From IMG/VR virus record IMGVR_UViG_3300012007_000010, positions 1-64,000 of that record: a stretch of 64,000 bases of DNA. The stretch is one strand, 5' to 3'. This DNA is from a virus (lineage: Duplodnaviria > Heunggongvirae > Uroviricota > Caudoviricetes). How positions within the stretch are numbered: the stretch's first letter is position 1; each line of letters opens with the position of its first letter. The notes under the pieces were generated by a model, which was not told where the DNA came from, did not search any database, and saw only the letters and a list, made by a program, of their open reading frames with translations. The translations under genes and the position numbers were made by a program. This document shows positions 1-64,000 of this stretch, one piece after another.

Positions 1-375
1 CAGCGCCTCGATGTAGCGGAACAGGTGGTCGGCCAGCGTCCGGCTGTCGGCATCGCGCGGCTGTCCGCCCTTCGCCTTCGAGAAATTCGTACATTCCAGG
101 CTCGCCCACAGCACCACCTTTGCCTTGGGGTACTGGCGGCGCTTCTTCTCCAGATGCTTCACCATCGGCGACAGCTCCAGCGTGCGGATGTCCTCGGTGA
201 AGTGGAGCGTGTGCGGATGGTTGGCCTTGTGCGACCTGATGGCATTCGCGTCGTGATTGACGCACGCCACCACCTCGGCGCACTTCCTCCCGTCCAGCCG
301 CGCATACTCTACGCCGCTCGACGTGCCTCCTGCCCCGCAGAACAGGTCGATGTATAATGCAGTTATTTGTTTCAT
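1..375 (-). CDS. DNA (cytosine-5)-methyltransferase, N-terminal part (CDS continues beyond window start)
   Basis: Hand translation of the reverse complement from ATG at 373-375: MKQITALYIDLFCGAGGTSSGVEYARLDGRKCAEVVACVNHDANAIRSHKANHPHTLHFTEDIRTLELSPMVKHLEKKRRQYPKAKVVLWASLECTNFSKAKGG. This carries C5-MTase motif I (DLFCGAGG = FxGxGG) and a motif-IV-like ECTNFS catalytic Cys region. Absent from the ORF track because it has no stop in the window. Confidence 0.55.
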   Translation of the reverse strand, partial: MKQITALYIDLFCGAGGTSSGVEYARLDGRKCAEVVACVNHDANAIRSHKANHPHTLHFTEDIRTLELSPMVKHLEKKRRQYPKAKVVLWASLECTNFSKAKGGQPRDADSRTLADHLFRYIEAL

Positions 376-403
376 TATCTCTTGTGTAGCTTTAAATTGT
401 TTG

Positions 404-1003
404 TCAATCCTCACTTTCTCCCGTCTCTATCTGCCGGATGCGCTCCTCGCAGATGTGAATGATCTTCTCGTAGTCCAGTCGGCGGGGGTCGGTCTGCTTG
501 TGGCGCAGCACGCGCTTGATGATGTCGCCGTCCCAGTAGTTCAGGCAGTACTCCAGGATGATACTCCACGGCTGGATGATGCGCTGCGAGTAGTCGCTCT
601 CGCCGACGTTATGCGAGCGCACTGATGTGTCGAGGATGCCCAGGCGGCGCAGTTGGCGGTAGAGGGTGGGGTTGATGGTGCAGTCGGCGGGGTCGTTCTC
701 GCGCTTCATCGGCTCCACCTTCTCCTCGGTTATCTGGCGGAGCGGCTTCGCGGCCTTTTGCTTCAGGGCGAGGTCGGAGGCGAGGATGGGCTTGGCGAAC
801 CCGTCGAACTTGACGAGCACTGCCTCGATGCCGCCCCAGTCGGTGTATTGTGCCACCACCTCGCCCTCGCAACCGTGCAGGGCGAGCATCGTGCCGCCGT
901 CGTCGGTTGCCAGTGCCAGTTGCAGGTCGGCGGTCACCTTCACGATGTCGCCGGGCTCAAACTTGGTTGTGTTGTTGTTCTCTGTCTGTTTCATATTGCT
1001 CAT
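404..1003 (-). CDS. hypothetical protein (199 aa)
   Basis: Long ORF with globular-looking composition, in the same orientation as its neighbours. No recognisable motifs. Confidence 0.55.
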   Translation of the reverse strand: MSNMKQTENNNTTKFEPGDIVKVTADLQLALATDDGGTMLALHGCEGEVVAQYTDWGGIEAVLVKFDGFAKPILASDLALKQKAAKPLRQITEEKVEPMKRENDPADCTINPTLYRQLRRLGILDTSVRSHNVGESDYSQRIIQPWSIILEYCLNYWDGDIIKRVLRHKQTDPRRLDYEKIIHICEERIRQIETGESED

Positions 1004-1304
1004 ATAAATGATAAATGCGTAATTCGTCTGTCAGTTGCTTTAGGGATTTCTTCTTTCGCCAGTCGTCATCGTTCTCATAGACGAGCTCGAAGGGCCGTGC
1101 CTGTCGCCAGTCTTTCCAGTCGAGCAGGTCGGGATCGACATCATCGCAGCAGTGACTGTGAGCTTCAAGGAACTTGTTCAGTTCCCTGCCTTTGGCTCCG
1201 TCGCTTTTTACGAAAAACCAGTCCATCCAATTCCCTCCCATTTTCGCGAGCATCATTTCTGCTCCGCATCCCTTGCATCTGAGGTACATTCTGTTATCTG
1301 CCAT
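957..1304 (-). CDS. hypothetical Cys-containing protein (115 aa)
   Basis: ORF with CKGCG...HSHCC cysteines. Small overlap with the downstream gene, as is typical of phage operons. Confidence 0.5.
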   Translation of the reverse strand: MADNRMYLRCKGCGAEMMLAKMGGNWMDWFFVKSDGAKGRELNKFLEAHSHCCDDVDPDLLDWKDWRQARPFELVYENDDDWRKKKSLKQLTDELRIYHLYEQYETDREQQHNQV

Positions 1305-1321
1305 ATTGCTCTTATAAATAA

Positions 1322-1954
1322 TTAAATGTTTTCTTCGTTATCTATCTCGCGGAAGCGGTCGCGGTTCTTGTGGTACACCACGAGCCAACCGATGTTGTCG
1401 AGTCCGCAGGTCAGCCCGAACACAAACATGGCCACCTGCAGCGATGGCATGCAGACGAGGGCGCAGACGTAGCCCACGATGCAGTAGATGCCGCACACCA
1501 CGTCGTTGTTGTTGTCGTACACCTCGCGCTCCTTCTCGTTCCACAGCTTGGGGCGGAAGGTCATCAGACACTTTCCGATGAACTCCGACACCAACGTGCC
1601 GTAGAGCAGGCAGGCGATGGCGAGTACCCACACGTTGTAGTCCACGAAGCATAACCACATGCCGACGAGGAAGCCTGCCGCTGACTCGATGATGCAGAGC
1701 ACCGTGAACCACCGGATAGCCCAGCGGCGCAGCCGGCCCTTCCATATCATGCCAATCACGAGACCCACAATGCTGTAGGTGAGCGACTGAAAGGCCAGCC
1801 ACTCGGCGGGCAACTCCGAAATCCACGCCTTGGTGATGGCGGGCTCAACATAAGTGTAGAGCAGTCCCGTGAAGAACAGCGTCGTCAGTGTCCACCGCTG
1901 GTTGTGGTCTGGGTGGATGTTGAAGAAGTCGAGTGTCTTGCGCAGTAGTTTCAT
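1322..1954 (-). CDS. integral membrane protein (210 aa, ~5 TM segments)
   Basis: Multiple long hydrophobic stretches (LLYTYV..., IVGLVIGMIW, FTVLCIIESAAGFLVGMWLCF, VLAIACLLYGTLV, VCGIYCIVGYVCALVCM). Confidence 0.55.
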   Translation of the reverse strand: MKLLRKTLDFFNIHPDHNQRWTLTTLFFTGLLYTYVEPAITKAWISELPAEWLAFQSLTYSIVGLVIGMIWKGRLRRWAIRWFTVLCIIESAAGFLVGMWLCFVDYNVWVLAIACLLYGTLVSEFIGKCLMTFRPKLWNEKEREVYDNNNDVVCGIYCIVGYVCALVCMPSLQVAMFVFGLTCGLDNIGWLVVYHKNRDRFREIDNEENI

Positions 1955-1963
1955 GTGGTCGTT

Positions 1964-2308
1964 CTATCGTTTACCGTTATTTTCTTTCATCCATTGCTCA
2001 GCCTGTTTGCACCAGTCCTGACCATGCGGACTGCGGCTGTACTCCGGTTGCCCCTTGGGGAAGCAGTCGGGGCAGAAGTACGCCCCGGCGGGGTTGGCAT
2101 CGTGCGTCGTGACGTGCCATCCGTGGTGGATGAGCCACTGCACGATGAGTACGGTCGTGGCGCAGCAGTAGGGTTTTAGCACGGAGTTTCGCTCTTTCTC
2201 TGAATACATATTGGGTATGTCAAGTGTCTTGCCGCACTTGTGGCATTTCACCTGTCCCACGCGGCTATCCATGCCGAGCCGCTTGCGTAATTTCTGAATT
2301 GCTGTCAT
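1964..2308 (-). CDS. hypothetical Zn-binding-like protein (114 aa)
   Basis: CHKCGK...CC...CPDC cysteine pairs. Preceded on the minus strand by the repeated early upstream element. Confidence 0.5.
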   Translation of the reverse strand: MTAIQKLRKRLGMDSRVGQVKCHKCGKTLDIPNMYSEKERNSVLKPYCCATTVLIVQWLIHHGWHVTTHDANPAGAYFCPDCFPKGQPEYSRSPHGQDWCKQAEQWMKENNGKR

Positions 2309-2372
2309 ATCGCTCTTTTGTTTTGGCCTGCTTTCGCAGGGAAATTGGTTAAAAATTAGATTAAAAATTCGT
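2305..2372 (-). promoter_or_regulatory. early-gene upstream element copy (GAATTTTTAAYCAATTTC + hairpin + AAAAGAGCGAT-ATG)
   Basis: Minus-strand ...cgaatttttaatctaatttttaaccaatttccctgcgaaagcaggccaaaacaaaagagcgatATG. Confidence 0.35.
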
Positions 2373-2732
2373 TCAGCCGTGCAGCTTCATGCCGTAGCGG
2401 TCGCGCATCAGTTTGTGCGCCCATTCGGGGATGCTGCTCTCGTCGTGCAGATGCTCGTGCATATAGTCCTCCAGCTCGCGGACGTAATGCTGCAGCAGAC
2501 TGGCGAACTCGGCCTCCGGCACGCAGCCGCCGTCGATGCCGAAGCGGCGCTGGATATACTTCACGTCGTTGGTAAACTTGCGATTGAGCACCATTTCTTC
2601 CTCGCCGCCGCCATGCACATAGACGATGGCGAAGATACGTGCCGCCGTGTCGCGGCTGATGTAGGGCAGGCCCACGCTCTCGAAAGCGGCGATGGTCTGC
2701 TCCTGCAGGGTATTGGCTTGTTCTCTGTTCAT
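2373..2732 (-). CDS. hypothetical protein (~119 aa); internal-Met start of the 391-aa ORF
   Basis: The N-terminal 270 aa of the 2373..3548 ORF is an Arg/Ala-rich GC artefact. The protein-like part begins at MNREQANTLQ. Its ATG overlaps the stop of the upstream gene (ATGA coupling). Confidence 0.45.
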   Translation of the reverse strand: MNREQANTLQEQTIAAFESVGLPYISRDTAARIFAIVYVHGGGEEEMVLNRKFTNDVKYIQRRFGIDGGCVPEAEFASLLQHYVRELEDYMHEHLHDESSIPEWAHKLMRDRYGMKLHG

Positions 2733-3619
2733 ATTGTCTTTCTGAATGTCTCGATGTCGTGTTTGAAATATCGCTGTAGAAACTGTATGCTCCGGCTGAC
2801 GCTGCAGCTGACCGTCGATAACGTGCAGCCCATGTCGCGGGCTATCTCTGAGGGTGTCTGTCCCTCCATGTAGCGGTGCAGGTAGGCTTGCCGCCGCTCG
2901 CCGGGCTGTATGTCGAACAGGCTGCGCTCGCATCGCGTCCTGTTGCTGTGCGGAAGCCAGTCCATTTCGTAGTGGGTCTCGCGCCACCGGCTGTGCTGCA
3001 GGTCGATGGCCCGCAGCCGACTCACCTTCATCCACAGCCCGATGAAGTCGTCGTCGGTGCGGATGGTCGGGTTGTGGCCGCTGGTGGTGATGTAAATGAA
3101 GGCTATCGACACCACGTCCTTGCAGTCGTCGAACGAGAGGCCGGTGGCGTAGTTCGTCGAGTAGCACACCTTCGAGAACTTCTGGCGGTAGATGTCCTTG
3201 CGGCTCTCCATCCGCTCCGTCCATTCGGGGTGCTGCTCCTGCTGCCGTGGGCGCAGGTTCTGCGGTCGCACGTCGTAGGGGTTGCCGTTCATGAACTCCA
3301 GCTCCACGTCGGGCTGCCATCGGTGCAGCGTGTAGGTGCAGTAGGTCAGCACTTGCAGCGGGAACCATGATTCGCGGTGGGGTGCGCTGCTCATGCGTGC
3401 CGCCTTGCCTCCCTTGTTGACCTGCACCTTTCGCGTCCTCGTGAGCCGTCGGCCCTGAATGGTCTGCATGCCGTAGAGGTCGCCCGTCTCGCTGACGTAG
3501 TAGGCGATGTTGCCTATCGTCTGGAAAGGCACGCGCTCCACCCTGCATCCGCTCCTGCGTCGCATCTCGTCGAGGGCCTGCGCCTCGGTGTCGCTGAAGA
3601 ATCCGTTACCTATGACCAT
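2729..3619 (-). CDS. putative HNH-like endonuclease / DNA-binding protein with C-terminal HTH (296 aa)
   Basis: LEFMNGNPYDVRPQNLR resembles the HNH_3/AP2-type motif (H.DGN..NNR.NLR). C-terminal GQTPSEIARDMGCTLSTVSCSVSR is a sigma-70-region-4-like HTH. The assignment is tentative. Confidence 0.4.
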   Translation of the reverse strand: MVIGNGFFSDTEAQALDEMRRRSGCRVERVPFQTIGNIAYYVSETGDLYGMQTIQGRRLTRTRKVQVNKGGKAARMSSAPHRESWFPLQVLTYCTYTLHRWQPDVELEFMNGNPYDVRPQNLRPRQQEQHPEWTERMESRKDIYRQKFSKVCYSTNYATGLSFDDCKDVVSIAFIYITTSGHNPTIRTDDDFIGLWMKVSRLRAIDLQHSRWRETHYEMDWLPHSNRTRCERSLFDIQPGERRQAYLHRYMEGQTPSEIARDMGCTLSTVSCSVSRSIQFLQRYFKHDIETFRKTI

Positions 3620-3662
3620 ATCGCCTAAATAATTAAATGGTAATTTCTGATAATCTCTTTCT

Positions 3663-4772
3663 TTAACCCTTGCGCTTGATTTTCGCGTTCATCTTCTCAA
3701 TCTCCTTGGCCTCTTTCGACATGGTGTTGAGCGTGCCGAGGATGATGGGCAGTTCGGTGTTATACACCTGCTCTGGAGAGCTGTAGCCCTGGTACTTCAT
3801 CACGGCGTTGATGGTGTCGGTCTCGCCTGTGAGGGCGGTGTGCAGGGGGTCGCTCTTGCCGCCGCCGAAGAGGAGGGGGAACACGGAGGGGTAGAAGTTC
3901 GCCACAGCAGTCTGCCAGACTTGGAAACAGATGTGGAAGAGGAGAGATGGCTGAAAGGCTACGGGTAGGCGCGTCAGCGGGAATTGGCTGATGGCTGATG
4001 GCTGATGGGTAGGCGCGTCAGCGGGAATTGGCTGATGTTCCTCACCTCTCAACTGGTTTTCCCAGAACGCCACGCTCGCTTCGGCCCGCTCGGCATCGTA
4101 GCGGAACGAGGGCTTGGTGTGGAATCGGTCGCCGGTGTCTGCCGTCGCCGGGGCGGGTACGAGGATGTAGGCCAGGAACTGCGCGTGAAGCGAGCGTGCC
4201 TCGTCGTCCGTCAGTCCGTCCTGCCACAGCTGCGGGGCGATGGCCTGCAGGCTTCGATATTGGTGCCAGGTGATGTTGGAGCACGCGCCCTGTGGCAGGG
4301 CGAAGGTGACGCCTGCCACCTCGACCGTCTCTTCCGTCAGCACCATTGCGTCCCGCCAGTCTTGCTGGTTGGGGTGGACGTAGCCCGGATGACCCTCGCG
4401 ACGCTCACGGATCACCTTGCCCTGCTCGTCACGCTCTTCCTTGTCGCCCTGGTCACCGTAGGGCCAGTCGAACCACGGCATCGTCTGCCGTGCGAGGTGT
4501 GCGAGTTCGCGGGCCGTCGCCGTCCACGTCTGCCCGTTCTGGTCCTTCAGGCGGTAAATGTTCTCGCCTGTCCGGCTTTCGGCAGGCTCGCGGCCTTCCA
4601 CGGTCAGTCCGCAGACGGCCAGCAGCCCTGCGGCCCGCGCCACGTCGGCATTGCCGCCGTAGCGCATCTTGGCATGCCAGCAGCCGCAGAGCTGGGGCCA
4701 CGAGAGCTCGCTCCAGGACTGGGGCACTGCGGGCAGCGCAGTGAGTACGTTTGTCTTTGAGGGTACGGCCAT
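3663..4772 (-). CDS. hypothetical protein (369 aa) containing a 23-bp duplication and (GCTGATG)3 heptanucleotide repeat
   Basis: Long ORF with protein-like composition. Internal DNA repeat at 3963-4037. Confidence 0.55.
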   Translation of the reverse strand: MAVPSKTNVLTALPAVPQSWSELSWPQLCGCWHAKMRYGGNADVARAAGLLAVCGLTVEGREPAESRTGENIYRLKDQNGQTWTATARELAHLARQTMPWFDWPYGDQGDKEERDEQGKVIRERREGHPGYVHPNQQDWRDAMVLTEETVEVAGVTFALPQGACSNITWHQYRSLQAIAPQLWQDGLTDDEARSLHAQFLAYILVPAPATADTGDRFHTKPSFRYDAERAEASVAFWENQLRGEEHQPIPADAPTHQPSAISQFPLTRLPVAFQPSLLFHICFQVWQTAVANFYPSVFPLLFGGGKSDPLHTALTGETDTINAVMKYQGYSSPEQVYNTELPIILGTLNTMSKEAKEIEKMNAKIKRKG

Positions 4773-4788
4773 AGTTCAGAGTTCAGAG

Positions 4789-5265
4789 TTAGTCCTCCAG
4801 ATACCATTTCAGAATTTCCTCGTCGCTGTCGCGGAAGAGTCCTTTGTTGTCGAAGATGTTGCCGATTACTTCCACCTTGGTCAGGTCAAGGTCGTAGAAG
4901 CACTTGTTGATGAAGTTGCTGATGCCACTTCTCTCCGATGATTTGAGCACGAACAGCATGACTTGAAACATGCCGACGGCATCGCCTGTGTCGCAGAACA
5001 CGACGCCCATGTAGTTGTCGTTGCCGTCGTCGCAGAACGGGTAATCGTCGGAGCGCAGTATGTCGCCCTCGTAGATGTCGCGTCCGTTCTTGTCCTTCAG
5101 GCCAGTGAACTGGCCAACAGACTGCGAGACGACCTCGTTATTTCGATACAAACCTTTGCATTCAGTCGGGAATACGTAGCATCCGCCAATGTTATCATGA
5201 ACAAGGTCGCCATATTCCCATTCCCCGTTATCAATCCTTTGTCCTCTGAATTTGATTGTTCTCAT
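4789..5265 (-). CDS. YopX-family phage protein (158 aa)
   Basis: KFRGQ...GEW.YG, KDKNGRDIYEGDI and the C-terminal VIGNIFDN motifs are characteristic of the YopX domain. Confidence 0.7.
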   Translation of the reverse strand: MRTIKFRGQRIDNGEWEYGDLVHDNIGGCYVFPTECKGLYRNNEVVSQSVGQFTGLKDKNGRDIYEGDILRSDDYPFCDDGNDNYMGVVFCDTGDAVGMFQVMLFVLKSSERSGISNFINKCFYDLDLTKVEVIGNIFDNKGLFRDSDEEILKWYLED

Positions 5266-5335
5266 ATCGCTCTTTTTTTTGTATCGCCTGTCGGCGAGAA
5301 ATTGGTTAAAAGTGAATAGTGAATAATGAAGAATT
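5266..5335 (-). promoter_or_regulatory. early-gene upstream element copy
   Basis: Minus-strand ...ttttaaccaatttctcgccgacaggcgatacaaaaaaaagagcgatATG, upstream of the YopX gene. Confidence 0.35.
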
Positions 5336-5337
5336 GG

Positions 5338-5748
5338 CTACCGCTCAGCATTAAGCAGTTCCGGGTTGTCATGGATATTGCCAACGACTTCTATGTAGTC
5401 CAGCTGATTACTGAGCAGTTCGCTGTCCTCTTCTATCAGCGTGAGCCACCCGCCATCGGAGTCCTTGCCTATCCATGCGCCGTTGTAGTATTCCACGCAG
5501 TAGGGCTGGCTGCTCCAGCCTTTGGCAGGGTCTCGCCAGTAGATGTCGCCCTCGTAGATGTCGCGTCCGTTCTTGTCGCGCAGTCCGGTGAACTCGCCTA
5601 CGGTGTCGGGGTCGATGACCAGACATCCCCTTTCGAGGCTCATAATGTGGGTATTGCCCTTGGTGTCCTTGTCGTAGAGGTTGCCGAAGAACCATTCTCC
5701 GTCTCTCGATGACTTGCCTCTGAATCTGATAGTTCTCATATCGCTCAT
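5338..5748 (-). CDS. YopX-family phage protein (136 aa), paralog
   Basis: IRFRGK..DGEWFFGNL, LRDKNGRDIYEGDI, VVGNIHDNPELL. Clearly paralogous to 4789..5265 and 62563..62940. Confidence 0.7.
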   Translation of the reverse strand: MSDMRTIRFRGKSSRDGEWFFGNLYDKDTKGNTHIMSLERGCLVIDPDTVGEFTGLRDKNGRDIYEGDIYWRDPAKGWSSQPYCVEYYNGAWIGKDSDGGWLTLIEEDSELLSNQLDYIEVVGNIHDNPELLNAER

Positions 5749-5802
5749 TTTTTTGTATCGCCTTACGGCGAGAAATTATCCAAAAATTATATTAAAAATT
5801 AT
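5749..5802 (-). promoter_or_regulatory. early-gene upstream element copy
   Basis: Minus-strand ...aataatttttaatataatttttggataatttctcgccgtaaggcgatacaaaaaaatgagcgatATG. Confidence 0.35.
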
Positions 5803-6222
5803 TCAGCCTCTTGCTCCTTGCTCAGGCTTGGCCCAATCGAGGCCGTGGTCGTGGAGCAGGTCGTCGAGCTCGAAGAGTGATTTCTTGCCGCCGTCGCGGA
5901 ATCTCAGCCAGTCAGTCCTGTGGAGCTTGCAAAGGTCGCCCAGCGTGTCGATGTCGTTGGCGACACAGATTTTGATGGTGCGCACACTAAGCTCGCAGTC
6001 CGCAATCCGTTTGGCCTTGATGTTGGCTTTCGGGTCAGGCTCAGTCGCAATTACGCCGTGGTTGACATCGTCGGCTGCCAGTTTTTCCAGATAGTCGGCC
6101 ACGTCGCGGCAAAGGTCGGTTACACGGACTGCCCCCGTGTCGGCAGGTTTGTTCTCGTTCTCCTTGGCGCACTGGCGTAGTGCTGCTATCGCCTTGTGCT
6201 GTGTTTCTTTTGTGATTTCCAT
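5803..6222 (-). CDS. RNA polymerase alpha-subunit C-terminal-domain-like (HhH) protein (139 aa)
   Basis: C-terminal CELSVRTIKICVANDIDTLGDLCKLHRTDWLRFRDGGKKSLFELDDLLHDHGL aligns with bacterial RpoA alphaCTD ([53 protein letters not shown]). ELSVR, LGDL and GKKSL.E are conserved. Confidence 0.65.
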   Translation of the reverse strand: MEITKETQHKAIAALRQCAKENENKPADTGAVRVTDLCRDVADYLEKLAADDVNHGVIATEPDPKANIKAKRIADCELSVRTIKICVANDIDTLGDLCKLHRTDWLRFRDGGKKSLFELDDLLHDHGLDWAKPEQGARG

Positions 6223-6376
6223 ATCGCTCTTTTGTTTTTGTCATCGTCTCTTTCGAGCCGAGAAATTAGTTAAAAAATTCTTTTAGTCGGCTGCCGCCTT
6301 TGTAAAAGCGGCAAAGCCGAGCGGGGTTAAAAATTCTTTCAGTCGCTTCGCTTGGTGAAAGCGCTAAAGCGAGTCT
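6223..6376 (-). promoter_or_regulatory. two tandem early-gene upstream element copies
   Basis: Two GTTAAAAA(A)TTC cores (6276-6290 and 6326-6345), each followed by a GC hairpin. Confidence 0.35.
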
Positions 6377-6679
6377 TCACTCTTCTTCCGCCGGCAGCAC
6401 CCTGAAGCCGTGCTTCTGGGCGTTGCGCTCCATGATGGGATGGCGCACGGTGTCGGCGAAGTAATAGATGTCGCGGCTGCCGGGGTCCACCTCGTAGCCT
6501 GCCTGCCGGAACTGGTATCGGTAGTGGCTCTTGTGCCAGTCGCGCTTGTTGTCCCACTGCTTCACCAGCTTCGTCTTCGGCTCCATGCCCCAGTGTATGC
6601 GGACGCGATCGCGACGGATGGTCTCGTTGCGCTTTTGGTGTATCTTCTGCATCATCGCCTTGTAGCGGCGTGGCGACAT
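6377..6679 (-). CDS. hypothetical basic protein (~100 aa from the internal Met; the ORF extends to 6751)
   Basis: W/Y/K/R-rich ORF overlapping the 3' end of the 6652..7185 gene in another frame. The start is uncertain. Confidence 0.4.
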   Translation of the reverse strand: MSPRRYKAMMQKIHQKRNETIRRDRVRIHWGMEPKTKLVKQWDNKRDWHKSHYRYQFRQAGYEVDPGSRDIYYFADTVRHPIMERNAQKHGFRVLPAEEE

Positions 6680-7185
6680 ACGGGTCTTGTTCGACTCTCC
6701 GGCTTGAAGCCCACGTTGCCGTAGTCGCCAGTACGCTTGCGCTCTGCCCACTGCTGACGTGCCCTCTCCGCAGCCCTTTCGCTCTCGCCGTGCTCACGGA
6801 ATGCGCGGGTGAAAGCCTCGCCTGCCACGCGCCGCATCCGGCGCATGAAGTAGTCGGTCTTCTTTAGTCCGTGCTTCTTGCGCACGTTGTTCAGCTGACT
6901 CTCGCTGATGCCGTACTTTTCCATGATGTCGCCGTTGCGGGTGTCGTGGAAGTGGCGTACTATCCACTGCTCCTCGCGCTCGGTCAGCCGGTGATAGGTG
7001 CCGTGCGTGGCGAGCTTGATGGCCGCCTGGTCTTTCTGCCATCCCCGTGGCCGTGCGAAGTGGTCCTGAATGGCATCGACCGACACGCCGAACATCTGGC
7101 TTAGTCTGCGGTTCGGTGTCACGGGGTAGAGCTGCTCCAGCTGCTGCACCTCCTCGTCGGATAGTTCACTGTAGTTTCTCATCAC
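6652..7185 (-). CDS. DNA-binding protein with two HTH-like segments (177 aa)
   Basis: RLSQMFGVSVDAIQDHF and IMEKYGISESQLNNVRKKHGL resemble HTH motifs. The Arg-rich C-terminus overlaps the next ORF. Confidence 0.5.
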   Translation of the reverse strand: MMRNYSELSDEEVQQLEQLYPVTPNRRLSQMFGVSVDAIQDHFARPRGWQKDQAAIKLATHGTYHRLTEREEQWIVRHFHDTRNGDIMEKYGISESQLNNVRKKHGLKKTDYFMRRMRRVAGEAFTRAFREHGESERAAERARQQWAERKRTGDYGNVGFKPESRTRPVCRHAATRR

Positions 7186-7207
7186 TGGTTATCGACTCCT
7201 TCGTTGC

Positions 7208-7372
7208 TCACTTCTGATATTTCTCCACGAGGCCGATGATGTCGCCGACGGTCTTCACGTGGATGATGTCGGGGTAGTCCATCACCTCCATCCGGCGGTA
7301 GAACTGTCTGTTGATAAGCCGGTTCGCCTCGATAGGCGACGGCTGCTTCTTTGCTTTGCGGTTGCTGGTCAT
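7208..7372 (-). CDS. small hypothetical protein (~54 aa, MTSNRKAKKQPSPIEANRLINRQFYRRMEVMDYPDIIHVKTVGDIIGLVEKYQK)
   Basis: Hand-translated ORF that fills a 200-bp gap between genes. It is below the ORF-track size cutoff. Coordinates are +/-1. Confidence 0.3.
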   Translation of the reverse strand: MTSNRKAKKQPSPIEANRLINRQFYRRMEVMDYPDIIHVKTVGDIIGLVEKYQK

Positions 7373-7390
7373 CGTTCAGTCCTCCTTTCG

Positions 7391-8119
7391 TTATTCATCA
7401 TCGTCATCATAGTCCTGTGGCTCGTGAGTGTAGTAGTTCTCTATATATTCAGCCTCGTGCTCGGTGTAGCAGTGGCCTTCATAGAGCCGGTACTTCTGCT
7501 GACCGTCCTCGGTACGGATCATCGTAACCTTCGGGTAGTATTTGGCTGGATATATCCTGCCCTTGATGGCGTAGAGTCCGCCCTCGACTACTTCCTCGTA
7601 TTTGGGGCACGGCACCATCTTGTCATCGTCAATCTCCCACACGGCGCATCTCGGTCCGATGTCCTTGCCGCCCATCATATAGCAGCGTCCGTCCTTTGCT
7701 TTCAGACACTTGCTGCAGCTGCCTTCTGGTTGGTCGGTGGTCAGCTCCACGGACAGCACCTCGTCACACCAACCACGGTAGTCTCCCTTACCATAGAAGC
7801 AAGGTGCGACATGCCCTGCATCGTCAATGCGATAACCGTTGAACACTCCCATAATAGTATAGGTGGCACCCAATGCGCATTTCTTCATCTTGCGATAGCC
7901 CTCCGTCATCCGCTTGCGTGACTCCTCCGTCACCCGTGCCGTCACCTTGATGCGCTGGAACCGCTTCAATGGCAGCGGCTGATGCTCGGCGATGTATTGC
8001 AGTTTCATGTCAAGAATCTTCTTGTCGCGCCGACGGATTTTTGCCTCTATCGACCGTGCTATCTTCTTTTGCTCGTCCTCCAGCATCTTCACCTGCTGGG
8101 TCAGTTCTTTGTAATCCAT
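7391..8119 (-). CDS. hypothetical protein with N-terminal coiled coil, Cys-rich, C-terminal DYDDDDE tail (242 aa)
   Basis: Long ORF with many Cys (CFYGKGDYRGWC, CSKC, CPKY, HC). Confidence 0.55.
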   Translation of the reverse strand: MDYKELTQQVKMLEDEQKKIARSIEAKIRRRDKKILDMKLQYIAEHQPLPLKRFQRIKVTARVTEESRKRMTEGYRKMKKCALGATYTIMGVFNGYRIDDAGHVAPCFYGKGDYRGWCDEVLSVELTTDQPEGSCSKCLKAKDGRCYMMGGKDIGPRCAVWEIDDDKMVPCPKYEEVVEGGLYAIKGRIYPAKYYPKVTMIRTEDGQQKYRLYEGHCYTEHEAEYIENYYTHEPQDYDDDDE

Positions 8120-8139
8120 AATTCGTTCAATTCGTAGTC

Positions 8140-8823
8140 TTATTCATCATCATCGTCGCAGTCGTGGTGCGTCATCTGGGCGAGAAAGCTCATCATGGCG
8201 GCACAGAGCATATTGCGGCGCTCCTGTCGGTCGCCGTCGATGCTGTCGGCGAGGCGGCGGGTCTTGCGGCGCAGGTCGAGCGCCTGACCTGCGAGGTTGG
8301 CACCTGTGGCAAGCATGAGCAGCACGGAGCAGATGGTAATCATCCAACTGCCGCCGACGATGAGCGGCAGGGCTATGAGTACCAGTGTCCATAGGGCGCA
8401 GAACGCTCCGGCGGCATACGTCCAGCGCAGCCTACGGCGCAGGCGGCGCAGCTCGTCGGCCATGTAGCCGTTGCCGCCGTCGGTGCTGCTCAGTATACGA
8501 GCCTTTCGGAAGAGGTCGCGCATTTGCTCCTGCTGCATCATAGAGGCGAGCGAGGTGGTGTTGATGGCACGGTCACCGAGCACAACGTGACACGCGCCCG
8601 TCTGCTCGTCATTGCCGCAGGTGCGGTCGGCGGCGCAGATGATCAGCCCCATGTCGCCGTCGCTGTCGTTGATATACTCCTTCTGCATGTACTCGGCGAA
8701 GCTCGCCACTTGGTTGATAAATGCCGACTCCTCGCGCAGCTTCTTTGCTTCTGCGGTCTGCCGGTTCTTGCTCTGACAAGCATCTCCTTGCGTCGCCGAG
8801 CGGTCTGTATTCTCTTGTCTCAT
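8140..8823 (-). CDS. membrane protein with C-terminal DDDDE tail (227 aa)
   Basis: Two hydrophobic TM stretches (AFCALWTLVLIALPLIVGGSWMITICSVLLMLATGANLAG). It ends with the same acidic tail as the neighbouring gene. Confidence 0.55.
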   Translation of the reverse strand: MRQENTDRSATQGDACQSKNRQTAEAKKLREESAFINQVASFAEYMQKEYINDSDGDMGLIICAADRTCGNDEQTGACHVVLGDRAINTTSLASMMQQEQMRDLFRKARILSSTDGGNGYMADELRRLRRRLRWTYAAGAFCALWTLVLIALPLIVGGSWMITICSVLLMLATGANLAGQALDLRRKTRRLADSIDGDRQERRNMLCAAMMSFLAQMTHHDCDDDDE

Positions 8824-8957
8824 ATCTTTACTCTTTTTGCCATAGTTTTTTATTAGGCTGTGCCGGGGGAACTCGCGTAATACGCTCGTTTACTGGACGG
8901 CGGCAGCAAATTCTTGCGTCCCTTCGGTAGCAAGCGACCAGAGGTCGAGCGATTCAT

Positions 8958-9137
8958 TATTCACTTCCTTTCGGTGTTATCGTCACTTCCCGTCCGTCGG
9001 TGCGGTAGAGGTCTGTGAGGCAGTCGGCCAGGCGTTTCATCTGGCGGTCGCTGTCGAGGGTAATGGTCGTCTGCAGGTCGCCCTCAGTTACATAGAGGAT
9101 GACGTGGTTCTGTTCGTAATGCTTGGTCTCTTTCATA
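8958..9137 (-). CDS. small hypothetical protein (~59 aa, MKETKHYEQNHVILYVTEGDLQTTITLDSDRQMKRLADCLTDLYRTDGREVTITPKGSE)
   Basis: Hand-translated ORF in an otherwise empty 300-bp gap. Coordinates are approximate (+/-1). Confidence 0.3.
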
Positions 9138-9149
9138 TTATTGTCTTTT

Positions 9150-9461
9150 TTACGATTTACTGTTTTCTTTCTCGTCGGATTTCACTTCGGGCTTCTCAAA
9201 GAGCCAGGACTTAATTTGGAAGTCGCCAACGGATTTGCCTATTAGAGCCGTGACGACGAAGGAAAGGAGAGCAATGGTGTTCAACACAGGAATGAATACT
9301 ACAATCAAACAGGCGATGTAGGCTATCCTCGGCAGGAAAATCCGTTTCGGCTCGCGCTGCTCCCAACTGTCGGGCACGTCGTACAGGCGATAGGCGAGCA
9401 GGTAGGTCGCATAGAGCGACGCTACCACACTCAGAATATATATGATGGTTGATGTTCCCAT
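9150..9461 (-). CDS. small membrane protein (103 aa, 3 TM), candidate partner of the SPFH protein
   Basis: Hydrophobic helices. Lies immediately downstream of the SPFH gene, as NfeD/YqiJ-type partners do. Confidence 0.5.
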   Translation of the reverse strand: MGTSTIIYILSVVASLYATYLLAYRLYDVPDSWEQREPKRIFLPRIAYIACLIVVFIPVLNTIALLSFVVTALIGKSVGDFQIKSWLFEKPEVKSDEKENSKS

Positions 9462-9465
9462 AGCC

Positions 9466-10317
9466 TTACTTCCCCATCACTTTACTTACGTCGAGCATCA
9501 TGCCGTTGCCGCCTACTATCTGCGGCATTTTTCCATCCCACTTCTCAATCATATCCTCCTGGATAATCATCGGGCTCAAAGAGGCGGCAATGGTCTTGTT
9601 GTAATATGCCTCGGCATCTGCCTTGATGCGCATGGCGCGGGCGGCACCTTCAGCCTTGGCTACGTCGATCTTCGCGTTGGCTTCGGCTTCCTTGACTTGA
9701 TTCTCTGCCTTCAGGGCGGATTGTATGGCGGCGTTCTTAGCATCTATCATGCTCGTCAGCGAGGCAGGCGGGGTAATCTTCGACGTAAACTCCTCGACGA
9801 GGAAGCCCTCGGCCATCATCGACTTCTCCAGTCGGCTGCGCACGTCGCGCTCAAAGTTGGCACGGTTCGACATCAGCGAGTCCGAGGTATACTGGTTGGC
9901 GCAGGTGCGGTAAGCTTCGTAGATGCAGGTGCGGATGTAGCCGTCCTCCAGCGACTTCACATCGACGCGGTACTTCACGAAGATGTCGCACGCCTTGACC
10001 GGGTTGATGTGGTAGGCAATCGTTGGGTCCATCTCGAAGATGGAGGCATCCTTGGCGTTCACCTTGATGGTCTCATACTGCTTGCGCTGCGTGAATGTCG
10101 GGTAGGTGAACACGTCGGTGGTGATGGGGTTGTAGAACACCCAGCCCTTGCACGTGCCCTCCACGCCGCCGTAGTCTTGCTCGGAGGCCGACCACTTATG
10201 AAACTTGATGCCTACCTCGCCTGAGTCAACCACCGTGCAGCAGGCGAAGAAGATAATTAACACGAGCAGTACCGAGGCTGCCACGGCAATGAGCCGCTTG
10301 ATTGTTTTTTGATCCAT
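9466..10317 (-). CDS. SPFH/band-7 (prohibitin/HflKC/flotillin-like) domain membrane protein (283 aa)
   Basis: N-terminal TM (LIAVAASVLLVLIIFFACC) followed by SGEVGIKFHKW. The C-terminal Ala/Glu/Lys-rich coiled coil (AIQSALKAENQVKEAEANAKIDVAKAEGAARAMRIKADAEAYYNK) is typical of SPFH proteins. Confidence 0.7.
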   Translation of the reverse strand: MDQKTIKRLIAVAASVLLVLIIFFACCTVVDSGEVGIKFHKWSASEQDYGGVEGTCKGWVFYNPITTDVFTYPTFTQRKQYETIKVNAKDASIFEMDPTIAYHINPVKACDIFVKYRVDVKSLEDGYIRTCIYEAYRTCANQYTSDSLMSNRANFERDVRSRLEKSMMAEGFLVEEFTSKITPPASLTSMIDAKNAAIQSALKAENQVKEAEANAKIDVAKAEGAARAMRIKADAEAYYNKTIAASLSPMIIQEDMIEKWDGKMPQIVGGNGMMLDVSKVMGK

Positions 10318-10346
10318 AATCGTTGTTGTTTAAAATTGGTGAATAA

Positions 10347-10649
10347 TTATTTTAATATCAGCCGCAGGGCGAAGAGGGCATTGCCGGGGTCGCCCATGCG
10401 TACTACTTCTTCATACACGTTCTCCAGTTGCCGGGGGTTGACCTCCTTGAAGCGGTTCATCTCCGGGATGGTCAGCCGGTGGCCCGCCAGCGTGGCAATC
10501 TTGAAGAGCATCGCCGTGCGCGAGAGGCCGTTGCCGCAGAAGCGGCGAGCTTGCTTCCGCTCGGCAGTGCCGGAGCAGGCTCCGCGCTGCTCTCGCTTAA
10601 CCGTAGCCTTGCCGAGGAAACGGCTCTTGGGGGTAATTGTTGTTGCCAT
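10347..10649 (-). CDS. hypothetical protein (100 aa)
   Basis: ORF with a start context (gccatagtcgtt) shared with the next small ORF. Confidence 0.4.
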   Translation of the reverse strand: MATTITPKSRFLGKATVKREQRGACSGTAERKQARRFCGNGLSRTAMLFKIATLAGHRLTIPEMNRFKEVNPRQLENVYEEVVRMGDPGNALFALRLILK

Positions 10650-10654
10650 AGTCG

Positions 10655-10831
10655 TTATCTCCTGTCAGGTTCTACCTTATATATTACTTTGGTCATTGTG
10701 CCGCCGGTGGCGAGCAATACCTTCACTTCCTTGCGCACGGCCTCGCCGTTGCGGATCATCTGGCGGAAGGTGTCGATGACCAGCTCCTCGCGGGTGCGAT
10801 GGTGGGGTGTGGGTTGTTGTTTCTTTGCCAT
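10655..10831 (-). CDS. small hypothetical protein (~58 aa, MAKKQQPTPHHRTREELVIDTFRQMIRNGEAVRKEVKVLLATGG...)
   Basis: Hand-translated ORF, below the ORF-track cutoff. Confidence 0.3.
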   Translation of the reverse strand: MAKKQQPTPHHRTREELVIDTFRQMIRNGEAVRKEVKVLLATGGTMTKVIYKVEPDRR

Positions 10832-10998
10832 AGTCGTTCAGTTTATTAGTCCAAGCGCCTGCCTCTCCTCGTCGGGGATATTATTCTCGGCGGTCAGTAC
10901 GATGTCAACGTCTGTCGTCAAGCGGGCTATCTACTGTTCCTTGATCATAGCGTTTCTTTGTTATGAGTACCAAATTTCGGGGATGTTTTCTGTTGTTG

Positions 10999-11715
10999 TC
11001 ATTGCCGTAGGGTTTTTAGTGATTGCCAGGTGTACCAGGATGAGCGCGTTGCGTCGTAGATGGCATCGTGCTGAATGCCGTCGTATTGAGAGGGTAGGGG
11101 AGAGAAGAGGTCGTAGGCCTTGCGGGAGCCGGCGAGGACTTCCTGCGGAGATACCGCAGGCGACGGGACGGGGGTGCCGTCCTGCGTGAGGAACTCGGCG
11201 GCGGCTACGGCCTCCAGTTGCTGCCGGCAGGCCAGCTTGTAGGCGGCTTCGAGGATGATGGTTCGGCAGTCGCGCAGCTGGGTGTGGGGGATGATGCTCT
11301 CCAGGTCGATGTCGAAGCGACGGCAAAGGGAACGGAGGATGGCACAGTCTACGTCCATGCCGTGCGCCCAGAGGCAGATGCTCTCCAGCTTATGCTCCTC
11401 CACCAAGCGTCGGATGAAGTTGAGCGCACCCACGAGCACGTCGGCAATCGGTTCTGGCAGGTCGCGGCATACGGCCCGCTTCGCGTCGTCACTCCGTCGG
11501 CTCCACCAGTCGATGGTGGCGGGGTCGAAGTCCATGCCCTCCACCACGCAGGAACGGAGGTCAACATAGTTCACGAAAGGCTCTGCGTCGGCCTTGCTCA
11601 TAAACGGCTCCACGTCGGCATCGCGCAGCCAGGGCACGACGGCCACCTGCATGATGGCGGCATTATCCGAGAGCGAGCAGGTCTCAAAGTCGATGGTAAA
11701 ATCTAAGTGTTTCAT
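10999..11715 (-). CDS. DEDDh-type 3'-5' exonuclease (DnaQ/epsilon-like) (238 aa)
   Basis: Exo I motif FTIDFETCSL (D.E), Exo II WAHGMDVDCAIL, Exo III HDAIYDA (H....D). Confidence 0.7.
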   Translation of the reverse strand: MKHLDFTIDFETCSLSDNAAIMQVAVVPWLRDADVEPFMSKADAEPFVNYVDLRSCVVEGMDFDPATIDWWSRRSDDAKRAVCRDLPEPIADVLVGALNFIRRLVEEHKLESICLWAHGMDVDCAILRSLCRRFDIDLESIIPHTQLRDCRTIILEAAYKLACRQQLEAVAAAEFLTQDGTPVPSPAVSPQEVLAGSRKAYDLFSPLPSQYDGIQHDAIYDATRSSWYTWQSLKTLRQ

Positions 11716-11717
11716 TG

Positions 11718-12059
11718 TTATTCTATTTTGGTGATGTCTATTACGTGTTGTTCAACGTAGGTGAGAGTCCCTTCGTAGCCCAGATTTTTCAGCGCTTTCA
11801 TCAGTTCGCGGGGCTTGAACTCGCTCAGCCGCATGCGGCGGGCTTCCTCCAACTGGCGGCGCAGCTCGGCCACCTCGTCGGTCTTTTTCGCTTTACGAGC
11901 CATACCAGATTTTTTGCTAATACATTCAGTACAAGTGTGAAGTCTGTGCCGATATTGTGGCTCTCCGACCATTCTGAATTGCTCGATGGGCAGCTCGCGT
12001 CCGCAGCACTTACATACCTGTGTCGCGGCATCGGGGGGGGTAGTTTTACTTGTTTCCAT
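11718..12059 (-). CDS. zinc-ribbon protein (113 aa)
   Basis: CKCCG...CTEC CxxC pairs plus a basic C-terminal coiled coil. Confidence 0.5.
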   Translation of the reverse strand: METSKTTPPDAATQVCKCCGRELPIEQFRMVGEPQYRHRLHTCTECISKKSGMARKAKKTDEVAELRRQLEEARRMRLSEFKPRELMKALKNLGYEGTLTYVEQHVIDITKIE

Positions 12060-12089
12060 TGTGTGTAGCTTTTAGGGTTGATAGTTTTT

Positions 12090-12248
12090 TCACATCGAAA
12101 TGATGTTCCTGCGTTTCAGGATTTCGCGCACTGTGTCGGCATTCACCTTGACGATGCTGGCGATGTTGGCTACGTGCCATCCTTCTTTCTGCAGCCGGAT
12201 GACCTGCTGTTCCAGGGCTTTGCCCCCATGTACTCTTGTTGTTGCCAT
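12090..12248 (-). CDS. small HTH protein (~52 aa, MATTRVHGGKALEQQVIRLQKEGWHVANIASIVKVNADTVREILKRRNIISM)
   Basis: Hand-translated third-frame ORF with an HTH-like segment (WHVANIASIVKVNADTVREIL). The two listed ORFs here (12046..12282 and 12078..12275) look spurious. Confidence 0.4.
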   Translation of the reverse strand: MATTRVHGGKALEQQVIRLQKEGWHVANIASIVKVNADTVREILKRRNIISM

Positions 12249-12278
12249 AATACTTCAGTCGGTTGTTTAAGTTAATGA

Positions 12279-12719
12279 TCATTTTTGTTCGCTATTGATG
12301 TTCTCGATGGTCAGCAGTATCTTCTGCATGGCATCCTCGATTTTCTCCATGCGCTTCTTGCGCTCTGTGAGGGCGGTGAGGATGACGTTCACGTTGCGCA
12401 CCAGGTCGCCGGCGTAATTACGGCTTAATTTCTCCTCGGCCTCACGGGCACGTTCCTTCAGTGCCTCCATTTCGCGCTTGTAGGCCTCCAATTTCCTGTG
12501 TTGTTCGGCAATGATTTCAAGGTCGGTAGCCTCGCCTGTGGCACAGGCGTGACGCTCTATCAGTTCGCAGCGGAACCACTCGTGGCCACCCTGCGGCATA
12601 CTGATGCGTACAGAGCGCGTGGGAAAGCATACGTTGTTCACGCGGCCCGTGATACCGCCGTCGATGGTGACGGTATCGTAGGGACGCCACACCTGTTGAA
12701 AAAATTCTTTCTCTGTCAT
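12279..12719 (-). CDS. hypothetical protein with coiled-coil C-terminus (146 aa)
   Basis: Protein-like ORF. Confidence 0.5.
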   Translation of the reverse strand: MTEKEFFQQVWRPYDTVTIDGGITGRVNNVCFPTRSVRISMPQGGHEWFRCELIERHACATGEATDLEIIAEQHRKLEAYKREMEALKERAREAEEKLSRNYAGDLVRNVNVILTALTERKKRMEKIEDAMQKILLTIENINSEQK

Positions 12720-12728
12720 AGTAATTCG

Positions 12729-12950
12729 TTATTTATTGTATCTGTATGAAATTCGCCCACGGGTGAGGTCGTAGGGCGAGAGCTCTACCTCCACGCGGTC
12801 GCCAACCATCACGCGGATATGATGCTGGCGGATTTTGCCAGAGAGGGAGGCGAGGATGGTGATGCCATTGTCTAACTCCACTCGGAAGTTATCGCGGCTC
12901 AGGTTCTCTACGACGCGGCCTTGTGCCTTAATCTGATCTTTTTTACCCAT
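12729..12950 (-). CDS. infA: translation initiation factor IF-1 homolog (73 aa)
   Basis: [70 protein letters not shown] aligns along its whole length with bacterial IF-1 (…[61 protein letters not shown]). Confidence 0.85.
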
Positions 12951-12992
12951 TGCTCTGTTTTACTATATTATTGACTATCAGACTGTTATTTA

Positions 12993-13451
12993 TCATAACA
13001 CCGATTCTAATACTTTCCCGGTCTGCGGTTTCTTGCGTCTCCGTTCCCGCTCATGCTGGCGGAAATCTGCGTCCTTCCAGTAGTGTCGCCGGCGCTTCTC
13101 TAAGTAGTTCTGATGTCGCCGCTCTCGGTCATGATCGAGGAACGGGCTGCAGAACTCCGGCATATCGTCGGCCATTTGTTGCAGTGTCTTGGTAGCCTCG
13201 CGCTGTGCCTTCGTCAGTGTGCCGAGAATGGGCAGCGCGGCCATGCACTCGCTGAGCAGCTGGCGGATGTTCGCCTGTCGGGTCTGCCGTAGCTTCGGCC
13301 ATTGCCGCCGACGCTTGCGCTCGCTCTCCACCGTGCGGTAGTATTTTCTCTTCATGCCTTCGCGGCTCTGGCCCTGATAGGTCCAAACGGCTTGACCTGT
13401 TACCTTGCTGTAACAGATGTAGCGATACTGAGGTGGACGACGTTGGTACAT
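12993..13451 (-). CDS. hypothetical highly basic protein (152 aa)
   Basis: R/K-rich ORF that abuts the primase gene. Confidence 0.45.
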   Translation of the reverse strand: MYQRRPPQYRYICYSKVTGQAVWTYQGQSREGMKRKYYRTVESERKRRRQWPKLRQTRQANIRQLLSECMAALPILGTLTKAQREATKTLQQMADDMPEFCSPFLDHDRERRHQNYLEKRRRHYWKDADFRQHERERRRKKPQTGKVLESVL

Positions 13452-13456
13452 ATTGT

Positions 13457-16400
13457 TTATTCTTCATTATTCACTTTTTCTGGATCCTCCTTGGCCGCTG
13501 CCTGCACATAGCCCTCCTCATATTCCTTACCTACGGTGTAGGGATTGGCAGGGATGCCGCCGGGGCGGTTGCGGTAGAAGTAATGCACGAAGACGTGCTG
13601 AGAGAGTTCGCGGGGCACACGCTCGCCGGTCGATACCTCGCGGCGGTACTGGTTCTTGACGGTCTTTTCCACGGGCTTGCCACCAGCGTCGAGCACAGTG
13701 AGCCAGGCGCGGGCCTGACGGCCACCGTGACGTCGATACGAGGCGGTGGTCAGTACCACGTCAGGGTCCATCACGATGCCCATGCGGTTCAGGCAGGGCT
13801 TCAGGCTCTTGGCAATGCGCTTCTTCGCCTTCTCGATGGAGTCGAAGCAGACGCTCTCTCCCTCGCTGTCGAGCAGGCTGATAGCCATCTCCTGCGGCGC
13901 GATGGGCTGGCCGATGTGGGGGTTGTTCGGGATGTCCTCAAAGTACTGCACCAGCCAGTCGGTCAGTGCGCCGTCCTTGGTCATGGCGTAGAGCTCGCGG
14001 CGCAGGCTGCGTGTCTCGGTCGGCGGCAGGATGACCTCGCCGGGGTGCTGCAGATAGAACTGCGCACAGCATAGCAGGAGGTTGCGGGCCTCGTTGAGCA
14101 GGTGCATGGGCAGTCCGTTGGCTACCTCCTGCACACCATATTCCTCCTGAAACTCGTCGGTCGGTGTGAAGTCGAGCCAGCGTCCGTCGTCGGTGGCGGC
14201 ATGATAGTAGTCGGAGGTGAAGCAGGGATAGATACGCCCTTTCACTGAGCCGCCGGAGCGGTCGAAGGGTTTGTTGCTGGCGATGAATATCTTGGGCACG
14301 TCCTCGCCGCGCAGGGTGACGGGCTGCTTGTAGAGGGTCTTGATGACGATGGTGGTGCCGGTGTTGAACATATCCTCGAACTTGAAGTTGTCTGGCAACT
14401 CGTCAATGCAGACGAGCGAGTGGACTCCTGGCACCACGTTGCCCATCATCACCTCGATGGTGATGTTCTTCATCGACTTGCCTGCGATGTTGGCCGACGA
14501 CGGGCGCACCGTGGCCAACAGGTCGATGTCTGCGCTCTTGCCGTTGCGCCCGCTGGCTTTGTTCTCGTCGGTCACGCTGTAGTCGGTGATATGTACGGCC
14601 CGCTGCACGGCGCGGCTGCGGTGGCGCGTGAGGGCATAACCGAAGGCATGGACTTTGTTGATGAAGTGCATGTCCTGCATCTGGCGCTCGGTGGCCGTCA
14701 GCGTCTCGCCAAAACTTTGTTTCTCCCAGAAGATGCGCCCCTGGTTGTAGAGAAAGCGGAAGTGCATCGGCATCTGGTCGAGTGGCTTATCCATAATGAG
14801 CTGGTATTTCCACAGCTGCTCCCACTCCTTCCAACGGGTGTTCTCGGCTGCACGCATGGCGGGGGTCGAGCATTGGCGGCTGATGCCCTCGTGACGTTTC
14901 TTCTCGGCCTCGTATCTGGGGTTGACGATGATGCGCCACGGTTGCGGGATGGCCGTGAAGTCGCCCGGCATGATCAGCTCCTCGTTGGTCAGGTAGGGCA
15001 TCTGCTCGTAGCCTACGGTGACAATTTTTTCTTTGTTGACGAGCACGGCGGTGTTATCGAAAAAGAAGTAGTCGAAGTCATCGCCGTATGAGTGATCATT
15101 GATTGGAATCGACGGCATGGTGCTCAGTGTGCGCCCGTCGAGTCCCTTGCCGGTGAAGACGGCGTTCACGAGGTTGGCCTTGTATGGCGCGTCGGCCTCG
15201 CTGATGTGCGCGTCGAGCCAGTCGAGCATCGCCGTGCGGCTGACGCTCTCCAGCTGGTTGCCCGTGCGCCCGTTGTCGAGCAGGCGGTAGGTGTTCTTGT
15301 GCGTCAGCTGATAGAACATGCGCTGCCCCTGGTTGTTGGCATAGCAGCGTATGCCCTTCGCTTCCAAGAACTGCAGGAGGTTGGCCACGCTCAGCACGTA
15401 GCGCACGTTTGTCTCGCGGCTCTCACCGTCGCGGTTCTTCTTGGTGGTGGCTTTGTCTATCCAGAACTGCATCGTCAGGGCGTTGTCGAGCATGCGCATC
15501 AGTGCTGCACTTGGGTTGGCCTTGCGCAGGTCTGGGGCCAGCAACTTCTGAATCTGCGGAAAATGCGTCACGAAGTCGGTGACGTCCTTCAGGGGCTTCG
15601 GCAATTTCGGAGTACTCTGACTATTCTGAGAGCTCTGAGAACTCTGAACCACCTGCTCCATCTCCCTCGGCAGCCGAACCCAATGCACGTTGGCATTCTC
15701 AAGGGCAATGCTGCTGCTACTGCTGATGCCCGTCGCATCGAGGTCGTAGCAAACATATATATTACAGGCCACCGTCTGCATGCGGCAGAGCAGCATCTGC
15801 AGCCATTCTTCCACCACGCCTTCGTGTATGCCAGACGTCTCGCTGTTGAGCCACAGCACATGAGCATCGGTGGCAGCCCACATCTGCATCGCGTCGCGCG
15901 GACCGGAGCACAGCACCAGTCGCTTCATCTTGTAGTAGGTATTCTTCTCGCCGTTCTCCTCGCGCATCAGCTTCACGAGCGGGTGACGCGGGTCTTTCAT
16001 CACGTCCATCCACCAGGGGCGGTCGGCGTTGCCGTCGCCCGTCGTGTGCTCAGCGGTTTTTCCGCCGACGGTCATCTGCCTCAGTGCCGCTACCGCTACG
16101 CTGTCACCATACGCCTTCGTCGCCACACCCTCCTTTTTGTCCCAGTACCACTTCGTCCTGCCGCTGGCTTTCGGCTCATACTTCTTCACGCCCCAGTCGT
16201 AGGTAAAGACGAATATGGGGTAAGACGGACGGGCATGTACCTCCAGTGAGCAATGACCGCCCTGTTTGGCATCCACCGGCCCAGTGATGAACGTCGCCAC
16301 GGGGAACACGGAGAACTCGCGCTCCAGCACTTCGCCCCATTCCTGGGCGGTCTTGGTTCCTCCCCTGCCCCGCCAGTAGTTGCGGTCGAGCGAGCAGCGG

Positions 16401-16999
16401 TACAGCGGCAGGCCACTATCAGGGTCGAACTCCGTCACCATGTCGCCTATCTGAATCTCGGCACGGTCGGCATCGTCGGTCTCTTCCCCACCCTGCTTTA
16501 TTTTCTCCACGTCCCCCTGCTCGGCTTTGCGCCTTGCCAGCTCCACCTTGAATCCCAGCGCACGCAGGTGCTGTTCCGTCCAGGGTGTCAGGTCGAACTC
16601 GCACTCCTGAGGTTTGACAGCCTGTGTGTGCTGCTCCGGCGTGGTCGGTGCCACACCGCTTAGCTCTATGCCGTGGTCGTCAACAAGTCGCTGCAGCACT
16701 TCCCCCATTTGTTTGTTGGTCAGTGCCGTGTGGTCGTAGCCCAGTAGCGCGGCCTGCAGCGAGATAGCGCCGTAGCCGCGTCGCCCGCATTTACCGTAGC
16801 ATATCCAGCCCGAAGAGTCGGCACCGCCATCGACGCTCTGGTCCACCTTGAACGACGGTGTCCTGTCGTTGTGGTCGGGGAACGGACAGTAGTACGTCGC
16901 CTTACCCTTCTTCGGCAGATGGTAAGGCTCATATCCATTCTCGCGCATCACATCAACAAGCGAGATGTTCTTCAGTATCTTGATGTCTTCTTTTGTCAC
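13457..16999 (-). CDS. DNA primase-helicase (1180 aa)
   Basis: N-terminal CHC2-type zinc finger (YYCPFPDHNDRTPSFKVD...CYGKCG) as in DnaG/phage primases. C-terminal NTPase segment with a Walker-A-like GRNGKS and Walker B LVCIDELPD (SF3/D5-like). Confidence 0.8.
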   Translation of the reverse strand: MTKEDIKILKNISLVDVMRENGYEPYHLPKKGKATYYCPFPDHNDRTPSFKVDQSVDGGADSSGWICYGKCGRRGYGAISLQAALLGYDHTALTNKQMGEVLQRLVDDHGIELSGVAPTTPEQHTQAVKPQECEFDLTPWTEQHLRALGFKVELARRKAEQGDVEKIKQGGEETDDADRAEIQIGDMVTEFDPDSGLPLYRCSLDRNYWRGRGGTKTAQEWGEVLEREFSVFPVATFITGPVDAKQGGHCSLEVHARPSYPIFVFTYDWGVKKYEPKASGRTKWYWDKKEGVATKAYGDSVAVAALRQMTVGGKTAEHTTGDGNADRPWWMDVMKDPRHPLVKLMREENGEKNTYYKMKRLVLCSGPRDAMQMWAATDAHVLWLNSETSGIHEGVVEEWLQMLLCRMQTVACNIYVCYDLDATGISSSSSIALENANVHWVRLPREMEQVVQSSQSSQNSQSTPKLPKPLKDVTDFVTHFPQIQKLLAPDLRKANPSAALMRMLDNALTMQFWIDKATTKKNRDGESRETNVRYVLSVANLLQFLEAKGIRCYANNQGQRMFYQLTHKNTYRLLDNGRTGNQLESVSRTAMLDWLDAHISEADAPYKANLVNAVFTGKGLDGRTLSTMPSIPINDHSYGDDFDYFFFDNTAVLVNKEKIVTVGYEQMPYLTNEELIMPGDFTAIPQPWRIIVNPRYEAEKKRHEGISRQCSTPAMRAAENTRWKEWEQLWKYQLIMDKPLDQMPMHFRFLYNQGRIFWEKQSFGETLTATERQMQDMHFINKVHAFGYALTRHRSRAVQRAVHITDYSVTDENKASGRNGKSADIDLLATVRPSSANIAGKSMKNITIEVMMGNVVPGVHSLVCIDELPDNFKFEDMFNTGTTIVIKTLYKQPVTLRGEDVPKIFIASNKPFDRSGGSVKGRIYPCFTSDYYHAATDDGRWLDFTPTDEFQEEYGVQEVANGLPMHLLNEARNLLLCCAQFYLQHPGEVILPPTETRSLRRELYAMTKDGALTDWLVQYFEDIPNNPHIGQPIAPQEMAISLLDSEGESVCFDSIEKAKKRIAKSLKPCLNRMGIVMDPDVVLTTASYRRHGGRQARAWLTVLDAGGKPVEKTVKNQYRREVSTGERVPRELSQHVFVHYFYRNRPGGIPANPYTVGKEYEEGYVQAAAKEDPEKVNNEE

Positions 17000-17024
17000 G
17001 ACTTGTTAGTAGTATAACCGGTTT

Positions 17025-17333
17025 TTAAAACGGTATCTCTTTCTTCTGCGCCAGCTGCAGTTCGCCCCGCAGTGCGTCTGCCTCTATTTTATATTGGGCG
17101 ATGGCGGCATCCTTGTCCTTGATGCGTTCGCGCAGGTTCTCCACGAGCTGCTGCAGCGAGGCCAGTTGCTTACGCTCGGCCTCCCACCGCTCCACCATAT
17201 TGTAATATAGTTCTTGCAGGCCGCGCACATTATCGCCGGCCTGCTCCAGCTTCGCCGTCAGGTCGTCGCGCTCAGCCCGATAGGGATTGTTGCCCAGCAG
17301 GGCCGAAAGAAGATTCTTGAAGTATTGTTTCAT
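17025..17333 (-). CDS. coiled-coil protein (102 aa)
   Basis: Heptad-rich sequence (LQELYYNMVERWEAERKQLASLQQLVENLRERIKDKDAAIAQYKIEADALRGELQLAQKK). Confidence 0.45.
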   Translation of the reverse strand: MKQYFKNLLSALLGNNPYRAERDDLTAKLEQAGDNVRGLQELYYNMVERWEAERKQLASLQQLVENLRERIKDKDAAIAQYKIEADALRGELQLAQKKEIPF

Positions 17334-17345
17334 GTCAAAAGCCTC

Positions 17346-17537
17346 CTACATAGTACGGGTAATACATACAGCCGGTACGCTGGGATCCGTGCGCACCTCA
17401 TACTCCTTGTCCTCCAGTTTCATGTCGTGAACCTGCACCTTAACCGACTTTATCTTCTTCTTGTCAGCCAAGGTAAAGATACGCGACTGTCGGACTCGCA
17501 TACCTCTTAACTCTTCTTTGCTTACGGTTTCCTGCAT
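17346..17537 (-). CDS. small hypothetical protein (63 aa)
   Basis: First gene of the leftward operon, next to the switch region. Confidence 0.4.
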   Translation of the reverse strand: MQETVSKEELRGMRVRQSRIFTLADKKKIKSVKVQVHDMKLEDKEYEVRTDPSVPAVCITRTM

Positions 17538-17792
17538 AAAGGTCTTTTAAAATCTCTTAATTTTAGGCTTAAATATCTTAAAAACGGGAGAAAAGCCTTA
17601 CCTTTGCGGATGGTCTAATTTCGCAAGGCGACGCACGGCTTCCTTCTGAAAGGTGCTTCATCGCGTCTGCAGGCTCTCCTTGTACCCGTTGGAGAGTTAA
17701 TTAACTAACTCACGGTGCAAAAGTAAGCAAAATGAAGCAAAGTTGTGCGTTATCGAGCAAAGTATTAACGTAATTTAATAATAAGGCTTAAT
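17538..17792. promoter_or_regulatory. divergent intergenic switch region with three AGCAAA(G) repeats
   Basis: A 255-bp non-coding stretch between the leftward early operon and the rightward HTH gene. It contains taAGCAAAatgaAGCAAAGttgtgcgttatcgAGCAAAGtatt. Confidence 0.4.
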
Positions 17793-18323
17793 ATGACAAC
17801 AACTGAGATTTTCCTGAAGATGGTGTATTGGCTTGTGGACAATACCGAGATGAAGAACCCTACCGCAGTGGCTCGCAAGGCTGGTATCAATGCAGCAAAC
17901 GTAACTAAGATTAAGACTGGCAAGAACAAGTCGGTGCAGTACGAAACAATGGTGAAGCTGAACAATGCGTTCGGAAATGTATTCAATCCCGAATGGATGC
18001 GCGGCAAGAGCGACGTGATGCTGATGGCAGACGTTGCTCCACTTTGCTCGGATAAGCAGAATAGTTTTCCTAACAGTGATTCAGTAACAATCACCGCCCT
18101 CCTCGCCGCCAAGGACGAGACCATCGCCTCACTGAAGCGCGAACTCGCCGCCAAGGATGATGTCATTGCCGCAAAGGACGGCATCATCAGCACGAAGAAC
18201 AAGCTAATTGACACCCTCCAACAACAGAACGATGACCTGCGAATGCAAGTCGCCTCGGGAAAGGGGTTCCGCTCTGGCCATTCCCCTTCGGCAGCTGCTG
18301 AACGCGAGCCCGCTCACCCATGA
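17793..18323 (+). CDS. XRE-family HTH transcriptional regulator, repressor-like (176 aa)
   Basis: N-terminal HTH (NPTAVARKAGINAANVTKIKTGKNKSVQYETMVKLNNAF) followed by a coiled-coil dimerisation-like region. Transcribed divergently from the early operon. Confidence 0.6.
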   Translation: MTTTEIFLKMVYWLVDNTEMKNPTAVARKAGINAANVTKIKTGKNKSVQYETMVKLNNAFGNVFNPEWMRGKSDVMLMADVAPLCSDKQNSFPNSDSVTITALLAAKDETIASLKRELAAKDDVIAAKDGIISTKNKLIDTLQQQNDDLRMQVASGKGFRSGHSPSAAAEREPAHP

Positions 18324-18466
18324 TTATTGGACACGTAAGGGACCGCTACCTCATGGCGGTCTTTTTCTTCTACGCAAAGAAGAAATCGCCTCGACTGCTT
18401 GGCGGTTCGCAATATTATGCTTATCTTTGCCACCGCTACGACAAACTTTTAAAAAAGCTACACACA

Positions 18467-19264
18467 ATGAAACAGGTATTATTCATGGTAGTGATTGCCG
18501 CAGGCATGCTGCTGGCAGGTTGCTCGAAAGACGAAAGTGACATGGGAACTATAAACAATACGGAACAGCAGACGCTGACAAAGGAGCAGATAGTAGGCGT
18601 GTGGCGTAGCGGCGACTACTGGGTGTCGTTCTCGGAGGATGGGTTTATGTGTGGTTATCTCAGCGAGAAGTGTATTTCAATGGGATATTACGATATTTCC
18701 GAGAAAGATATTGTCGTTACAGATAACTTTTGCGAGAACAACATGACAACATTCAATATTCTATCTGTTTCGGCTGACTCGTTTAGCTGCAATGTCAAGT
18801 GCAGTGAGATTGAAGTACAATCGCTAACTGTTGCAGAAGAGCTGGTCTACAAAGAAATTATTTCTAATAAAGAAGCTCAATTAGAAATGACATTTGTCAA
18901 AACGGCGGAAATTCCGACGATACAGGATAATTCAATTACAGGAAAGTCTTTTGAATATTATTGTAATTATACCTACATGTATGGCCAAAAGCCATCTGTT
19001 AGGTGTCTTAATAAGGGGAAAATTGATAAGAATGGTACAATTTTGAGAGAGATTACAAAACTCTCAGACGAGGGTGCTCTTCAAAGACCGTTTACGGTAC
19101 ACATGGAGGACCGCTATGTTTTACTATTACCATACATCTATTTTATAGAACTGCACAATGACGAGGACTATAATACAGATATCTCTTTCTTTGAATTAAA
19201 CACATACACAGTACAGAGAAGAAAAGTGACTTTTGTCTCTAATGAAAGTGTTTTGTTAGAATAG
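18467..19264 (+). CDS. lipoprotein, low-GC moron (265 aa from the internal Met)
   Basis: MKQVLFMVVIAAGMLLAGCSKDE is a signal peptide plus LAGC lipobox. The gene body is ~40% GC against ~58% in the flanks. The ORF-track start at 18320 lies upstream of the signal peptide. Confidence 0.65.
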   Translation: MKQVLFMVVIAAGMLLAGCSKDESDMGTINNTEQQTLTKEQIVGVWRSGDYWVSFSEDGFMCGYLSEKCISMGYYDISEKDIVVTDNFCENNMTTFNILSVSADSFSCNVKCSEIEVQSLTVAEELVYKEIISNKEAQLEMTFVKTAEIPTIQDNSITGKSFEYYCNYTYMYGQKPSVRCLNKGKIDKNGTILREITKLSDEGALQRPFTVHMEDRYVLLLPYIYFIELHNDEDYNTDISFFELNTYTVQRRKVTFVSNESVLLE

Positions 19265-19283
19265 AGAGTCAGAAGAATTATTC

Positions 19284-22200
19284 TTACTCTGCGACGGCCA
19301 TCTTAGCATTAACTTCCAATTCCCAAGCAACCCCCTCGTAATGATATCCGTCAGATTCATTCATATATGGTTTGCACACCAGCGAAAACATATAACCAGG
19401 TAATACCAGTCTGTCATTACCTGCAAAAACAACCACTCTGTACTCACTATTATTGTAAATAATCATACGATTCCCAATAAGAGATCTTGCTTCATCTAAT
19501 TGGTCCTCAGTGTATCCAGCACTTCTCGGAGTGAAACTTGGTAGTTCAAATATAACAGGACCTTGTAATCTTTCAAACTCTAAAAATGTTCCTGATTTTA
19601 TTATATCTATAACATTGGTAACTCCAGAATCAAGAGAGGTAATGGCATATTGATCAATATTATCTGCGGTTATAACCGTTTTTCTTTTTCTTAATACACC
19701 GCTAAATTCTCCGCTTGTGGCATGTACCTCACCGCGTATATACGCATCATTCTGATACGTCTTTCCCGTGAGCAGGTTGACGGCATAGTGAGGGATGAAG
19801 TTGTGGTGGTCGGCACCCCATTGGCTACCGTCCGACTGCGGCTTGCCTGCGTGATCCTCGTTGGGATAGGCAGGGTCGAACCAGAAGTAAGTGGGCTTTG
19901 TCTCGCTGCCGTTGGTATATGTGGCAGGGTCTGTGTACTTTCCTTCGTAAGCAGTGCCGTTGATGGTGCCATGCACGGAGATGAGCCAGTCGCCGCTGAC
20001 GACGGCTGCACCGAACTGCGCGAAATCGGCAAAGAGATAGCGGGCGCGGACGAGGTTGTACTGGCTCATGCCCAGCACCCAAACGGGTTTCCCGTCAATC
20101 ACGATGCCATCGGTGGGGCCGATGGCACTCTGTGCGGTGCCGTCTGGCCAGTTGCTCTCAGCATTGAGGTAGTAGATGTCGGTGGTATCGTTGGTGCCGC
20201 TCACCTCCACGGCCACCGTCTGACTGTCGTTGCTGGTATATTCTACGTCTTCACGATATTCGCCGGCCATGTAGCATAGCTTACCCATTGCGCCGACGGC
20301 TCCAGTCAGGCAGATGTAGGAGGTCTTGTCGTTCACGCCTGCTGCCGTGTAGTGCATGATGCGCTCCCAAACGTAGGGGTGTGTTGGCTTCGGGTCGGGA
20401 GCCGACTGGAGCCAGCGCACGCCGTTCACCTGATAGAGATCGCCGTCGGCATGGCTGGTGCGGCTTCGGCTCAGAGCATAGGCATGCTCGTTGTAGGGGG
20501 CATTGTCGCCCTTCAGGTCGTCCTCATGTGCCATGTAGGCCGTAGCCACGCGGCCTTCTTCCAACTTGGGCATGCAGATGCAGGCGATAGAATGATTGCC
20601 TGTGCCGCTGTCGAAGGCCTGGTAGAATTGCAGATTGAGTGTCTCGGTGCTTATGCTGTTGTTAGTCAAGAAAGTGATGGTATGCCGTTTTCCATCCCAG
20701 TCGCCTGTAATCAGAACGTCATTAAATCCGTCATTGCTTACCTGATAATCCTCGCCATCAAGTATCACCTTTAAATCGTTGCCGAAAATGTTGGTACGAG
20801 TTCCGTCGAATAGGTTAAGAAAAGAGACGACAAGCCGCCCTCCGCCATTCGCAAGAAAGGCGTTAAACGACAATGTGTACCAAGTGTTGGCTTTTAACTT
20901 ACCTATCAGATTCTGGGAAATACTCGTATCTGCCCCGTTGTCCTTAGCGTTCAGCCGGATTGACTTCCGCCCGTTGACAACTGTGTCGGAATTGGTGTCG
21001 ATTGTGACATAGGTATCGCTGTTACTGTACCATGCCTCCAACACGAAAGGCATGCCACGATCGAAGATGGTGCGCAACAGGATGTTCGTATTGACCTCCT
21101 GCGCATCGTCGCCCTTTGGACCGGTGTCGCCGTCCTTAACGACTGTTATCTGCGGTGCTTCCTTCAGGACGGCACCTTCGCCGTCAACGAGTCTCAGTGC
21201 GATGCCGTCGGCGGCTGTGCGTACAGATGCAGCCGGGATGCCATACGCCATTCTAAGCATACCGTCTTCCTCGACTCTTAACCTCTCGCAGCTCCTCCAT
21301 GCTTTCCCGTCAATGCTGAATTTGACTTCATGCGCCGGGCTTCCGTCTAAATGCGCAATAAACAATATTTCTGTCCGCTTAGCCCCCGTGATAGAGAAAG
21401 CCCTGACTTCGATGTCGCCCGTCTCAATCGTCCCGTCGGCCTTGGCGTTGATGACACTTACACTTGTAACAATGTCATAAGTGACGGCATCCTCGGCATA
21501 GCGGTTGTGAATGACGGGTGCGTGGAATGTGCCCCAGCGGTGGTTCTCGTCGTCGTAGTCGCGCCAAGACTCCCACTCCACGTCGCCCGGCTTCGACACG
21601 CCCGTAGGGTCGTCGCTCCAGCCGGAGGGCACAAAGTCGTCAACAAGCAGGCAGTTGTCCACGCCGTCGGTCTGTCCGCTGACAGCCGTTCCGCCAGCCG
21701 TACCGGTGGTGGCATCGTAGCCTGTGTTGCTGTTTAGGCGGTAGATCCATTCGCGTATCTTCGAGTCCTCTCCATCGCGGACGAAGGCGATGGTGGCGCG
21801 AGAGAGTTCCTTCTCTGCTACAGTCTTGCCGTCGGCAGTGATGCGGCGCATGAGCCTCACGTTCACGCTCTGTTGTAAGGCAAAAGCCGTCGTAGCGATG
21901 TTGGCCGTGGCAGCTTCCTGCGATGAATCGCTGAAGGTGAGCTTCGTCCACTGAGTTGAGCCGACGGGAGCATATTCAGCCTCGAGCGAGGCATTGGCTA
22001 TCTGCCCCAGCGTCATGTCGAACACCTCGCCGCGCTGGTCGGTGCCCCGTATGCCCACGTTTACGCCGCCGTCAGGGCTGTAGTTCTGCGTCTGTGGATC
22101 ATAGCTGACGATAGTCTCTGACAGCGACAACTCATATTTCTCAATGGTTTCAGCCAGAATGGTGATAATGGATGATTTAAGTATAAGGTATGGAGGAAGA

Positions 22201-23063
22201 TCAGAACCTTCTTCATACTCAGGATTGGCTTCCATTGCCATGATAGTAAACGTGGCGGCTACGGCTCCGTTGAAATCGTCTTCGTCGCGTTTGTGTTTCA
22301 GGATAATTTCTCCCGACGTACTGAATGTATTTGCACGGATGTCCCCTTCGAGCCAGTTGCGGTTCTCGTGCGGATCATTGTCTGTCTTACGGCTAATCTC
22401 CCAGTGGTCAAAGCGTTGTATGTCGGTTCCAGTCCAACCCTCTGTAATCGTGGCGGTGAGCACAAGCTGCTGATCCCAGTAGACATAAGGGCTCGTACCA
22501 ACATCCTCATCGTTGATGGTGCAGCCAAGGTCAATTCGCAGCGGCAGCTCATCCGGACGGAGTGACCATTCGTCGTTGAACTGGTCGGTACCCAGTATGC
22601 CGGTGTCGAGCGTGACAGTGCGCTGGTTGTTGGCATCGGGTAGTGACACGTCGCCAAGGCGGACGTAAAAGTAATTAATGTTCGTGACCCCCACGGGATT
22701 CCCGAACTGGTCTAAGTAAAGAGTACTATACCCGTCAACCGAAACACTTGAGTAAGCATCTGCCCAGTTGTGGGCTTCATCCTTTTTCACAAACACCAAG
22801 TACCCGTTAGTTCGGTCTTCCCTTGATAGCCGGGCATAGATGGTGTAGGGCTTGGTCCAGTCGGCCAGGCGGCGGTTGCGCCCGGTGAGCGTCCATTCCT
22901 GATATTCGCCATCAGTCGTCTTGTCTATTCCAGCACGGGGCGAATAGACCTTGATTTTTGCATTCCGGCTGATAGTGACGGCCAGGTCACTCGATGTGCC
23001 GTTGCAGTTGGGCTCAATGCTGATGGCCGATGGGGCTATGTAGTGGACAGGGGATGTACGCAT
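19284..23063 (-). CDS. large tail fibre / host-specificity protein (~1260 aa; ORF extends to 23129)
   Basis: A 1281-aa ORF with beta-rich, Gly/Thr/Asp-rich composition and a GDTGPKGDD collagen-like tripeptide run. The last ~140 codons (19284-~19700) are low-GC. The second Met (MRTSPVHY, 23061-23063) is preferred as the start because the late-promoter motif and the shared AAAAGGCGATAT context lie just upstream of it. Confidence 0.65.
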   Translation of the reverse strand: MRTSPVHYIAPSAISIEPNCNGTSSDLAVTISRNAKIKVYSPRAGIDKTTDGEYQEWTLTGRNRRLADWTKPYTIYARLSREDRTNGYLVFVKKDEAHNWADAYSSVSVDGYSTLYLDQFGNPVGVTNINYFYVRLGDVSLPDANNQRTVTLDTGILGTDQFNDEWSLRPDELPLRIDLGCTINDEDVGTSPYVYWDQQLVLTATITEGWTGTDIQRFDHWEISRKTDNDPHENRNWLEGDIRANTFSTSGEIILKHKRDEDDFNGAVAATFTIMAMEANPEYEEGSDLPPYLILKSSIITILAETIEKYELSLSETIVSYDPQTQNYSPDGGVNVGIRGTDQRGEVFDMTLGQIANASLEAEYAPVGSTQWTKLTFSDSSQEAATANIATTAFALQQSVNVRLMRRITADGKTVAEKELSRATIAFVRDGEDSKIREWIYRLNSNTGYDATTGTAGGTAVSGQTDGVDNCLLVDDFVPSGWSDDPTGVSKPGDVEWESWRDYDDENHRWGTFHAPVIHNRYAEDAVTYDIVTSVSVINAKADGTIETGDIEVRAFSITGAKRTEILFIAHLDGSPAHEVKFSIDGKAWRSCERLRVEEDGMLRMAYGIPAASVRTAADGIALRLVDGEGAVLKEAPQITVVKDGDTGPKGDDAQEVNTNILLRTIFDRGMPFVLEAWYSNSDTYVTIDTNSDTVVNGRKSIRLNAKDNGADTSISQNLIGKLKANTWYTLSFNAFLANGGGRLVVSFLNLFDGTRTNIFGNDLKVILDGEDYQVSNDGFNDVLITGDWDGKRHTITFLTNNSISTETLNLQFYQAFDSGTGNHSIACICMPKLEEGRVATAYMAHEDDLKGDNAPYNEHAYALSRSRTSHADGDLYQVNGVRWLQSAPDPKPTHPYVWERIMHYTAAGVNDKTSYICLTGAVGAMGKLCYMAGEYREDVEYTSNDSQTVAVEVSGTNDTTDIYYLNAESNWPDGTAQSAIGPTDGIVIDGKPVWVLGMSQYNLVRARYLFADFAQFGAAVVSGDWLISVHGTINGTAYEGKYTDPATYTNGSETKPTYFWFDPAYPNEDHAGKPQSDGSQWGADHHNFIPHYAVNLLTGKTYQNDAYIRGEVHATSGEFSGVLRKRKTVITADNIDQYAITSLDSGVTNVIDIIKSGTFLEFERLQGPVIFELPSFTPRSAGYTEDQLDEARSLIGNRMIIYNNSEYRVVVFAGNDRLVLPGYMFSLVCKPYMNESDGYHYEGVAWELEVNAKMAVAE

Positions 23064-23090
23064 GATTCTGATATCGCCTTTTTTTTGCAC

Positions 23091-23126
23091 ATTATATATA
23101 TTATACGGCACTGAGGTCAAGGGCAA
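23091..23126 (-). promoter_or_regulatory. late-promoter motif copy (TTGCCCTTGACC-N18-TATAAT) for the 1281-aa gene
   Basis: Minus-strand reading TTGCCCTTGACC tcagtgccgtataatata TATAAT. It is arranged as a palindrome with the plus-strand copy. Confidence 0.5.
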
Positions 23127-23138
23127 CACTCCTGCTTA

Positions 23139-23173
23139 TTGCCCTTGATGTTCGCTTTCTGTTCAGCGATATT
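23139..23173 (+). promoter_or_regulatory. late-promoter motif copy (TTGCCCTTGAT-N18-GATATT) for the 1163-aa gene
   Basis: ttgcccttgat gttcgctttctgttcagc gatatt, ~40 bp upstream of the ATG at 23213. Confidence 0.5.
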
Positions 23174-23212
23174 GTGATAGCAAATAAAAAATAAAAGGCG
23201 ATATACGATATT

Positions 23213-26200
23213 ATGGGACATTTAGCACTGGAAGTATTCGATTTGCCAACTAATGAGAATCCGAAGCCGACGGGCAGTAAGTATGCTGTGCTGTCAGAGA
23301 ACGCGAGTATCACCATCACCGACACGTCGGAGATATTCGGAAGTGGTGATGTTTGGTCATTTCCGTTCAAGCTTAACGTCAATGCCAATGCGCACATCTT
23401 CGGCACGGCGGGCGAGACGCACGGCTCGCGGCTGCACGAGCAGATAGATAAGCGCCGCGCCCGGCTATGGGTGGATGGCCTGCCGCTCTATCTCGGTTAT
23501 CTGAAACTCGGCGACGAAGCGGATGTGGACGCGAGTGGCGACGTGGATGTCAGCTTAGAGGCGGGAAGAAAAACTTTCGACGAGATGATAGAAGGGGCGA
23601 GTGCAAGAGATGTGAGCGTCGGCGACGTGGTGATAGGCGTGGCTCTGAACAGGAAACGCGTCATAACAATTAGTGACATTAACGTGAAATTTCGGCTCAA
23701 GAACTTACCTATAGACGATGTTAACGTAAGAAACGCCGTTGAAAGTTATATTTTCGAGCTCTCGGCAGGGGATTACGAATATCATTCCGCTCTTTCGCAT
23801 AGATGGCCAAAATTGGTGCTGTCAAAAGGCGAACTGACAGACTACACATCTGGAACAGGGGTTCCCGTTTCTTTTAATAAGACCAACATACAAAATCCTT
23901 ATGATGATAGTCACCCGTTTTGCAATGTCAACGTATGCTATCAGCGTAAACGGCAGAATGCGGATCTTAGTGAGACTACATTGCGCGACTATGTTATGCG
24001 ACTTGCCTATGGAAATGACACAACTACTGGTGGCGATGGACAAACACGTTTCAATAATGCACCAAATTTCTATCTTCTCTATTGGTTGAAGCGACTGTTC
24101 ATGGACCTTCATATTCAAGTCGTAGAAAATCAGATGCTCAACGTAGAAGACTTCCGACATGTATTTCTTGCCAATCTTGGCTGTTTTTACGAAGAGATGG
24201 ATAATGACAACGATACGACGGACAACTACTCGCAAGATAGTGCCGAATGGAAGAGGTATGGGAAATATTCCTTCCCTGATAGTTTTATTCTTGACCCAGA
24301 CAAGATATTTGCAGATGAACCAGGAAAAATCTATGTAAACAGCATTGATATAGAATCCGATATGTTTACTGAACATTTCCACGGAACTTATCATGGACAA
24401 ACGGGAGAGGTCACAGAAGTAACACAAACAATAAGGACAGAACCTATTAATGGATATCTTGCCTACGCAACAGGCGAGAATTATCCAAATGTGGAAATCT
24501 CGGAGATCATCGAGGCAACGGAGTCCGCATTTGGAGTAAGATTTCTTTTCAACAATGATTTCTCAGAAGTGCGCATAGTCCTGATAAGGAATATCTTAAC
24601 AAACAGAGCTGTAAAGGATTTGGACTGCGACATTATCGAAGAAACAAAAATAGAGAATAATATACGTGGGTTTAAGATGACTTACGGCCAAGGGAAAAGC
24701 AATGTTTCTTATTTTTACAAAGGGTTCGATGATATGCTCCCGAAGAAAAAAGTAATCTGGAAAGACAAAAGTGACAAACATGACTACTCGAATTGGAATC
24801 TAACTGCAAACTACAATGATGTAATAAACAATGTAACCGCTTTCGATAAGACATGCTATGTGACGCCGGATAACGGAAACGCATACGGCATAATGATTGA
24901 TGAAAAAGAAGATGTCTTTTTCCCCGCTGTCTTTGAATTTGCAGGATTCATGGATGCCTGCGATGGAGACTGTACTGAAGAAGGCACTACCATAGACACA
25001 AAGACGATCAATGCAACGCCTCTTATACCTAATAATATTAATGGTGATTATGCGGTTTTCTTTAATGGAGAGATGAAAGCACCTGGTGGGAAACATGAAG
25101 TAGCGGCCATGATTCCAATTAAATCTGTTGAATTAATACATGGATATAAACGTGTTTATAAAGGAACTGAACCCAGTGGCTGGGTTTCATTATGGGATGG
25201 TTACTATTTAGACTTGAAAAACGTAGAGATATATGTTAAAGAGGGATATTCATTGTCCCTCATGGATAACTATAGTTTCACAGGCAACGAAGGTACTCCA
25301 TTCGACAATGCCGACTTAGGGCTAAGCTTTGGGGTTATGCGTAGAGACGGAAGGAACTCTTCAATCATAAGCTATGAAGATCTGATCGAGGGAGAGGGAA
25401 ACTTTAACTGGGAGGTATCTCCGGACGGTGGTGCTATCATTCATCCCGATACCTGCGACAGTTATGGCAATGAATGGTATTATCACCCTGAGGAATCAGC
25501 AACAACTCTCACCGTCACAAGTCGAGAGGATGCTGTAAGGCTGTTAGAAAAAATGTTCCCAAGACGCAATGCACAATTTTATACGCCAGAACGAGGATAT
25601 ATAACCGGCTGTAATACACATGAATTATATGACTATGATGCTAATAGGGCATTCTATGCGATTACAGCCTGGTATCAATATTATCCCGTTACAGATCAAG
25701 ATATGGCAGATTGGTTATGGGAGATCACAATACTAAATAAAGATACACCGTTCTTTGCAATAAGAAGCATTGAAGCAGCCTATGAAGAAGATCGGAAACG
25801 GTGTAACATACTATTGGATTGTGGCTATGATGTTGATATTTCCCCAGGAAGAATAAAAACCATAGAAGATCTATTTAGAAAAGCCTATGGTCCTGATTCA
25901 CAAGAAGAGCATCCCATCATCATCGACAACGGTATAAGTGCGAGGTACGGGCGATTCTCACTCAAGCTACGGGCAGAGAAGCTGAACCCGTATTTCGACC
26001 CTTCTTTGCCAGATATCATTTCCACTAAAGATGCTGCAGGAAGAGCGATGAAAAGCATTTTCATAACAGCAAACACAGATTTGCTTTCTCGGCCAAGGAT
26101 CAGTGGCGCTGAGATGAAAGCTGCTGGATGGAACGATTTTGCCGATGGTGACTATGCCACGCTGTACAGTACGAGCTATTCGGTTTATTATGATACAGGT

Positions 26201-26704
26201 AAGGTGCATGAAATACTTTTTACCCCTATTCGCGAGGATGGAACGGTGCTTTCGCCAAGTCAACTCCAGAATTACGCTGTCGGATTTAATGGGCTGTCGG
26301 CTCATTCTATAGCTGCCAATGACACACAACATCTGGTACTCGACATAGACACTAATGACTCACGGGCGGAAATTCTGCATCAGCTTCAGGCAATCTATTA
26401 TGCCGCAGATGGAGAAATAGTTCCTACAGTAGATATAGGTAACACACGATATCTTAGTATCACTAATCCGAATCTGCGCAATCGTGGACTTTGCGATCAG
26501 TTCTACAAAGAATACTCATACTTGATACGTAATGGCCGTATTTGTAGAAAAAAGGTACGAATGGAGCTGGCTGTTCTGCTTTCCATAGACAAGACAAATC
26601 TTTATTGCGTCGGTGATATAACTGGATATATCCGCAAGATACAGTACACAGTAAGCAACAATACAGGACTTAATGATGTGACATTGGATATTATATATAT
26701 TTAA
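23213..26704 (+). CDS. large tail fibre-like protein (1163 aa) with a low-GC C-terminal ~1000 aa
   Basis: Long ORF. GC drops sharply from ~55% to ~40% at ~23650. The embedded antisense ORFs are AT-frame artefacts. Confidence 0.65.
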   Translation: MGHLALEVFDLPTNENPKPTGSKYAVLSENASITITDTSEIFGSGDVWSFPFKLNVNANAHIFGTAGETHGSRLHEQIDKRRARLWVDGLPLYLGYLKLGDEADVDASGDVDVSLEAGRKTFDEMIEGASARDVSVGDVVIGVALNRKRVITISDINVKFRLKNLPIDDVNVRNAVESYIFELSAGDYEYHSALSHRWPKLVLSKGELTDYTSGTGVPVSFNKTNIQNPYDDSHPFCNVNVCYQRKRQNADLSETTLRDYVMRLAYGNDTTTGGDGQTRFNNAPNFYLLYWLKRLFMDLHIQVVENQMLNVEDFRHVFLANLGCFYEEMDNDNDTTDNYSQDSAEWKRYGKYSFPDSFILDPDKIFADEPGKIYVNSIDIESDMFTEHFHGTYHGQTGEVTEVTQTIRTEPINGYLAYATGENYPNVEISEIIEATESAFGVRFLFNNDFSEVRIVLIRNILTNRAVKDLDCDIIEETKIENNIRGFKMTYGQGKSNVSYFYKGFDDMLPKKKVIWKDKSDKHDYSNWNLTANYNDVINNVTAFDKTCYVTPDNGNAYGIMIDEKEDVFFPAVFEFAGFMDACDGDCTEEGTTIDTKTINATPLIPNNINGDYAVFFNGEMKAPGGKHEVAAMIPIKSVELIHGYKRVYKGTEPSGWVSLWDGYYLDLKNVEIYVKEGYSLSLMDNYSFTGNEGTPFDNADLGLSFGVMRRDGRNSSIISYEDLIEGEGNFNWEVSPDGGAIIHPDTCDSYGNEWYYHPEESATTLTVTSREDAVRLLEKMFPRRNAQFYTPERGYITGCNTHELYDYDANRAFYAITAWYQYYPVTDQDMADWLWEITILNKDTPFFAIRSIEAAYEEDRKRCNILLDCGYDVDISPGRIKTIEDLFRKAYGPDSQEEHPIIIDNGISARYGRFSLKLRAEKLNPYFDPSLPDIISTKDAAGRAMKSIFITANTDLLSRPRISGAEMKAAGWNDFADGDYATLYSTSYSVYYDTGKVHEILFTPIREDGTVLSPSQLQNYAVGFNGLSAHSIAANDTQHLVLDIDTNDSRAEILHQLQAIYYAADGEIVPTVDIGNTRYLSITNPNLRNRGLCDQFYKEYSYLIRNGRICRKKVRMELAVLLSIDKTNLYCVGDITGYIRKIQYTVSNNTGLNDVTLDIIYI

Positions 26705-26715
26705 AGAAAATCACT

Positions 26716-27882
26716 ATGGCAAGCAATATTGTGACAATCAGTGGCATGTTCGGCAACGGCAGAACTTACTTTGCCGACAGTCCTGTGGTGATAGACATCA
26801 GCGGACTACGATGGAGTAAGGAAGGGCAACCCGTGACCAGTCCGTTTACCATCGTCCGCGTGAAGGTCCTTCGGAACGGTGAAGTAGTAGGCGAATTCAA
26901 GGGTGATACAGGTGGTCAGACGAGTATATCGTTCGACATCTCGTCGGCACTCCGGGCCATCTGGAGCGACTTCGACTACGACAAGGAGGTGGCGGCGGCG
27001 AAGAGCGCGGCGGCACATCGGCTGACGGCGAAGGCGTTTGCGCCGTCGGGCGACGGCTATCAGGATGGTGTGCGCCGCTACCGCGAGTATTATCTTCAAG
27101 TATATACTGAGTATCTGGCAAGCGACGATGGCGGTGTGTTCACACAGACGCAGTACACCGACGAGGACGGTAACGCAAACATCCCCGGCGGACAGTGCTG
27201 CATCGGCGGCATGACGGAGTGGGAGCGCATGAAAGCAGTGGAGGACAGTGGCGGTGCGGACAATGCCGACGTGTCTTATCACGAACACAAGAACCGGCGC
27301 AACGGCGACGCGAGCAACAAGCCGACCGACATGCCGGAGCGCGTTGGCAGCATGAGCATCACGTCGTGGGTGGACGTTCAGAGCGGTGGCACGCAGTGCG
27401 TCTATTACCCAGTAAATGCCGATCCCGCCACCGACCAGCAGACACCTCACGCCCCGCTCGTATTGCGCGACAGCGTGCCGTATGTCGATTTCCTCTTCCT
27501 GAACCGGCGCGGAGCCGTCGAGACGTGCAGCGGGCAGACATTAGAGTCGATGGGTATCAACGTGAAGGTGACGCAGTACAGCCGCACGGAGCGCCCGTCG
27601 TTCAACCCTGTGCGCTCGCTGATGGCCATCGGGCAGGACGGGCGACGGTCGTGGCAGATGTCAAGCGGTTACGTCACGCGAGAGTGGGCCGAGTGGTGGG
27701 CACTGGAGTTCCTCGGCGGTAAGCGCAAGCAGTGGTGGATGCGGTACCCCATCGGCGACGCTAACGGAACGTATGTCCCCGTCATCGTGGAACCGGCGAA
27801 GCAGAACATCAGTATCTACGACAGGTCGAAGCAGAACATGGCGCACGTGGACTTCACCGTGACGCTGGCACTGGAGGGGTAG
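26716..27882 (+). CDS. tail / baseplate-associated protein (388 aa)
   Basis: ORF that follows the fibre gene with a 12-bp gap. No motif recognised. Confidence 0.55.
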   Translation: MASNIVTISGMFGNGRTYFADSPVVIDISGLRWSKEGQPVTSPFTIVRVKVLRNGEVVGEFKGDTGGQTSISFDISSALRAIWSDFDYDKEVAAAKSAAAHRLTAKAFAPSGDGYQDGVRRYREYYLQVYTEYLASDDGGVFTQTQYTDEDGNANIPGGQCCIGGMTEWERMKAVEDSGGADNADVSYHEHKNRRNGDASNKPTDMPERVGSMSITSWVDVQSGGTQCVYYPVNADPATDQQTPHAPLVLRDSVPYVDFLFLNRRGAVETCSGQTLESMGINVKVTQYSRTERPSFNPVRSLMAIGQDGRRSWQMSSGYVTREWAEWWALEFLGGKRKQWWMRYPIGDANGTYVPVIVEPAKQNISIYDRSKQNMAHVDFTVTLALEG

Positions 27883-27918
27883 CCTGCCCTTGATTTCGGA
27901 TTCCTATTTACCGATATT
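27883..27918 (+). promoter_or_regulatory. late-promoter motif copy (CCTGCCCTTGATT-N-GATATT)
   Basis: cctgcccttgat ttcggattcctatttacc gatatt, upstream of the 27967 gene. Confidence 0.5.
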
Positions 27919-27966
27919 CAATATTGTAACACAGAACGAAATAATGTCTTAACTCGAAAAAGTGAA

Positions 27967-28326
27967 ATGAATCAAGTAATGATTGACCTCTGGCCCCTGT
28001 TGGTGCCGATATTGCTGGCAGCCGTGGGATGGCAGTGGCGCGAGAATCACCAACTGAAGATCCGCGTGGCTGTACTGGAAACAACTGTTGAGAACTTAGA
28101 GACTACGTTGACGAACATACAGAAGCGGCAGGACTCGCAGTCGAAGAAGCAGGATGACATCCTCGACCGCATACAGTCGATGGAGTCGGAGGTGCTGGAA
28201 CGAATGGGCAAGACCGACAGCAGCATCTCGTCGCTGTCGGCGCAGGTGAAAGGCTTGCACGACCTGCTGGTAGTGTCGGACTTCGGTATTCACACCAAAC
28301 ATAACAGTCATGGGCGAGAAGATTAA
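27967..28326 (+). CDS. membrane-anchored coiled-coil protein (119 aa)
   Basis: N-terminal TM (LWPLLVPILLAAVGW) then heptad repeats. Confidence 0.5.
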   Translation: MNQVMIDLWPLLVPILLAAVGWQWRENHQLKIRVAVLETTVENLETTLTNIQKRQDSQSKKQDDILDRIQSMESEVLERMGKTDSSISSLSAQVKGLHDLLVVSDFGIHTKHNSHGRED

Positions 28327-28672
28327 GAACACTGGAAGCGAACTGAAGAACCGCTGGCTGATGAAGATGCCACGCTTCTTCCGCATGATAGCCATCGGTG
28401 CCATCAATATTATCGTGGCAGCTACGGCGGTCAACTTCGGAGTGCCCGCGCTTGGCGGAACACTCTATGAATGGTGGGGCGACGTCTATACCCACATTCT
28501 CGTTGGTGCCATCTGCACGCTCGTGACGTGCAAGGTGACGGTGGCCGGTGGCTACAAGAACATTGACACCGACGAGCTGCTGCGCGGAAAGATAGAGCGG
28601 CACATACAGATGGAACGCGACATAGACGAAGACACCGACGGCGAACAGCCGGGGGAAGGGCAAGAAGAGTAG
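28310..28672 (+). CDS. small membrane protein (120 aa, 2 TM) with acidic C-terminus
   Basis: MIAIGAINIIVAATAVNFGVPALGG and ILVGAICTLVTC hydrophobic helices. Confidence 0.5.
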   Translation: MGEKIKNTGSELKNRWLMKMPRFFRMIAIGAINIIVAATAVNFGVPALGGTLYEWWGDVYTHILVGAICTLVTCKVTVAGGYKNIDTDELLRGKIERHIQMERDIDEDTDGEQPGEGQEE

Positions 28673-28808
28673 TGTTTTCTTCATAGTATTTGCATGGGGC
28701 GTAGCGACGCCAGAAAATTGTTTTAGGTTAGTAATAGTTTTAGGTTTTTAGTTATTGGTAAAAAGGGAAGGCCGTTGCCCGTGATGGGTAGCGGCCTTCT
28801 GACTTTCC

Positions 28809-28843
28809 CTGCCCTTGACCGCTACGGGCTGACATCGTATCTT
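28809..28843 (+). promoter_or_regulatory. late-promoter motif copy (CTGCCCTTGACC-N18-TATCTT)
   Basis: ctgcccttgacc gctacgggctgacatcg tatctt, upstream of the 28876 ORF and the fibre operon. Confidence 0.45.
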
Positions 28844-28875
28844 ACCGTCAGATTGTTTCACGAATAAATACTATT

Positions 28876-29037
28876 ATGGCAGACAACAACAGAACCAAAG
28901 TAGATCCTCGCTTCCTGAAGTACGATGCTTCAGAAGTAGAAGCGCTCCTCGACAAAGTAAACGCGCAGCAGGTGGCCGACGAAGCCGACATCCGCGCAAT
29001 GGTTACTGACTACGAAACCGCAGAGAGCGGTGAGTAA
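28876..29037 (+). CDS. small hypothetical protein (~53 aa, MADNNRTKVDPRFLKYDASEVEALLDKVNAQQVADEADIRAMVTDYETAESGE)
   Basis: Hand-translated ORF immediately downstream of a late-promoter motif. Below the ORF-track cutoff. Confidence 0.35.
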   Translation: MADNNRTKVDPRFLKYDASEVEALLDKVNAQQVADEADIRAMVTDYETAESGE

Positions 29038-29051
29038 AGAACAAACTGACT

Positions 29052-29438
29052 ATGGCAAAGACAACAGACCTCAGCAGCCTGAAGCATGTTCTCGCCCATC
29101 AGCTGCACCTCTATTACGAACCACAAGACGACGGCACCAATGTGCTGCGCCACATCCGCGTGAACCAGCGCACGTTCAATGTGCCGTCCGACGGAATCAC
29201 CATCGACACCCTTCCCGATGACTTCATCGGCTCCGAGCACATCAAGGACGGCACCGTGCAGGAGCAGGACCTCAGCCAGCAGCTGAAGAGCGGGCTGGTG
29301 AAAGCAGCTGAGAAGGGAACCAACGGCGGCATTGCCACGCTTGACAGCGACGGCAAGGTGCCAGCCGCCCAGCTGCCACAGCCGACAGTGGCCACGGAGG
29401 AAGACGTGCGCGGCATTGTAAGTAATTACACTGAATAA
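29052..29438 (+). CDS. tail fibre protein with phage tail-fibre repeat motif (128 aa)
   Basis: GGIATLDSDGKVPAAQLP matches the conserved phage tail-fibre repeat (GGvagLd.nGkvP..qLP). Confidence 0.6.
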   Translation: MAKTTDLSSLKHVLAHQLHLYYEPQDDGTNVLRHIRVNQRTFNVPSDGITIDTLPDDFIGSEHIKDGTVQEQDLSQQLKSGLVKAAEKGTNGGIATLDSDGKVPAAQLPQPTVATEEDVRGIVSNYTE

Positions 29439-29468
29439 TAAAAATAACAACACAAACAAAAAACGATT

Positions 29469-30959
29469 ATGGCAAATACAGACTTAATTACCCGTGGCTT
29501 GCTCGACGCATTCCACAAAGAACTGCGAAAGGGCCTGAAAAATGGCAGCGTAGAAGTAAGCGCACAGAAAGCCAAGGATGAGACTTTGGCAGCTATCAAA
29601 GAAGCGCTTGAGAGTGGGGTTATCACCCCCGCCGTGGCTCACAACCTGGCATCATGGGATGGCGCGTCGACAAACGCCGACTACACGCAGACTTTGCCCG
29701 TCGACACCACCGGCGGCGACCTGAGTATCGACAGTGGCGTTCCGGCACGTCTGGTGAGCATCGGTGCAAAGACCGACTTCTCGGCCTCAGTGCTCTGGGC
29801 TACAGGATTCAATCTGCTGCGTCGCGCCCGCACCGTGGGCAGCGGCTATGCTATCATGGTGCCCGCCATGCCTTATTCGGAAATCGGTCACGCCACAACC
29901 CCCAACGGACTGCTGTTTACCGACGAGAATGGGGAGAACCTGCGCCCGACGGTGCGCTTCAAGCCGCTGTCGGCAGGGGTGCCCACCAGTGTCAGTGACG
30001 GCACGGAGTGCGCATACACCGATGCCACGCAGAACGGCAAGACCTACCGCTTCTACAACACCGCGCAGGCAGGCTGGCTGGTCATCAGCGGCATCACGCT
30101 CTCGAAGACCTGTGCGCATATCGGCTGGAGCCGCCGCTACGACGACTATGTGGCCATCGACGACGCCGGCGACGCCGGCTCGGAGATTGCGCTGACCGCC
30201 GTCATCGAAGCATGCCATTCGTTCGGCCAGATGCTCGTCGTCGGCAACGCATCCGACACCATCGAGGTCGTCAGCGACACGCAGCTGCGCTGGATTCGCA
30301 ACGTAGACCGCGTGCAGCCCTCGTGGTCGAACACGGAAACGGAAGGCACCGACGGCACCGTCACCTATCTGCACACCGCCATCATCGCCGGCATGAAGCA
30401 GGGCGGCAGCGCGGCCTTCCAGAACGAGGGCCAGGCACTCACCATAGACGGGCAGACCGTCAGCTATAGCGACCAGAACGAAGCTGCCCTGACCGACTAT
30501 GTGAAGTATGAACTGGCCACCGCCGCCACCGGTACCGTGGATATCGGAACGACGCTGACCGTGGAAGACTGGGGTATGATAGTGCTGCAGACCGCCGTCG
30601 GCGAGGCCTACGTCTCTATTGCCTACGCCCAGGGACTGCCCGACACGCTGCGTTCGCTGGCCGGCTCGCTCGACTCGCACAAGCTGCAGGTGCTGGTGGA
30701 AGCCATCGCAGGGCTGCACTATGAGGTAAACGCGCTGCGTCGCACACTCGCCGAGGGGCAGGCCGCACTGAAGGCCATCACCTTCGACTCTGAAGACGGC
30801 TTCATGATCATGGGACAGAAGATGTTCGATATCGTCAGTGCTGCCCCCACCGAGATTCCGAAGGCCGTAGGCCTGGTGCGCTTCAATGCCGAGACGGGCG
30901 CCTGCTACCTGAGCAAGGCTGTCACAAACTCTACGGGCGACTGGGCGCTCATCAAGTAA
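29469..30959 (+). CDS. tail fibre protein (496 aa)
   Basis: Long Thr/Gly/Ala/Asp-rich ORF in the fibre operon. The embedded antisense ORFs are artefacts. Confidence 0.6.
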   Translation: MANTDLITRGLLDAFHKELRKGLKNGSVEVSAQKAKDETLAAIKEALESGVITPAVAHNLASWDGASTNADYTQTLPVDTTGGDLSIDSGVPARLVSIGAKTDFSASVLWATGFNLLRRARTVGSGYAIMVPAMPYSEIGHATTPNGLLFTDENGENLRPTVRFKPLSAGVPTSVSDGTECAYTDATQNGKTYRFYNTAQAGWLVISGITLSKTCAHIGWSRRYDDYVAIDDAGDAGSEIALTAVIEACHSFGQMLVVGNASDTIEVVSDTQLRWIRNVDRVQPSWSNTETEGTDGTVTYLHTAIIAGMKQGGSAAFQNEGQALTIDGQTVSYSDQNEAALTDYVKYELATAATGTVDIGTTLTVEDWGMIVLQTAVGEAYVSIAYAQGLPDTLRSLAGSLDSHKLQVLVEAIAGLHYEVNALRRTLAEGQAALKAITFDSEDGFMIMGQKMFDIVSAAPTEIPKAVGLVRFNAETGACYLSKAVTNSTGDWALIK

Positions 30960-30997
30960 TATCGTAAATAATAAATCATCAAATAGTAAATTACATT

Positions 30998-32332
30998 ATG
31001 GCTATCAAGAAAGTAAACAACCTCTCTGAGTATGCTGCCAAGCCAAAGAGCAGCACCGAGACGACGCTTACGGGCGTGACCGACGGCAACGAGCTGCGCG
31101 TTGACGGCATCAACGTGCGAGTCGGCACTCCCGCCCTGGGTGATGCAGTCTATGAAGACGCCAATGGCTACTACTTTTACAAGGGTGGTGACCGCCTGAA
31201 CCACACTCTCCTCACTGCCGCCGGACTGACTGCCGTCGGGCCGGTGTGCGGATTCTACGGCGGCAAGGCCGTGGTAATGAACGGTACCGAGGCCGACCGC
31301 AAGTATGCCGACGTGCTGCAATACACCATCACCGCCATCACCAGCACCACGCCAACCATCAATCTCCGCTTCCGAGACACGTCGAAGAGCGGACAGGCGC
31401 AGTATGACAGCAACATCCCCGTCACACCTACGCTCACCTCTACCGACATCAACGCCACCACCGCCGCCGAAATCAGCGCCGCCGTGGCTGCCAAGGCCGT
31501 CGAGGTGGGCGACACGCAGGCATGGTGGGCCTATCTGGCCGATGCCGACGGCAATAAGGTGGACGAAGACGGTACGTGCATCATCATCCAGTGCGACGTG
31601 TGGAGCAACTACAATCAGTACAACGTCAGCGGCTCCGGCCTTACCGTCAAATTCACCACGTGGGGCGACATGCCCGCCAACAGCTGGTATAAGAAACTGA
31701 ACGGCAAGACCACGAGCTATCGCGGTCTGTTGAATATCGCCAGTGGCGCAACCTACTTCGGCACCGAAGGACGTGTGCCGACGTCCGACATCGCAGTGGG
31801 CAGCGAGGCCGGTGATACCAGCCCCGTGAAGCGCGAGGAGTTCAACACCTCGGCATTCTGCACCGCCATCCGCAATCATTACAAAACCTACGAAGCCTAC
31901 CTGCATGGCGAGTTTGACATCCCCTACCCGCAGAAGTGGGGCTGCTTCGGCCTGCCGCACGCAAAGGAACTGACGCTGAAGTATGCGTTGAAGACCGCTC
32001 CCACCAAGAACGGCGGCGAGAAGTACAAGTTCCCAGCCATGTACTATGCCTACAACACCTCCTACGGCATCGACGGCCTGGACTTCGGCGACTGGTATCT
32101 GCAGGGTGTTCACGAGGGCGTTCAGTTCATGGACGACGCCAACATAGCCGTCATCAACCGCACGCTGTCCAAGATGGGTAAGTCTACCATTAGTACCGGC
32201 ACGCACCGTTGGTTTGCTCAGAGGGACAACGCGGACGGCGCTTGGATCTTCAGCGGCTACAGCGGCACCTTGGGCTACAACCACGTGAACCGCACGTTTC
32301 GTGCGAGGGCCCTTGCGCTATTGAATTTTTAA
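30998..32332 (+). CDS. DGR target protein: receptor-binding tail fibre with C-terminal variable repeat (444 aa)
   Basis: C-terminus ...TGTHRWFAQRDNADGAWIFSGYSGTLGYNHVNRTFRARALA is the VR counterpart of the TR 750 bp downstream. Confidence 0.8.
   Translation: MAIKKVNNLSEYAAKPKSSTETTLTGVTDGNELRVDGINVRVGTPALGDAVYEDANGYYFYKGGDRLNHTLLTAAGLTAVGPVCGFYGGKAVVMNGTEADRKYADVLQYTITAITSTTPTINLRFRDTSKSGQAQYDSNIPVTPTLTSTDINATTAAEISAAVAAKAVEVGDTQAWWAYLADADGNKVDEDGTCIIIQCDVWSNYNQYNVSGSGLTVKFTTWGDMPANSWYKKLNGKTTSYRGLLNIASGATYFGTEGRVPTSDIAVGSEAGDTSPVKREEFNTSAFCTAIRNHYKTYEAYLHGEFDIPYPQKWGCFGLPHAKELTLKYALKTAPTKNGGEKYKFPAMYYAYNTSYGIDGLDFGDWYLQGVHEGVQFMDDANIAVINRTLSKMGKSTISTGTHRWFAQRDNADGAWIFSGYSGTLGYNHVNRTFRARALALLNF
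32195..32317 (+). repeat. DGR variable repeat (VR), 123 bp
   Basis: Aligns base-for-base with 33079..33201. All but one of ~22 mismatches fall where the TR has A. Confidence 0.8.
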
Positions 32333-32343
32333 TCTTAATCGCT

Positions 32344-32401
32344 CCGCGCCCATCCCGTAAGGGTGTGGCGCGGGCGTCATAACGCCGCCCCTTGGGGCGG
32401 C
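32344..32401 (+). terminator. two GC-rich hairpins immediately 3' of VR
   Basis: CCGCGCCcatCCC gtaa GGGtgtGGCGCGG, then the perfect palindrome GCCGCCCC tt GGGGCGGC. Confidence 0.45.
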
Positions 32402-32498
32402 TCGCAATCAGTGAAACAATATACCGACTACGACACCTATCTGCAGGACGCCTACGAACAGCAGGCCGACAGGTGGCGCGGAATAACAAGAACGCAAA

Positions 32499-32894
32499 AT
32501 GAATCACGGAACAAAGCCGAGACCAGGCGGCAATAAAGCCAAAAACGACAAGTCGAGCATACTGGTAGATGCCAAGATGCTGCTCAGGATTTACAATCCC
32601 ATCTTCCAGCACATGCCGAAGATAGAGCGCATCGACGGCCTCGGAGCCGACATGCGGCGTGCCATCCTCGACATCATCAGCCACTTCTCAATAGCCTACG
32701 AGTGCGAAGAGGTGCGGCAGCAGGAGATACGGCAGATGATAGGCAGCTACGGCAAGGCGATGGCCGTGTTTGATTTGCTGCGCGACCTTGGCGTGGTACC
32801 CGACACTGAACTGTATCTGATGGCGGAAAGGATGGACCGCATCGAGTGCGGCATCATGAAATGGCGCAATTCACTAAGAAGCTGTAAGTCTTAA
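32499..32894 (+). CDS. avd: accessory variability determinant (Avd)-like protein (131 aa)
   Basis: Small basic helical protein between VR and TR. YNPIFQHMPKIERIDG resembles the Avd YPIAQSIPRKHG segment. Position is canonical (target-avd-TR-RT). Confidence 0.65.
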   Translation: MNHGTKPRPGGNKAKNDKSSILVDAKMLLRIYNPIFQHMPKIERIDGLGADMRRAILDIISHFSIAYECEEVRQQEIRQMIGSYGKAMAVFDLLRDLGVVPDTELYLMAERMDRIECGIMKWRNSLRSCKS

Positions 32895-33078
32895 TTCCCG
32901 TCAGGAGCGGCGTCAGGTCCCGGCTTACGATGCTACGGGTTAGCATGCACACCGAAAGAGGTCGCCGTCAGCTACGGAATAAGATAATAGGGGACGCGGC
33001 TATCATTCCTGTCATTTGCGGCAGGCGTCGCGGCGGCTACGGCAGCCCGGCGATAGCAACATCGTAATGTCGTCCGAC

Positions 33079-33201
33079 ACCGGCACGAACCGTTGGTTTG
33101 CTCAGAGGTACAACGCGAACAACGCTTGGATCTTCAACGGCAACAACGGCAACTTGAACAACAACAACGTGAACAACACGAATCGTGCGAGGGCCCTTGC
33201 G
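33079..33201 (+). repeat. DGR template repeat (TR), 123 bp, AAC-rich
   Basis: Reads ...TGTNRWFAQRYNANNAWIFNGNNGNLNNNNVNNTNRARALA with ~15 Asn codons. The ORF-track '33016..33231 71 aa' is this TR, not a gene. Confidence 0.8.
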
Positions 33202-33259
33202 AAATTGTCTAAACGTATCATATTGGAATGACTTATAGTTTTCTTATCTGTTTAAAAAA

Positions 33260-34573
33260 ATGACCCTTCGAGAAAAAGCAACCATATTCAGGCATCAGTG
33301 CGACGTGATGGACGCTACCCGTAAGAATAAGCGCTACGGACGCGACTCCGTGGCCTTCGAGCGGCGTTGGGCCTCGCAGCTCTATAGCGACACGCAGGCA
33401 CGGCTGGGGCTTACGTTCCGGATAGAAGAGAATTACGTGTTCCTTACTTCGATTCCGCGCTGGCGGGAGATTTTTGCCACCTGCGCCTCCGGGCGCAACG
33501 CCGACCACGAACTGTGTGATGCACTGGAGCCGTATATTGAGCGCGAGTTGCACGAGCGCACGTTCAACAACCGCAAGAAGATGGGCAGCCAGGCAGCCAT
33601 CGACCGGGTTATGGAGGATGTCTTCGAGGTGACGCAGGGCTATACCCGTCCTGCCCGCATCATCAAGCTCGACCTCAAAGGATTCTTCCCTAATGCCAAT
33701 CTCGACGTTATGGAGCAGTTCTTCCTTCGCATCATCGACAAGTATCAGGACGACATCATTGCCAATGCTGGTATGTCGGGCGAATGTCCGCCGGCCTACG
33801 CCGCCGAATATCCTGCCTATCTGCGCTGGCTTGCGATGATTGTCATCCACTGCTGTCCCGCACGCCACTGTGAACTGCGCACGCCACGCACCCTCTGGCA
33901 TGAAAACATCGCCCCGGAGAAATCGCTCTTCGGCAAGCCCGACGGCATCGGTGCGCCAATAGGCCGTCTGCCGTCACAGAAAGGCATGGGTCTGTATGTG
34001 AACGACGAGGTGCGCTGGCTCAACGATGACTGCGGTGTGCGCACCACCTGCTTCATGGACGACTTCGTAATAGTAGTCACGGAAAGTCAGCATCGCTATG
34101 CGCTGTCACTTATACCAGCACTTCGTCGCCGGCTCGCCGCCAAAGGCGTTCGTCTGAACGAGAAGAAGTTCTACGACCAGCCATCCAAACGCGGGCTTGA
34201 GTTTCTCGGGTCACATATCCGCAACAACCGGCTGCACCTGAACGACTGCACCTATTGGCGCGGCATGGAGCGGTTGTGGTGGTTTAACGGCCTGTCGCCG
34301 GACTGGAAGTATCTGTTTCTTGAAAACTTCCTGTCGTCGGTCAACAGTTACTTCGGGCTACTGAAAACCCGCACAGACCACAAACGCCTGTTAGCACTGC
34401 TGCAGGTCGTCAATCTGGACTGGTGGTACTACTGCCACTACAATCCCCAACGCCAGTGCATCGCAGCCAACGAGAGTTACAGCCATCGCAACCTTATCAA
34501 CAGCAAATATCATTTATTAACCAACAAAAAGATTAAGCATTATGACACAACAGGAAAAGCAATCGCTGCTTAA
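33260..34573 (+). CDS. DGR reverse transcriptase (437 aa)
   Basis: RT motifs: IKLDLKGFFPNANLDVM (motifs 1/2), IGAPIGRLPSQ (DGR-RT signature GLPIGNLTSQ), FMDDFVIVV (YxDD box). Confidence 0.85.
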   Translation: MTLREKATIFRHQCDVMDATRKNKRYGRDSVAFERRWASQLYSDTQARLGLTFRIEENYVFLTSIPRWREIFATCASGRNADHELCDALEPYIERELHERTFNNRKKMGSQAAIDRVMEDVFEVTQGYTRPARIIKLDLKGFFPNANLDVMEQFFLRIIDKYQDDIIANAGMSGECPPAYAAEYPAYLRWLAMIVIHCCPARHCELRTPRTLWHENIAPEKSLFGKPDGIGAPIGRLPSQKGMGLYVNDEVRWLNDDCGVRTTCFMDDFVIVVTESQHRYALSLIPALRRRLAAKGVRLNEKKFYDQPSKRGLEFLGSHIRNNRLHLNDCTYWRGMERLWWFNGLSPDWKYLFLENFLSSVNSYFGLLKTRTDHKRLLALLQVVNLDWWYYCHYNPQRQCIAANESYSHRNLINSKYHLLTNKKIKHYDTTGKAIAA

Positions 34574-34790
34574 CGAGCAGTATCTTATCGTGAACAACGC
34601 CGAGGCAGAATTGAAGGCTACCGACTATATCGCAGCCAAGATTGCCGAGGGCAAGGCCACCAAGACCGAGTACAAGGAGAAGATTGAGCAACGCCAGCAG
34701 TGGCGAGATCAAATCAATGCCGCACAGGAAGAGATAGCCCGACTGGAGGCTGTCGAAACCGAGGACGATGCGCCACATCTCGATGAGTAA
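34542..34790 (+). CDS. hypothetical coiled-coil protein (82 aa)
   Basis: ORF that overlaps the RT 3' end by ~30 nt. Confidence 0.4.
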   Translation: MTQQEKQSLLNEQYLIVNNAEAELKATDYIAAKIAEGKATKTEYKEKIEQRQQWRDQINAAQEEIARLEAVETEDDAPHLDE

Positions 34791-34893
34791 GCAGCAGCAC
34801 CCGCCGCCTCTCCGGCGGGCATGCTGCCCTTGCGTCAAACGGCGCTCGCATTTATCTTAACACCAACACAACAACTTAACACCGATCAGAATT

Positions 34894-35283
34894 ATGACTA
34901 AGGCTAATTATTACAAAGGCGATGAGATTAAGTTCGCCATCAGACTCGAAGCCCCGGGCTTCTCTTTGGACGACGATGACTTCGACATCGAAGTCAAGTC
35001 TGGAAACACCAGCATCAAAGGCTACAAGGATGCGTCCAAGAGCCAGGACACCGATGTAGTCATCTTTAAGGAGACTGAGACGGTACAGCCAGAGACTCCC
35101 GAAGGAGAGGAACCTGCAGAGCCCGTCACCGTCAATACATGGTACGCTATCGTTGATACTTCTAAGCTTGCGATATCAAGCATGCGCGTCATCGCCACGG
35201 CATATATCGTCGATGCCAACGCCAATGACGGTGTGCGAAAGAATATCGCGGTAGAGACATTGGGGAAACTCGTAGAAATATAG
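34894..35283 (+). CDS. hypothetical acidic protein (129 aa)
   Basis: Protein-like ORF. Confidence 0.45.
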   Translation: MTKANYYKGDEIKFAIRLEAPGFSLDDDDFDIEVKSGNTSIKGYKDASKSQDTDVVIFKETETVQPETPEGEEPAEPVTVNTWYAIVDTSKLAISSMRVIATAYIVDANANDGVRKNIAVETLGKLVEI

Positions 35284-35287
35284 CACC

Positions 35288-35614
35288 ATGGCATGCCTTA
35301 ATTTCGACCTCACTCCGGTTCCATCAGCAGTGCTGACTGCTACCGTCGTCGCTGCAGCAACGCTTGAGGTGACGACGGAGGAGCAGCCGGCACTGGAGGT
35401 GACACCCGTCGAGCAGCCGTCGCTCGCCGTCACGCCAGCCGACCAGGCTGCACTCGCCGTCACACCCGTGCAGCAGGCAACGCTCACCCTCGGCGAGGTG
35501 TGTACCGTTAGCCGTGGTACCATCGTGGTGCTCGCCGCCAGCGACGGCCCGCTGCGCACCCGCGACGGCGGCTACATCCTGCTCAATCCGGCGACGAATC
35601 CGCCACAGTCATAG
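35288..35614 (+). CDS. hypothetical protein with four 10-aa tandem repeats (LEVTTEEQPA-like) (108 aa)
   Basis: 30-bp DNA tandem repeats at ~35370-35490. Confidence 0.45.
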   Translation: MACLNFDLTPVPSAVLTATVVAAATLEVTTEEQPALEVTPVEQPSLAVTPADQAALAVTPVQQATLTLGEVCTVSRGTIVVLAASDGPLRTRDGGYILLNPATNPPQS

Positions 35615-35875
35615 CACTGTCCCGTCTGTTGCGATACCATCGCAACAATCCTTCACGCTCTCCCCTCGGGGACGAGAGTATAAAAAAGGTCCCCGAACAA
35701 CTTTTCTTCATTATACAAACTCTGACCTCTATATAATATAGCCGCTCTACAACAGCAAGTTGTCGGGGACCGTAGTCGCCCTCTCTCCGCTGTTGTAAAG
35801 CGTTTTATTCTATATATAGAGGTCAGATGGGTGCAAAGGTAATAAGAATATTTTGATTATTAACATTCTTGCACA

Positions 35876-36115
35876 ATGAGAAGAATAGATTTAGTGGAAT
35901 TTAACAAGGAGCTACTTCAAAAGCTGAACGAAGCGGGCATCCGTTTGGAGGATTACAAGTACTGTGACCTATATCGCGACTACCTTGAATTATCCGAAAC
36001 GATAGTCACTCGCAAGGCTGTGATATTGACACTGGCCGAACGGCACCATATCAGCGACAGGCAGGTTTATAACATTCTTCACCACCTCGAAATGTCAGTA
36101 AACAGAAGACATTGA
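35876..36115 (+). CDS. Mor-family-like transcriptional activator (79 aa), low GC
   Basis: C-terminal TLAERHHISDRQVYNIL resembles the HTH of phage Mu Mor/C (LA..fg.Serq.yrIl). Assignment is tentative. Confidence 0.5.
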   Translation: MRRIDLVEFNKELLQKLNEAGIRLEDYKYCDLYRDYLELSETIVTRKAVILTLAERHHISDRQVYNILHHLEMSVNRRH

Positions 36116-36262
36116 AATTACTGTTTCATAGATGAACCGCAGGCTTCGGGCGATATGCTTTCATTCACTTCATAATCAAGTGATTAAGGAATAACTTTGC
36201 CCGTGGGTTCGGACTTCCCGACCCGCGAGTTAATTCACATTATTCACAAACACTTAAACATT

Positions 36263-36814
36263 ATGGCACTCGAAATGAATGACCTGATGGCCCTGAAATC
36301 AATGGGCAACGGGGGTGGCATGACTCCCTACGAGCAGTACATGGTTGGCTACAAGCAATCGAAGCGCCCCAGCGGCGTGGCGATTGCAGGACTGACCGTG
36401 GCGTCAGTAGCAGCCGTAGCAGGCGCAACAGCATGGATCTTCGGCGGCACCTACGCCAACGCCAAGGCCAAGGAAGCCAAGGAGGTCGCAAAGTCGGCCA
36501 AGGAGCTGTCGATGGCTTACTACGCTGGTGTTGACAAGCGACTCGACAACATCGGTGCGCTGCTGGAGAGCGAGGTGAACCGTCGTGTGGCTGGCGACCA
36601 GACCATCACGCAGACCATTACCGACACCATCTCGGGTCAGCAGTCGGCTTCTCAGAGCCAGGCTACCAGCGTCGAGAACTCTGCTATGGCTACGGCCTAC
36701 AACCAGATTATCTCCGACCGTCTGACTGGTCGCTCCAGCCTCGATGCTCAGCCCGTCTGCATCTACTCGGCTCCAAAGCCATGCGACTGCCCGGGCTGCG
36801 GTTGCAACGGCTAA
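36263..36814 (+). CDS. membrane protein (183 aa from the internal Met), Gly/Cys-rich C-terminus
   Basis: TM helix VAIAGLTVASVAAVAGATAWIFGG. C-terminal CDCPGCGCNG. Confidence 0.45.
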   Translation: MALEMNDLMALKSMGNGGGMTPYEQYMVGYKQSKRPSGVAIAGLTVASVAAVAGATAWIFGGTYANAKAKEAKEVAKSAKELSMAYYAGVDKRLDNIGALLESEVNRRVAGDQTITQTITDTISGQQSASQSQATSVENSAMATAYNQIISDRLTGRSSLDAQPVCIYSAPKPCDCPGCGCNG

Positions 36815-36852
36815 AGGCCACCGTGCCCTGCGCTTCTTCGCAGGGAACAACC

Positions 36853-36899
36853 GAGGGGCTGCGCCCGTCCCGTAAGCTGCGGTACTTCCGCAGCCCCTC
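36853..36899 (+). terminator. hairpin with 11-bp perfect stem (GAGGGGCTGCG...CGCAGCCCCTC)
   Basis: Inverted repeat directly 3' of the 36263..36814 gene. No U-run follows. Confidence 0.4.
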
Positions 36900-36925
36900 C
36901 CTTAAAAACATTCACGGCAAAAAGA

Positions 36926-37303
36926 ATGAATTGGTTTAACCGACCCTCAAAAAAGAAACTCGAAATGCTGCAAGCTATCCGGCCCTCCAGTAAGGCGACG
37001 CTTAAAATCCAGTGCCTCATGCTCTGCAACGGCAAGGTTGATGAAGCCGAAAAGCTCTACGACTACTTTGCCAAGGACATGCCCGACCTGCCCGATTACG
37101 ACGCGCCCGTCCCCACTTGGCTCGACAATACCAAGGACGTAGCCAACGGCATCGTCTCGTGGCTCGGACAGAACAAGGACACACTGGCCCAAGGCTACGA
37201 AATCCTGCGAGGCATCACCGGCAACCGACTCCCCCCGCTCATGGGCGGCTTCGACGCACCGCCCGCGCCTCCAGCAGATTCCCTCCCTCCCATCAACGAA
37301 TAA
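36926..37303 (+). CDS. hypothetical protein (125 aa)
   Basis: ORF followed by a hairpin. Confidence 0.45.
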   Translation: MNWFNRPSKKKLEMLQAIRPSSKATLKIQCLMLCNGKVDEAEKLYDYFAKDMPDLPDYDAPVPTWLDNTKDVANGIVSWLGQNKDTLAQGYEILRGITGNRLPPLMGGFDAPPAPPADSLPPINE

Positions 37304-37314
37304 ATGTTAAGTAT

Positions 37315-37333
37315 GCTGCCGTACCACGGCAGC
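37315..37333 (+). terminator. conserved hairpin GCTGCCGT-ACC-ACGGCAGC (family member 1)
   Basis: 8-bp perfect stem. A near-identical 30-bp copy lies at 41860-41890. Confidence 0.45.
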
Positions 37334-37356
37334 CCGACAATTAAAATCACGGCAAA

Positions 37357-37584
37357 ATGACAATGGAAACACAGCAACCGCTCAAAGGCTTTCCCATCAC
37401 CTTCCAGCTCTACGCCCATAGCGAGGAGGAAGCAGAGGAAGCACGCATGGCCATCGTGGCCTTCATAGGACAGTTGCGCCAGTACGGACGCGCCGTCACC
37501 GGCAAGAAGGTAGCGCAGGCCGTAGCAAACTGGGACAGCAACCCCATAGTAAAGAACCAGATACTGAAACATTTTAAAGAATAA
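37357..37584 (+). CDS. hypothetical protein (75 aa)
   Basis: Small ORF in the operon. Confidence 0.4.
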   Translation: MTMETQQPLKGFPITFQLYAHSEEEAEEARMAIVAFIGQLRQYGRAVTGKKVAQAVANWDSNPIVKNQILKHFKE

Positions 37585-37590
37585 AAAACA

Positions 37591-37950
37591 ATGGCAGACA
37601 TAAACAACATCCCTCAAAGTCCAGTGAACGGCGGCACTGCCGCCGTCTCATCCGCTGCCTCCCCGCAGCAAGCCACCGTGCCCGGCGGTTCTCCGTCGGG
37701 GACTCAGCAGCAATCCCGCCCATGCCCCAAGGACTGTCGCAAGTGCTCGATGCAACAGCAGGTATGCTGCGCCTCAATGCTCTCGTTCCAGTCCTTCGAG
37801 GTGATGAGTTCCATCATCCGGCGCATAGACCGCCAGCAACGCACTATCGACGTGCTCACCGAACGCATTAACGCCATTCAGAACACCGAGGCCGAGCTGA
37901 GCAGTCCCGTACCCCTTCAGGGCGGTCCCTTTGCTGGAGGGAAGCAGTAG
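37591..37950 (+). CDS. hypothetical protein (119 aa)
   Basis: ORF with a Cys cluster (CPKDCRKCSMQQQVCC), followed by a hairpin. Confidence 0.45.
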   Translation: MADINNIPQSPVNGGTAAVSSAASPQQATVPGGSPSGTQQQSRPCPKDCRKCSMQQQVCCASMLSFQSFEVMSSIIRRIDRQQRTIDVLTERINAIQNTEAELSSPVPLQGGPFAGGKQ

Positions 37951-37955
37951 TGCGT

Positions 37956-37974
37956 GTCGCCGTACCACGGCGAC
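37956..37974 (+). terminator. hairpin GTCGCCGT-ACC-ACGGCGAC (family member with compensatory changes)
   Basis: Same architecture as 37315..37333. The stem changes are compensated. Confidence 0.4.
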
Positions 37975-38052
37975 CAAAGATACAGCACAGGAGGAGGACG
38001 GTGCAAAGAATAGGTCCTCGTATAAATAAACCAACACAAAAACTTTAGCATT

Positions 38053-38514
38053 ATGGCTTGTAATCAGAATGGGAAGACTTATTTCAACAGTCTGACCCCG
38101 TACCCCGGAGGCACTGCCGCCTCCACCTCGTACATGCTCGACTGTACGCACTACACTTGCGGCAACCGTCAGATGTGCGTCAACAGCGCCGAGGGATTCC
38201 CCCTGGCAAGCAACTTCGACATCCAGGTTATCGGAGCTCCCCGGCAGCTTGGCGGCGACCTCTACTGCTGCGACGTGCGCTGCATCTGCGACCTCACCTA
38301 CCAGCAGGTCTATCGCTGCGGCAACGGCTGTCCTAACAGCTGCCTGCAGACGGAGAAGGTTATCGTCACAAAGTGCATCCCCTGCTCGTCGGCAGACGTG
38401 CCAACCGTCACGCCCGTCGGTGTCAGCGCATCGCCCGTCGGCGCAACCTGCGGATGTCCGTCGACCAACATGGCCGACGTGGAGTTTGCCTTCACCGTCG
38501 CCACTGGCGCATAG
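38053..38514 (+). CDS. Cys-rich protein (153 aa)
   Basis: More than 20 cysteines (CTHYTCGNRQMC, CCDVRCICD, CGNGCPNSC, CIPC, CGC). Confidence 0.45.
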   Translation: MACNQNGKTYFNSLTPYPGGTAASTSYMLDCTHYTCGNRQMCVNSAEGFPLASNFDIQVIGAPRQLGGDLYCCDVRCICDLTYQQVYRCGNGCPNSCLQTEKVIVTKCIPCSSADVPTVTPVGVSASPVGATCGCPSTNMADVEFAFTVATGA

Positions 38515-38528
38515 GTATCTGTCAGACT

Positions 38529-38912
38529 ATGGCATGGAGTGACATCGCGTGGATCGTCGTCGCCTGCACATCGGCCAACCACCTCGGGCTGATAGCGGCA
38601 GTGGAGGATGTTCTCCACCGCCGCCTGCCCGTGGTCAACTGTCCGAAGTGCTTCACCTTCTGGAGCACGCTGGCCTACCTGCTGGCATGCTTCCTGACGG
38701 GCGGCGATGCACCGCTGAGAGGCGGTGGTCCTATAACGGCCCTCATCTCAGCGGTGCCACGGATGCTCGCGGTTTCCTTCCTTGCAGCCTACTCCGCCCT
38801 ATGGCTCGAACTCATCATGTATTTTATCGACACCATCTACAACAGCATCTATGACCAAATCAGCAAAAATAACAGAGAAGAAACAGACGACGAAGACACC
38901 AGTGAAGACTGA
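38529..38912 (+). CDS. membrane protein (128 aa, ~3 TM), holin-like topology
   Basis: MAWSDIAWIVVACTSANHLGLIAAV, WSTLAYLLACFL and AVSFLAAYSALWLELIMYFI hydrophobic helices with an acidic C-terminus. The ORF-track start at 38373 is Arg-rich and unlikely. Confidence 0.45.
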   Translation: MAWSDIAWIVVACTSANHLGLIAAVEDVLHRRLPVVNCPKCFTFWSTLAYLLACFLTGGDAPLRGGGPITALISAVPRMLAVSFLAAYSALWLELIMYFIDTIYNSIYDQISKNNREETDDEDTSED

Positions 38913-39149
38913 TGTCGCGCAGTCCGTCGAGTCTGTTGCTGTATCACAGCAACCCACGTCCCACTCCGCAACATCCAAGCCTCGCCGTCCTGTCTCACAG
39001 ATATCCTCCCGCAGCATCCCGGTACAGCGCACGCCGCGCATCCCGTCGGTTCGCTGCCCGTCATGCTGATTTCCAATCTTGCAAGAAACGGAAAGAGCAG
39101 AAGATATTTGCAGAAATCCTACAAAATCAACATCTAAACAAAAGTAGAA

Positions 39150-39650
39150 ATGACAACAGAAGAAATGAGAAACGAGTTCCATGCCCTATTCAATCTAATG
39201 GCTGGCTCGAACAAGGTAGAGAACATGCACGTCTTCGGTAACGTGCATAAGGAGATGATGGAGTGGTTCATCGTCAATAAACCCGACCTCGCACAGGAAT
39301 GGCTCGACAAACTGGCGAGCATCCGCTGGTGCCAGTACCTCACTCCCAAGGAGGCCGACAAGATTATCGCCGGCATGGACCCCAAGGCTCCCTGGAGCCG
39401 CGAACAGTGGAAGCAGGCGATGACATCGTTCGGCTTGCCACTCGAAGAACAGCCGTGCTACAACCGATGTGCATTGTTCGTTGAGATGTCAAAGATGTAT
39501 TCCGATTTCGGAGAGAACATTGCCGAGATGCTCGGCAAGCCCCTCGCCCCAACCGACAAGGATATCATCGCTGCCTGCTACAAGATGGCACTGAAGACCC
39601 TGAAGGACAAGGACGGTATCTACGACATCCGCAAGTATTTCAACGTCTGA
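39150..39650 (+). CDS. hypothetical protein (166 aa)
   Basis: Protein-like ORF. Confidence 0.5.
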   Translation: MTTEEMRNEFHALFNLMAGSNKVENMHVFGNVHKEMMEWFIVNKPDLAQEWLDKLASIRWCQYLTPKEADKIIAGMDPKAPWSREQWKQAMTSFGLPLEEQPCYNRCALFVEMSKMYSDFGENIAEMLGKPLAPTDKDIIAACYKMALKTLKDKDGIYDIRKYFNV

Positions 39651-39687
39651 TGTAGTGTGCCTTGCGGTACCGCCGCAAGGATAAACC

Positions 39688-39963
39688 ATGGATGCCGCCC
39701 TCGAATACCTCGCCCGCCGTCAGTTGTTGGAACGTATCTACGACCGCATGACCGATGAAGAGCGCCGTCTCTTCGTCCAGATGGCCCTGCAGAATCGCTC
39801 TACCGACGAGATCTTGCAGGCCCTACAGCAACAGTCGGCGCAGATAGCGCAGGTAGCCGACAAAATAAACCGTCAGTCGTGGCTCACCGACTTCGGCAGC
39901 GACGTGGCAGCCAACTTCTTCACCGACGGGCTGATATTGCTCGCCCGTCGTCTCTTCCGATAA
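39688..39963 (+). CDS. hypothetical protein (91 aa)
   Basis: ORF. Confidence 0.45.
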   Translation: MDAALEYLARRQLLERIYDRMTDEERRLFVQMALQNRSTDEILQALQQQSAQIAQVADKINRQSWLTDFGSDVAANFFTDGLILLARRLFR

Positions 39964-40063
39964 ACCGTCATTCGCCGTGACGTTGCAACAGGGTGCCGGT
40001 GTTGCTTCAGCACCGTGCGCCCTGTCATTTGTTTTGCCGGGCGCAGACCTATGCCCGGTTCTC

Positions 40064-40098
40064 CTGCCCTTGATTCCCGTCCCGTGTTTTGCGATATT
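40064..40098 (+). promoter_or_regulatory. late-promoter motif copy (CTGCCCTTGAT-N18-GATATT) overlapping the palindrome TTTTGCGATATTATCGCAAAA
   Basis: cctgcccttgat tcccgtcccgtgttttgc gatatt, immediately upstream of the ATG at 40112. Confidence 0.5.
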
Positions 40099-40111
40099 AT
40101 CGCAAAAAACT

Positions 40112-40615
40112 ATGCCCAACTGCAAAGAATTTTTCCTCGACGATCTCATGGCCATCACCGCCATCCCCGTCACTGACTTCAATCCCGGTTTTTCTGGTTG
40201 GCAGTTACAGCCAGCCATTGCCGACGTAGACTTTTCGCCCACCCTCACCCGTGCCATCACCATCGGACAGCAGCCCGTCACCACCGGCGGCACACTTATC
40301 CCCATCATGCGCGGTACAGGCAAGGCCAAGGATGACGAAAGCGATCAGACTGCTGGCCGTTTACATAAGGTGACGGTAAATTGTCAGACTGATGACCGCG
40401 ACCTGAGCCGCGATGCCAGCGGGATGACCGTCCTTGATCATCTGCTCACGCTGGAACGCACTCCCTCCCATCTGCTGCTCACCTTCCGCGACCTGAGCCG
40501 CGCCTTCGTGCAAGCCGGCAAAGACACCTACCTCTGCACTATTGACCGTGACGGCGCGAAGACTTCCGTACAGTTTCGCATCGAGTGCCTGATGGGTATT
40601 CAGACGATTGTCTAA
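40112..40615 (+). CDS. late structural protein, unknown function (167 aa from MPNCKEFF)
   Basis: The start was chosen downstream of the late motif. The ORF-track N-terminal extension is unlikely. Confidence 0.5.
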   Translation: MPNCKEFFLDDLMAITAIPVTDFNPGFSGWQLQPAIADVDFSPTLTRAITIGQQPVTTGGTLIPIMRGTGKAKDDESDQTAGRLHKVTVNCQTDDRDLSRDASGMTVLDHLLTLERTPSHLLLTFRDLSRAFVQAGKDTYLCTIDRDGAKTSVQFRIECLMGIQTIV

Positions 40616-41124
40616 CCCATCTTCTCATACTGTGAGCGCAAGGTCTCTATAGTCCTTGCGTTTTTTGTGGCCAGCGCCGTGAAGTGCCCTCCATACGAAA
40701 GGTTCATAGGTCCCCACAGCGCAATGTCAGGCAACAGTATTGCCGTATCGTTTTGCTGCACGTCCTTCAGCGTCATCCGCTCACCGAACGGATTCTTGCT
40801 TACCCACTCCGAAGCCATCGGCGACCGCCGCTCGGAAAGGTCGGCAACAATCGTAAGGTGGGCAATGACATTCAGGTTCCCCTTCCCCGTCATCTTGGCC
40901 CGTGTCTGACGCATGGCAGCCAGGATGGCATCTGCAGTAGTGCCCGGCAGCGATGGTGCTACGATTGTCATTTCCGTCTCGCAGTAGCGAATGAGCAGTG
41001 CAGGTAGTATCTCGGCCAGCGACAGGTCGCCATAGCCGTGAAAGAAGGCGGTTCCACTTTCTCCAAGATTTTCGCGCAGCGTAAGCAAATGCTTGGGTGC
41101 GCAGCAAGGTTCTATCAGTTGCAT
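40612..41124 (-). CDS. hypothetical protein (170 aa)
   Basis: Last gene of the minus-strand morphogenesis block. Confidence 0.45.
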   Translation of the reverse strand: MQLIEPCCAPKHLLTLRENLGESGTAFFHGYGDLSLAEILPALLIRYCETEMTIVAPSLPGTTADAILAAMRQTRAKMTGKGNLNVIAHLTIVADLSERRSPMASEWVSKNPFGERMTLKDVQQNDTAILLPDIALWGPMNLSYGGHFTALATKNARTIETLRSQYEKMG

Positions 41125-41209
41125 ATCGTTTCTTTTGGGTTGTTAATAACAAAGCCCAGACCGTGAAGCCTGGGCTTTGCTGATGCTGTGTGAAGGATGG
41201 TTAGGCATC

Positions 41210-41818
41210 CTACTCAATGAACTCGTCGGTGATGTCAAGACCGTCGTCGGCAATGTCTGTAGGAGTGGCACCGCCGGAAATGGCCTCTATCTTACCATAC
41301 CACTTCATGACAGGATAAAGCTGATATGGGCAGGTTACGGTAAACGTCTGTCCGTGATCATCGCCTCTTGCCGCACCAGTGTCGCTGGCGACAGTCCACT
41401 CGGTATCACCGAACTGGTTACCAACGACCTTGAACTCGGTCTTACCATCGACAACATTGCCGGTTGGGAAGAAATACATAAACTTGTCGGTGTTGTGCAG
41501 TACGCGACTGGTGTAGGCCATGTCGTCTTCACTCAGTTCCACTCGGCCCGTGCCGGTGTGCGTCCAGCCTTTGCCGACGCCATTGTCTTCAGAAGTCACC
41601 TGACCTGTCTGGCCTTTGAAGTCGATGCGATACCCCTGCAGGGCAGCATCGTTGCCTCCGGCCACGGTGATGACATACTCGTTCTTTGCATCGTTGACGG
41701 CAATGTTCGTCACGAAGTTCTTGTCCAGGGGCACCGCAAAAAGGTGGTTGCTCAGGCCGGCGGGGTTCTCCTTGCAGTTGGCGCCTGTGGAAAGTACGTT
41801 TTTAGGAATGCAAGACAT
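41210..41818 (-). CDS. virion protein, unknown role (202 aa; possibly tail tube or head decoration)
   Basis: Beta-rich Gly/Thr/Asp composition, immediately downstream of the capsid gene. Confidence 0.5.
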   Translation of the reverse strand: MSCIPKNVLSTGANCKENPAGLSNHLFAVPLDKNFVTNIAVNDAKNEYVITVAGGNDAALQGYRIDFKGQTGQVTSEDNGVGKGWTHTGTGRVELSEDDMAYTSRVLHNTDKFMYFFPTGNVVDGKTEFKVVGNQFGDTEWTVASDTGAARGDDHGQTFTVTCPYQLYPVMKWYGKIEAISGGATPTDIADDGLDITDEFIE

Positions 41819-41870
41819 AATCGTAAAATATTAAATTTTGTGTTTGTGTTGGTTGTTTCTTGTTCAGTAT

Positions 41871-41889
41871 GCTGCCGTATCACGGCAGC
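41871..41889. terminator. conserved hairpin GCTGCCGT-ATC-ACGGCAGC (family member 2) downstream of the capsid gene
   Basis: 30-bp near-identity with 37305-37336. Palindromic, so it functions on either strand. Confidence 0.45.
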
Positions 41890-41966
41890 CATAGAGGAAA
41901 TCAGAGGGCGGCAGCGCGGGCGGCGATATGATTCATACCCGCGCCGCCGCAGCACCTCCGATGCGT

Positions 41967-43406
41967 TTAGCCCTTCGTGTAGTAGGTCTTTCCAGACACT
42001 ACCGTGGTGTCCTCAGTCAGAGAATACACGTCGCCGCTCTTCTCGTACCAGCCCTGCTCTGCGGGGTTGCCAGCGGGATTCACTACGGCTGTGTAGGTGG
42101 GAGTCTCGTCGCCACCGCCGTTGCCGCCGTCAGCAGCTTCCTCGAACTGTGCCACCAGATGAACAACGCCACCACCGAAGGTGTAGTTGAACGGGTTGGC
42201 ACCGTTGATAATCTGGCCGCTGATGCCCTCAGACCAGCCTACGAACACGTAGCCGCTCTTCGGAGTAGCCTTGACGGTGATAACATCGCCCTCCTTGTAG
42301 AGGTCCTTCTCGCCGCTGGCCAGCTCGGCAGTGCCCTTCTCGTCGTCAGAGGTGGCAACGGTGAAGATGTCGGCGATGTAGTCGCCTGCGGGCACGTTGT
42401 TCGGCGTGTTCACCTGCTCGTTCACGCAAATCACCTTCGGACTATAGTCGTAGATACGAGTAGCCTGAGCGGTCTGAATCTGGTAGTCGAACAGGTTGTG
42501 GTCGTCGGGGTTCATGGCCACGGTGATGTTTGACTGACCCTCGGGGCGCACGTCGCAAACATACTCCAGGTTGTCGGGCAGCGAGAAGATAATCTGTGAA
42601 CCCTTACCCATAGAGGTGTGGGTCACGATGGTCAGGTTCTTCATCTGAGCGAACTTCCAGCCGTCCTTCAGCGTTTCGGGCGACAGCTGCGGGTGCATGA
42701 TCATGTAGCCCTCGATGATGTGGTCGGCTAACTCCTGCGACATGTAGGCCAGCAGTTCGTCGGCGGCGCGGAGGTCGTCGTTCAAGGCGTTGTAGGCTGC
42801 CTTGAACTTCGTGTAGGCCACGTCGCTCTCCATAGCCATCAGATCGCCGGTCTCAATCAGGTTGCCGATTTCCTTGCTGATGAAGCCGCGAGTGATACCC
42901 TTGGCTATCTTGGTGTAGATACCGTCGTAGAGCGACAGACCCAGCTTCACCAGGTTGGCCTTCGTCTCGGGCAACTTGTCGTTCTCCTCGTTGCCGAAGA
43001 AGAAGTTGGCACGGACGTCCTTGGCGTGGCGGTCGGCAATCTTGTTGATGAGGAACGTGGTCTTCTCGGCGTTGTTGGTTCCGTCGGGGTTCACGTGGAA
43101 GGGCTCCTTCTCACGATACTTCTGCACGTTGTCCTGCGGGTGAGTTACTGCGAGAATCACCTTGGTGGGGTTCTCAATCATGGTTCCGAGTTGCACCTTC
43201 TTGACGGCACCCTGCTTGTACTGGCGTGCGAGCAGGCCCTTGTCGTTGAAGATGAACGTCTTGTCGATATTCTCGACATCGGTAGTGACCTTTACGCGGA
43301 GATCCTCCAGCATTCGGTCGTTCAACATGGAGGCGCGAGCCACCAGGTCGACGTGCATCTGTTCGGTGACAGTCTGCACCTGAGAGAGGTTGATTGCGTT
43401 TGGCAT
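41967..43406 (-). CDS. major capsid protein candidate with C-terminal Listeria-Bacteroides-repeat/Ig-like domain (479 aa)
   Basis: Sits directly after the prohead protease-scaffold gene. C-terminal GYVFVGWSEGISGQIINGANPFNYTF matches the GYtFxGW...F..t pattern of the Listeria-Bacteroides repeat. Confidence 0.6.
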   Translation of the reverse strand: MPNAINLSQVQTVTEQMHVDLVARASMLNDRMLEDLRVKVTTDVENIDKTFIFNDKGLLARQYKQGAVKKVQLGTMIENPTKVILAVTHPQDNVQKYREKEPFHVNPDGTNNAEKTTFLINKIADRHAKDVRANFFFGNEENDKLPETKANLVKLGLSLYDGIYTKIAKGITRGFISKEIGNLIETGDLMAMESDVAYTKFKAAYNALNDDLRAADELLAYMSQELADHIIEGYMIMHPQLSPETLKDGWKFAQMKNLTIVTHTSMGKGSQIIFSLPDNLEYVCDVRPEGQSNITVAMNPDDHNLFDYQIQTAQATRIYDYSPKVICVNEQVNTPNNVPAGDYIADIFTVATSDDEKGTAELASGEKDLYKEGDVITVKATPKSGYVFVGWSEGISGQIINGANPFNYTFGGGVVHLVAQFEEAADGGNGGGDETPTYTAVVNPAGNPAEQGWYEKSGDVYSLTEDTTVVSGKTYYTKG

Positions 43407-43464
43407 ATTCTCTACTGTTTTTTGTGTTGGTGAATATTATTTTTGTCTTTGTGTTGTTAGCCGC

Positions 43465-43499
43465 AATTTAGCGTGATGCGTCAGGCAAATCAAGGGCAG
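43465..43499 (-). promoter_or_regulatory. late-promoter motif copy (CTGCCCTTGATTT-N-TAAATT) upstream of the capsid gene
   Basis: Minus-strand reading ctgcccttgat ttgcctgacgcatcacgc taaatt. Confidence 0.5.
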
Positions 43500-43501
43500 T
43501 C

Positions 43502-45382
43502 TTAGCGACGGTGGTTGCGGGCGGCGATTTCCTCGTCCTGCTTGCGCAAGGCGGCGGCAATTTCCTTGGGAGTCATGCCCGGCTTCACAACACTCTTGAT
43601 GCCGTTATACTGGGGAGCCTCGCCTGTTCCGTTATCCTGCGGAATACCAGCACCGGCGTCCACCATCGGTGCGGGCTTCTCCGAGAATTCCTTCACCTCG
43701 CTCTGTAGTTCCTTCACCTGCTTCTGCAGCTTCTCGATGGTAGCCACATGCTCGGCAATCTTAGCATCCTTTGCGGTGATGGTAGCCACATGCTCTGCGA
43801 TGGTCTTGCCCTGCTCGTCCTTCTCGACGGTCAGCGTCTCAATGGTCTTGTCGCGCTCGGCGAGGGTGGCGTTGGCCTGGTCGCGCTCTTCGGCAATGCC
43901 GTTCAGCGTAGCCAGCGTTTCCTTCAGCTGCGCTATCTCCTTGTCCTTCTCGGCAATCTTCTGCTCCGCCGAGTGCAGTGTTTCCTGAATCTTGTCGATC
44001 TCAGCAGCGGCGTTCTCCTGAGCCTCCTGCGATGCAGGGTCGGTAGCGGGTTCTGCGGCAGGGGCTTCCTCCTGGGCGGCGGGCTGCTCCTCCTGTGCGT
44101 TCTCTTCACTGACAGCGGGTGCCTCGGTTGCTGCTGCTCCCTCGGCTGGCTGTTCCGTAGCAGGAGTCTGCTCCTGCGTGGCTGCGGGCTGCTCGGCAAC
44201 CTCTGCGGCCTTCTTCTCTTCGTCTGGCATATCTTCTTGGTTTTGGGGTTTGGCTATCTCTACAGTCTCAGGACCGAAAAAGCCCTGCTCTTCTTTCTTT
44301 ACATGACCGTCATCGACTATTCTCAGGTCGCCACGGCTCGTAGCGACAGCGGCTTTCTGCTGTGCGTTGAGCTTGGCCATCTCCTCTGGCTCCTCACCCT
44401 CCGGCTGCTCGCCGTCGGGCTCGTTCTTCGGCTCCGCCGTCACCAGTCGTGCGGCGGTCAGCGTCTCGTTGGCCAGTTCGTAGATGCACTCAATGGCGCG
44501 GTTCATGTCGCCTATCTCATCGACCAGTGCCGGCATCACCTCCTGCGCCTCAAACACCTTTCCCGTCAGCATGTCGGCAGTAACGAGTGGGCGATTCTCG
44601 CGCACAGTCTGGTGGAACTGTTCGGTATCTCTGTCGAGTTCTGCCTGCAGCTTCTCATACTCGCCTGCGGCGGCCTCACGGTACCAGTCGTTCTTCTCGG
44701 GGCAATCCTTGCCGACGAGCTCCACATAGCGGTAGCCGTCCTGACTGACGGTATCATGGGCGACAGCCCAGAAAGCGGCCATCGTGCCGATGCAGCCGAA
44801 CTCGTCGCGAGGGTTCATCACCACCACGCGGTCGCACCGACAGGCAAGGTTCACACCGCTGCTGCAGCACATGCCGTCAACGAAGGCGACGGTAGGCTTG
44901 CCGGCCTGGCGGCAGTCTTCAATCATCATCTCGTAGTCGTTACGGCACGATGCCTGACCGCCCGGCGTATTGATGAGGAACAGGTGGCCTATCACCTGCG
45001 GAATCTGGTTGGCATACATCACCTGATCACGGAAGTCCTTGGTGCCATACGAGCAGCCGTCGCCGTCGCGGGTCACGGGACCGTCAACCACCACTACGTT
45101 GATTATCTCGTCGTCCTCCTGCAGTTCCTCGTCGTTCCAGTACAGATGGCGCTCTATGCGGTGGATGTTGCCGACGTACAGCTTATCCTCGAAGTTGGCC
45201 CCTACGGTCTTGCCGTCCTTCTGGTAGCCCTTCTTCGAGAGGAAGTAGCCGTGCTGCTTTTCTATGTCGTTGGGCAGGTGCAGCTCGATGGCCTTCTTCA
45301 GCGCATCGGCATACGTCTGTGCCAGGTCTGGGCGGAAGTCCCAGACCTTGTTGTGCATGATGTTCAATAGCCCGATATTCAT
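43502..45382 (-). CDS. prohead protease (S49/ClpP-like) fused to scaffold domain (626 aa)
   Basis: INTPGGQASC and MCCSSG segments are typical of ClpP/SppA-fold head-maturation proteases (lambda gpC-like). The C-terminal 300 aa is an acidic low-complexity region plus coiled coil (KEIAQLKETLATLNGIAEERD...), typical of scaffolds. Confidence 0.7.
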   Translation of the reverse strand: MNIGLLNIMHNKVWDFRPDLAQTYADALKKAIELHLPNDIEKQHGYFLSKKGYQKDGKTVGANFEDKLYVGNIHRIERHLYWNDEELQEDDEIINVVVVDGPVTRDGDGCSYGTKDFRDQVMYANQIPQVIGHLFLINTPGGQASCRNDYEMMIEDCRQAGKPTVAFVDGMCCSSGVNLACRCDRVVVMNPRDEFGCIGTMAAFWAVAHDTVSQDGYRYVELVGKDCPEKNDWYREAAAGEYEKLQAELDRDTEQFHQTVRENRPLVTADMLTGKVFEAQEVMPALVDEIGDMNRAIECIYELANETLTAARLVTAEPKNEPDGEQPEGEEPEEMAKLNAQQKAAVATSRGDLRIVDDGHVKKEEQGFFGPETVEIAKPQNQEDMPDEEKKAAEVAEQPAATQEQTPATEQPAEGAAATEAPAVSEENAQEEQPAAQEEAPAAEPATDPASQEAQENAAAEIDKIQETLHSAEQKIAEKDKEIAQLKETLATLNGIAEERDQANATLAERDKTIETLTVEKDEQGKTIAEHVATITAKDAKIAEHVATIEKLQKQVKELQSEVKEFSEKPAPMVDAGAGIPQDNGTGEAPQYNGIKSVVKPGMTPKEIAAALRKQDEEIAARNHRR

Positions 45383-45415
45383 AATCTTTTGTGTCGTTAA
45401 ATGTTTCTGTGTTGC

Positions 45416-45451
45416 ATTATAATGGCAGGCGCTTTGATAATCAAGGGCAAG
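45416..45451 (-). promoter_or_regulatory. late-promoter motif copy (CTTGCCCTTGATT-N-TATAAT) upstream of the protease gene
   Basis: Minus-strand cttgcccttgat tatcaaagcgcctgccat tataat. Confidence 0.5.
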
Positions 45452-45455
45452 TTTT

Positions 45456-46631
45456 CTATTCTACCTCCGGTGTCCGGTGTGTAGCTGGGAAAGCAGTGAA
45501 CAGCCGCTTGCGGCTCTGCTCGCACGCCGCCCTTCTGCGCCGCGCCTCTGCCGCACGGGCGCACTGCCGCTCGCGTGCCGCCTGTGCCTCCCTCTCTCGC
45601 GCGATATTATATATAGGTGTGCCCACCGCCGCCTCGCCCAGCGCATCCAAGTTCTCGGCGATATAGTCGCACGCCATCGCCATCGCCTGCTGCGCGTCGG
45701 TCATCGAGTCGCGCCGTGCCAGCCGTTCCTTTGTCGGTTCCAGTGACACACGCCGGCTCTCGACATAGAAGGCCAGTGCTATGCGCAGTTTCTTCAGCAG
45801 CGTCTTCATCACAGTACTATCACCGCCGTTGTTGGCGAAGTCCACAACAGCGTCCAATAGTCGTGCGCCGATGCGGGGCTCCAGATAGGTGTCCTGACAA
45901 AAGCGAATATCCCTCACCAGCGAGACATACGCCATGCGCTGGCTCTTGATGTCAAGGAACTTGTCGAGCACCGTCGCGGTCTGGAAGAGCAGGTCCTTGT
46001 TCAGGTAGAAAGCGTCGGCCTCCTGCCACATCTCGGTAAACAGTTTCTCTCCCTTCGCGTCGGCTTCGAGAAACAGCAGCAGCGAGTCGATGGCACGTCC
46101 GGCTCCGCCCAGTGCGTCCTTCACGGCGCGGTCTTTCGCCTTCTCGTCGGCAGCGTCGTAGCTCTCGCCTACGGATATGTTCATGCCGCCGCCCTCGTTG
46201 AACGAGATAGTCAGCAGTCCGGCCTTGTTGGCCAGCATCCTGTACCACTCGATGCGCTGGCAGATGCGTATCAACTGTATGGTCTTCATGTCCTTGGCGG
46301 GCACCTCCTTCTCGCCCTCCTCCGGCGTGGTATAAGTCTCGCGGTACTTGCCCTGCGCCACCTGCTCCAGGCGCTCCGTCACGTCGGCATGCGCCAGACG
46401 CGGATCCTGCTTCGCCTTGCCCGTAGGCCGCACGGTGGTAGCGGTAATATCCACATACTCCTGCCGCAGCCGGTCATACTCCGTCAGCACATGCTGGTAG
46501 AGCCTGCCGCCCAGCAGCGGCTCCAGTGCCACCGCTTCCTCTTCCTCCAGGTAGCCGAACAGCTTCTCCGGCTTATCCCACCGCGCCGTAGGCATCAGGG
46601 CTTGTATCTCGTTCTGAGTTGTTATTAACAT
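45456..46631 (-). CDS. hypothetical virion-morphogenesis protein (391 aa)
   Basis: Long ORF with its own late motif. Function unknown; too small for a typical portal. Confidence 0.5.
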   Translation of the reverse strand: MLITTQNEIQALMPTARWDKPEKLFGYLEEEEAVALEPLLGGRLYQHVLTEYDRLRQEYVDITATTVRPTGKAKQDPRLAHADVTERLEQVAQGKYRETYTTPEEGEKEVPAKDMKTIQLIRICQRIEWYRMLANKAGLLTISFNEGGGMNISVGESYDAADEKAKDRAVKDALGGAGRAIDSLLLFLEADAKGEKLFTEMWQEADAFYLNKDLLFQTATVLDKFLDIKSQRMAYVSLVRDIRFCQDTYLEPRIGARLLDAVVDFANNGGDSTVMKTLLKKLRIALAFYVESRRVSLEPTKERLARRDSMTDAQQAMAMACDYIAENLDALGEAAVGTPIYNIAREREAQAARERQCARAAEARRRRAACEQSRKRLFTAFPATHRTPEVE

Positions 46632-46641
46632 GGTCGTCGTT

Positions 46642-46677
46642 ATTTTTCCGCAATATCGTGCAGAATGGTTGGGAAAT
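46642..46677 (-). promoter_or_regulatory. late-promoter motif copy (CCTGCCCTTGATTTC-N-GATATT)
   Basis: Minus-strand cctgcccttgat ttcccaaccattctgcac gatatt, upstream of 45456..46631. Confidence 0.5.
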
Positions 46678-46691
46678 CAAGGGCAGGAGGA

Positions 46692-49600
46692 TTACAGGTA
46701 TTTCTCGCCGTGCCTTTGCGCTTCCTTCTGCATCTTGTTATACATGTTGGGTATGCCCTCGGGGCCCGTCCAGATGTTCCGTGCGTAGATGGGCTGGTTC
46801 AGCCGCTCCAGCAAGGCTTCCTGTATGGCACTGTTGCGGTCGAGCGCAGTGAGCATCTGCTCCATCCCCATGCCGCCAGTTCCCTCAGCCGTCAGCCCTC
46901 CGCCATCAGCCATATCCTCGAACTCCCCGATGTTGCCGTCGGCAAAGGCTCTCACGCCAGTGCCGCGACGGCGGCGGGTGCTCAGCCCGGAAATAGAGCC
47001 GCCGTTATACAGCGTTTGTATATCGCGCCAGATGCCGGTGTCGTCCATGCGCATCAGGCGGGTGGTGCGAGCGTCGATGATGGCCTCCGGCCCCGCCTCG
47101 CCCACGAGGTGAAACTCCGGCCCGTTCGTAATGTGGGTCTTTGCTCCCTTGCCCATGTAGCGGGCGCGGTAGGTCTTACCGTCCGCCCCGTCCACATTGT
47201 ACTGTCTGCCAGGTGTCAGCGAAGCCGGATCGGTCAGCTCGTTCACGTTACCCGTTTTGTAAGTCAGCATGCCCGTCGCCAGACGGCCAGCTGATACCGA
47301 TGCACCCGTGGCCTGAGAAATTTCAGATTTATGCTTACCAATCTTACTGGCTGCTATTCCCATTAGTCCGCCGAGCACTCCTGTGAGTGCAGCAAATATT
47401 GCAGCACCGGCAATCGGGTGAATCTTCAAGCACTCTGCAAGAATAGCCGGTAGTGAGCCTGCCACTTTTGACTGATCTTTCGACCAGTTGGTAGTTAGCA
47501 TGGCTATAGCCGTCTGTCCAGCGGTCTGCAGGGCAATCATCTGGAATTTCTGCTCCGTCGATAGGTTGTCGTTGCTCATGGCCTGATAGGCGATGCCATA
47601 CAGATTAGCAGCCTGCGTCATCTTAGCAAACATATTGCCAGTACTCTGCGTCATCTGTTTGCTTGTCTGGTTCTCGCCTTGCTTGATCTTCTGTTGATTC
47701 TCAAGAATGGCCTCTGTTGCATGGTTGCTGGCAGATATATTAGCATTGGCCACGCTGTTATACATATTGGCAGCGTTCTGAGTAGCCGTTTCCACATGTT
47801 CCTCCGTCAACTGCGTCGGGTCGGGAATCTTGTTCGGCATCTCAGCCATTGCGTCGCTCATCTGCTGCATGGCGGCAATGCCCTGATCGGCATAGCTCTG
47901 CCACAGCGTGCCCATGCGCTCCATCACCGCCTCCAGTTCGTCCTCGCGTATCTGCCACGGCGGTAGCACCACGCCCGGTATCTCAGCCAGTGAGGCAGCC
48001 ATCTGTGTCATGGCTTCCACGCCTCCCTCGTTGTAAGCCTGCCACAACTCGCCGATGGCGGTCATAGCCTGAGCCTTCTCCTCCTCGGTCATCTGGAAGA
48101 AAGGCTTCTGCAGGAACACGCCGTCGGCAGTCTCGCCGCCTGCGGGAGCCAGTGCCGGTGCTGCGGGAACGTCTGCTGGCGTAGAAGCGGCTGGAGCCTG
48201 ACCGCCCAGTGCCTGAGTCAGTGCATTCACGGCCTGCGTGTTGGCATCCGTGGCAGCGGTGTTGGCGGGGTCGGTCGCCGTCCACATCGGCTTCTGCTCT
48301 GTGTCTCCTATAGGCCAGTATGACGTCGGCTGCTCCGTCTGGGCAGGTTCCGTCGGCTGGATGGGGGCGATTATCTGCCCGCTGCCGTCGAGGGCAAAGC
48401 CGTTCTCGTCGCGCTTCAACTGGCTTGCGTCGGTGAAGCCGGTTGATGCGCCCTGTCCCACCTGTGCCCACAGCGCCTGTGTGTTGGCTATCACAGCCTG
48501 CGTGTTCGCATCAATACTCTGGTTCTGCAACATGGCGTTGATCTGGTCGGTGATGGTTTCGCTCATCTTCTTGTTCAAGTCATCCATCAGTTTGCGCCAC
48601 GCTTCCGCCTGTGCGTTCTGCACTTCGATTTCGTGCTGCCGCTCCAGTGCCTGCCGCTCGTCGAGGTATTCATAATGAGCCTTGGCATCGCTGGTTCCCG
48701 CATCGTCGATGACGACGTAGGTACCTGCTCCTGGCCCGCCTTTGCCGGTCAGGTTCAACTTCGCCAGCTCATTGTAGTATTCGGCATCCCCCGCATGGCT
48801 GGCCTCGAAGACGCCCTGCAGCGAGCTCGTCAGCAGGTCGGCCCACTCGCGCAGCGACGTATAGAGGCGGTTCTGGCTCTCCTCCTGAATCTTCAGCAGC
48901 TCGGCTTTCTGCTGCTCCTGCTTCTTCGTTTCCTCGGCCAGCGTCAGCCCCAGCGAGAGGCGCACGTTCTCAGCGTCGCGCTCGGCGTTCGTCGCCATCA
49001 GCAACTCGCGCTTGCTCTCTGCCAGATGGTTCTCTTTCTCCATCTGTTTCGCCAGCCTACGATGCTCTTCCGCTTCCGCCTTCAGCGCCGCCATGCGCTG
49101 GTTGGCCTGCACGCGGTACATGTCGTACTGTGCCTTCTGCATCCGCATCTGCACCTCTATCTGCTTCATGGCCAGTCGCGAGGCCACGTTGTCGCTCGCC
49201 GCCCCGGCACCTATCAGACTGTTGGCGCGGCTCACCGAGTCCTGCTGCATGCCAAGCTGTGCCAGTGCCTTATCGAAGGTGGCCTTCATCGACATGCCGC
49301 CGATGCCACGGGCGTCGTCGTTCCAGATGATTTCCACGTCCTTCTTGATCTGGCTCGCCTCCTTCTTCACCGCGTCCTGCACCTCCTGATATGTCTTGCG
49401 CAGCTGTCCCATCACGGCCTGCTTCAGCATGTCGCTCTTGCTGATTTCCTCGGCGGTGGCGGTCATGCCCTCCTTCACCATGCGGCGCAGCAGTTCGTCG
49501 ATGTCTATCGAGTAGGCGTCGGCGGCCTGCCGCAGATAGAAGGCCATCTCGTCGTAGCTCTGGGCGGTTATCTGCTCGTTGGAGTATTTCGGCTCCTTGC

Positions 49601-52600
49601 CCTGCCGTGCCAGTTCCTCGTTCTCGCGTCGGTACTTGGCGGCCAGCACACCCATCTTGTCGAGGTTGTCCTGCAGGTTCTTCGTGATGCCGTCGTATGG
49701 TCGCTCCTTGGCCAGCGTGTCCTCGATGAACTTCATCTGCTTTCCGATGGCCTGGGCAGCCTTCAGGAAGCTACGCTCCGCACTGAGGTCCATGTCCGAC
49801 TCCCACTTGTGGATCATAGCCGCCCCCTTCTCGCCCGTCTTGGCGATGTCCTTGGCAAACTTGTTGGTCCTGGCCACCGTGCCTCTGACGAACTCCACCG
49901 TGTCGCCTGTGCGCTCGCTGATGATACGGTAGATGGCATCCATCTCTTCCTTCGTCACCTCGCCGCTCTTGTCGGCATATATCTTCTGCAGTTCGGCGCG
50001 TCGCGTCTGCCACTCGTTTTCGTTCTGAATGGTGCGCCGCCACGCCTCGCCCTCGGTTATCTCCTCGTCGTTGCGGGCCTGCTCTATGCGCGTTTTGCGC
50101 TCCGTGTAGTAGGCATCCAGCTCGTGCAGGTAGGCATCTATCTCGTCGTGCCACTGTTTCTTGGCCGCCCGCTGTTGTTTTGGATCCTTCCAGTCGCCGG
50201 TGTTCGTCAGGTGGCGGGCGTGAAGCTCGTCCTGAATCTTCAGGCGCTCAGTGTTGTACCACTCGATGACCGTGCGCATGTCGCTCGACATACCCGCCTC
50301 GATGGCTTTCTTCAGAGCCTTGTCCTCTGCCAATACAGCCTTCACGTCGGTATCAGTCTGGATGGCGTTGACGAAGTCCTTCATCTGCTTGCGACGGTTC
50401 ACCAGCTGTTCAGCCGTCATGTTCTTCCAGTCGGTACTCTCGGCTGGAAGACGGTTGCCCCAGATGTTGTTCGTCTCAGTATCGAGCGTGCTGAAAGCAT
50501 CGAAGCCCTGCTGTATCTTGTCGCGTGCCCTCTGCAGGCGGCTGCTGTCGATGAACTTCTTGTTCTTCTCCAGCACGTCGGTCACAAACTGCTTGGTCTG
50601 CTGCTGCTCTGCCGTTTCCAGTTCGTCCACGTTCTCGTTCACTCCCTCCAGCGCACGGGCCAGTTCGGCATAGGCATCGTTGCGCTCCTTGGCCGACAGG
50701 TCGCTCTGCCGTAGCAGTGAAATCTGTGCGTTGATATTATCTTTCAACTGGCCGACGATAGTAGTGGTCGATTCTTTCAGGTCTTCCTCCGTAGCTCCGA
50801 GGTCTTCCTGATAGAGCCTGCCCGTCTTGGCATTCTCACGCTGCATGTCGAAGTACTCCTCCAGGTAGTCGCCACGAAGGTTGTTGCCCCAAAGTTCTTT
50901 CGAGGTAGTCCAGATGTATCGCCCCTTGCTCATGCCGTAGTCGCTCTTGTAGTAGTCGATACCGGTAATGTCCTTGATGGCATTGCGGTTCAGCCCGTAG
51001 TTCTGTTGCAGGTAGCGAGCCATCCATACGGCAGTCAGCTGTTCGAGCGAGGCATTGTCGTTATAGAGCGAGCCGAGATCTTTCTTCAGCTGGTCGCTGG
51101 CCACGAGGTCACCATTGGCATTGGTGGTGTAACTCTTCGACAACATCTTCCTGAAGGCCAGTCGTGCGCTGGCGGCCTGATCGCCCGTCATGCGGTCGTC
51201 CTCGGTCATCTGGCTCACGATTTTTGCCCAGTCGTCGCTCAGGTCGTCCTGGTGTTTCTTTTCGTTCTCTTCGATAGATGCCTGCTTCTGCTTCATCAGT
51301 ATCTCGCGGCGGATGGCAGCGGCAATCTTGTTGTGGGCAGCGGCCACCATCTCAGCGCGGTCGTACTCCGTGAGCATGAAGCCCAGGTACTTGCTGTAGT
51401 TCTGATTGATGTTGGCTATGGCGGTACGGTGGTTGTCGGTGGCTTTCGTCATGCGGATTTCCGCCTCGGTGGCTTTGTCCGTTCCGGCGGTCATCCCTTC
51501 GGTGGCTTTCCTGGCAGCATCCAGTTCCGCCGTGGTGTCCTTCAGATGGTCGAAGTACACACCCAGCTTCTCCGTAGCCCTGTCGGCCTCCTGATTGGCT
51601 TCGGCCAGTGCCTTCTTCTCTGCGTCCACACTGGTTACAATGTCGTATATCGCCTTGCCCAACGTATAGAGCAGGGCGATGACGGCCACGATGATGTTGG
51701 CCTTCATCGTCGTGTCGAGACCTTTCCATGCCGTTTTCAGTCCGTTGATGCTGAAGATACTCACCTTCGATGCGGCACCCATGCCGGAGATGGCTCCCGT
51801 GGCCGACTCCACGGCCTCGCCAGCCTGTTCGCCCGCCTCCTTGGCGTCGCTCAGTGCGTCGCCCATATCGCCCACCACGTCGGCAGCTTCTCCCACGCCC
51901 TCTGCCGCATCCGATATAGCATCGGTGGCGTTGGCTGCTTTTTCCAAATCTGCGGCAGCTTTCTGGGCGCTCTCTTTCAGGTAGTCGAACACGCTGCCCG
52001 CTGCCGCCGGTATGCTGGTCAGTCCGCTCTTGATGGCAACTACGGAAATGACGGTAGAGTTGAATGCCGTGTTGAGCGGTCCGCTTATCAGGTCAACGAT
52101 GACGCGCAGGGCGTCAATCACGCCGCCCAGCGCATTATTTGCCGACGTGCCTACCCACATCTCCTCGAACTGGTTCTTCAGTCGCTCCCACTTGGCGGCG
52201 GTCGTCTCGCTCATACGGTCGTACTCCTGCTGTATGGCAACATTCTCCTCATAGGCTTCGGCGGCTATACCCAGATGCTGGCGCAGCACATCGACGTTCT
52301 GCGACAGTCCGGCGAACACGATACCGGCGCGTGCTCCCTGCTGGTTCAAGTCCTTCATGATGTCCTGCATACCGCCCATGCCCAGCATCTTCTCAATGTC
52401 GTCGGGGTTCATGCCCGCATCCTTGATGTGCTGGAAGATGGCAAGCATGGCGTTCATGCCGCCGCCTGCCTCGTCGAACATCTTGCGCAGGGCCTCGGGA
52501 GCCATGCCGATAGCCTTGGCCACCTCGAAGGCGTTATTCCTGATGGCGGGAATCATTCGCGACAGGGCCGTGGCCGACATCTCGACTCTCATACCAAGGG

Positions 52601-55600
52601 CATCAACCGTAGAACCGAGGGCTGCCACCTGGTCGATGGTGATGCCGCTCTGAGCACCCACGGCTCCCACACGTTTTACGAAGTCCGTAATCTGTGGAGC
52701 GGCGGCGGCTGAGTTGGCACGCAGTTGGTCGATGGTCGAAGCGATTTTCTCCATAGCCACAGCCGTTGCGCTGCTGCCCTCTATCAGTCCCTTGTCCATA
52801 TCCTTCTTAATCCTGTTCACCTCGCCCGTAGCCAGAGCCACCTTCATCATCTGCGTGGCACCGTCGGCTCCCATTTCAGGCAGGGCGACAAGCATCTTAT
52901 TGGCAGCCTCGGTGAAGCCCAGTATGTCCTCCTCAGTCTTCAAACCCAGCTGTCCGGCCTTGGCACTCAACTCGGTCAGAGCTACCAATGTAGTCCTCGT
53001 ATCAAGGTCTCGCAGTCTGTCCGTCAGCCTGCCTACCTGTTCGGCGGTCATCTGCGTGGTCTTGCCCACCTCGCCCATGCGGTCGGAGAGTTGCATCAAG
53101 TCGCCCAGCGTGCCAGATACTTTCTGCCACAGTTCATTGAAGCCCATATACATCACGACATAGGTCTTCAGGCGGCTGAAGGCTTTCTCCCATGCGGTGG
53201 CGCTGGCCTTGGCCTGACCCTCCATCTCCTTCATCACGTTCTTGGCGTTGCGCACCTGCTCGGCGAAACGCTTATATTCGTCGCTGTTCTGACCGAGCGA
53301 GTCCTGCATCTGGCGCAGTTGTCCGTCGGCGCGTTTGATGGCGGCCCGCAGCTCGTCGAGGTTCACGGCGTTGGCGGGTGTCTCTATCAGCGTCCGCATC
53401 TTCTCCTGCGACATGTTGACGTTGTCTTGCTCGAACTTCAGCGAGCGCAGCTTCTTCGTCAGGTCGTCGAGTTCCTTCTCCTGAGCGTCCACGGCGTTGT
53501 CCAGGTCGCGCTCGGCCCTTATCTGGCGTATCAGTTCCTCGCGGCGGCGCTCCAATGCCTGCGTGGCCTGCTGTATCTCTTGCGCACTGGCGGCAAATCC
53601 TTTCTTGCCAGCGCCATCGGCAATCTTCTGCGCGTCGGCCAGCTTCATCCACTCGCCCGTGGCCTCCTTCAGCTCCTTGTTCATCTCGCCGATGGTCTTG
53701 CGCAGCTCCTCCCACCGTTTCTGCCCGTCGGCGGTAGAGCGGTCCTGAGCCATCGCCTCGGCCTCCAGCACCTTGATACCCTCCTGCATCTCCTCGCGGG
53801 TCATGCGGCGGGCCTTCTGCACCTGCTCCTCTACCTCCACCAGTCCGAGGGCTTCGGCCTTCTGCTGCTTGTAGTAGTCGAGCCGTTCTTTGGCACTGTC
53901 AAGATACCATTTGTTCATGGTCACCAGTTCCCTTGCACCCACACGGTGGTCTTCATCCCCCTCAATCTCGTCATTGAGTTTGCGCATCTTCTTTCTGTCG
54001 CTATCGCCAAACATGGCGCGGCCAAGAGAAGAACGGTTCCTTACTTTCTCTGACAACTTATCGCGCTGGGCTTCAAGCGAGGCAAGCCTTTCCTCGGCTT
54101 TCTTTACTTCCTTCTCCCAGCGGTCTATGTCTTCGGTTGCCTCTTTGATGTTGTCATCAAACACCGACACATGCTGGCTCAGCTGCTCGTCAATCGACTG
54201 CCCCGACGTGGTGACCACCGTGCCTTTCATGTGCTCGCTGAACCGTGCTATCACCGCGTCTGCATTCTCAAAGGCAGCCTTCGCCTTGTCGGTCTTGCCC
54301 TTCAGTGCGTCGAGCTGGGCGGTGAGTTTCTCTATCTCTGCGGTCACGTCGTCAAACGTGCCTTTGCCGCTGGTAGATGGATTCTCAATGAGAGCTCTAT
54401 ACGCTTTCAGGCGCTTGATGGCTTCGTCGAGCTGGTCCATGCTGGCACCGTCAAACCCGCCAGTCTGCGACTTTGCCAGCGTCGCCTGTTGTTCCTGCAG
54501 CTCGTCGGCATCCTTCTTCGCCTTGCGGGCGATCTCTATACTATATTTGTTAAGGTGTTCCTCGGCGGCGACAATCTTCTTTGTTAGCTCCGTAGCTTCG
54601 GTGCTACCCGACTTATACGATGCAGCCAACTGCTTGGCGGCCTCGATAGCCTCGCGAATTTCGGCGGTGCTGTAGTCTCTCAGGTTGCCGTTCAAGCGGG
54701 CGGCACGCTCTTCGCGGGTGACGGATGCCTGCTGCTCCTGCAGAGCGATGGTGCGCTCCAGTTCGTAGCGGTAGCCTGCCAGACTCTCCTTGGCGGTCTT
54801 GGGATCGTCAATGAGCCGCTGCCAGTACTGCTGCTGTGTCTTCAGCGCCGACTCCGAGAGAGACGTGCCTTGGTCGAGCTGCTGGCGCATCAGCTGGTCC
54901 TGTTCCTTGCGGCGCTGTGCGGCTTCCTCCAAAGCCTGCGCCTCGCGGCGTGCGCTTCGCTCTGCCTCTATGCCGTACTGCTTCAGGTGCTCCTCTGCAT
55001 CGAGGATGGCCTGCGACAGGCGCCTGGCAGCAGGACCGCCGGAGTCGTAGGTATCGATTAGCCGACGGCCTGCCTCGATAGCGGCACGTATATCCTCGCC
55101 GTTCTTCTTGCTCAGGTCGCCGAACAGTGTGCGCACCTGCTGCTTGTCGGCAGTGCGGCGGCGCTCGCTCTCTATATCGTTGATGCGTTTCAAGGCTGCC
55201 TCGGCATCGCGTGCTTCGTCGCTTCCGCGCTTGGCACCGTCGGCCATAGCCTGCCAGTAGCGCTTCACCTCGGTCAGTCCAGCGGTGGAGAGGTTGTTCA
55301 GGTCGCGCATCTGCTCGTTAATGTACTGTGCCTGGATGTTTGCCTTGCGGCGGTTCTCCTCGTTGGTGAGTGCCTTGACGGCCAACTCGGCTTTCTTGTA
55401 GGCTGCAGATGTCTGGCTGACACCGTCGCGCACGGTCTCCCAGTAGCGCTTTGTCTCGGCAAGGTCGGCGGTAGATAGCTTTTCCAGGTTGTTCAGGCGC
55501 TTGCGCATCGGGGCCTGTATCTCCTGGCGGCGTTTCTCCTCCTCCTTGGCAACCTTCTCCAGGTTGCGCTCATATTCCTTCAGTTCCGTGCTGCCGTGCT

Positions 55601-58600
55601 CGGCGCCGGTTATCATTCCCTGCCAGAACTTCTTCGTCTCTTGCAGGGCGTCGGCAGAGAGATTGCGGATGTTACCCATGCGCTGGGTCATCATGTCGAG
55701 CACGGGCTGCTGCTTCAGGCGGTCGAGCTCTGCCTGATACTGGCGTATGAGTCGGGCATTCTTGACCCACTCCTCGCTCTCGGGCTCGATGGCGCGGTTC
55801 CTGGCTTCGAGCACCTTGACAGCCTCGGTCATGGTGTCGATGGTGAGCCGCTGTGCCTGAACTTGCTTCTTCTGGGACTCCAGTCGCTTCTCGGCGTTAT
55901 CGTCAATCTTCTGGTCATATTCTGCCAACGCCTTGCGACCCTCGTTCACCTTGTCGTTCAGTTTGCCTTGCTCGAACTCAGACTTCTTCAGCTTCTCACT
56001 CTCCTTATCCAGAGCGTCGGCATTCTTACCGTGGGCCTGTGAGAGTTCTTCGGTCATCTGACGGGCTTCGCTGCGGTTGTTATTGGCGCGTACATCGGCA
56101 GCGGCGGCAGCCTCTTCCTTCTTGGTTATCTCGTCAATCTTCTGTCCGCGCTTAGCCTCCAGCTCCTGTTTCTTCTGCTCCAGGGCGATGCGCTTCTGGT
56201 CTTGCTCGCTCAACTGCTCCTGCTGCTTGGCGGCATCACCCTCGGCGTTGGCTTCCTCCTTCACGGCCTTGGTGGTGTCCTCCAAGGTCTTCTTTTTGCG
56301 GCCACGGCTCTTGGCGCCTTTCTCTACAGCCTCCGTCTCCTGGTTCTGGGCGGCGGTCGATTTCTGGGTCTCCTCAGTGGATATGCCCATCATCTTCGTC
56401 AGGTCACTTACCGACTTCTCCCAGAGCTTCTTCAGACGGTTCTTGTCGGCTCTTGCCTTCTTGACCACGTTCTCGTTGTAGTCGTCAATCTCGTCCTTCA
56501 GTTGAGCCTTGGCGAGGGCGGCGTCAGTACCGCTACTGGGCAGGCTGGCATAGCGCTGCCGCATATCTTTCAGCTTTTTGTCAGCCTGCTCATATTCCTC
56601 GTTCATCTTGTCGAGGGCTGCCTTGCGGCGCATCACCTCTGCCTCCTGTGCCTTTATGGCGTCGGTCTGGTCCTTCGTGGCCTCGGTGGCATCCTTGGCG
56701 GCATCGGCTCCGCGACGGGTGGCATCGCTCACCTCGTCGGTGGCCTGCTTCACACCCTTGCTCACATCGACGAGCGCCTTTGCTTTCTCAATACGGGCAT
56801 CGTAAATATCCTTGACATACTGGATATGGACAGAGCCCACATCGGCACTAAGGTCTACGTCGCCGCCCATGAACATACCGTCCTTGCCTTGCAGGATTTT
56901 TTTGAGCAGCGCCTTGGCATTGGTCTTGTCATCCTTCCAACCGTATCGCTGCTGGAAAGCAGACACCAGGGCATCCACCTGACTGCCAGCCAGCGAGAGG
57001 GAACCGTTGTCGTTCTTGATCTTGCCAATCGTTCTCATCTTGCCAATCAGGAACTGCTGCACCTCCTCTGGGTCCGACATGTGCAACTTGCCAGCCTTGT
57101 AGCCCACGGTCGAAACCTTCTTGGCTTCTTCGAGGGCGGCTTTGGCTTCCTCCTGACTCATCTGCCTGACAGCCTCTGTCTCAGCTTTGATAGTCGCGAT
57201 GCGCTCCTTCTGCGCGTCGGTGAGCCTAACGGTCTTCTGCGTCAGCCCTTCAGTGGCAGCCGCTTGGCCGTTCCTCATCTTCATGGTCTGTATGGAGATG
57301 TCGTGCGACTCCTTCTGCGCCGCTTCGAGTTCTGCTTCCACGTCGGCGAGGGTGCGTTTCTTCTCTGTATCCTCCTCCACGGCCTTCACCTCACCGTTGA
57401 TAACGGCGGTCAGGTCTTTTATCTCCTTGCTATAGGCGGCAACCTTCGGCACGTTCTCCTCGACGTTCATGAAGAACTTATTCATGAAGCCGCTCTTTAC
57501 CAGTCCACCGCCCGACATAAGTTCCCTGACGGCAGCCATTGCCTCACCCTCTCCCTCTATGCCGTAACGCTCCTGGAACTTGCCCAGCAGCTGACTGATT
57601 TTCTCCGGACTGCTCTCGATAGACATGATGGTCTTGCCCATGTTGGCGGGGTTGATTTCTCCCAGCGCGTCGAAGAGATACCGCTGTGCCTCTTCGCGGT
57701 TGCCTATTTGCCACTTCTCACCCTCTTTCTTAAAGGTGGCCAGCTGCTGCTTCTGGTCGAGCATGGCCTGCGCCTGCTCCTTACTCAGGTCTTTGTAGGC
57801 GTTGGCTTCCTCCTTGACGGCAGCGGCGTTCTTCTCCTGCGTGGCGAGCATCTGCTTGCGTTCCTCGTTGAGCGCAGCTATCTTTATCTTCAGTTCGTCG
57901 TTGCGCTTTATCAGCGACTCCACTGTTACCTTTTCGTTCTCTGCAGCTTTAGCGGCAGTCTCGCCGGCCTTCACCTCCTTCTCCTTGGCAGCGGTGTTTT
58001 CCTCCGTGGCTTTGGTCTCTTCCTTCTTGGCGGCTGCTGAATCCTTAGAGGTCTGCTGTTCCTTCTTGGCGGCTTCGGCACTCTTGTCGGTAGACTGTGC
58101 CTCCTTCTCTTTGGCGGCACTAACTTTATCCGCAGACGCACCGGCAGCGGCAGGACCTGCCGACGTGCTCATCTTGGCGAGTTCTTCATTCACCTGCTTC
58201 AGTTCGTCGTCAATCCCCTTGACCTCGGTCTTCATCGTCTCGGCAGCCTCGCGGAAGCTCTTGGCGTTGTTCTCGTAGGCGGTCGCCTCCTGGTTCAGCT
58301 TGTCTATATTCTTCTGCTTGCGTTCGGCATCCTTCTTCTCGTTGTCGATGCGGTCCTGGATAGCGGCCACCACCTTGCGCTGTTTCTCCACCTCCTTGTC
58401 CTTGGCGATGGCGTTGGCAGCGTCTATCGACACCTGCTTGGCCTTCTCGTCGCGCTCGGCCTTCAGTGCGGCGATGTTCTCGGTGCGCTGTTTCACCTCC
58501 GCCTCGGCCTCCTTGCGCTGACGGGCGGCTTCCTCCACCCCCTTGCGGGTGAGCTGGCTGCTGCGCTCGCGGGCATCGTTGGCATCCACGATGGCACCCG

Positions 58601-59255
58601 TCAGGCGCCTCTCGTCATCGGTCTGCTGCTTGATGGCGGCATTTACCTGCTTCAGTATGTCGTTATACTCCAGCCACTCGTGGCTCATGTGGGGCAGCAG
58701 TCGCATCAGCTCCTGTATGCCGTCGGCCTCCTGCTTCAGGTCCTGCGACGAGATCTTACTGCCCTCTTTCCCGATAGACTGCAACATCTGCTCGGTGCGC
58801 AACTTATACTTCGCCAGGTTCTCCAGGTTCTTCTGCTGCAGGGCGTCCAGCTCCGCCATGTTCTTCTGGTAGTCCTTTGTGCCGGGCAGCAGTGCCTTCT
58901 TCGCGTTCTCGGCGGCATTATAGGATGCCTTCTGAAAGGCGGCGCTCATCTGGTCGAGCGTGCCTGTGTTGAAGGCGTCGATGGCACGCGAGAGGGTGGT
59001 CACACCCTTGGCGAGCGTGTTCATCGCGGTCTCGAATGATTTAAGTTCCCGTTCCTGCGTTCTCAGCTTCGCGCCGAGCTTGTCGAGTTCTTCCTGCGAC
59101 TTGCCCGTCTTGATGCCGTCGCTGATGGCAGTCTTGGTCTTCTCAACCTCAGTGCGCATGCTCTTGGCCGATTCGCGCAGCGCGTCCATGGCAGGGTTGG
59201 CCTTGGCGGCGTTGGCGCGGAAGTCGATGCTGATAATTTCGTGTCTGGATGCCAT
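46692..59255 (-). CDS. giant tape-measure-like protein (4187 aa)
   Basis: A single uninterrupted 12.5-kb ORF. The N-terminal ~2500 aa is almost pure coiled coil with ~55-aa tandem repeats (NLS..L.E(T/V)KRYWQ.M.DG...GS). The central Ala/Gly/Met-rich region resembles tape-measure core regions. The C-terminus has hydrophobic TM-like helices (LPAILAECLKIHPIAGAAIFAALTGVLGGLMGIAASKIG) and Gly-rich segments. The many antisense ORFs inside it are GC artefacts. Confidence 0.65.
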   Translation of the reverse strand: MASRHEIISIDFRANAAKANPAMDALRESAKSMRTEVEKTKTAISDGIKTGKSQEELDKLGAKLRTQERELKSFETAMNTLAKGVTTLSRAIDAFNTGTLDQMSAAFQKASYNAAENAKKALLPGTKDYQKNMAELDALQQKNLENLAKYKLRTEQMLQSIGKEGSKISSQDLKQEADGIQELMRLLPHMSHEWLEYNDILKQVNAAIKQQTDDERRLTGAIVDANDARERSSQLTRKGVEEAARQRKEAEAEVKQRTENIAALKAERDEKAKQVSIDAANAIAKDKEVEKQRKVVAAIQDRIDNEKKDAERKQKNIDKLNQEATAYENNAKSFREAAETMKTEVKGIDDELKQVNEELAKMSTSAGPAAAGASADKVSAAKEKEAQSTDKSAEAAKKEQQTSKDSAAAKKEETKATEENTAAKEKEVKAGETAAKAAENEKVTVESLIKRNDELKIKIAALNEERKQMLATQEKNAAAVKEEANAYKDLSKEQAQAMLDQKQQLATFKKEGEKWQIGNREEAQRYLFDALGEINPANMGKTIMSIESSPEKISQLLGKFQERYGIEGEGEAMAAVRELMSGGGLVKSGFMNKFFMNVEENVPKVAAYSKEIKDLTAVINGEVKAVEEDTEKKRTLADVEAELEAAQKESHDISIQTMKMRNGQAAATEGLTQKTVRLTDAQKERIATIKAETEAVRQMSQEEAKAALEEAKKVSTVGYKAGKLHMSDPEEVQQFLIGKMRTIGKIKNDNGSLSLAGSQVDALVSAFQQRYGWKDDKTNAKALLKKILQGKDGMFMGGDVDLSADVGSVHIQYVKDIYDARIEKAKALVDVSKGVKQATDEVSDATRRGADAAKDATEATKDQTDAIKAQEAEVMRRKAALDKMNEEYEQADKKLKDMRQRYASLPSSGTDAALAKAQLKDEIDDYNENVVKKARADKNRLKKLWEKSVSDLTKMMGISTEETQKSTAAQNQETEAVEKGAKSRGRKKKTLEDTTKAVKEEANAEGDAAKQQEQLSEQDQKRIALEQKKQELEAKRGQKIDEITKKEEAAAAADVRANNNRSEARQMTEELSQAHGKNADALDKESEKLKKSEFEQGKLNDKVNEGRKALAEYDQKIDDNAEKRLESQKKQVQAQRLTIDTMTEAVKVLEARNRAIEPESEEWVKNARLIRQYQAELDRLKQQPVLDMMTQRMGNIRNLSADALQETKKFWQGMITGAEHGSTELKEYERNLEKVAKEEEKRRQEIQAPMRKRLNNLEKLSTADLAETKRYWETVRDGVSQTSAAYKKAELAVKALTNEENRRKANIQAQYINEQMRDLNNLSTAGLTEVKRYWQAMADGAKRGSDEARDAEAALKRINDIESERRRTADKQQVRTLFGDLSKKNGEDIRAAIEAGRRLIDTYDSGGPAARRLSQAILDAEEHLKQYGIEAERSARREAQALEEAAQRRKEQDQLMRQQLDQGTSLSESALKTQQQYWQRLIDDPKTAKESLAGYRYELERTIALQEQQASVTREERAARLNGNLRDYSTAEIREAIEAAKQLAASYKSGSTEATELTKKIVAAEEHLNKYSIEIARKAKKDADELQEQQATLAKSQTGGFDGASMDQLDEAIKRLKAYRALIENPSTSGKGTFDDVTAEIEKLTAQLDALKGKTDKAKAAFENADAVIARFSEHMKGTVVTTSGQSIDEQLSQHVSVFDDNIKEATEDIDRWEKEVKKAEERLASLEAQRDKLSEKVRNRSSLGRAMFGDSDRKKMRKLNDEIEGDEDHRVGARELVTMNKWYLDSAKERLDYYKQQKAEALGLVEVEEQVQKARRMTREEMQEGIKVLEAEAMAQDRSTADGQKRWEELRKTIGEMNKELKEATGEWMKLADAQKIADGAGKKGFAASAQEIQQATQALERRREELIRQIRAERDLDNAVDAQEKELDDLTKKLRSLKFEQDNVNMSQEKMRTLIETPANAVNLDELRAAIKRADGQLRQMQDSLGQNSDEYKRFAEQVRNAKNVMKEMEGQAKASATAWEKAFSRLKTYVVMYMGFNELWQKVSGTLGDLMQLSDRMGEVGKTTQMTAEQVGRLTDRLRDLDTRTTLVALTELSAKAGQLGLKTEEDILGFTEAANKMLVALPEMGADGATQMMKVALATGEVNRIKKDMDKGLIEGSSATAVAMEKIASTIDQLRANSAAAAPQITDFVKRVGAVGAQSGITIDQVAALGSTVDALGMRVEMSATALSRMIPAIRNNAFEVAKAIGMAPEALRKMFDEAGGGMNAMLAIFQHIKDAGMNPDDIEKMLGMGGMQDIMKDLNQQGARAGIVFAGLSQNVDVLRQHLGIAAEAYEENVAIQQEYDRMSETTAAKWERLKNQFEEMWVGTSANNALGGVIDALRVIVDLISGPLNTAFNSTVISVVAIKSGLTSIPAAAGSVFDYLKESAQKAAADLEKAANATDAISDAAEGVGEAADVVGDMGDALSDAKEAGEQAGEAVESATGAISGMGAASKVSIFSINGLKTAWKGLDTTMKANIIVAVIALLYTLGKAIYDIVTSVDAEKKALAEANQEADRATEKLGVYFDHLKDTTAELDAARKATEGMTAGTDKATEAEIRMTKATDNHRTAIANINQNYSKYLGFMLTEYDRAEMVAAAHNKIAAAIRREILMKQKQASIEENEKKHQDDLSDDWAKIVSQMTEDDRMTGDQAASARLAFRKMLSKSYTTNANGDLVASDQLKKDLGSLYNDNASLEQLTAVWMARYLQQNYGLNRNAIKDITGIDYYKSDYGMSKGRYIWTTSKELWGNNLRGDYLEEYFDMQRENAKTGRLYQEDLGATEEDLKESTTTIVGQLKDNINAQISLLRQSDLSAKERNDAYAELARALEGVNENVDELETAEQQQTKQFVTDVLEKNKKFIDSSRLQRARDKIQQGFDAFSTLDTETNNIWGNRLPAESTDWKNMTAEQLVNRRKQMKDFVNAIQTDTDVKAVLAEDKALKKAIEAGMSSDMRTVIEWYNTERLKIQDELHARHLTNTGDWKDPKQQRAAKKQWHDEIDAYLHELDAYYTERKTRIEQARNDEEITEGEAWRRTIQNENEWQTRRAELQKIYADKSGEVTKEEMDAIYRIISERTGDTVEFVRGTVARTNKFAKDIAKTGEKGAAMIHKWESDMDLSAERSFLKAAQAIGKQMKFIEDTLAKERPYDGITKNLQDNLDKMGVLAAKYRRENEELARQGKEPKYSNEQITAQSYDEMAFYLRQAADAYSIDIDELLRRMVKEGMTATAEEISKSDMLKQAVMGQLRKTYQEVQDAVKKEASQIKKDVEIIWNDDARGIGGMSMKATFDKALAQLGMQQDSVSRANSLIGAGAASDNVASRLAMKQIEVQMRMQKAQYDMYRVQANQRMAALKAEAEEHRRLAKQMEKENHLAESKRELLMATNAERDAENVRLSLGLTLAEETKKQEQQKAELLKIQEESQNRLYTSLREWADLLTSSLQGVFEASHAGDAEYYNELAKLNLTGKGGPGAGTYVVIDDAGTSDAKAHYEYLDERQALERQHEIEVQNAQAEAWRKLMDDLNKKMSETITDQINAMLQNQSIDANTQAVIANTQALWAQVGQGASTGFTDASQLKRDENGFALDGSGQIIAPIQPTEPAQTEQPTSYWPIGDTEQKPMWTATDPANTAATDANTQAVNALTQALGGQAPAASTPADVPAAPALAPAGGETADGVFLQKPFFQMTEEEKAQAMTAIGELWQAYNEGGVEAMTQMAASLAEIPGVVLPPWQIREDELEAVMERMGTLWQSYADQGIAAMQQMSDAMAEMPNKIPDPTQLTEEHVETATQNAANMYNSVANANISASNHATEAILENQQKIKQGENQTSKQMTQSTGNMFAKMTQAANLYGIAYQAMSNDNLSTEQKFQMIALQTAGQTAIAMLTTNWSKDQSKVAGSLPAILAECLKIHPIAGAAIFAALTGVLGGLMGIAASKIGKHKSEISQATGASVSAGRLATGMLTYKTGNVNELTDPASLTPGRQYNVDGADGKTYRARYMGKGAKTHITNGPEFHLVGEAGPEAIIDARTTRLMRMDDTGIWRDIQTLYNGGSISGLSTRRRRGTGVRAFADGNIGEFEDMADGGGLTAEGTGGMGMEQMLTALDRNSAIQEALLERLNQPIYARNIWTGPEGIPNMYNKMQKEAQRHGEKYL

Positions 59256-59288
59256 AATCGTATGTTGTGTTTTTGCGTTGTCCTTATA

Positions 59289-59852
59289 TTATCGTGAAAC
59301 CTTGTCGCGGGTACTGGCCCAGAAGAGGGCGCGGTTGATGGCGTTGCGCCCCTCGACGGTGTCGCCTGCCGAGAAGACCATATACACCAGTCCGGCGAAG
59401 GAGAAATACTTCGTGGCGTAGGCGGCGAAGTGTTTGGCCTGCGTGCGCATCTCGGCCACTACATGCGGGCGACCCTTCATCTTGCGGGTTGGGATGGCAA
59501 TGGGCTTCCACTTCTTATGCGGGATGGCGGGCACGGGACCGTTATAGGGGTTGTTGAAACCGACGCCGAGCTCCAGAAACTTGGCGTAGTAGATGTAGCG
59601 GGCGCGGAACACCTGCTCGTCGCCCCCGCTGGCGGCGAAGGTCATCCACTGCAGCGATCGCCTGAGCTGTCCGCTGCGCTCGTTGATTACTCGTCCGTAG
59701 TTATCCATCGTGCGGTCGTGGGCAATCTTCTGGAAATTGTTTATCCACCGCATGATGTGGTCGTCGTGCCAGTTCCATTTCCACGACAGTACTTTGTCGC
59801 CGTACTTGTCGCCTATCCAGCTGGCGCCTTGCATCTCAGATATGAGGTCCAT
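59289..59852 (-). CDS. hypothetical tail-associated protein (187 aa), co-transcribed with the giant gene
   Basis: W/Y-rich ORF 33 bp upstream of the giant gene. It has its own late motif. Confidence 0.5.
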   Translation of the reverse strand: MDLISEMQGASWIGDKYGDKVLSWKWNWHDDHIMRWINNFQKIAHDRTMDNYGRVINERSGQLRRSLQWMTFAASGGDEQVFRARYIYYAKFLELGVGFNNPYNGPVPAIPHKKWKPIAIPTRKMKGRPHVVAEMRTQAKHFAAYATKYFSFAGLVYMVFSAGDTVEGRNAINRALFWASTRDKVSR

Positions 59853-59878
59853 CGTATTTACTCCTTTTTTTTGTGGGG

Positions 59879-59913
59879 AAGATAGAGCGCGGAGGGGCCG
59901 GAATCAAGGGCAG
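59879..59913 (-). promoter_or_regulatory. late-promoter motif copy (CTGCCCTTGATTCC-N-TATCTT)
   Basis: Minus-strand ctgcccttgat tccggcccctccgcgctc tatctt. Confidence 0.45.
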
Positions 59914-60018
59914 AGCGGGCGGGAGCGATGGGCACGAAAGCGTGCTTTCGGTGAATATGTCGAGCCGCTGCCTGCGCTCGGTGAAGTCAGGGACAATGCG
60001 AGACAGAAGCAGAGACAT

Positions 60019-60060
60019 ATAAAAAGCGGATGCAGCGGACCGTCGCGGTCGGCTGCATCC
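60019..60060 (-). terminator. rho-independent terminator (9-bp stem GGATGCAGC...GCTGCATCC + T5)
   Basis: Minus-strand transcript reads GGATGCAGCcgaccgcgacggtccGCTGCATCC GCTTTTTAT, directly after the 60146..60736 gene. Confidence 0.6.
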
Positions 60061-60145
60061 TGATACGTTTAATTAAAAATCCTTTTTACCTGCGAGTCTC
60101 GCGGCGGGCGGATGGCAATAATTTGTACATCATATTGTTATAACC

Positions 60146-60736
60146 TTAAATGATTGTTGTCTCTTCGGGTTGGTGGGTCGATGGTATATTGGGTTGGCGG
60201 GTCAATGCTGCATCGGCTTCTTCGTTTTCCCTCTCCTCCTCCTCCATCTGTCGCACAAGAACTTCGGCCAGGCAGTGCTGCCATCGACGGTGCAGCTCGC
60301 CGCCCTCGCGCTCGGCCACGTCCATAGCGCGGTACAACTTCCGCTCCGTGTCGCCCCACTGGCCCTTATACAGCGCTGTCGGCTCCGCCAGCTGCTCCTC
60401 TACGGAGGCCAGCAGGCGCATCGTGAGGCGTGCCTCGGCGCTGCGGGCGGTGCGGATGCGATTGGCGAGGGCGTGGTAGTAGGAAGCCCCCCTCTCATCC
60501 CCCGAGGGGGGAGCCTCTTTCTCTCCTTCCCTCGGGGAGGCTGGGTGAGGGTTGGCCATGTTTTCCAGCAGCGCCTGTGCCGCCAGTTCCGCGTCGTCGG
60601 GCTCTGGGGTGAGCGGTGCGGGCTTAGTGCCCTCGATGCGGAGGGGAACAGGCTCCACCCCCTGCCCCTTCTGCTGATGGGTCTGGGTGGCAGCCTTACG
60701 TCGGAAGAATTTCTTGATAGTATCTGTCAGTTTCAT
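60146..60736 (-). CDS. hypothetical protein (~196 aa from MKLTDTIKKFF)
   Basis: Protein-like ORF with an Ala/Glu/Arg-rich helical region. The ORF-track start at 60799 is less likely. Confidence 0.45.
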   Translation of the reverse strand: MKLTDTIKKFFRRKAATQTHQQKGQGVEPVPLRIEGTKPAPLTPEPDDAELAAQALLENMANPHPASPREGEKEAPPSGDERGASYYHALANRIRTARSAEARLTMRLLASVEEQLAEPTALYKGQWGDTERKLYRAMDVAEREGGELHRRWQHCLAEVLVRQMEEEERENEEADAALTRQPNIPSTHQPEETTII

Positions 60737-61046
60737 GCCCGCAAGATAGGGTGCGGGGCTGCGGGGTGCAAGGGCAGGGAGCGTCCGCAAAATCCGCACG
60801 ATTTGCGTAAATTAACTTCACTTTGCTTTGCTTTCCCGAAAACTTTGCATATCTTTGCACCTGTTAAAGCATCTGTGCGGCCATGCCGTCCTCACCAAAG
60901 CGGCATTTATGTTTGCCATAATTACAGATAATACTTACCCATCGGCCACACCGCCAGCGTCGGGAACAGCGAAAGCCTCCCGGAGTCCAAATCGCACAGA
61001 GGACTTGACACCGCCGCGAGTGTGGCCGATATTTTTTGCAAGGATT

Positions 61047-61574
61047 ATGGAGAAGAACGACATCTTGAAACACGAGCCGCAGACTGAGGCGGTGGCAATG
61101 GAGAACGAGCCGGGCAGCTACGTGGCCTACTTGAGCCTGGACTACCTCGACATGGTGTTTGCCGACAATGGCACCGTCGGCGACAAGGACAAGCAGCAGG
61201 AGTTCATCGACGGCCTGCAGCAGGAGCTGGGGGACGTGATACTGCAGCGCAAGGGGCGACCCGGCATCGCGTGGTCGTGGATGTGGCAGGACGCGAAGGG
61301 AGAGCAGCACCGCGCCGTGGAGATTATGCCCATGAAGGCCAAGGTGGCCGGGCTGCAGACGGTTGCACCGCCCGACATGACGGGCTACCAGGAGTTGCGC
61401 GACAAGTTGAAGGCACTGGAACTGGAGTGTGTCATCCAGAAACGGCAGATAACCATGCTCGCCGAAGCGCTGAAGATGAACAACCTTATCAGCGAGCGCG
61501 GCTTCTGCACCTGTTTCGACCGCGAGCCGGGCGGACTGGTGGAAGAGTATGAGAAACAGAAGAAGGAGGAGTGA
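61047..61574 (+). CDS. hypothetical protein (~175 aa from MEKNDILKHE)
   Basis: An internal-Met start is preferred over the low-complexity N-terminal extension of the 60828 ORF. Confidence 0.45.
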   Translation: MEKNDILKHEPQTEAVAMENEPGSYVAYLSLDYLDMVFADNGTVGDKDKQQEFIDGLQQELGDVILQRKGRPGIAWSWMWQDAKGEQHRAVEIMPMKAKVAGLQTVAPPDMTGYQELRDKLKALELECVIQKRQITMLAEALKMNNLISERGFCTCFDREPGGLVEEYEKQKKEE

Positions 61575-62269
61575 GCGGCTATGGAACAAAAATAAACGAT
61601 ACGATTATGTCAAGAGCATTTTACAAGGCGGAAATCCGCTACGACAACAACGACTCGACCACGAGCGAGCAGACGCTCTACGTGTACTGCGACAACACCT
61701 CGGACTTCGAGTATGTGATGAACGAGAAAGGCCAGACGGTGGACTGCGGTGGCACGGACTCTTACATGACTGTGCTGGGAAAGGTGATGGCACTGGAAGA
61801 ATGCTACGGACCGGGCACGGAGCGAGTGAAGATAACAAGGTTGGCGCCCGGCTCCGCCGACCTGCCGCAAGCCGTCAGGGTGCGCCTGTTCGGACACAGG
61901 GATGGCGAGAGTAAGCCCGCCTTCAATCAGATGATGCTTTTCCTGCGCGACGAAGTGAGACAAGCCGTGTTTGAATGGATGAGTCGATTCGACGCCGCCA
62001 GTGAGCGTGACGTATGGCAGGCTGTGCGCTATTGGGCCGAGGATTGGACCAGGCTGCTTGAAGGCTATGAGAAGTGGCACCAGATGAAGGCAGGCGACAG
62101 GGTGGTCTGTGATATCGCATCAAAGAAAGGCTGCACGGGCGTCGTGACATCCCTTGGTTTTAGCCGCAGTCACGGCTACATCGCCGACGTGAAGATGGAC
62201 AGCGACGGCAGTATCTATGTGCTGAACGTGAAATACATGGAGGTGGTCAAGAAGGAGCAGGAGGACTGA
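61571..62269 (+). CDS. hypothetical protein (232 aa with GTG start, or 220 aa from ATG at ~61607)
   Basis: Protein-like ORF whose start overlaps the upstream stop. Confidence 0.45.
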   Translation: MSGYGTKINDTIMSRAFYKAEIRYDNNDSTTSEQTLYVYCDNTSDFEYVMNEKGQTVDCGGTDSYMTVLGKVMALEECYGPGTERVKITRLAPGSADLPQAVRVRLFGHRDGESKPAFNQMMLFLRDEVRQAVFEWMSRFDAASERDVWQAVRYWAEDWTRLLEGYEKWHQMKAGDRVVCDIASKKGCTGVVTSLGFSRSHGYIADVKMDSDGSIYVLNVKYMEVVKKEQED

Positions 62270-62273
62270 GCGT

Positions 62274-62528
62274 ATGGGACTGGTGGATGAATTTATGAAC
62301 GAGTACAAGTACTTGTCGGAGACGAACGAAGAACGATGCCGGCGAGTCAGACGGCTGGCGTTTTACCGTCAGCAGCTGCACGACTACCTGACCGAGCGGT
62401 TCAGACGCAACAACCACCCGAAGTATCACAAGTATTGCGAGGAATGGATAAGCCAGACCACGATAGAACAGCTGCGATACTTCGAGCAGGAGAAACGGAG
62501 AATAGATTGCGGCGTAGTGCTGCGATGA
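62274..62528 (+). CDS. hypothetical protein (84 aa)
   Basis: Starts 4 bp after the upstream stop (GGAGGACTGAGCGTATG junction). Confidence 0.4.
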   Translation: MGLVDEFMNEYKYLSETNEERCRRVRRLAFYRQQLHDYLTERFRRNNHPKYHKYCEEWISQTTIEQLRYFEQEKRRIDCGVVLR

Positions 62529-62562
62529 AAGAACGATAAAACAAACAGAGCAATAGAGCAAT

Positions 62563-62940
62563 ATGAGAGAGAGTAAGTTTCGCGGTTTTAACCGCAAGAA
62601 CGGTGTGTGGCTGTATGGTTTTTATTTGCAGAACCGGGGCGCACACTTCGTCTGTCCCGACGAGTTTGCCGAGGGCAAGTCGTGGGACGACTACGAGATT
62701 GACCCCGAGACGCGCGGCGAGTACACGGGGCAGAAGGACAAGAACGGGCAGGAGATATATGAGGGCGACGTGATGGCTACCGAAATGAATGGCTGCAGGT
62801 ATGTGCAAGAGGTCGTTTGGTCAGACATCACAAACGGATTCTCGTTCCGTGGTCACGGTTGCGGGCCGATGTTTCACAAGCCATCGTTCATGGAGGTTAT
62901 CGGCAACATCCACGATAATCCCGAACTTTTGGAGCAGTGA
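62563..62940 (+). CDS. YopX-family phage protein (125 aa), third paralog
   Basis: KFRGFNRKNGVWLYG, KDKNGQEIYEGDV, VIGNIHDNPELLEQ. Confidence 0.7.
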   Translation: MRESKFRGFNRKNGVWLYGFYLQNRGAHFVCPDEFAEGKSWDDYEIDPETRGEYTGQKDKNGQEIYEGDVMATEMNGCRYVQEVVWSDITNGFSFRGHGCGPMFHKPSFMEVIGNIHDNPELLEQ

Positions 62941-63207
62941 GAACGTATGAAACAATTCCTTGAACTGACGGACGACGAAAATTTTTCTCCCGAAATGCTT
63001 GCGCGGTTCGGAAATGATGCTTATCTTTGCAGCGTCAAATCTTAGAAGCGGCATGAAGAGAGCCGCGCCGAGCGGCATTTTTTGTGCCCGTACTGTGGAG
63101 GTACATTTATATTAAATAAAAGGAATAACTGCACCGCGTGGGGTATGGGATAACCACCCCAAGGCATCTGCTTCTAAGAGCCTGACAGCGCGTAGTGCAG
63201 TTTTTAA

Positions 63208-63531
63208 TTGTCAAATCTTAGAAGTATTATGAGTAACAACATGAAGAAGATGCTGGAGAACCAGCAGAAGGTGAACGAGGCGGTGAAGGCCATCACCAGC
63301 TATTTCGAGGACAGTCCGTATGAGACCGACCTGGAGCTGATGCTCGACGCCACGACTCAGATCGTGGGGCTGATGGAGCTGGCCAAGCAGCAGATGATCA
63401 AGACCAGCGGCATGGACGAGCTGGAGTTCAAGACCGACGACATCACGATATTCCTGCGCGTGGTGAACGAACACCTGAAGATGCTCCGCCCGTTTGCGAT
63501 GATGGCCGAGGGCAAGGAAGTGGAAGTATAA
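63208..63531 (+). CDS. hypothetical protein (107 aa)
   Basis: ORF preceded by the GTCAAATCTTAGAAG motif. Confidence 0.45.
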   Translation: MSNLRSIMSNNMKKMLENQQKVNEAVKAITSYFEDSPYETDLELMLDATTQIVGLMELAKQQMIKTSGMDELEFKTDDITIFLRVVNEHLKMLRPFAMMAEGKEVEV

Positions 63532-63551
63532 TAAGGAAAGGAGTAGAGCGT

Positions 63552-64000
63552 ATGGCAAAGAAAGGAGGATATAAATATTCCTACGAGGAGCTGGCCAAGA
63601 TAGCATCGGGCTATGATGATAAGGCAGAGTTTCGTAAAAAGGAACCGTCAGCCTACAATCAGATGAGTAAACGAGGACTAATAAAAGAGCTATGCGGGCA
63701 CATGAAGGAGAAAGTAAATCATCACGATTTAGAGGGGATGGCTGCTGTCGCCAATAGCTACGATGACCTGACCTTGTTCAGGCGGGAACAGAAAAAAGTC
63801 TACGCCGCCATTCAACGCAGGGGAATGCTTGATGAACTATGCGGGCACATGAAGCGGAATATGCACCCCGACTATGCCGACGAAGAACTCATTGAGATAG
63901 CCAGTGGGTACGACGATCTGAAACTGTTCAGGAAGGAACAGAGATATCCTTATTTTGCTATCGTGCGCCGAGGCAAGCTGGAGGAGTTTTGTGGTCACAT
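63552..64000 (+). CDS. tandem-repeat protein, 5' partial (runs off the window end)
   Basis: Hand translation: MAKKGGYKYSYEELAKIASGYDDKAEFRKKEPSAYNQMSKRGLIKELCGHMKEKVNHHDLEGMAAVANSYDDLTLFRREQKKVYAAIQRRGMLDELCGHMKRNMHPDYADEELIEIASGYDDLKLFRKEQRYPYFAIVRRGKLEEFCGH.... Three ~47-aa repeats, each ending ELCGHMK. Confidence 0.45.
   Translation, partial: MAKKGGYKYSYEELAKIASGYDDKAEFRKKEPSAYNQMSKRGLIKELCGHMKEKVNHHDLEGMAAVANSYDDLTLFRREQKKVYAAIQRRGMLDELCGHMKRNMHPDYADEELIEIASGYDDLKLFRKEQRYPYFAIVRRGKLEEFCGH

Follow-up and report, generated by a model that had tools for sequence, protein, structure and literature searches.

[quoted passage not shown] The preliminary description of the gene, made from the sequence letters, had recognized an aCTD signature at the C-terminus of the 139-aa product, had noted the lack of the N-terminal assembly domain of the alpha subunit and had proposed that a free aCTD could compete for UP elements or activators and redirect host transcription. 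A profile search with PF03118 and a superposition on solved aCTDs had been named there as checks, with a generic helix-hairpin-helix (HhH) nuclease domain as the alternative outcome; the peptide on which it was based corresponds to residues 76–128 of the ORF. In Pfam, RNA_pol_A_CTD (PF03118) was the sole match of the protein (E = 8.9e-8, 32.2 bits, above the gathering cut-off of 23.8 bits) and covered residues 65–124 and profile positions 7–66 of 67. The Pfam families for the alpha N-terminal domains (PF01193, PF01000) did not match, nor did the generic HhH families HHH_5 and HHH_2 at E ≤ 10, and the XRE HTH (PF01381) that occurs in sister proteins such as P0013 was absent. Consistent with a missing assembly domain, the NCBIfam rpoA equivalogs (TIGR02027, NF0035xx) reached 18–34 bits against cut-offs of 228–523 and aligned via their last ~70 model positions only. 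PHROGs contained no family for the protein at E ≤ 1. When all PDB chains were searched with phmmer, exclusively RNAP alpha subunits were matched, aligning with residues ~50–132. The top two chains, 9n9p_A (E = 2.4e-10) and 8dkc_A (E = 7.9e-9), belong to the enzymes of Flagellimonas taeanensis and Porphyromonas gingivalis, which are both Bacteroidota, and the E. coli aCTD scored ~1e-4 in the same search.

The structural model led to the same identification. An AlphaFold2 model built from 48 family sequences had pLDDT values of about 90 for residues 70–130 and placed the helices of the aCTD module at residues 80–88, 94–98, 102–107 and 113–125. This module superposed at 0.8 Å over 66 residues on the aCTD of B. 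subtilis (1z3e_B), at 1.1 Å over 65 residues on that of E. coli (1lb2_E) and at 1.1 Å over 66 residues on 8y5t_A2, with TM values of 0.91–0.94, and the top 50 PDB fold matches found by Foldseek were all RpoA. The 139-aa phage protein is a true aCTD homolog without an RNAP assembly domain, and both structural claims of the preliminary description were thereby borne out by the checks it had named. That the ORF is a host rpoA fragment or encodes a complete alpha subunit was also considered, and was rejected in view of the phage context, the gene's own start codon and promoter-like cassette and the identity of only 51% to the nearest rpoA; a repair-type HhH protein was rejected since no profile of such families matched. 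Residues 1–50 were modelled as two helices with lower confidence in the full-length protein, followed by disorder at residues 51–61; modelled alone, the N module formed a confident two-helix hairpin (pLDDT 90), for which neither sequence nor fold comparison yielded informative relatives. The succession of a small N module, a linker and an aCTD formally parallels the alpha subunit, and the N module is unrelated to the alpha NTD (Table 1).

Table 1. Features of the aCTD gene, its product and the adjoining non-coding DNA (positions in the window).
Feature	Position	Strand	Basis or remark
Complete CDS, 139 aa plus TGA stop (5803-5805)	5803..6222	minus	ATG-to-TGA ORF
N module, residues 1-47	6082..6222	minus	Helix-loop-helix hairpin MEITK..AIAALRQCAKENE..TDTGAVRV.DLC.DVADYLEK, conserved, uncharacterised
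Flexible linker, residues 48-61	6040..6081	minus	pLDDT < 50 at residues 51-61; indels in homologs
aCTD module, residues 62-132	5827..6039	minus	PF03118 match, residues 65-124 = 5851-6030
Short, non-conserved C-terminal tail, residues 133-139	5806..5826	minus	pLDDT < 50 at residues 135-139; absent from most homologs
A/T-tract motif GAATTTTTTAACTAATTTCTCG, promoter- or UP-like, candidate binding site	6259..6281	minus	Pattern count
Small stem-loop with GAAA loop directly after the motif, probably 5' leader	6244..6261	minus	-5.8 kcal/mol
A-rich leader and start context GAGCGATATG	6220..6243	minus	Exact GAGCGATATG at four gene starts of the cluster
Strong, terminator-like GC hairpin separating the aCTD promoter motif from the upstream gene	6287..6320	minus	-21.2 kcal/mol, z = -3.6
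Phased AATTTTT motif directly after the aCTD stop, upstream of YopX	5773..5800	minus	Pattern and alignment
Repeated upstream cassette	2303-2385, 5260-5345, 5734-5815, 6217-6345	minus	Shared motif order

Over the aCTD, the window protein was 51% identical to RpoA of a member of the Paludibacteraceae (L005), which is a genuine 331-aa alpha subunit encoded between rpsD and rplQ, 48% identical to the alpha subunit of P. gingivalis (8DKC) and 42% to that of F. taeanensis (9N9P), with 36% for E. coli and 32% for B. subtilis. A scan of 185,579 species genomes did not reveal a close relative of the phage protein; its best cellular matches were rpoA genes of Bacteroidales, but the scan (alignment A2) was seeded with family-specific peptide patterns and its ranking of organisms is therefore biased, so that the Bacteroidota affinity rests on the unbiased PDB ranking. 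Cellular matches obtained with the A2 alignment were only genuine rpoA genes or distant aCTD proteins, and a scan of species-representative genomes with the single protein returned nothing. As judged from these comparisons, the aCTD module was most likely derived from an rpoA gene of the Bacteroidales type and has diverged since. The A-rich leaders without a Shine-Dalgarno-like sequence fit a Bacteroidota host, and a scan for sigma-70-type promoters was uninformative, as expected for a host of this type.

The gene is carried by a large gut phage. Two contigs from gut metagenomes, 130 and 138 kb long, encode an identical 139-aa protein (P0001). Among the products of the window, which has a G+C content of about 57%, are a reverse transcriptase, a primase-like zinc ribbon, an SPFH protein, a tail protein and a head maturation protease. 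The aCTD gene lies outside of any rpsD-rpoA-rplQ operon, within a run of small genes on the same strand that mostly lack an assigned function, and its neighbors are small phage genes and YopX. Two tandem YopX-family paralogs (4789-5265 and 5338-5748, minus strand) follow directly downstream, and YopX genes are also located near aCTD or N-module genes in two further loci (L051, L057). The fourth gene downstream (2729-3619, minus strand) encodes a 296-aa protein whose sole recognizable part is a C-terminal HTH of the sigma-70 region 4 type (Sigma70_r4_2, 28.8 bits against a cut-off of 25.7, with weak matches to ECF and Bacteroidetes sigma models) and which, by its sequence, is possibly a phage transcription factor. 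Farther away, the window contains a diversity-generating retroelement with the variable repeat at 32195-32323, the template repeat at 33079-33207 and the reverse transcriptase at 33260-34573; the repeats of 129 nt are 85% identical, in the copy nearest the reverse transcriptase, adenines account for 18 of the 19 mismatched positions, and the variable copy forms the 3' end of a 444-aa ORF (30998-32332). A single ORF of 4187 aa (46692-59255, minus strand) had no Pfam match at E ≤ 0.01.

Relatives of the window protein were collected in homolog sets of 101 homologs and of 857 representatives out of 1.84 billion, and they show that both of its modules are shuffled independently. The aCTD module (residues ~62–132, including the lead-in EPDPKADIKAKR) recurs with 65–88% identity behind unrelated N-termini. 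Of the 101 homologs, at least 13 have an XRE HTH in this place, P0028 has a GNAT acetyltransferase and others have several uncharacterised domains; the module also occurs with almost no N-terminus (P0035, 77 aa; P0050, 76 aa; P0104, 59 aa). Conversely, the N module heads more than 30 clusters with mutually unrelated C-terminal parts, is fused to a Tad2-like domain (PF11195, Thoeris anti-defence 2-like) in the metagenomic proteins P0095 and P0097 and exists by itself in P0173 (58 aa) and P0123 (63 aa), which makes it a module without annotation that is widely shuffled among the N-termini of accessory proteins from gut phages. P0002 corresponds to the window protein with a 77-aa insertion at the linker, and P0003 has a deletion at the same point. 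Seven viral contigs in IMG/VR carry the aCTD module. The subfamily of the window protein was seen only in metagenomic contigs, and all those examined were phage-like; in GenBank phages, tblastn returned only two weak partial matches, both from uncultured faecal phages. In other phages, homologs are accompanied by RecT-like and MBL-fold genes, by YopX and lysis genes, by RtcB, by a methylase or by a connector. No neighborhood was conserved across family members, and guilt by association consequently failed; since the neighbors vary from phage to phage, the aCTD is a mobile cassette of gut phages and not a component of a fixed operon. One of the homologous genes (5683-6225 in L050, a 73-kb viral contig) contains a single in-frame TGA (5782-5784) at a codon for Trp in P0040; this reflects either a nonsense mutation or, alternatively, TGA-to-Trp recoding in that phage.

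Which part of the surface is maintained during this shuffling bears on the function of the module. We mapped 37 family members to the numbering of the E. coli alpha subunit (window residue + 184). The residues corresponding to the UP-element DNA contacts constitute the best-kept functional surface of the family: R265 and K298 are present in all 37 sequences, N294 in 34, G296 in 33 and N268 in 30, the S299 position is occupied by 28 Ser and 7 Thr, and the K291 position by 30 Lys and 3 Arg. The window copy retains R81, G112, K114 and S115, the equivalents of R265, G296, K298 and S299, but departs from the family with K84 at the N268 position and D110 at the N294 position. All six residues are kept in the family consensus, and the closest relatives, P0002 and P0003, have Asn at both positions, so that the window copy may differ from them in DNA affinity or specificity. 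The dN/dS ratio of the aCTD module was 0.07–0.47 overall and 0.12–0.24 between the window and related loci. The module is under purifying selection.

The reading that we prefer, with a rough probability of 0.45, is that the 139-aa protein acts at promoters as a free, aCTD-type binder of the minor groove of A/T-tract DNA. As in RNAP, the module would read the narrow minor groove of A/T tracts by means of its helix-hairpin-helix, through the G-K-K-S hairpin and the invariant Arg equivalent to E. coli R265. Not being attached to RNAP, a free aCTD would occupy UP-element-like A/T tracts beside promoters, where it would either lower UP-dependent transcription, by competing with the polymerase's own aCTDs, or label these sites for a partner that the N module binds. 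The proposal of the preliminary description, in which host transcription is redirected by competition for activators or UP elements, would fit the conservation of the DNA contacts and the HTH fusions. Isolated aCTDs bind DNA weakly, and as a monomer the protein would compete poorly, which oligomerisation through the N module could remedy; oligomerisation and partner binding are the candidate roles of this module.

The nearest candidate sites for such a protein would be phased AATTTTT tracts upstream of the aCTD gene itself and of three neighboring genes. Matches to the pattern AATTTTTN{4,6}AATTT were found five times in the window, where none was expected, all of them on the minus strand and upstream of genes in the cluster of the aCTD gene; for the A/T-tract motif, three intergenic sites were found against an expectation of zero, one of them in the DNA upstream of the aCTD gene. 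The tracts are part of a cassette that is common to four genes, namely the aCTD gene, the two YopX genes and one whose start lies at 2308. In this cassette, phased (G/T)AATTTTT tracts spaced 11–12 bp apart and ending in AATTTCTCG are followed by a stem-loop, an A-rich leader and GAGCGATATG. The stem-loop has a stem of 4–5 bp, the sequence of which varies between the copies, and a GNRA-type loop; upstream of the aCTD gene as well as of the three other genes, the hairpin is found at the equivalent position. The presence of the cassette indicates that the YopX gene listed at 5338-5748 really starts at the ATG at 5739 (MRTIRF). From its layout, the repeated cassette is probably a phage promoter with a 5' leader, and possibly also a joint for the exchange of cassettes by recombination. 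The UP-element targets of aCTDs are helically phased tracts with a narrow groove (PMC3694059). Binding of the aCTD protein to the tracts could regulate this cluster of early-type genes and might or might not affect UP-dependent promoters of the host as well. None of the seven related IMG/VR loci with an aCTD module contains the exact motif, so that the link between aCTD and motif in the window is circumstantial and a general link is unsupported.

Several features of the family lie outside of the DNA-contact surface and lead to a different interpretation, which we judge to be unlikely, namely that the free aCTD is a protein-contact decoy that titrates a factor docking on the host aCTD, or that it serves to target fused effectors to a factor of this kind. 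As targets of a decoy, a host activator, an alpha-modifying enzyme encoded by phage or host and a defence sensor were considered. The stretch equivalent to the activator-contact patch at positions 285–289 in E. coli reads H-K-T-D-W in the family, with H101 in 30 and W105 in 33 of the 37 members. From the pair of sigma-contact residues, D259 is present in 36 of 37 sequences, and E261, which the window copy retains as Glu, is mostly replaced by Asn in the family. The C-terminal LHDxGLDW motif is nearly invariant. Invariant residues are H124, W130, C76 and C86, with C98 in 34 of 37; at the three Cys positions the core of the E. coli aCTD has Leu, Leu and Val, and the cysteines may form a metal site or simply be core residues. 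Conservation of C76, C86, C98, H101, W105, H124 and W130 suggests an additional or different interface. The metagenomic protein P0028 (235 aa), in which a GNAT acetyltransferase domain is joined to a phage-type aCTD module, is notable because Rac of phage phiKMV, which acts on the alpha subunit and triggers cleavage of its linker, is also a GNAT protein (PMC7552054). However, a decoy leaves unexplained why the solvent-exposed DNA-contact Arg and the GKKS hairpin are invariant and why the module is recurrently fused to sequence-specific DNA-binding HTH domains, and no partner is identifiable from conserved neighborhoods. In the more distant PF03118 proteins that are not RpoA, the domain is joined to HTH_17/MerR domains, to an SNF2 helicase or to an HTH of the sigma-70 region 4 type, each of them a partner that acts on DNA. 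This favors a DNA-binding accessory module over a pure mimic of protein contacts.

The same distant proteins could be taken to indicate that the window protein is a generic HhH DNA-binding accessory of phage replication, recombination or repair without a relation to transcription, which we regard as quite improbable. In addition to the fusion of distant PF03118 domains with an SNF2 helicase and the match of the PADLOC model of PglW to such repeats, the position of the L050 homolog between a RecT-like gene and a gene with a metallo-beta-lactamase fold and the presence of a primase-like gene in the region of the window gene would be in line with a role in DNA metabolism. Against it stand the sequence and fold matches, all of which are RpoA aCTDs and none a repair-type HhH, the change of neighbors between phages (YopX, lysis genes, RtcB, methylase) and the fusion partners within the close subfamily, which are HTH domains of the transcription type. 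Among the distant metagenomic proteins, P0105, P0110, P0117, P0121 and P0130 are large, are not RpoA and contain 3–11 tandem PF03118 domains, to which an SNF2 helicase or an HTH of the sigma-70 region 4 type is added in some; it is the aCTD repeat region of P0130 that is matched by the PADLOC model of the BREX kinase PglW.

The resemblance of the domain layout to that of the alpha subunit (NTD, linker, CTD) could also mean that host RNAP or a phage transcription factor, for instance the sigma-region-4-like protein encoded at 2729-3619, is bound by the N module and in this way receives a phage-specific replacement aCTD for promoters with T-tracts. Both the T-tract promoters and the gene for a protein with a sigma-70 region 4 HTH, four genes downstream, are present, but the N module also carries unrelated payloads such as the Tad2-like domain and exists alone, and the aCTD module occurs with many other N-termini or with none, which makes a dedicated RNAP-docking function of the N module unlikely and this interpretation as a whole very unlikely. 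That the gene is a functionless by-product of recombination between neighboring cassettes has hardly any probability, because, in spite of the extreme mosaicism, the indels of P0002 and P0003 at the module junction and the repeated promoter and leader sequences that could act as recombination joints, an uninterrupted ORF with an identical product was found in two independent metagenomes, the window copy has a dN/dS ratio of 0.12–0.24 against its relatives, and the gene possesses a promoter-like cassette of its own and a conserved start context.

Returning to the free promoter-DNA binder, the preferred reading can be extended to the whole family in a form that we put forward as doubtful: the aCTD cassette could be a portable promoter-targeting module of phages of gut Bacteroidales, which competes with host RNAP for UP-like A/T tracts when alone or tethered to a small, oligomerising hairpin, and which delivers the XRE and GNAT fusions to promoter-proximal DNA or to aCTD-binding factors. 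If so, these phages would take over transcription by mimicry of a polymerase domain, a mode that is so far undescribed; a phage-encoded copy of the aCTD would act as competitor or decoy, unlike proteins that modify, cleave or mask those of the host. The shuffled cassettes with XRE, GNAT and uncharacterised modules represent a natural set of constructs for the function of free aCTDs, and the family offers a handle on transcription in Bacteroidales, for which the literature searches found few reports about the function of the aCTD or of UP elements. If the protein is only a weak, generic DNA binder, it would be an ordinary accessory gene, and on present evidence it is not distinguishable from a DNA-binding protein of this ordinary, accessory kind.

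Compared with the aCTD of RpoA from Bacteroidales and other Bacteroidota, the window protein has the same fold (0.8–1.1 Å), an identity of 42–51%, a flexible linker ahead of the domain and the ELSVR...GDL...GKKSL..E signature with the equivalents of R265, G296, K298 and S299. It differs from RpoA in being encoded by a phage outside of the rpsD-rpoA-rplQ operon and in lacking the alpha N-terminal domain for dimerisation and assembly; the window copy carries the N268K and N294D exchanges, and the family has its own core cysteines, H/W-rich surface and LHDxGLDW end. To the subfamily of the window protein also belong the XRE-HTH fusions (P0009, P0013, P0024 and others), which JGI names 'transcriptional regulator with XRE-family HTH domain'. 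Their aCTD module, including the EPDPKADIKAKR lead-in, is 65–81% identical to that of the window protein, and they have a sequence-specific HTH domain in the place that is taken by the helical-hairpin N module in the window protein.

Effects on the contact between aCTD and DNA are known from other phages. Gp67 of Staphylococcus aureus phage G1 and the ADP-ribosylation of alpha R265 by T4 disable the contact of the aCTD with UP elements (PMC3694059), and the GNAT protein Rac of phiKMV-like phages induces cleavage of the alpha linker (PMC7552054). If the preferred reading is right, the window protein would have the same target, namely the contact of the aCTD with upstream A/T-rich DNA, by which strong host promoters are driven. 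In contrast to the window protein, these factors bind sigma, modify alpha covalently or trigger its cleavage, and none of them is an aCTD homolog, so that the resemblance concerns the possible effect only and does not imply membership in a common family.

Proteins with an aCTD as the only recognizable domain have been named automatically in UniProt and BFVD for uncultured Caudovirales, Rhodococcus phage Finch and Mycobacterium phage Mithril, and ORF40 of Erythrobacter phage vB_EliS-L02 was annotated as an aCTD protein in the genome paper (PMC9127768). No functional study of a free or phage-encoded aCTD was found in the literature, with most subscription journals outside of the coverage. Like the window protein, the catalogued proteins are small (~100–240 aa) and have their aCTD at the C-terminus, whereas the identity in structural alignments is merely 16–27%, their hosts belong to other phyla and their N-terminal parts are different. 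By sequence, the window protein belongs to a separate subfamily that is closest to the alpha subunits of Bacteroidales. Phage proteins with aCTD domains are thus already catalogued, although uncharacterised, and the window protein adds to them a shuffled two-module cassette family and defined candidate DNA sites.

Follow-up and report, generated by a model that had tools for sequence, protein, structure and literature searches.

The gene at positions 12729–12950 of the window (the whole 64-kb stretch of viral DNA analysed here) raises the question of whether a phage of moderate size can carry a working translation initiation factor and, if it does, what that factor would do during infection. 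The locus had been predicted from its sequence to encode a homologue of bacterial IF-1 (InfA), and the prediction implied that such a gene on a phage would be new. Phage-borne IF-1 is already known, however. Genes for IF1 and IF3 occur in huge phages, where their suggested role is to strengthen or redirect the translation of the host (PMC7162821), IF1 is encoded by the Lak megaphages of Prevotella (10.1101/356790), and IF-1 is a core gene of the Jug phages of Bacteroides and Phocaeicola (PMC12363816). The implied novelty was therefore overstated; what is new is a smaller phage family and a distinct clade of IF-1 within it, rather than a new type of system.

The accompanying remark that translation factors of this kind are uncommon in phages of this size is borne out by the collection of phage genomes in INPHARED, where an IF-1 match was returned by tblastn for 36 of 50,697 records. 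Among these, the complete genomes that are annotated and name a host span 167–552 kb (Lak, 540–552 kb; Phosso, 469 kb; DAC/SJC, 167–179 kb), further matches come from two metagenomic records of uncultured phages (484 and 595 kb), and the remainder are unannotated or fragmentary, with several of the IF-1-like matches being short unannotated fragments that look like host contamination. Where a host is stated, 21 of 22 IF-1-carrying phages infect Bacteroidota, an excess that may be meaningful or may be due to sampling. In the literature searched, no report connects IF-1 with a rumen or Prevotella phage of comparable size. The family described here extends the range of phage-borne IF-1 from genomes of at least 167 kb, mostly above 360 kb, down to abundant phages of 95–145 kb from ruminant and gut samples, whose hosts are probably Bacteroidota.

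An IF-1 homologue encoded by a phage

The coding sequence lies on the minus strand, which the original prediction had left unstated, and runs from an ATG start to a TAA stop to give a protein of 73 amino acids, with neither a frameshift nor an internal stop in the ORF. The peptide quoted with the prediction corresponds exactly to residues 10–70, and the gene is the single IF-1-like sequence within the window. Its product is an IF-1 homologue along its whole length, including the OB-fold core, as had been claimed. The NCBIfam infA equivalog TIGR00008 is matched over profile positions 1–69 of 69 (E = 1.6e-30; 104.9 bits, cutoff 61.15), and PF01176 over positions 2–64 of 64 (E = 7.9e-23) at 80.3 bits, far above the gathering score of 30.2, while 12 matches to chains of solved bacterial IF-1 structures range from E = 3e-23 to 1e-10. 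A different S1-like OB-fold family was rejected as the identity of the protein. The S1 domain and RsgA_N models remain below threshold (19.3 bits against a cutoff of 22 and 25.3 bits against 27), whereas the infA equivalog scores 44 bits above its own cutoff, and no other OB-fold family rises above cutoff in the Pfam scan. The models for aIF1A/eIF1A reach 13–17 bits against cutoffs above 100. Within PHROGs the protein falls only into an unnamed family, phrog_30201.

The phage nature of the locus, also part of the prediction, is evident from the content of the window, which holds an S49 head-maturation protease (PHROG 53, 126 bits), a 4187-aa ORF with weak similarity to tape-measure proteins, a complete diversity-generating retroelement (DGR) and a c4-2 phage-type sRNA, and in which no bacterial housekeeping genes were seen. 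Relatives of the window are IMG/VR viral contigs of 95–145 kb. A metagenomic scaffold of 138,214 bp (ENA ERZ28658117) codes for an identical IF-1 protein, and the genome carrying this IF-1 is a phage of roughly 138 kb. When 10 kb around the gene was compared with INPHARED by megablast there was no match, so the phage has no close cultured relative in that collection. Among the other products of this phage are a sigma region-4 protein and an RNA polymerase alpha-CTD-like protein. A search for tRNA and tmRNA genes came back empty, so that nothing in the window points to a broader translation module.

Several indirect lines of evidence bear on the host. Among cultured phages, those with the nearest relatives of the protease and of the primase-like protein encoded close to infA have Polaribacter, Bacteroides, Flavobacterium and Porphyromonas as hosts, some database copies of this IF-1 are binned as 'MAG: Prevotella sp.', and the translation start regions of the phage are of the Bacteroidia type. 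For these reasons the host is probably a member of the Bacteroidota, and probably Prevotella. A single-protein scan of GTDB genomes turned up a single phage-type copy, which lies in a Prevotella MAG, and the remaining matches were ordinary IF-1 proteins of CPR and other bacteria that were picked up through the word VGDRVEVE; no bacterial donor emerged from the scan, and the Prevotella MAG copy is weak evidence of host. Record names such as 'Tb.RUG' and the sample set, with names as the only guide to source, point to ruminant gut material.

The assignment of infA to an early or replication module also holds. The gene stands fifth among the ORFs of a leftward operon in which a 63-aa ORF and a 102-aa ORF are followed by a 1180-aa primase-like protein, a 152-aa basic ORF, infA, a 146-aa ORF, a small HTH ORF, an HNH-like ORF and an exonuclease. 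This operon adjoins a divergent Cro/CI-type HTH gene (17793–18323, plus strand; PF13443 HTH_26, 22.8 bits against a gathering score of 22), and the switch of orientation at that gene forms its upstream boundary. The primase-like replication protein (13457–16999, minus strand) starts the replication block; it has a weak CHC2 zinc-finger match, and its gene gives a tblastn match (E = 1e-22) to a 'DNA primase/TOPRIM' gene of Polaribacter phage Leef_1. Between this gene and infA lies the 152-aa basic ORF (12993–13451, minus strand), a constant neighbour of infA that has no match in Pfam or PHROG and no assigned function. On the downstream side, the 146-aa ORF (12279–12719, minus strand) shows a sub-threshold coiled-coil-type match only and is swapped for other small ORFs in some relatives, and the 238-aa exonuclease (10999–11715, minus strand) matches PHROG 255 at 87.6 bits, its syntenic counterparts in relatives being Rv2179c-like. 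Since no terminator-like site was found on the minus strand from 17 kb to infA, we infer that infA is co-transcribed with the replication genes. Its place in an operon with a primase-like protein and an exonuclease, beside a Cro/CI-type regulator, suggests that it is probably made early. A sigma-70 promoter scan was set aside as promoter evidence because it is not meaningful for Bacteroidota promoters.

The arrangement is not peculiar to the window. The order of primase-like gene, ORF of 152–161 aa, IF-1 and exonuclease recurs in contigs of 72–138 kb from several independent samples, the 152–161-aa ORF standing between the primase-like gene and infA in relatives L008–L013 and L028–L031. IF-1 lies within 6 kb downstream of the primase-like gene in 7 of 10 IMG/VR relatives of that protein; for the other three (L039–L041) no IF-1 was found in the stretch fetched around the primase gene, so that the gene is common in this phage family, perhaps not universal, and may be dispensable. 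In two relatives the primase is 87% identical and the IF-1 only 70%, which indicates that IF-1 either diverges faster or is exchanged between phages.

Fold, ribosome contacts and a rebuilt loop

An AlphaFold2 model of the protein, built with 54 homologues, has a mean pLDDT of 87.7 and places strands at residues 7–18, 21–26, 31–36, 52–57 and 64–71, with a short helix (38–42) between strands 3 and 4. The predicted structure is a single-domain, five-stranded OB barrel with a short beta3-beta4 helix, as in IF-1. The top Foldseek matches of the model are 4ql5, 3i4o, 9fco and 1hr0 (TM 0.88–0.97, rmsd 0.7–1.5 Å), so that the best structures are IF-1 of S. pneumoniae, M. tuberculosis, E. coli and T. 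thermophilus, with aIF1A/eIF1A and RsgA far behind. The archaeal-type and eukaryotic-type factors aIF1A/eIF1A share the Pfam family and the OB core of the window protein (Foldseek TM 0.80–0.84 to the predicted model), but are only 17–30% identical to it and possess N- and C-terminal tails that it lacks. Bacterial IF-1 (TIGR00008/PF01176; 1HR0, 4QL5, 3I4O, 9FCO) resembles it in length (about 72 aa), barrel and contact residues at 51–63% identity; it differs in being encoded in a ribosomal cluster rather than a phage replication operon, and in bearing a P/S-N-A/T-M loop where the window protein has S-R-D-N.

The contacts through which IF1 is held on the small subunit have been described for T. 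thermophilus, where Ala16, Pro18, Ala20, Arg23, Arg41, Arg46 and Arg64 meet helix 44, Lys2, Tyr35, Gly38, Lys39, Met42 and Arg66 meet the 530 loop, and Tyr60, Asp61 and Arg64 meet uS12 (bioRxiv 10.1101/2023.10.27.564398; PMC10913371). In E. coli, Arg69 of IF1 is essential for 30S binding (PMC4611024). The numbering of the published IF1 coincides with that of the window protein, as judged from matching identities at positions 23, 38, 39, 41, 46, 60, 61, 64 and 66, and E. coli Arg69 aligns with column 70 (R70); the E. coli IF-1 reference is approximate, its last three residues probably being wrong, and alignment columns 1–71 only were used. Residues R23, G38, K39, R41, R46, Y60, D61, R64, R66 and R70 are all present in the window protein, and these ten are 92–100% conserved among 121 clade sequences if a K/R exchange at 39 and an R/H exchange at 64 are counted. 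With the OB fold of IF-1 and the gripping residues both kept, the A site on the 30S subunit of the host is the most likely binding place of the phage protein, which would hold on to helix 44, the 530 loop and uS12 through its retained basic and aromatic residues.

The tip of the beta1-beta2 loop, which in bacterial IF-1 reaches into the helix-44 minor groove (bioRxiv 10.1101/2023.10.27.564398; PMC10913371), has been rebuilt. Bacterial P/S18-N19-A/T20-M/T21 becomes S18-R19-D20-N21 in the window protein, the conserved bacterial motif is absent, and the variants within the clade are SRDN, GYEN and GGDR. Position 20 is acidic (Asp or Glu) in 119 of the 120 cluster representatives of the clade, and Tyr44 is replaced by His in 96% of the clade, the window protein included. 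Other differences between the clade and bacterial IF-1 are His30 to Ile/Val, His/Tyr35 to Ser/Thr and Glu8 to Lys, position 35 being Tyr in T. thermophilus IF-1 and His in the other references (bioRxiv 10.1101/2023.10.27.564398). The clade-specific changes sit in the loop with which IF-1 pries the decoding centre open and, with the loop remodelled and the contact residues Pro18, Ala20 and Tyr/His35 altered in the window protein, canonical 30S binding is not guaranteed.

Variation at these positions is also found in bacteria. The IF-1 proteins of CPR bacteria are variable at 19, 21 and 44, two CPR sequences vary at 30 as well, and position 30 of T. thermophilus IF-1 is Pro. The change of His30 to Ile was accordingly dropped as a phage-only signature, and the safest markers of the clade are the acidic residue 20 and His44. 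Because CPR proteins vary at loop positions, the altered loop weakens the case for IF-1 membership without excluding it. The IF-1 proteins of related phages accommodate insertions of 13 and 26 aa that keep the reading frame. The literature yielded nothing usable on IF1 His29 mutants.

Selection and the origin of the phage clade

Comparison of the window gene with its relatives by the Nei-Gojobori method, on 60 aligned codons and with dS of 0.35–0.86, gives dN/dS values of 0.06–0.14 for L001, L002, L003, L008 and L011 and of 0.24 for L004, which indicates that phage infA is under purifying selection. Its codon usage is like that of the neighbouring phage genes and unlike that of low-GC islands. 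The phage IF-1 evolves much faster than the host copy, the Bacteroidales host IF-1 being 94–100% conserved (the query for the host type was confirmed at 100% identity). The Bacteroidales infA locus (L042) consists of a secY-map-infA-rpmJ-rpsM-rpsK-rpsD-rpoA cluster, whereas the window gene stands outside any ribosomal-protein cluster, between the primase-like gene and the exonuclease and with no flanking ribosomal-protein genes, and its product is 53–54% identical to Bacteroidales host IF-1. A host chromosomal infA orthologue was rejected as its identity on both grounds. Identity is 58% to IF-1 of S. pneumoniae and S. aureus, 63% to that of M. tuberculosis, and 49–51% to the phage proteins of Lak-C1, DAC16 and Phosso.

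A phylogeny against host infA had been suggested as a check on the prediction. In a neighbour-joining tree of 65 columns, 120 database relatives form one clade that contains no bacterial or other-phage reference and stands apart from the bacterial sequences, with a bootstrap support of 66%, or 55% when the bacterial-like member P0119 is included. Bacteroidales appears as the sister of this clade in only 5% of bootstraps, and recent capture from a Bacteroidales host was rejected on this tree position and on the 53–54% identity. In 43% of replicates the sister taxa include DAC16, and common ancestry with the DAC16 IF-1-like protein is possible on this sequence evidence. The tree gives the clade 66% support and singles out no sister group or donor lineage. 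The result is the definition of a distinct and populous clade of IF-1, with at least 120 cluster representatives, that is still listed under 'unknown function' in PHROGs (phrog_30201).

The clade can be set against the other phage-borne factors. Those of huge phages (Lak, 540–552 kb; phages >200 kb; Jug, 360–402 kb; Sinorhizobium phage Phosso, 469 kb) are likewise encoded by phages, several of them on Bacteroidota, but their genomes are much larger than the 138 kb or so of the window phage and the 95–145 kb of its relatives. The IF-1 proteins of Lak-C1 and Phosso, at 49–51% identity, do not group with the window protein, keep Tyr44 and have no acidic residue 20; the loops of Lak-C1 and DAC16 IF-1 are also non-canonical, with Tyr44 kept. 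The B. thetaiotaomicron phages DAC16/19/20/22/23 and SJC03 (167–179 kb) encode an unrecognised IF-1 homologue, annotated in DAC16 as a 'hypothetical protein' (DAC16_4). The DAC16 ORF likewise has an altered loop, GNGTF, and no His30, and its N terminus bears a basic extension of the kind seen in some relatives of the window protein. The DAC protein is 44–49% identical to the window protein and retains Tyr44, SPYDL is degraded to SVYDL, and its gene lies at the genome end rather than beside a primase gene.

Translation start regions and the role of the factor

The start of infA is preceded by a 42-nt intergenic leader, TAAATAACAGTCTGATAGTCAATAATATAGTAAAACAGAGCA (12951–12992, minus strand), which runs directly into the ATG, is A-rich and has no Shine-Dalgarno (SD) motif. 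It is nearly identical in the close relatives L001, L030 and L011, and it fits the pattern seen across the window. Over the 30 nt upstream of the start in 45 likely genes, A makes up 46% of positions against 20–24% genome-wide, an SD-like 4-mer occurs in only 5 of the 45 leaders, and adenine peaks at -3 (73%), -6 (67%) and -13 (67%). Host mRNAs of Bacteroidia are enriched in A at -3, -6, -12 and -13 (PMC7797042), and Bacteroidia ribosomes keep the anti-SD sequestered and take no notice of SD sequences (PMC7797042; PMC13000457; PMC9976891). Three of these four positions (-3, -6 and -13) are enriched in the phage leaders, the host side of the comparison being the published positions, so that the leaders mark a Bacteroidia host rather than a phage-specific signal. 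The proposal that a phage IF-1 might bias initiation toward the SD-less, A-rich leaders of the phage was thus right in its description of the leaders, but the pattern is the normal one for Bacteroidia and lends nothing to a bias toward phage messages. Two start-proximal motifs of phage genes, AGAGCRAT-ATG, which occurs 8 times against 2.1 expected, and ACGATT-ATG, which occurs 5 times against 0.36 expected, are candidates for phage-specific signals. Translation initiation regions of the phage include ones with AGAGCGAT-ATG.

On balance we think it probable that the gene encodes a genuine, working phage IF-1 that binds the A site of the host 30S subunit, works with host IF2 and IF3 and sustains initiation during infection. 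Expressed early and co-transcribed with the replication genes, as its position in the operon suggests, the factor would cooperate with IF2 and IF3 of the host, and the benefit to the phage would be that the supply of initiation-competent 30S complexes is kept up or raised while the host is taken over. Remodelling at the tip of the helix-44 loop, together with the replacement of Tyr44 by His, would then alter the kinetics of binding rather than abolish function. If the phage IF-1 merely supplements that of the host, it represents one more auxiliary gene.

A more ambitious role, which we regard as unlikely and which sharpens the bias first proposed for this gene, is that the phage IF-1 displaces host IF-1 and, through its altered loop and His44, shifts the choice of start sites or mRNAs so that phage messages gain or host messages lose. 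The non-conservative changes that run through the clade fall exactly at the helix-44 loop (acidic residue 20 in 119/120, Y44H in 96%), AGAGCRAT-ATG and ACGATT-ATG are over-represented at phage starts, and the alpha-CTD-like and sigma region-4 proteins suggest a broad takeover of host gene expression. A precedent of sorts is provided by cold-shocked E. coli, where raised IF1 and IF3 contribute to translational bias (PMC6511846). The phage leaders, however, carry the general determinants of Bacteroidia (A at -3, -6 and -13, few SD) and reveal no phage-specific discriminator, and no contact of IF-1 with the mRNA leader appears in the passages of the published accounts that describe its contacts (PMC10913371; bioRxiv 10.1101/2023.10.27.564398). 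An extension of the same idea would have phages of SD-blind Bacteroidota acquire IF-1 repeatedly (Lak, Jug, DAC/SJC and this family), with the acidic loop and His44 of the present clade altering the conformation of the decoding centre or the residence time of IF1 in favour of phage messages; this we consider quite unlikely. Were the phage IF-1 to change the choice of mRNAs, this would amount to a takeover of translation of a new kind, with a viral initiation factor redirecting the ribosome and not just topping up supply.

It is similarly improbable that the protein works away from the ribosome, as an S1-like OB protein that binds and melts phage transcripts in the manner of a cold-shock protein. 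E. coli IF1 has reported RNA chaperone activity, which counts for this possibility, as do the position of the gene among genes of DNA and RNA metabolism, the weak, sub-threshold similarity to S1 and RsgA_N, and the generic nature of the OB fold as a nucleic-acid-binding fold (PMC4611024). Yet the clade conserves the contacts with helix 44, the 530 loop and uS12 (Tyr60, Asp61), none of which a generic chaperone needs, and it is the infA equivalog that the protein exceeds by 44 bits and the S1 model whose cutoff it fails to reach. That the gene is a neutral passenger or an assembly artefact, host DNA captured or mis-assembled and with no role in the phage, is effectively excluded. The label 'MAG: Prevotella sp.' on some database copies and the resemblance of several INPHARED matches to host contamination might be read in that sense, but a protein 53–54% identical to Bacteroidales IF-1, in a separate neighbour-joining clade with Bacteroidales as sister in 5% of bootstraps, is not a stray host sequence, and the gene keeps the same phage order in many independent samples, is under strong purifying selection and, unlike the host copy, has no ribosomal-protein genes at its flanks.

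The preferred reading, that of a working IF-1, lends itself to experiment, as a protein of 73 aa and an existing Flavobacterium in-vitro initiation system make it easy to test, and the clade offers a handle on the part of IF-1 in SD-independent initiation and on its tuning by viruses. A parallel in strategy is phage bS21 of huge phages and Bacteroidota phages, another small, host-like component of 30S initiation borne by phages whose Bacteroidia hosts are SD-blind (PMC7162821; PMC9723584), although bS21 is unrelated to IF-1 and binds the platform and the anti-SD pocket rather than the A site.

IF-1 homologues outside this phage

An IF-1 homologue is also present in cultured phages of Bacteroides thetaiotaomicron, where its sole annotation is "hypothetical protein". 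In Bacteroides phage DAC16 it is gene DAC16_4 (locus L025, 627-932), and corresponding ORFs occur in DAC19, DAC20, DAC22, DAC23 and SJC03. Taking the DAC/SJC phages together with the huge phages Lak and Jug, Bacteroidota are the hosts of most IF-1-bearing phage genomes for which a host is stated. The representative protein P0119, an IF-1 encoded at 6001-6222 of L023, a 52 kb Logan contig (ERR11637157), has a loop of bacterial type, GNAMF, and retains Tyr44. Its neighbors are non-ribosomal, comprising IMPDH-like, metallophosphatase, nucleoside deoxyribosyltransferase, YqeY and OmpA genes, and P0119 may be a further mobile-element or phage copy of IF-1, lying between the bacterial and phage types.

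Insertions and extensions in the phage IF-1 clade

A basic insertion of 26 amino acids (78 nt, in-frame) follows codon 8 of IF-1 in 18 of the 120 clade representatives, P0002, P0003 and P0015 among others, with example loci at L001 7858-8169, L003 7881-8204 and L030 10001-10300. The 78-nt segment is bordered on both sides by the 8-nt direct repeat ATYAAGGC. The window IF-1 is without this insertion, and the carriers include phages whose IF-1 core is 96-97% identical to the window protein. Another insertion, of 13 amino acids (CSAEGRLLPAGRK), occupies the β2-β3 turn in 10 representatives (P0012, P0023, P0032, P0040, P0043, P0048, P0052, P0057, P0060 and P0072). An arginine/lysine-rich N-terminal extension of ~15-35 amino acids is found in 17 representatives, with cases at loci L004 and L014 and among proteins P0088-P0120; these extensions recall the ones reported on phage bS21 (PMC7162821).

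Transcription genes and start-codon contexts

The leftward gene block that holds infA also encodes two proteins related to transcription. One, of 139 aa, has an RNA polymerase alpha C-terminal domain (5803-6222, minus strand; PF03118, 32.2 bits vs 23.8); the other, of 296 aa, contains sigma-70 region 4 (2729-3619, minus strand; PF08281, 28.8 bits vs 25.7; PHROG 1740, sigma factor). Their presence in the same block as infA suggests that the phage takes over transcription besides translation.

Two motifs recur window-wide directly 5′ of start codons. AGAGCRAT-ATG is observed 8 times against 2.1 expected (for example at 1302-1312, 2306-2316, 5263-5273, 6220-6230 and 62555-62565), and ACGATT-ATG 5 times against 0.36 expected (10315-10323, 29463-29471, 41816-41824, 59253-59261 and 61601-61609). 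Both may be phage-specific translation signals, or may reflect a start context of host type.

Other features of the window

GC content falls to 0.44 at 18000-20000 and 0.40 at 24000-26000, compared with roughly 56% for the genome. The island ORFs (18320-19264 and 23213-26704, both plus strand), one of which spans 1163 amino acids, have a GC3 of 0.42-0.44 and atypical codon usage (0.37-0.38, vs 0.57-0.73 for other genes), and may be recent acquisitions. A single ORF of 4187 amino acids (46692-59255, minus strand) gives weak matches to tape-measure proteins (PHROGs 167, 4211 and 4704), and no Pfam domain was found in it; if it is the tape measure, the tail would be exceptionally long.

The window also contains a complete diversity-generating retroelement, in which a 129-nt template repeat (33079-33207) precedes the reverse transcriptase gene (33260-34573, plus strand; PHROG 1423, 89.6 bits), and the variable repeat (32195-32323) lies at the 3′ end of a 444-aa ORF (30998-32332). 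The two repeats are 85% identical, with template adenines accounting for nearly all mismatches. A c4-2 RNA lies at 63127-63204 on the plus strand (Rfam RF02944, 47.4 bits; gathering score 41). Its family of small RNAs is a member of the c4 clan; c4 antisense RNAs are immunity RNAs of phages P1 and P7.

Follow-up and report, generated by a model that had tools for sequence, protein, structure and literature searches.

The locus described here raises the question of why a stretch of strongly reduced GC content in a phage genome holds both a lipoprotein gene and the end of a tail fibre gene, and whether the two parts are related in function. The window (W), which is the whole stretch of 64,000 nucleotides analysed, was compared with more than 40 related loci (designated L001 and so on). 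The source phage is large and uncultured, and its host is probably a Prevotella-like bacterium of the gut or rumen. The phage family comprises uncultured phages of roughly 110-145 kb with a GC content of ~55-58%, which are probably linked to Prevotella or other Bacteroidales. Bacteroidota are the dominant Gram-negative phylum of the gut and rumen. The search of the GenBank phage collection with a 7-kb DNA query (distant mode) and with protein queries gave no match, and a scan of IMG/VR with the lipoprotein-family seed found no relative. In the genome collection, the same seed matched one Prevotella MAG. Among the sequences of the PDB, neither the fibre and the lipoprotein profile nor the 1163-aa ORF and the target of the diversity-generating retroelement (DGR) gave a meaningful match.

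Composition and anatomy of the low-GC block

The preliminary description reported a fall in GC content from ~58% to ~40% across positions 18467-~19700, and the sliding-window calculation confirmed it. The GC content of 18467-19700 is 0.378, compared with 0.601 at 16000-17000 and 0.567 at 19800-20800. Windows of 300 nt taken across W have a mean GC content of 0.555 (sd 0.065); the minimum of 0.347 falls within the block, where seven consecutive windows stay below 0.42. The trough sets in near 18600-18700, slightly inside the start coordinate given earlier. The codon composition demonstrates the same step, since GC3 of the fibre gene falls at codon 1143, from 0.66 in codons 1-1142 to 0.27 in codons 1143-1281 (GC 0.55 and 0.37, respectively). 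The part of the 1281-aa fibre assigned to the block as its last ~140 codons thus comprises 139 codons. The GC content of the lipoprotein gene is 0.39 overall; the first 70 codons have 0.49, and those that follow have 0.35. Low GC content is also seen elsewhere in W, between genes at 17550-18000 and in most of the 1163-aa ORF (23850-26700). The coordinates of the features are listed in Table 1.

Table 1. Features of the locus, with positions in the window
Feature	Position	Strand	Remarks
Cro/CI-type HTH regulator with coiled-coil tail	17793..18323	+	Pfam HTH_26, E=1.1e-4; PHROG repressor families
Terminator-like hairpin (11-bp stem) and U-tract	18338..18364	+	Just past the HTH stop codon
Putative Bacteroidota-type promoter of the lipoprotein gene	18398..18429	+	Positional conservation
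Lipoprotein gene	18467..19264	+	265 aa, ATG at 18467; N-terminus MKQVLFMVVIAAGMLLAG-C-SKDES
Signal peptide and lipobox LLAG-C	18467-18523	+	Within the lipoprotein gene
Predicted surface-export signal S-K-D-E-S	18524-18538	+	Directly after the lipobox Cys
Exchangeable cassette core	18712..19647		Not homologous at the DNA level to L001, the closest syntenic relative; matches the GC trough
Fibre gene	19284..23129	-	Maximal ORF 1281 aa; probable start M23 (ATG 23063), giving 1259 aa, from alignment to relatives
Distal fibre tip domain	19284..19703	-	Codons 1143-1281 and stop; globular alpha/beta
Joint motif G-E-V-H-A-T-S-G-E-F-S-G	19698..19733	-	Fibre residues 1133-1144

The lipoprotein gene and its upstream region

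The gene with the lipobox (LLAGCSKDE), described earlier as convergent to the fibre end, is indeed present, and its stop codon is 19 nt away from the stop codon of the fibre gene. The mature lipoprotein has 247 residues. The export signal is followed by a disordered tether and two predicted lipocalin-like beta-barrels (~aa 38-145 and aa 160-265), and the predicted fold agrees with the eight-stranded antiparallel barrel of this type. The optimum for surface export of Bacteroidota lipoproteins is C-X-K-(D/E)2-X (PMC5080379); the C-S-K-D-E-S of the W protein matches it exactly, with K-(D/E)2 at +3 to +5. Most of the 33 aligned family members likewise have C-S-K-(D/E) or a near variant after the lipobox Cys. 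It seems that the lipoprotein is located at the cell surface, as suggested by this signal. The dN/dS of 0.31 is consistent with a real gene under purifying selection.

The searches of Pfam, PHROGs, NCBIfam and PADLOC recognised no family for the lipoprotein, the BFVD fold search found no viral structure at E<=1e-3, and in sequence, profile and fold searches the lipoprotein resembled none of the known exclusion proteins. The lipocalin-like lipoproteins of Bacteroidota (BT_0869, BT_0846, BACUNI_01346, the potempins and the T6SS immunity protein BtaiB) are single-barrel cellular proteins, whereas the W protein is a tandem one and is encoded by a phage. An o-spanin is a small periplasm-facing lipoprotein whose gene accompanies that of an i-spanin among the lysis genes. 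This assignment was rejected for the W lipoprotein, which is a 247-aa two-barrel protein with a surface-export signal, neighbours the HTH regulator and the fibre, and has no lysis genes identified nearby.

The HTH regulator gene is located upstream of the lipoprotein gene and is co-directional with it. Its product shares 61-68% identity with the counterparts in L001 and L003, and it belongs to the conserved backbone, not to the cassette. Between the two genes, a 56-nt segment (18330-18385) that spans the 11-bp stem and a second adjacent hairpin folds at -21 kcal/mol (z=-4.6 vs shuffles). The hairpin sequence recurs in L001, L008, L010 and L018, and would insulate the lipoprotein gene against read-through. 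The putative promoter includes a -33-like element CTTG (TTTG in most relatives), a 20-nt spacer and the -7 box TATCTTTG at 18422-18429; the Bacteroidota -7 consensus is TAnnTTTG (PMC4747536). The conserved leader AAAAGCTACACA lies between the -7 box and the ATG of the lipoprotein gene. The block TTTGGCGGTTCGCAATATTATGCTTAyCTTTG was found in 14 of 17 loci, always equally far from the ATG and irrespective of the orientation of the module. The evidence for the promoter is this positional conservation, because the -7 motif by itself is not enriched in W. A sigma-70 promoter scan of W was uninformative, as such a scan is not suited to Bacteroidota.

Morons are accessory genes that are autonomously transcribed and inserted between phage genes. 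The lipoprotein gene is similar to them in having its own predicted promoter, independent of the neighbouring operons, a preceding hairpin with a U-tract, a deviant GC content (0.35-0.39 vs 0.57-0.60) and a patchy distribution among close relatives, being cleanly absent from L026 and L027. The earlier assignment of the gene as a moron is supported by the conserved promoter, the upstream hairpin and the presence/absence polymorphism. No terminator downstream of the W gene was detected by the consensus scan, which also missed the upstream hairpin, and there is one weak, non-significant hairpin between the convergent stops. Unlike ordinary morons, the W gene encodes a protein whose sequence co-varies with a segment of the neighbouring structural gene.

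The tail fibre and its distal domain

The N-terminal ~520 aa of the fibre are conserved, the shaft that follows is mosaic, and the tip is exchangeable. Most of the 339 fibre homologues have only the N-terminal 41% in common with it, and some of these relatives end in Peptidase_S74 (PF13884) or CBM_4_9 domains. The W fibre has no Pfam match, and hence no C-terminal Peptidase_S74 domain; weak PHROG tail and NCBIfam spike-fibre matches were found at aa 700-900. The tip is presumed to be the receptor-binding end. As revealed by the fold search, the tip resembles tailspike and Ig-like insertion domains, including docking domains of branched tailspikes. Given the docking-domain folds among the closest, the tip may not itself be the receptor-binding surface.

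The identity of the W and L001 fibres is 89% before the joint GEVHATSGEFxG and 37% after it. The claim that the distal fibre domain has been swapped is thus upheld, with the exchange placed exactly at this conserved joint. The joint motif was seen in most loci and in the fibres of unrelated phages, and, judging from the drop in identity, it is where recombination delimits the cassette on the right-hand side. The dN/dS is 0.9-1.6 in the tip and 0.22-0.24 in the rest of the fibre, which points to diversifying or relaxed selection on the tip. The tip was also considered as a DGR target and rejected. The DGR of W pairs a TR at 33079-33207 with a VR at 32195-32323 in a 444-aa ORF, and no repeat is present in the tip or the lipoprotein gene.

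Exchange of the block between phages

In blastn comparisons with L001, L018, L028, L027 and L003, the homology ends at 18539-18712 and returns at 19648-19743; the widest limits of the cassette, found against relatives other than L001, are 18539-19742. The synonymous divergence between W and L026 amounts to 0.06 in the tip and to 0.45 elsewhere in the fibre. As the preliminary description proposed, the block is a horizontally exchanged cassette, judging from these sharp breakpoints and the low tip divergence. A single recent acquisition in W is not supported, since a low GC content is present in all 16 lipoprotein-linked cassettes of the family, which are mutually divergent.

The low GC content may also be explained without a foreign origin, by fast-evolving and weakly constrained sequence drifting in place to an AT-rich mutational equilibrium. 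The uniformly low GC content of the 16 divergent cassettes would fit such a drift, as would the high dN/dS of the tip and the similarly low GC content of a variable neighbour, the 1163-aa ORF. However, the GC steps match the sharp homology breakpoints, and the tip divergence between W and L026, which is 7-fold below that of the flanks, indicates a recent transfer. Moreover, the lipoprotein-free tip classes within this family vary just as much, but their GC content is 0.48-0.56. Phages with related class-1 tips, in which the whole backbone has 43-48% GC, would be a plausible donor pool. An origin of the low GC content by drift in place is therefore considered improbable. A host origin of the low GC content was rejected as well, because the sole bacterial flank available has 53.5% GC, far above the cassette.

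Co-inheritance of the tip and the lipoprotein

W, L001 and L018 have shafts that are 81-89% identical and carry three different tips (15-34% identity) and three different C-terminal parts of the lipoprotein (26-39%). L001 and L003 have similar tips (78-86%) and lipoproteins (81-84%) on shafts that are only 25-35% identical. This is the occurrence of the same tip-plus-lipoprotein combination in different backbones that the preliminary description had suggested looking for. The Mantel test over 15 loci demonstrated a correlation of the C-terminal part of the lipoprotein with the tip (r=0.90, p=1e-4), compared with r=0.34 and r=0.28 for the pre-tip. In all 25 lipoprotein-seeded loci, a large convergent ORF ends -39 to +76 nt from the lipoprotein stop, although in L005, L007 and L009 this ORF is present only as a contig-cut fragment. 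The fibre-seeded loci L028 and L033 encode other lipoproteins, one Big_2-like and one with a single barrel, in the same slot and with the same signal peptide. Two gene orders of the module exist among the relatives and are treated as an evolutionary rearrangement. An invertible site-specific segment was rejected as their source, as W has no inverted repeats on the two sides of the module.

In L026, 987 bp with the lipoprotein gene are replaced by ~62 nt, and the tip is still 84% identical to that of W; therefore, the lipoprotein is dispensable for fibre assembly. The preliminary description had named the absence of the gene from the relatives that share the fibre tip as an argument against its own reading, and for the tip allele of W this is formally the case, by the single relative L026. 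In the lower-GC phages L044-L047, related class-1 tips occur without a lipoprotein gene convergent to them, as do four tip classes within the family. Thus, the pairing of tip and lipoprotein is facultative.

Possible function of the cassette

The analysis demonstrates the composition and gene anatomy of the locus, the limits of the cassette, the joint inheritance of its parts, the dispensability of the lipoprotein and the signal motifs, and we infer the surface location of the lipoprotein, receptor binding and exclusion. In view of these features and of the coliphage systems discussed below, it is moderately likely that the lipoprotein acts in superinfection exclusion by masking the receptor of the matching tip, and that the block represents a single allele of an exchangeable cassette for host recognition. 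Such a cassette would consist of the last ~140 fibre residues, the presumed receptor-binding tip, and most of the convergent lipoprotein gene. Recombination at two conserved flanks would move both halves jointly between phages, one flank being formed by the lipoprotein promoter, the signal peptide and the first ~60 mature residues, and the other by the joint GEVHATSGEFxG. The host RNA polymerase would transcribe the lipoprotein gene from its own Bacteroidota-type promoter, and the product would be lipidated and then flipped to the cell surface by means of the C-S-K-D-E export signal. The variable surfaces of the barrels would occupy or cover the outer-membrane receptor recognised by the cognate tip, and infected (or lysogenic) cells, vesicles and debris would no longer adsorb phages with that tip. 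The outcome would be superinfection exclusion and protection of the progeny, a functional analogue of T5 Llp/pb5 and of the RBP/Cor-type loci of small coliphages. Host surface lipoproteins change phage susceptibility in Bacteroides (10.1101/521070).

The surface lipoprotein might bind the cognate tip and not the receptor, neutralising incoming phages at the surface or on vesicles as an immunity protein for one's own tip, comparable to lipoproteins directed at an incoming virion component. However, a surface decoy would also capture the progeny of the phage itself upon lysis if the binding were not reversible or the protein not shed, and this possibility is rather improbable. It is also unlikely, although slightly less so, that the lipoprotein is a hitch-hiking moron unrelated to the fibre, serving for example in ligand or nutrient capture or as a host fitness factor, and situated in a recombination hot spot. 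The co-variation could stem from physical linkage alone in that case, as the segments are so close to each other that any exchange between the conserved flanks carries both. The loss of the gene without loss of the tip in L026, the related tips found without a lipoprotein and the predicted fold, which is that of a generic ligand-binding barrel, agree with such a passenger. On the other hand, the association persists at deep divergence, where the tips have roughly 20% identity or below, and is present in both gene orders. The convergent placement at the 3' end of the fibre gene is invariant, differently folded lipoproteins, each with the shared signal peptide, have been recruited to precisely this slot, and the low-GC signature is restricted to lipoprotein-bearing tips (-0.18 vs -0.05). 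Phages T4, Mu and P2 encode tip-specific chaperones beside their fibre genes, and tip-specific co-variation combined with adjacency is the pattern of a chaperone; the resemblance of the tip to docking domains of branched tailspikes would also suit a virion component docking on the tip. However, an assembly factor, chaperone or virion component of this kind is highly improbable, since the canonical lipoprotein signal peptide and the export signal would direct the protein out of the cytoplasm, where fibres are assembled, the gene is transcribed convergently from its own predicted promoter, and L026 keeps the tip without it.

A more far-reaching reading of the locus, which is speculative and rather doubtful, is a plug-in system of specificity and immunity. 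The constant promoter, signal peptide and export signal would act as a delivery socket, and the swapped, mutually unrelated mature domains (tandem lipocalin, single barrel or Big_2-like) would travel with the matching tip. Each domain would act at the surface on its cognate partner; it would either bind the tip directly or mimic the lid lipoproteins characteristic of Bacteroidota and cap a SusC-like transporter. If true, this would be a surface-acting exclusion mechanism without a described counterpart, and it would give a starting point, at the sequence level, for matching phage tips to receptors in uncultured Bacteroidota. If receptor masking by the lipoprotein holds, tip/lipoprotein pairs would be usable to fish for receptors of uncultured Prevotella phages, and these cassettes would provide a first case in which a phage protein blocks infection by way of the surface-lipoprotein export route of Bacteroidota. 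The compositional trough would then be a clear case of a mark of a mobile host-range module, and not of a generic foreign gene. The rules of tip/lipoprotein pairing could aid host-range prediction and the design of exclusion-escaping phages.

Comparison with known systems

Superinfection-exclusion proteins matched to the RBP are documented in a few coliphage groups, and those of the Llp/Cor type contain an intramolecular disulphide. Nothing comparable was found in the literature on Bacteroidota phages. In phage T5, the gene of Llp adjoins that of pb5, and Llp blocks FhuA by binding its periplasmic face; both Llp and Cor are small lipoproteins (PMC9586334). The W locus shares with T5 llp/oad (pb5) the position of the lipoprotein gene directly beside a segment that determines receptor binding and the proposed logic of masking one's own receptor. 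Thus, the T5 Llp-like arrangement put forward earlier holds for the adjacency, found at W and in the 25 loci, but not for homology or, as predicted from the sequence, for the orientation towards the periplasm. The W lipoprotein is unrelated to Llp and Cor in sequence, size and fold, and carries a predicted signal for export to the surface. In addition, no separate RBP is involved, and the lipoprotein is paired only with the terminal domain of a long fibre.

Small coliphages of the Drexlerviridae, Dhillonvirus and Queuovirinae possess allelic RBP loci with cognate exclusion proteins (Cor-type lipoproteins) that are inherited together (PMC8594841). The W locus is similar to these in its exchangeable alleles, fixed slot, dip of similarity between close relatives and joint inheritance. 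It differs in the host phylum, the protein families and the strong low-GC signature, and also in that the cassette cuts both genes, including the fibre tip and the C-terminal two-thirds of the lipoprotein. The exchange of fibre tips in P2, Mu, λ and T-even phages also involves a mosaic fibre, a conserved joint and an adjacent small gene moving with the tip. Unlike the downstream chaperone of those phages, the companion in W is an exported lipoprotein, encoded convergently and dispensable for the tip.

Lipoprotein Gene and Its Expression Signals

The gene of the 265-aa lipoprotein stops 19 nt short of the stop codon of the convergent tail fibre gene. Its canonical lipobox is followed by C-S-K-D-E-S, which fits C-X-K-(D/E)2-X, the experimentally defined optimum for cell-surface export of Bacteroidetes lipoproteins (PMC5080379). 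The gene would be insulated from the upstream Cro/CI-type regulator (HTH) gene by a hairpin, which together with a second, adjacent hairpin makes up a 56-nt stretch (18330-18385) with a folding energy of -21 kcal/mol (z = -4.6). On the 3' side of the hairpin lies the block TTTGGCGGTTCGCAATATTATGCTTAyCTTTG, kept in 14 of 17 loci. Its predicted promoter consists of a -33-like TTTG and a TAnnTTTG that lies 20 nt downstream and agrees with the Bacteroides -7 consensus (PMC4747536); the leader AAAAGCTACACA separates it from the lipoprotein ATG. Two gene orders were found among relatives, with the HTH gene before the lipoprotein gene or, the module being flipped, before the fibre gene, and the promoter block travels with the lipoprotein gene in both.

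The lipoprotein had no match among curated families, defence-system models or viral structures. Its profile, compared with 1.84 billion representatives, recovered only 158 clusters, and several clusters and database proteins match just the first ~60 profile positions. The dN/dS (0.31) points to a functional gene. As supposed in the preliminary description, the gene has the properties of a moron, except that no terminator was found downstream.

The AT-rich region (about 0.40 GC) that separates the HTH gene (+) from a 63-aa gene (-) has a TAnnTTTG box on each strand and is probably a regulatory switch region.

Coordinates of features in the window and, where named, in related loci
Feature	Position	Strand	Remarks
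Divergent intergenic region	17538-17792
TAnnTTTG box	17599-17606	+
TAnnTTTG box	17718-17725	-
HTH gene	17793-18323	+
Hairpin	18338-18364		11-bp stem and U-tract, after HTH stop codon
Lipoprotein ORF	18467 (ATG) to 19264 (stop codon end)	+	N-terminus MKQVLFMVVIAAGMLLAG-C-SKDES...
Fibre ORF	19284-23129	-	convergent
Homology of the window (W) with L028	lost 18539, resumes 19743
Homology of W with L018	lost 18647, resumes 19743
Homology of W with L001	lost 18712, resumes 19648
1163-aa ORF	23213-26704	+	divergent from fibre gene
Diversity-generating retroelement (DGR)	30998-34573		complete
444-aa ORF	30998-32332		variable repeat at 3' end
DGR variable repeat	32195-32323
DGR template repeat	33079-33207
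Reverse transcriptase	33260-34573		part of DGR
4187-aa ORF	46692-59255	-	weak tape-measure PHROG matches, E 7e-7 to 1e-4
CCTGCCCTTGAT...GCGATATT motif	23138-23173; 27883-27918; 40063-40098	+
Same motif	46652-46687	-
Tandem paralogues	4789-5265; 5338-5748	-	phrog_98 / phrog_8684, function unknown
Inverted partial copy of paralogue sequence	62693-62769		near 62.7 kb
L028 lipoprotein	3599-4252 (L028)	-	217 aa, Big_2-like
L033 lipoprotein	5573-6088 (L033)	-	171 aa, single lipocalin-like barrel

Low-GC Block as an Exchangeable Cassette

The GC drop reported earlier for 18467-19700 is real: direct computation gives 0.378, against 0.601 and 0.567 on the two sides, and a trough of 0.35-0.44 stands out in the sliding-window profile at about 18450-19800 between flanks of 0.57-0.61. 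In 300-nt windows, the whole window has a mean GC of 0.555 (sd 0.065), and its lowest value, 0.347, falls inside this block. The contents of the block were also described correctly, namely the lipobox lipoprotein ORF and the last codons (1143-1281) of the convergent fibre gene, where GC3 is 0.27 versus 0.66 in codons 1-1142. The trough does not start at 18467, since the first 70 codons of the lipoprotein gene have a GC of 0.49 and the onset lies ~150-250 nt inside the gene. The fibre ORF has 1281 codons at its maximum, as stated, but the protein likely starts at M23 (ATG at 23063) and has 1259 aa. Other low-GC stretches lie close by, at 17550-18000 and 23850-26700.

Related loci were collected using as seeds the lipoprotein (L001-L025), the fibre (L026), the fibre joint motif (L027-L043) and the tip (L044-L047). 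In 25 of 25 lipoprotein-seeded loci, a large ORF ends convergently, -39 to +76 nt from the lipoprotein stop; it encodes 900-2700 aa where complete and is a contig-cut fragment only in L005, L007 and L009. Similarity among relatives changes exactly at the joint G-E-V-H-A-T-S-G-E-F-x-G. The window and L001 share 89% identity in the pre-tip part, 37% in the tip and 49% in the lipoprotein; between L001 and L003 the values are 35%, 86% and 81%, so that the tip and lipoprotein do recur together on a different backbone. Across 15 non-redundant loci, lipoprotein C-terminal identity follows tip identity closely (Mantel r = 0.90, p = 1e-4) and that of the adjacent shaft weakly (r = 0.34); tip and shaft identities correlate with r = 0.28.

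The GC trough coincides with the non-homologous core delimited by DNA comparison with L028, L018 and L001. In the comparison with L026, dS is 0.06 in the tip versus 0.45-0.46 over the remainder of the fibre gene, indicating that exchange of the tip is far more recent than the divergence of its surroundings. Mosaicism, homology breakpoints and dS thus support the horizontal acquisition proposed in the preliminary description.

Compared with window 17793-23129, L003, L014, L016, L017, L024 and L025 carry the entire lipoprotein-plus-fibre module in reversed orientation with respect to the HTH/primase block. No inverted repeats flanking the module were found in the window, and the flipped order therefore looks more like the product of evolutionary rearrangement than like a switch.

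Fibre and Its Tip

About 340 homologues of the fibre were found, alike chiefly over the N-terminal ~520 aa and variable at the end, where some carry Peptidase_S74 or CBM_4_9 domains. The joint is conserved and followed by a terminal domain of ~125-177 aa; fibres of unrelated phages with 31-46% GC contain it as well. These sequence features support a tail-fibre module. The dN/dS of the tip (0.9-1.6, from small counts, versus 0.22-0.24 elsewhere in the gene) is consistent with diversifying or relaxed selection.

Proposed Function of the Cassette

The best-supported reading, held with moderate confidence, is that a receptor-binding tip and a surface lipoprotein masking the same receptor are combined in the cassette. 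The lipoprotein would be exposed on the cell surface and would bind the receptor recognised by its cognate tip; masking could then lead to superinfection exclusion and shield progeny from adsorption to debris or vesicles. The cassette structure, co-inheritance, promoter and insulating hairpin, dispensability, lipobox, export motif and predicted fold come from the sequence comparisons and predictions, and the steps from surface exposure through receptor binding to exclusion are inferred. In its proposed working, the locus would resemble that of T5, where Llp adjoins pb5 and blocks FhuA (PMC9586334), and those of small coliphages (Drexlerviridae), where allelic RBP loci carry cognate exclusion proteins (PMC8594841). 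In Bacteroides, surface lipoproteins of the host change susceptibility to phages (10.1101/521070, PMC12548429). The Llp-like arrangement suggested earlier is retained as a probable functional analogy, but the lipoprotein falls outside the Llp/Cor family, differing from it in sequence, size, fold and predicted topology. The literature searched contained no account of a cassette of tip and lipoprotein from Bacteroidota phages, which is not proof that none exists.

The tip domain may touch the receptor or may dock another protein; that the lipoprotein binds the tip directly seems rather improbable. A role as an assembly factor is hardly credible in view of L026, whose tip is 84% identical to that of the window and equally low in GC, while window positions 18313-19299, exactly the leader and lipoprotein gene, are replaced by ~62 nt. 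The lipoprotein is thus dispensable for this tip type, which argues against a chaperone and fits an accessory gene. The expectation that the lipoprotein would accompany the window's own tip allele failed, since the sole relative with this allele, L026, has no such gene.

It is unlikely, though somewhat less so than direct binding, that the lipoprotein is a moron without functional relation to the fibre that hitch-hikes at a hot spot of recombination. Not every locus shows the pairing, which is facultative (L026, L027, L030, L032, L034, L044-L047). Against mere linkage, L028 and L033, from the same phage family, have lipoproteins in the same convergent position, whose signal peptide and export signal are those of the window's protein and whose mature parts are unrelated or reduced; each goes with a tip class of its own and shows the same GC trough. 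Recruitment of different lipoproteins to one slot argues that the pairing is probably functional.

At about 7900-10900 in L021-L023, the lipoprotein gene and its promoter, with a 500-570-aa C-terminal fibre fragment including the tip, adjoin housekeeping genes of a bacterium (rpsD, rpoA and a Fic gene); the contigs have 53.5% GC and end soon after. These copies are either a prophage edge or a retained remnant; if the latter, the host may have kept the lipoprotein.

Origin of the Low GC Content

Lipoprotein-linked tips (n = 16) have a GC of 0.33-0.43, on average 0.18 below their own shaft, and lipoprotein-free tip classes of the same phage family (n = 4) 0.48-0.56, on average 0.05 below it (Mann-Whitney p = 2e-4, the loci not being independent). 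Low GC is a property of the cassette class and not of this phage alone. Class-1 tips that are 33-38% identical to that of the window occur on fibres of phages with a 43-48% GC backbone from the same IMG/VR metagenome sample series, with no convergent lipoprotein; these phages are a plausible low-GC donor pool. The host chromosome was ruled out as the source by the 53.5% GC of the single bacterial flank on hand (L021). In-place AT drift, which would need no transfer, is doubtful beside the evidence for horizontal acquisition.

Phage, Host and Other Features

No relative was found among GenBank phages. The window is phage-like by gene content, with an S49 head-maturation-protease homologue, a primase-like 1180-aa protein and an exonuclease. 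The 4187-aa ORF carries internal repeats (families D6, D12-D14) and, if it is the tape measure, implies an exceptionally long tail. A protein identical to the fibre occurs in the database on a 129,669-bp contig, and relatives lie on contigs of about 110-145 kb. The lipoprotein family was found in animal-gut and rumen-type metagenomes, with two members from Prevotella MAGs; together with the Bacteroidota-specific signals, this suggests that the host is probably Prevotella or a related Bacteroidales member.

The DGR repeats are 85% identical, with nearly all differences at template adenines (AAC codons); given the variable repeat in the 444-aa ORF, the phage diversifies a second surface protein by another mechanism. 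The 1163-aa ORF, the largest low-GC stretch of the window (0.37-0.41 over ~3 kb), matched neither a family nor a PDB entry. Relatives conserve its N- and C-terminal ends but differ in the middle, with 56% identity to the 883-aa homologue of L001 and little similarity to L018. The ORF may encode a second exchangeable protein for interaction with the host.

The repeated motif CCTGCCCTTGAT...GCGATATT, whose copies at 23138, 27883 and 46652 lie upstream of genes, looks like a phage-specific promoter or operator; its reverse complement ATCAAGGGCAG occurs upstream of the lipoprotein promoter in flipped-order relatives. The tandem paralogues are 88% identical over 59 nt in their 5' coding parts and 92% over 61 nt upstream.
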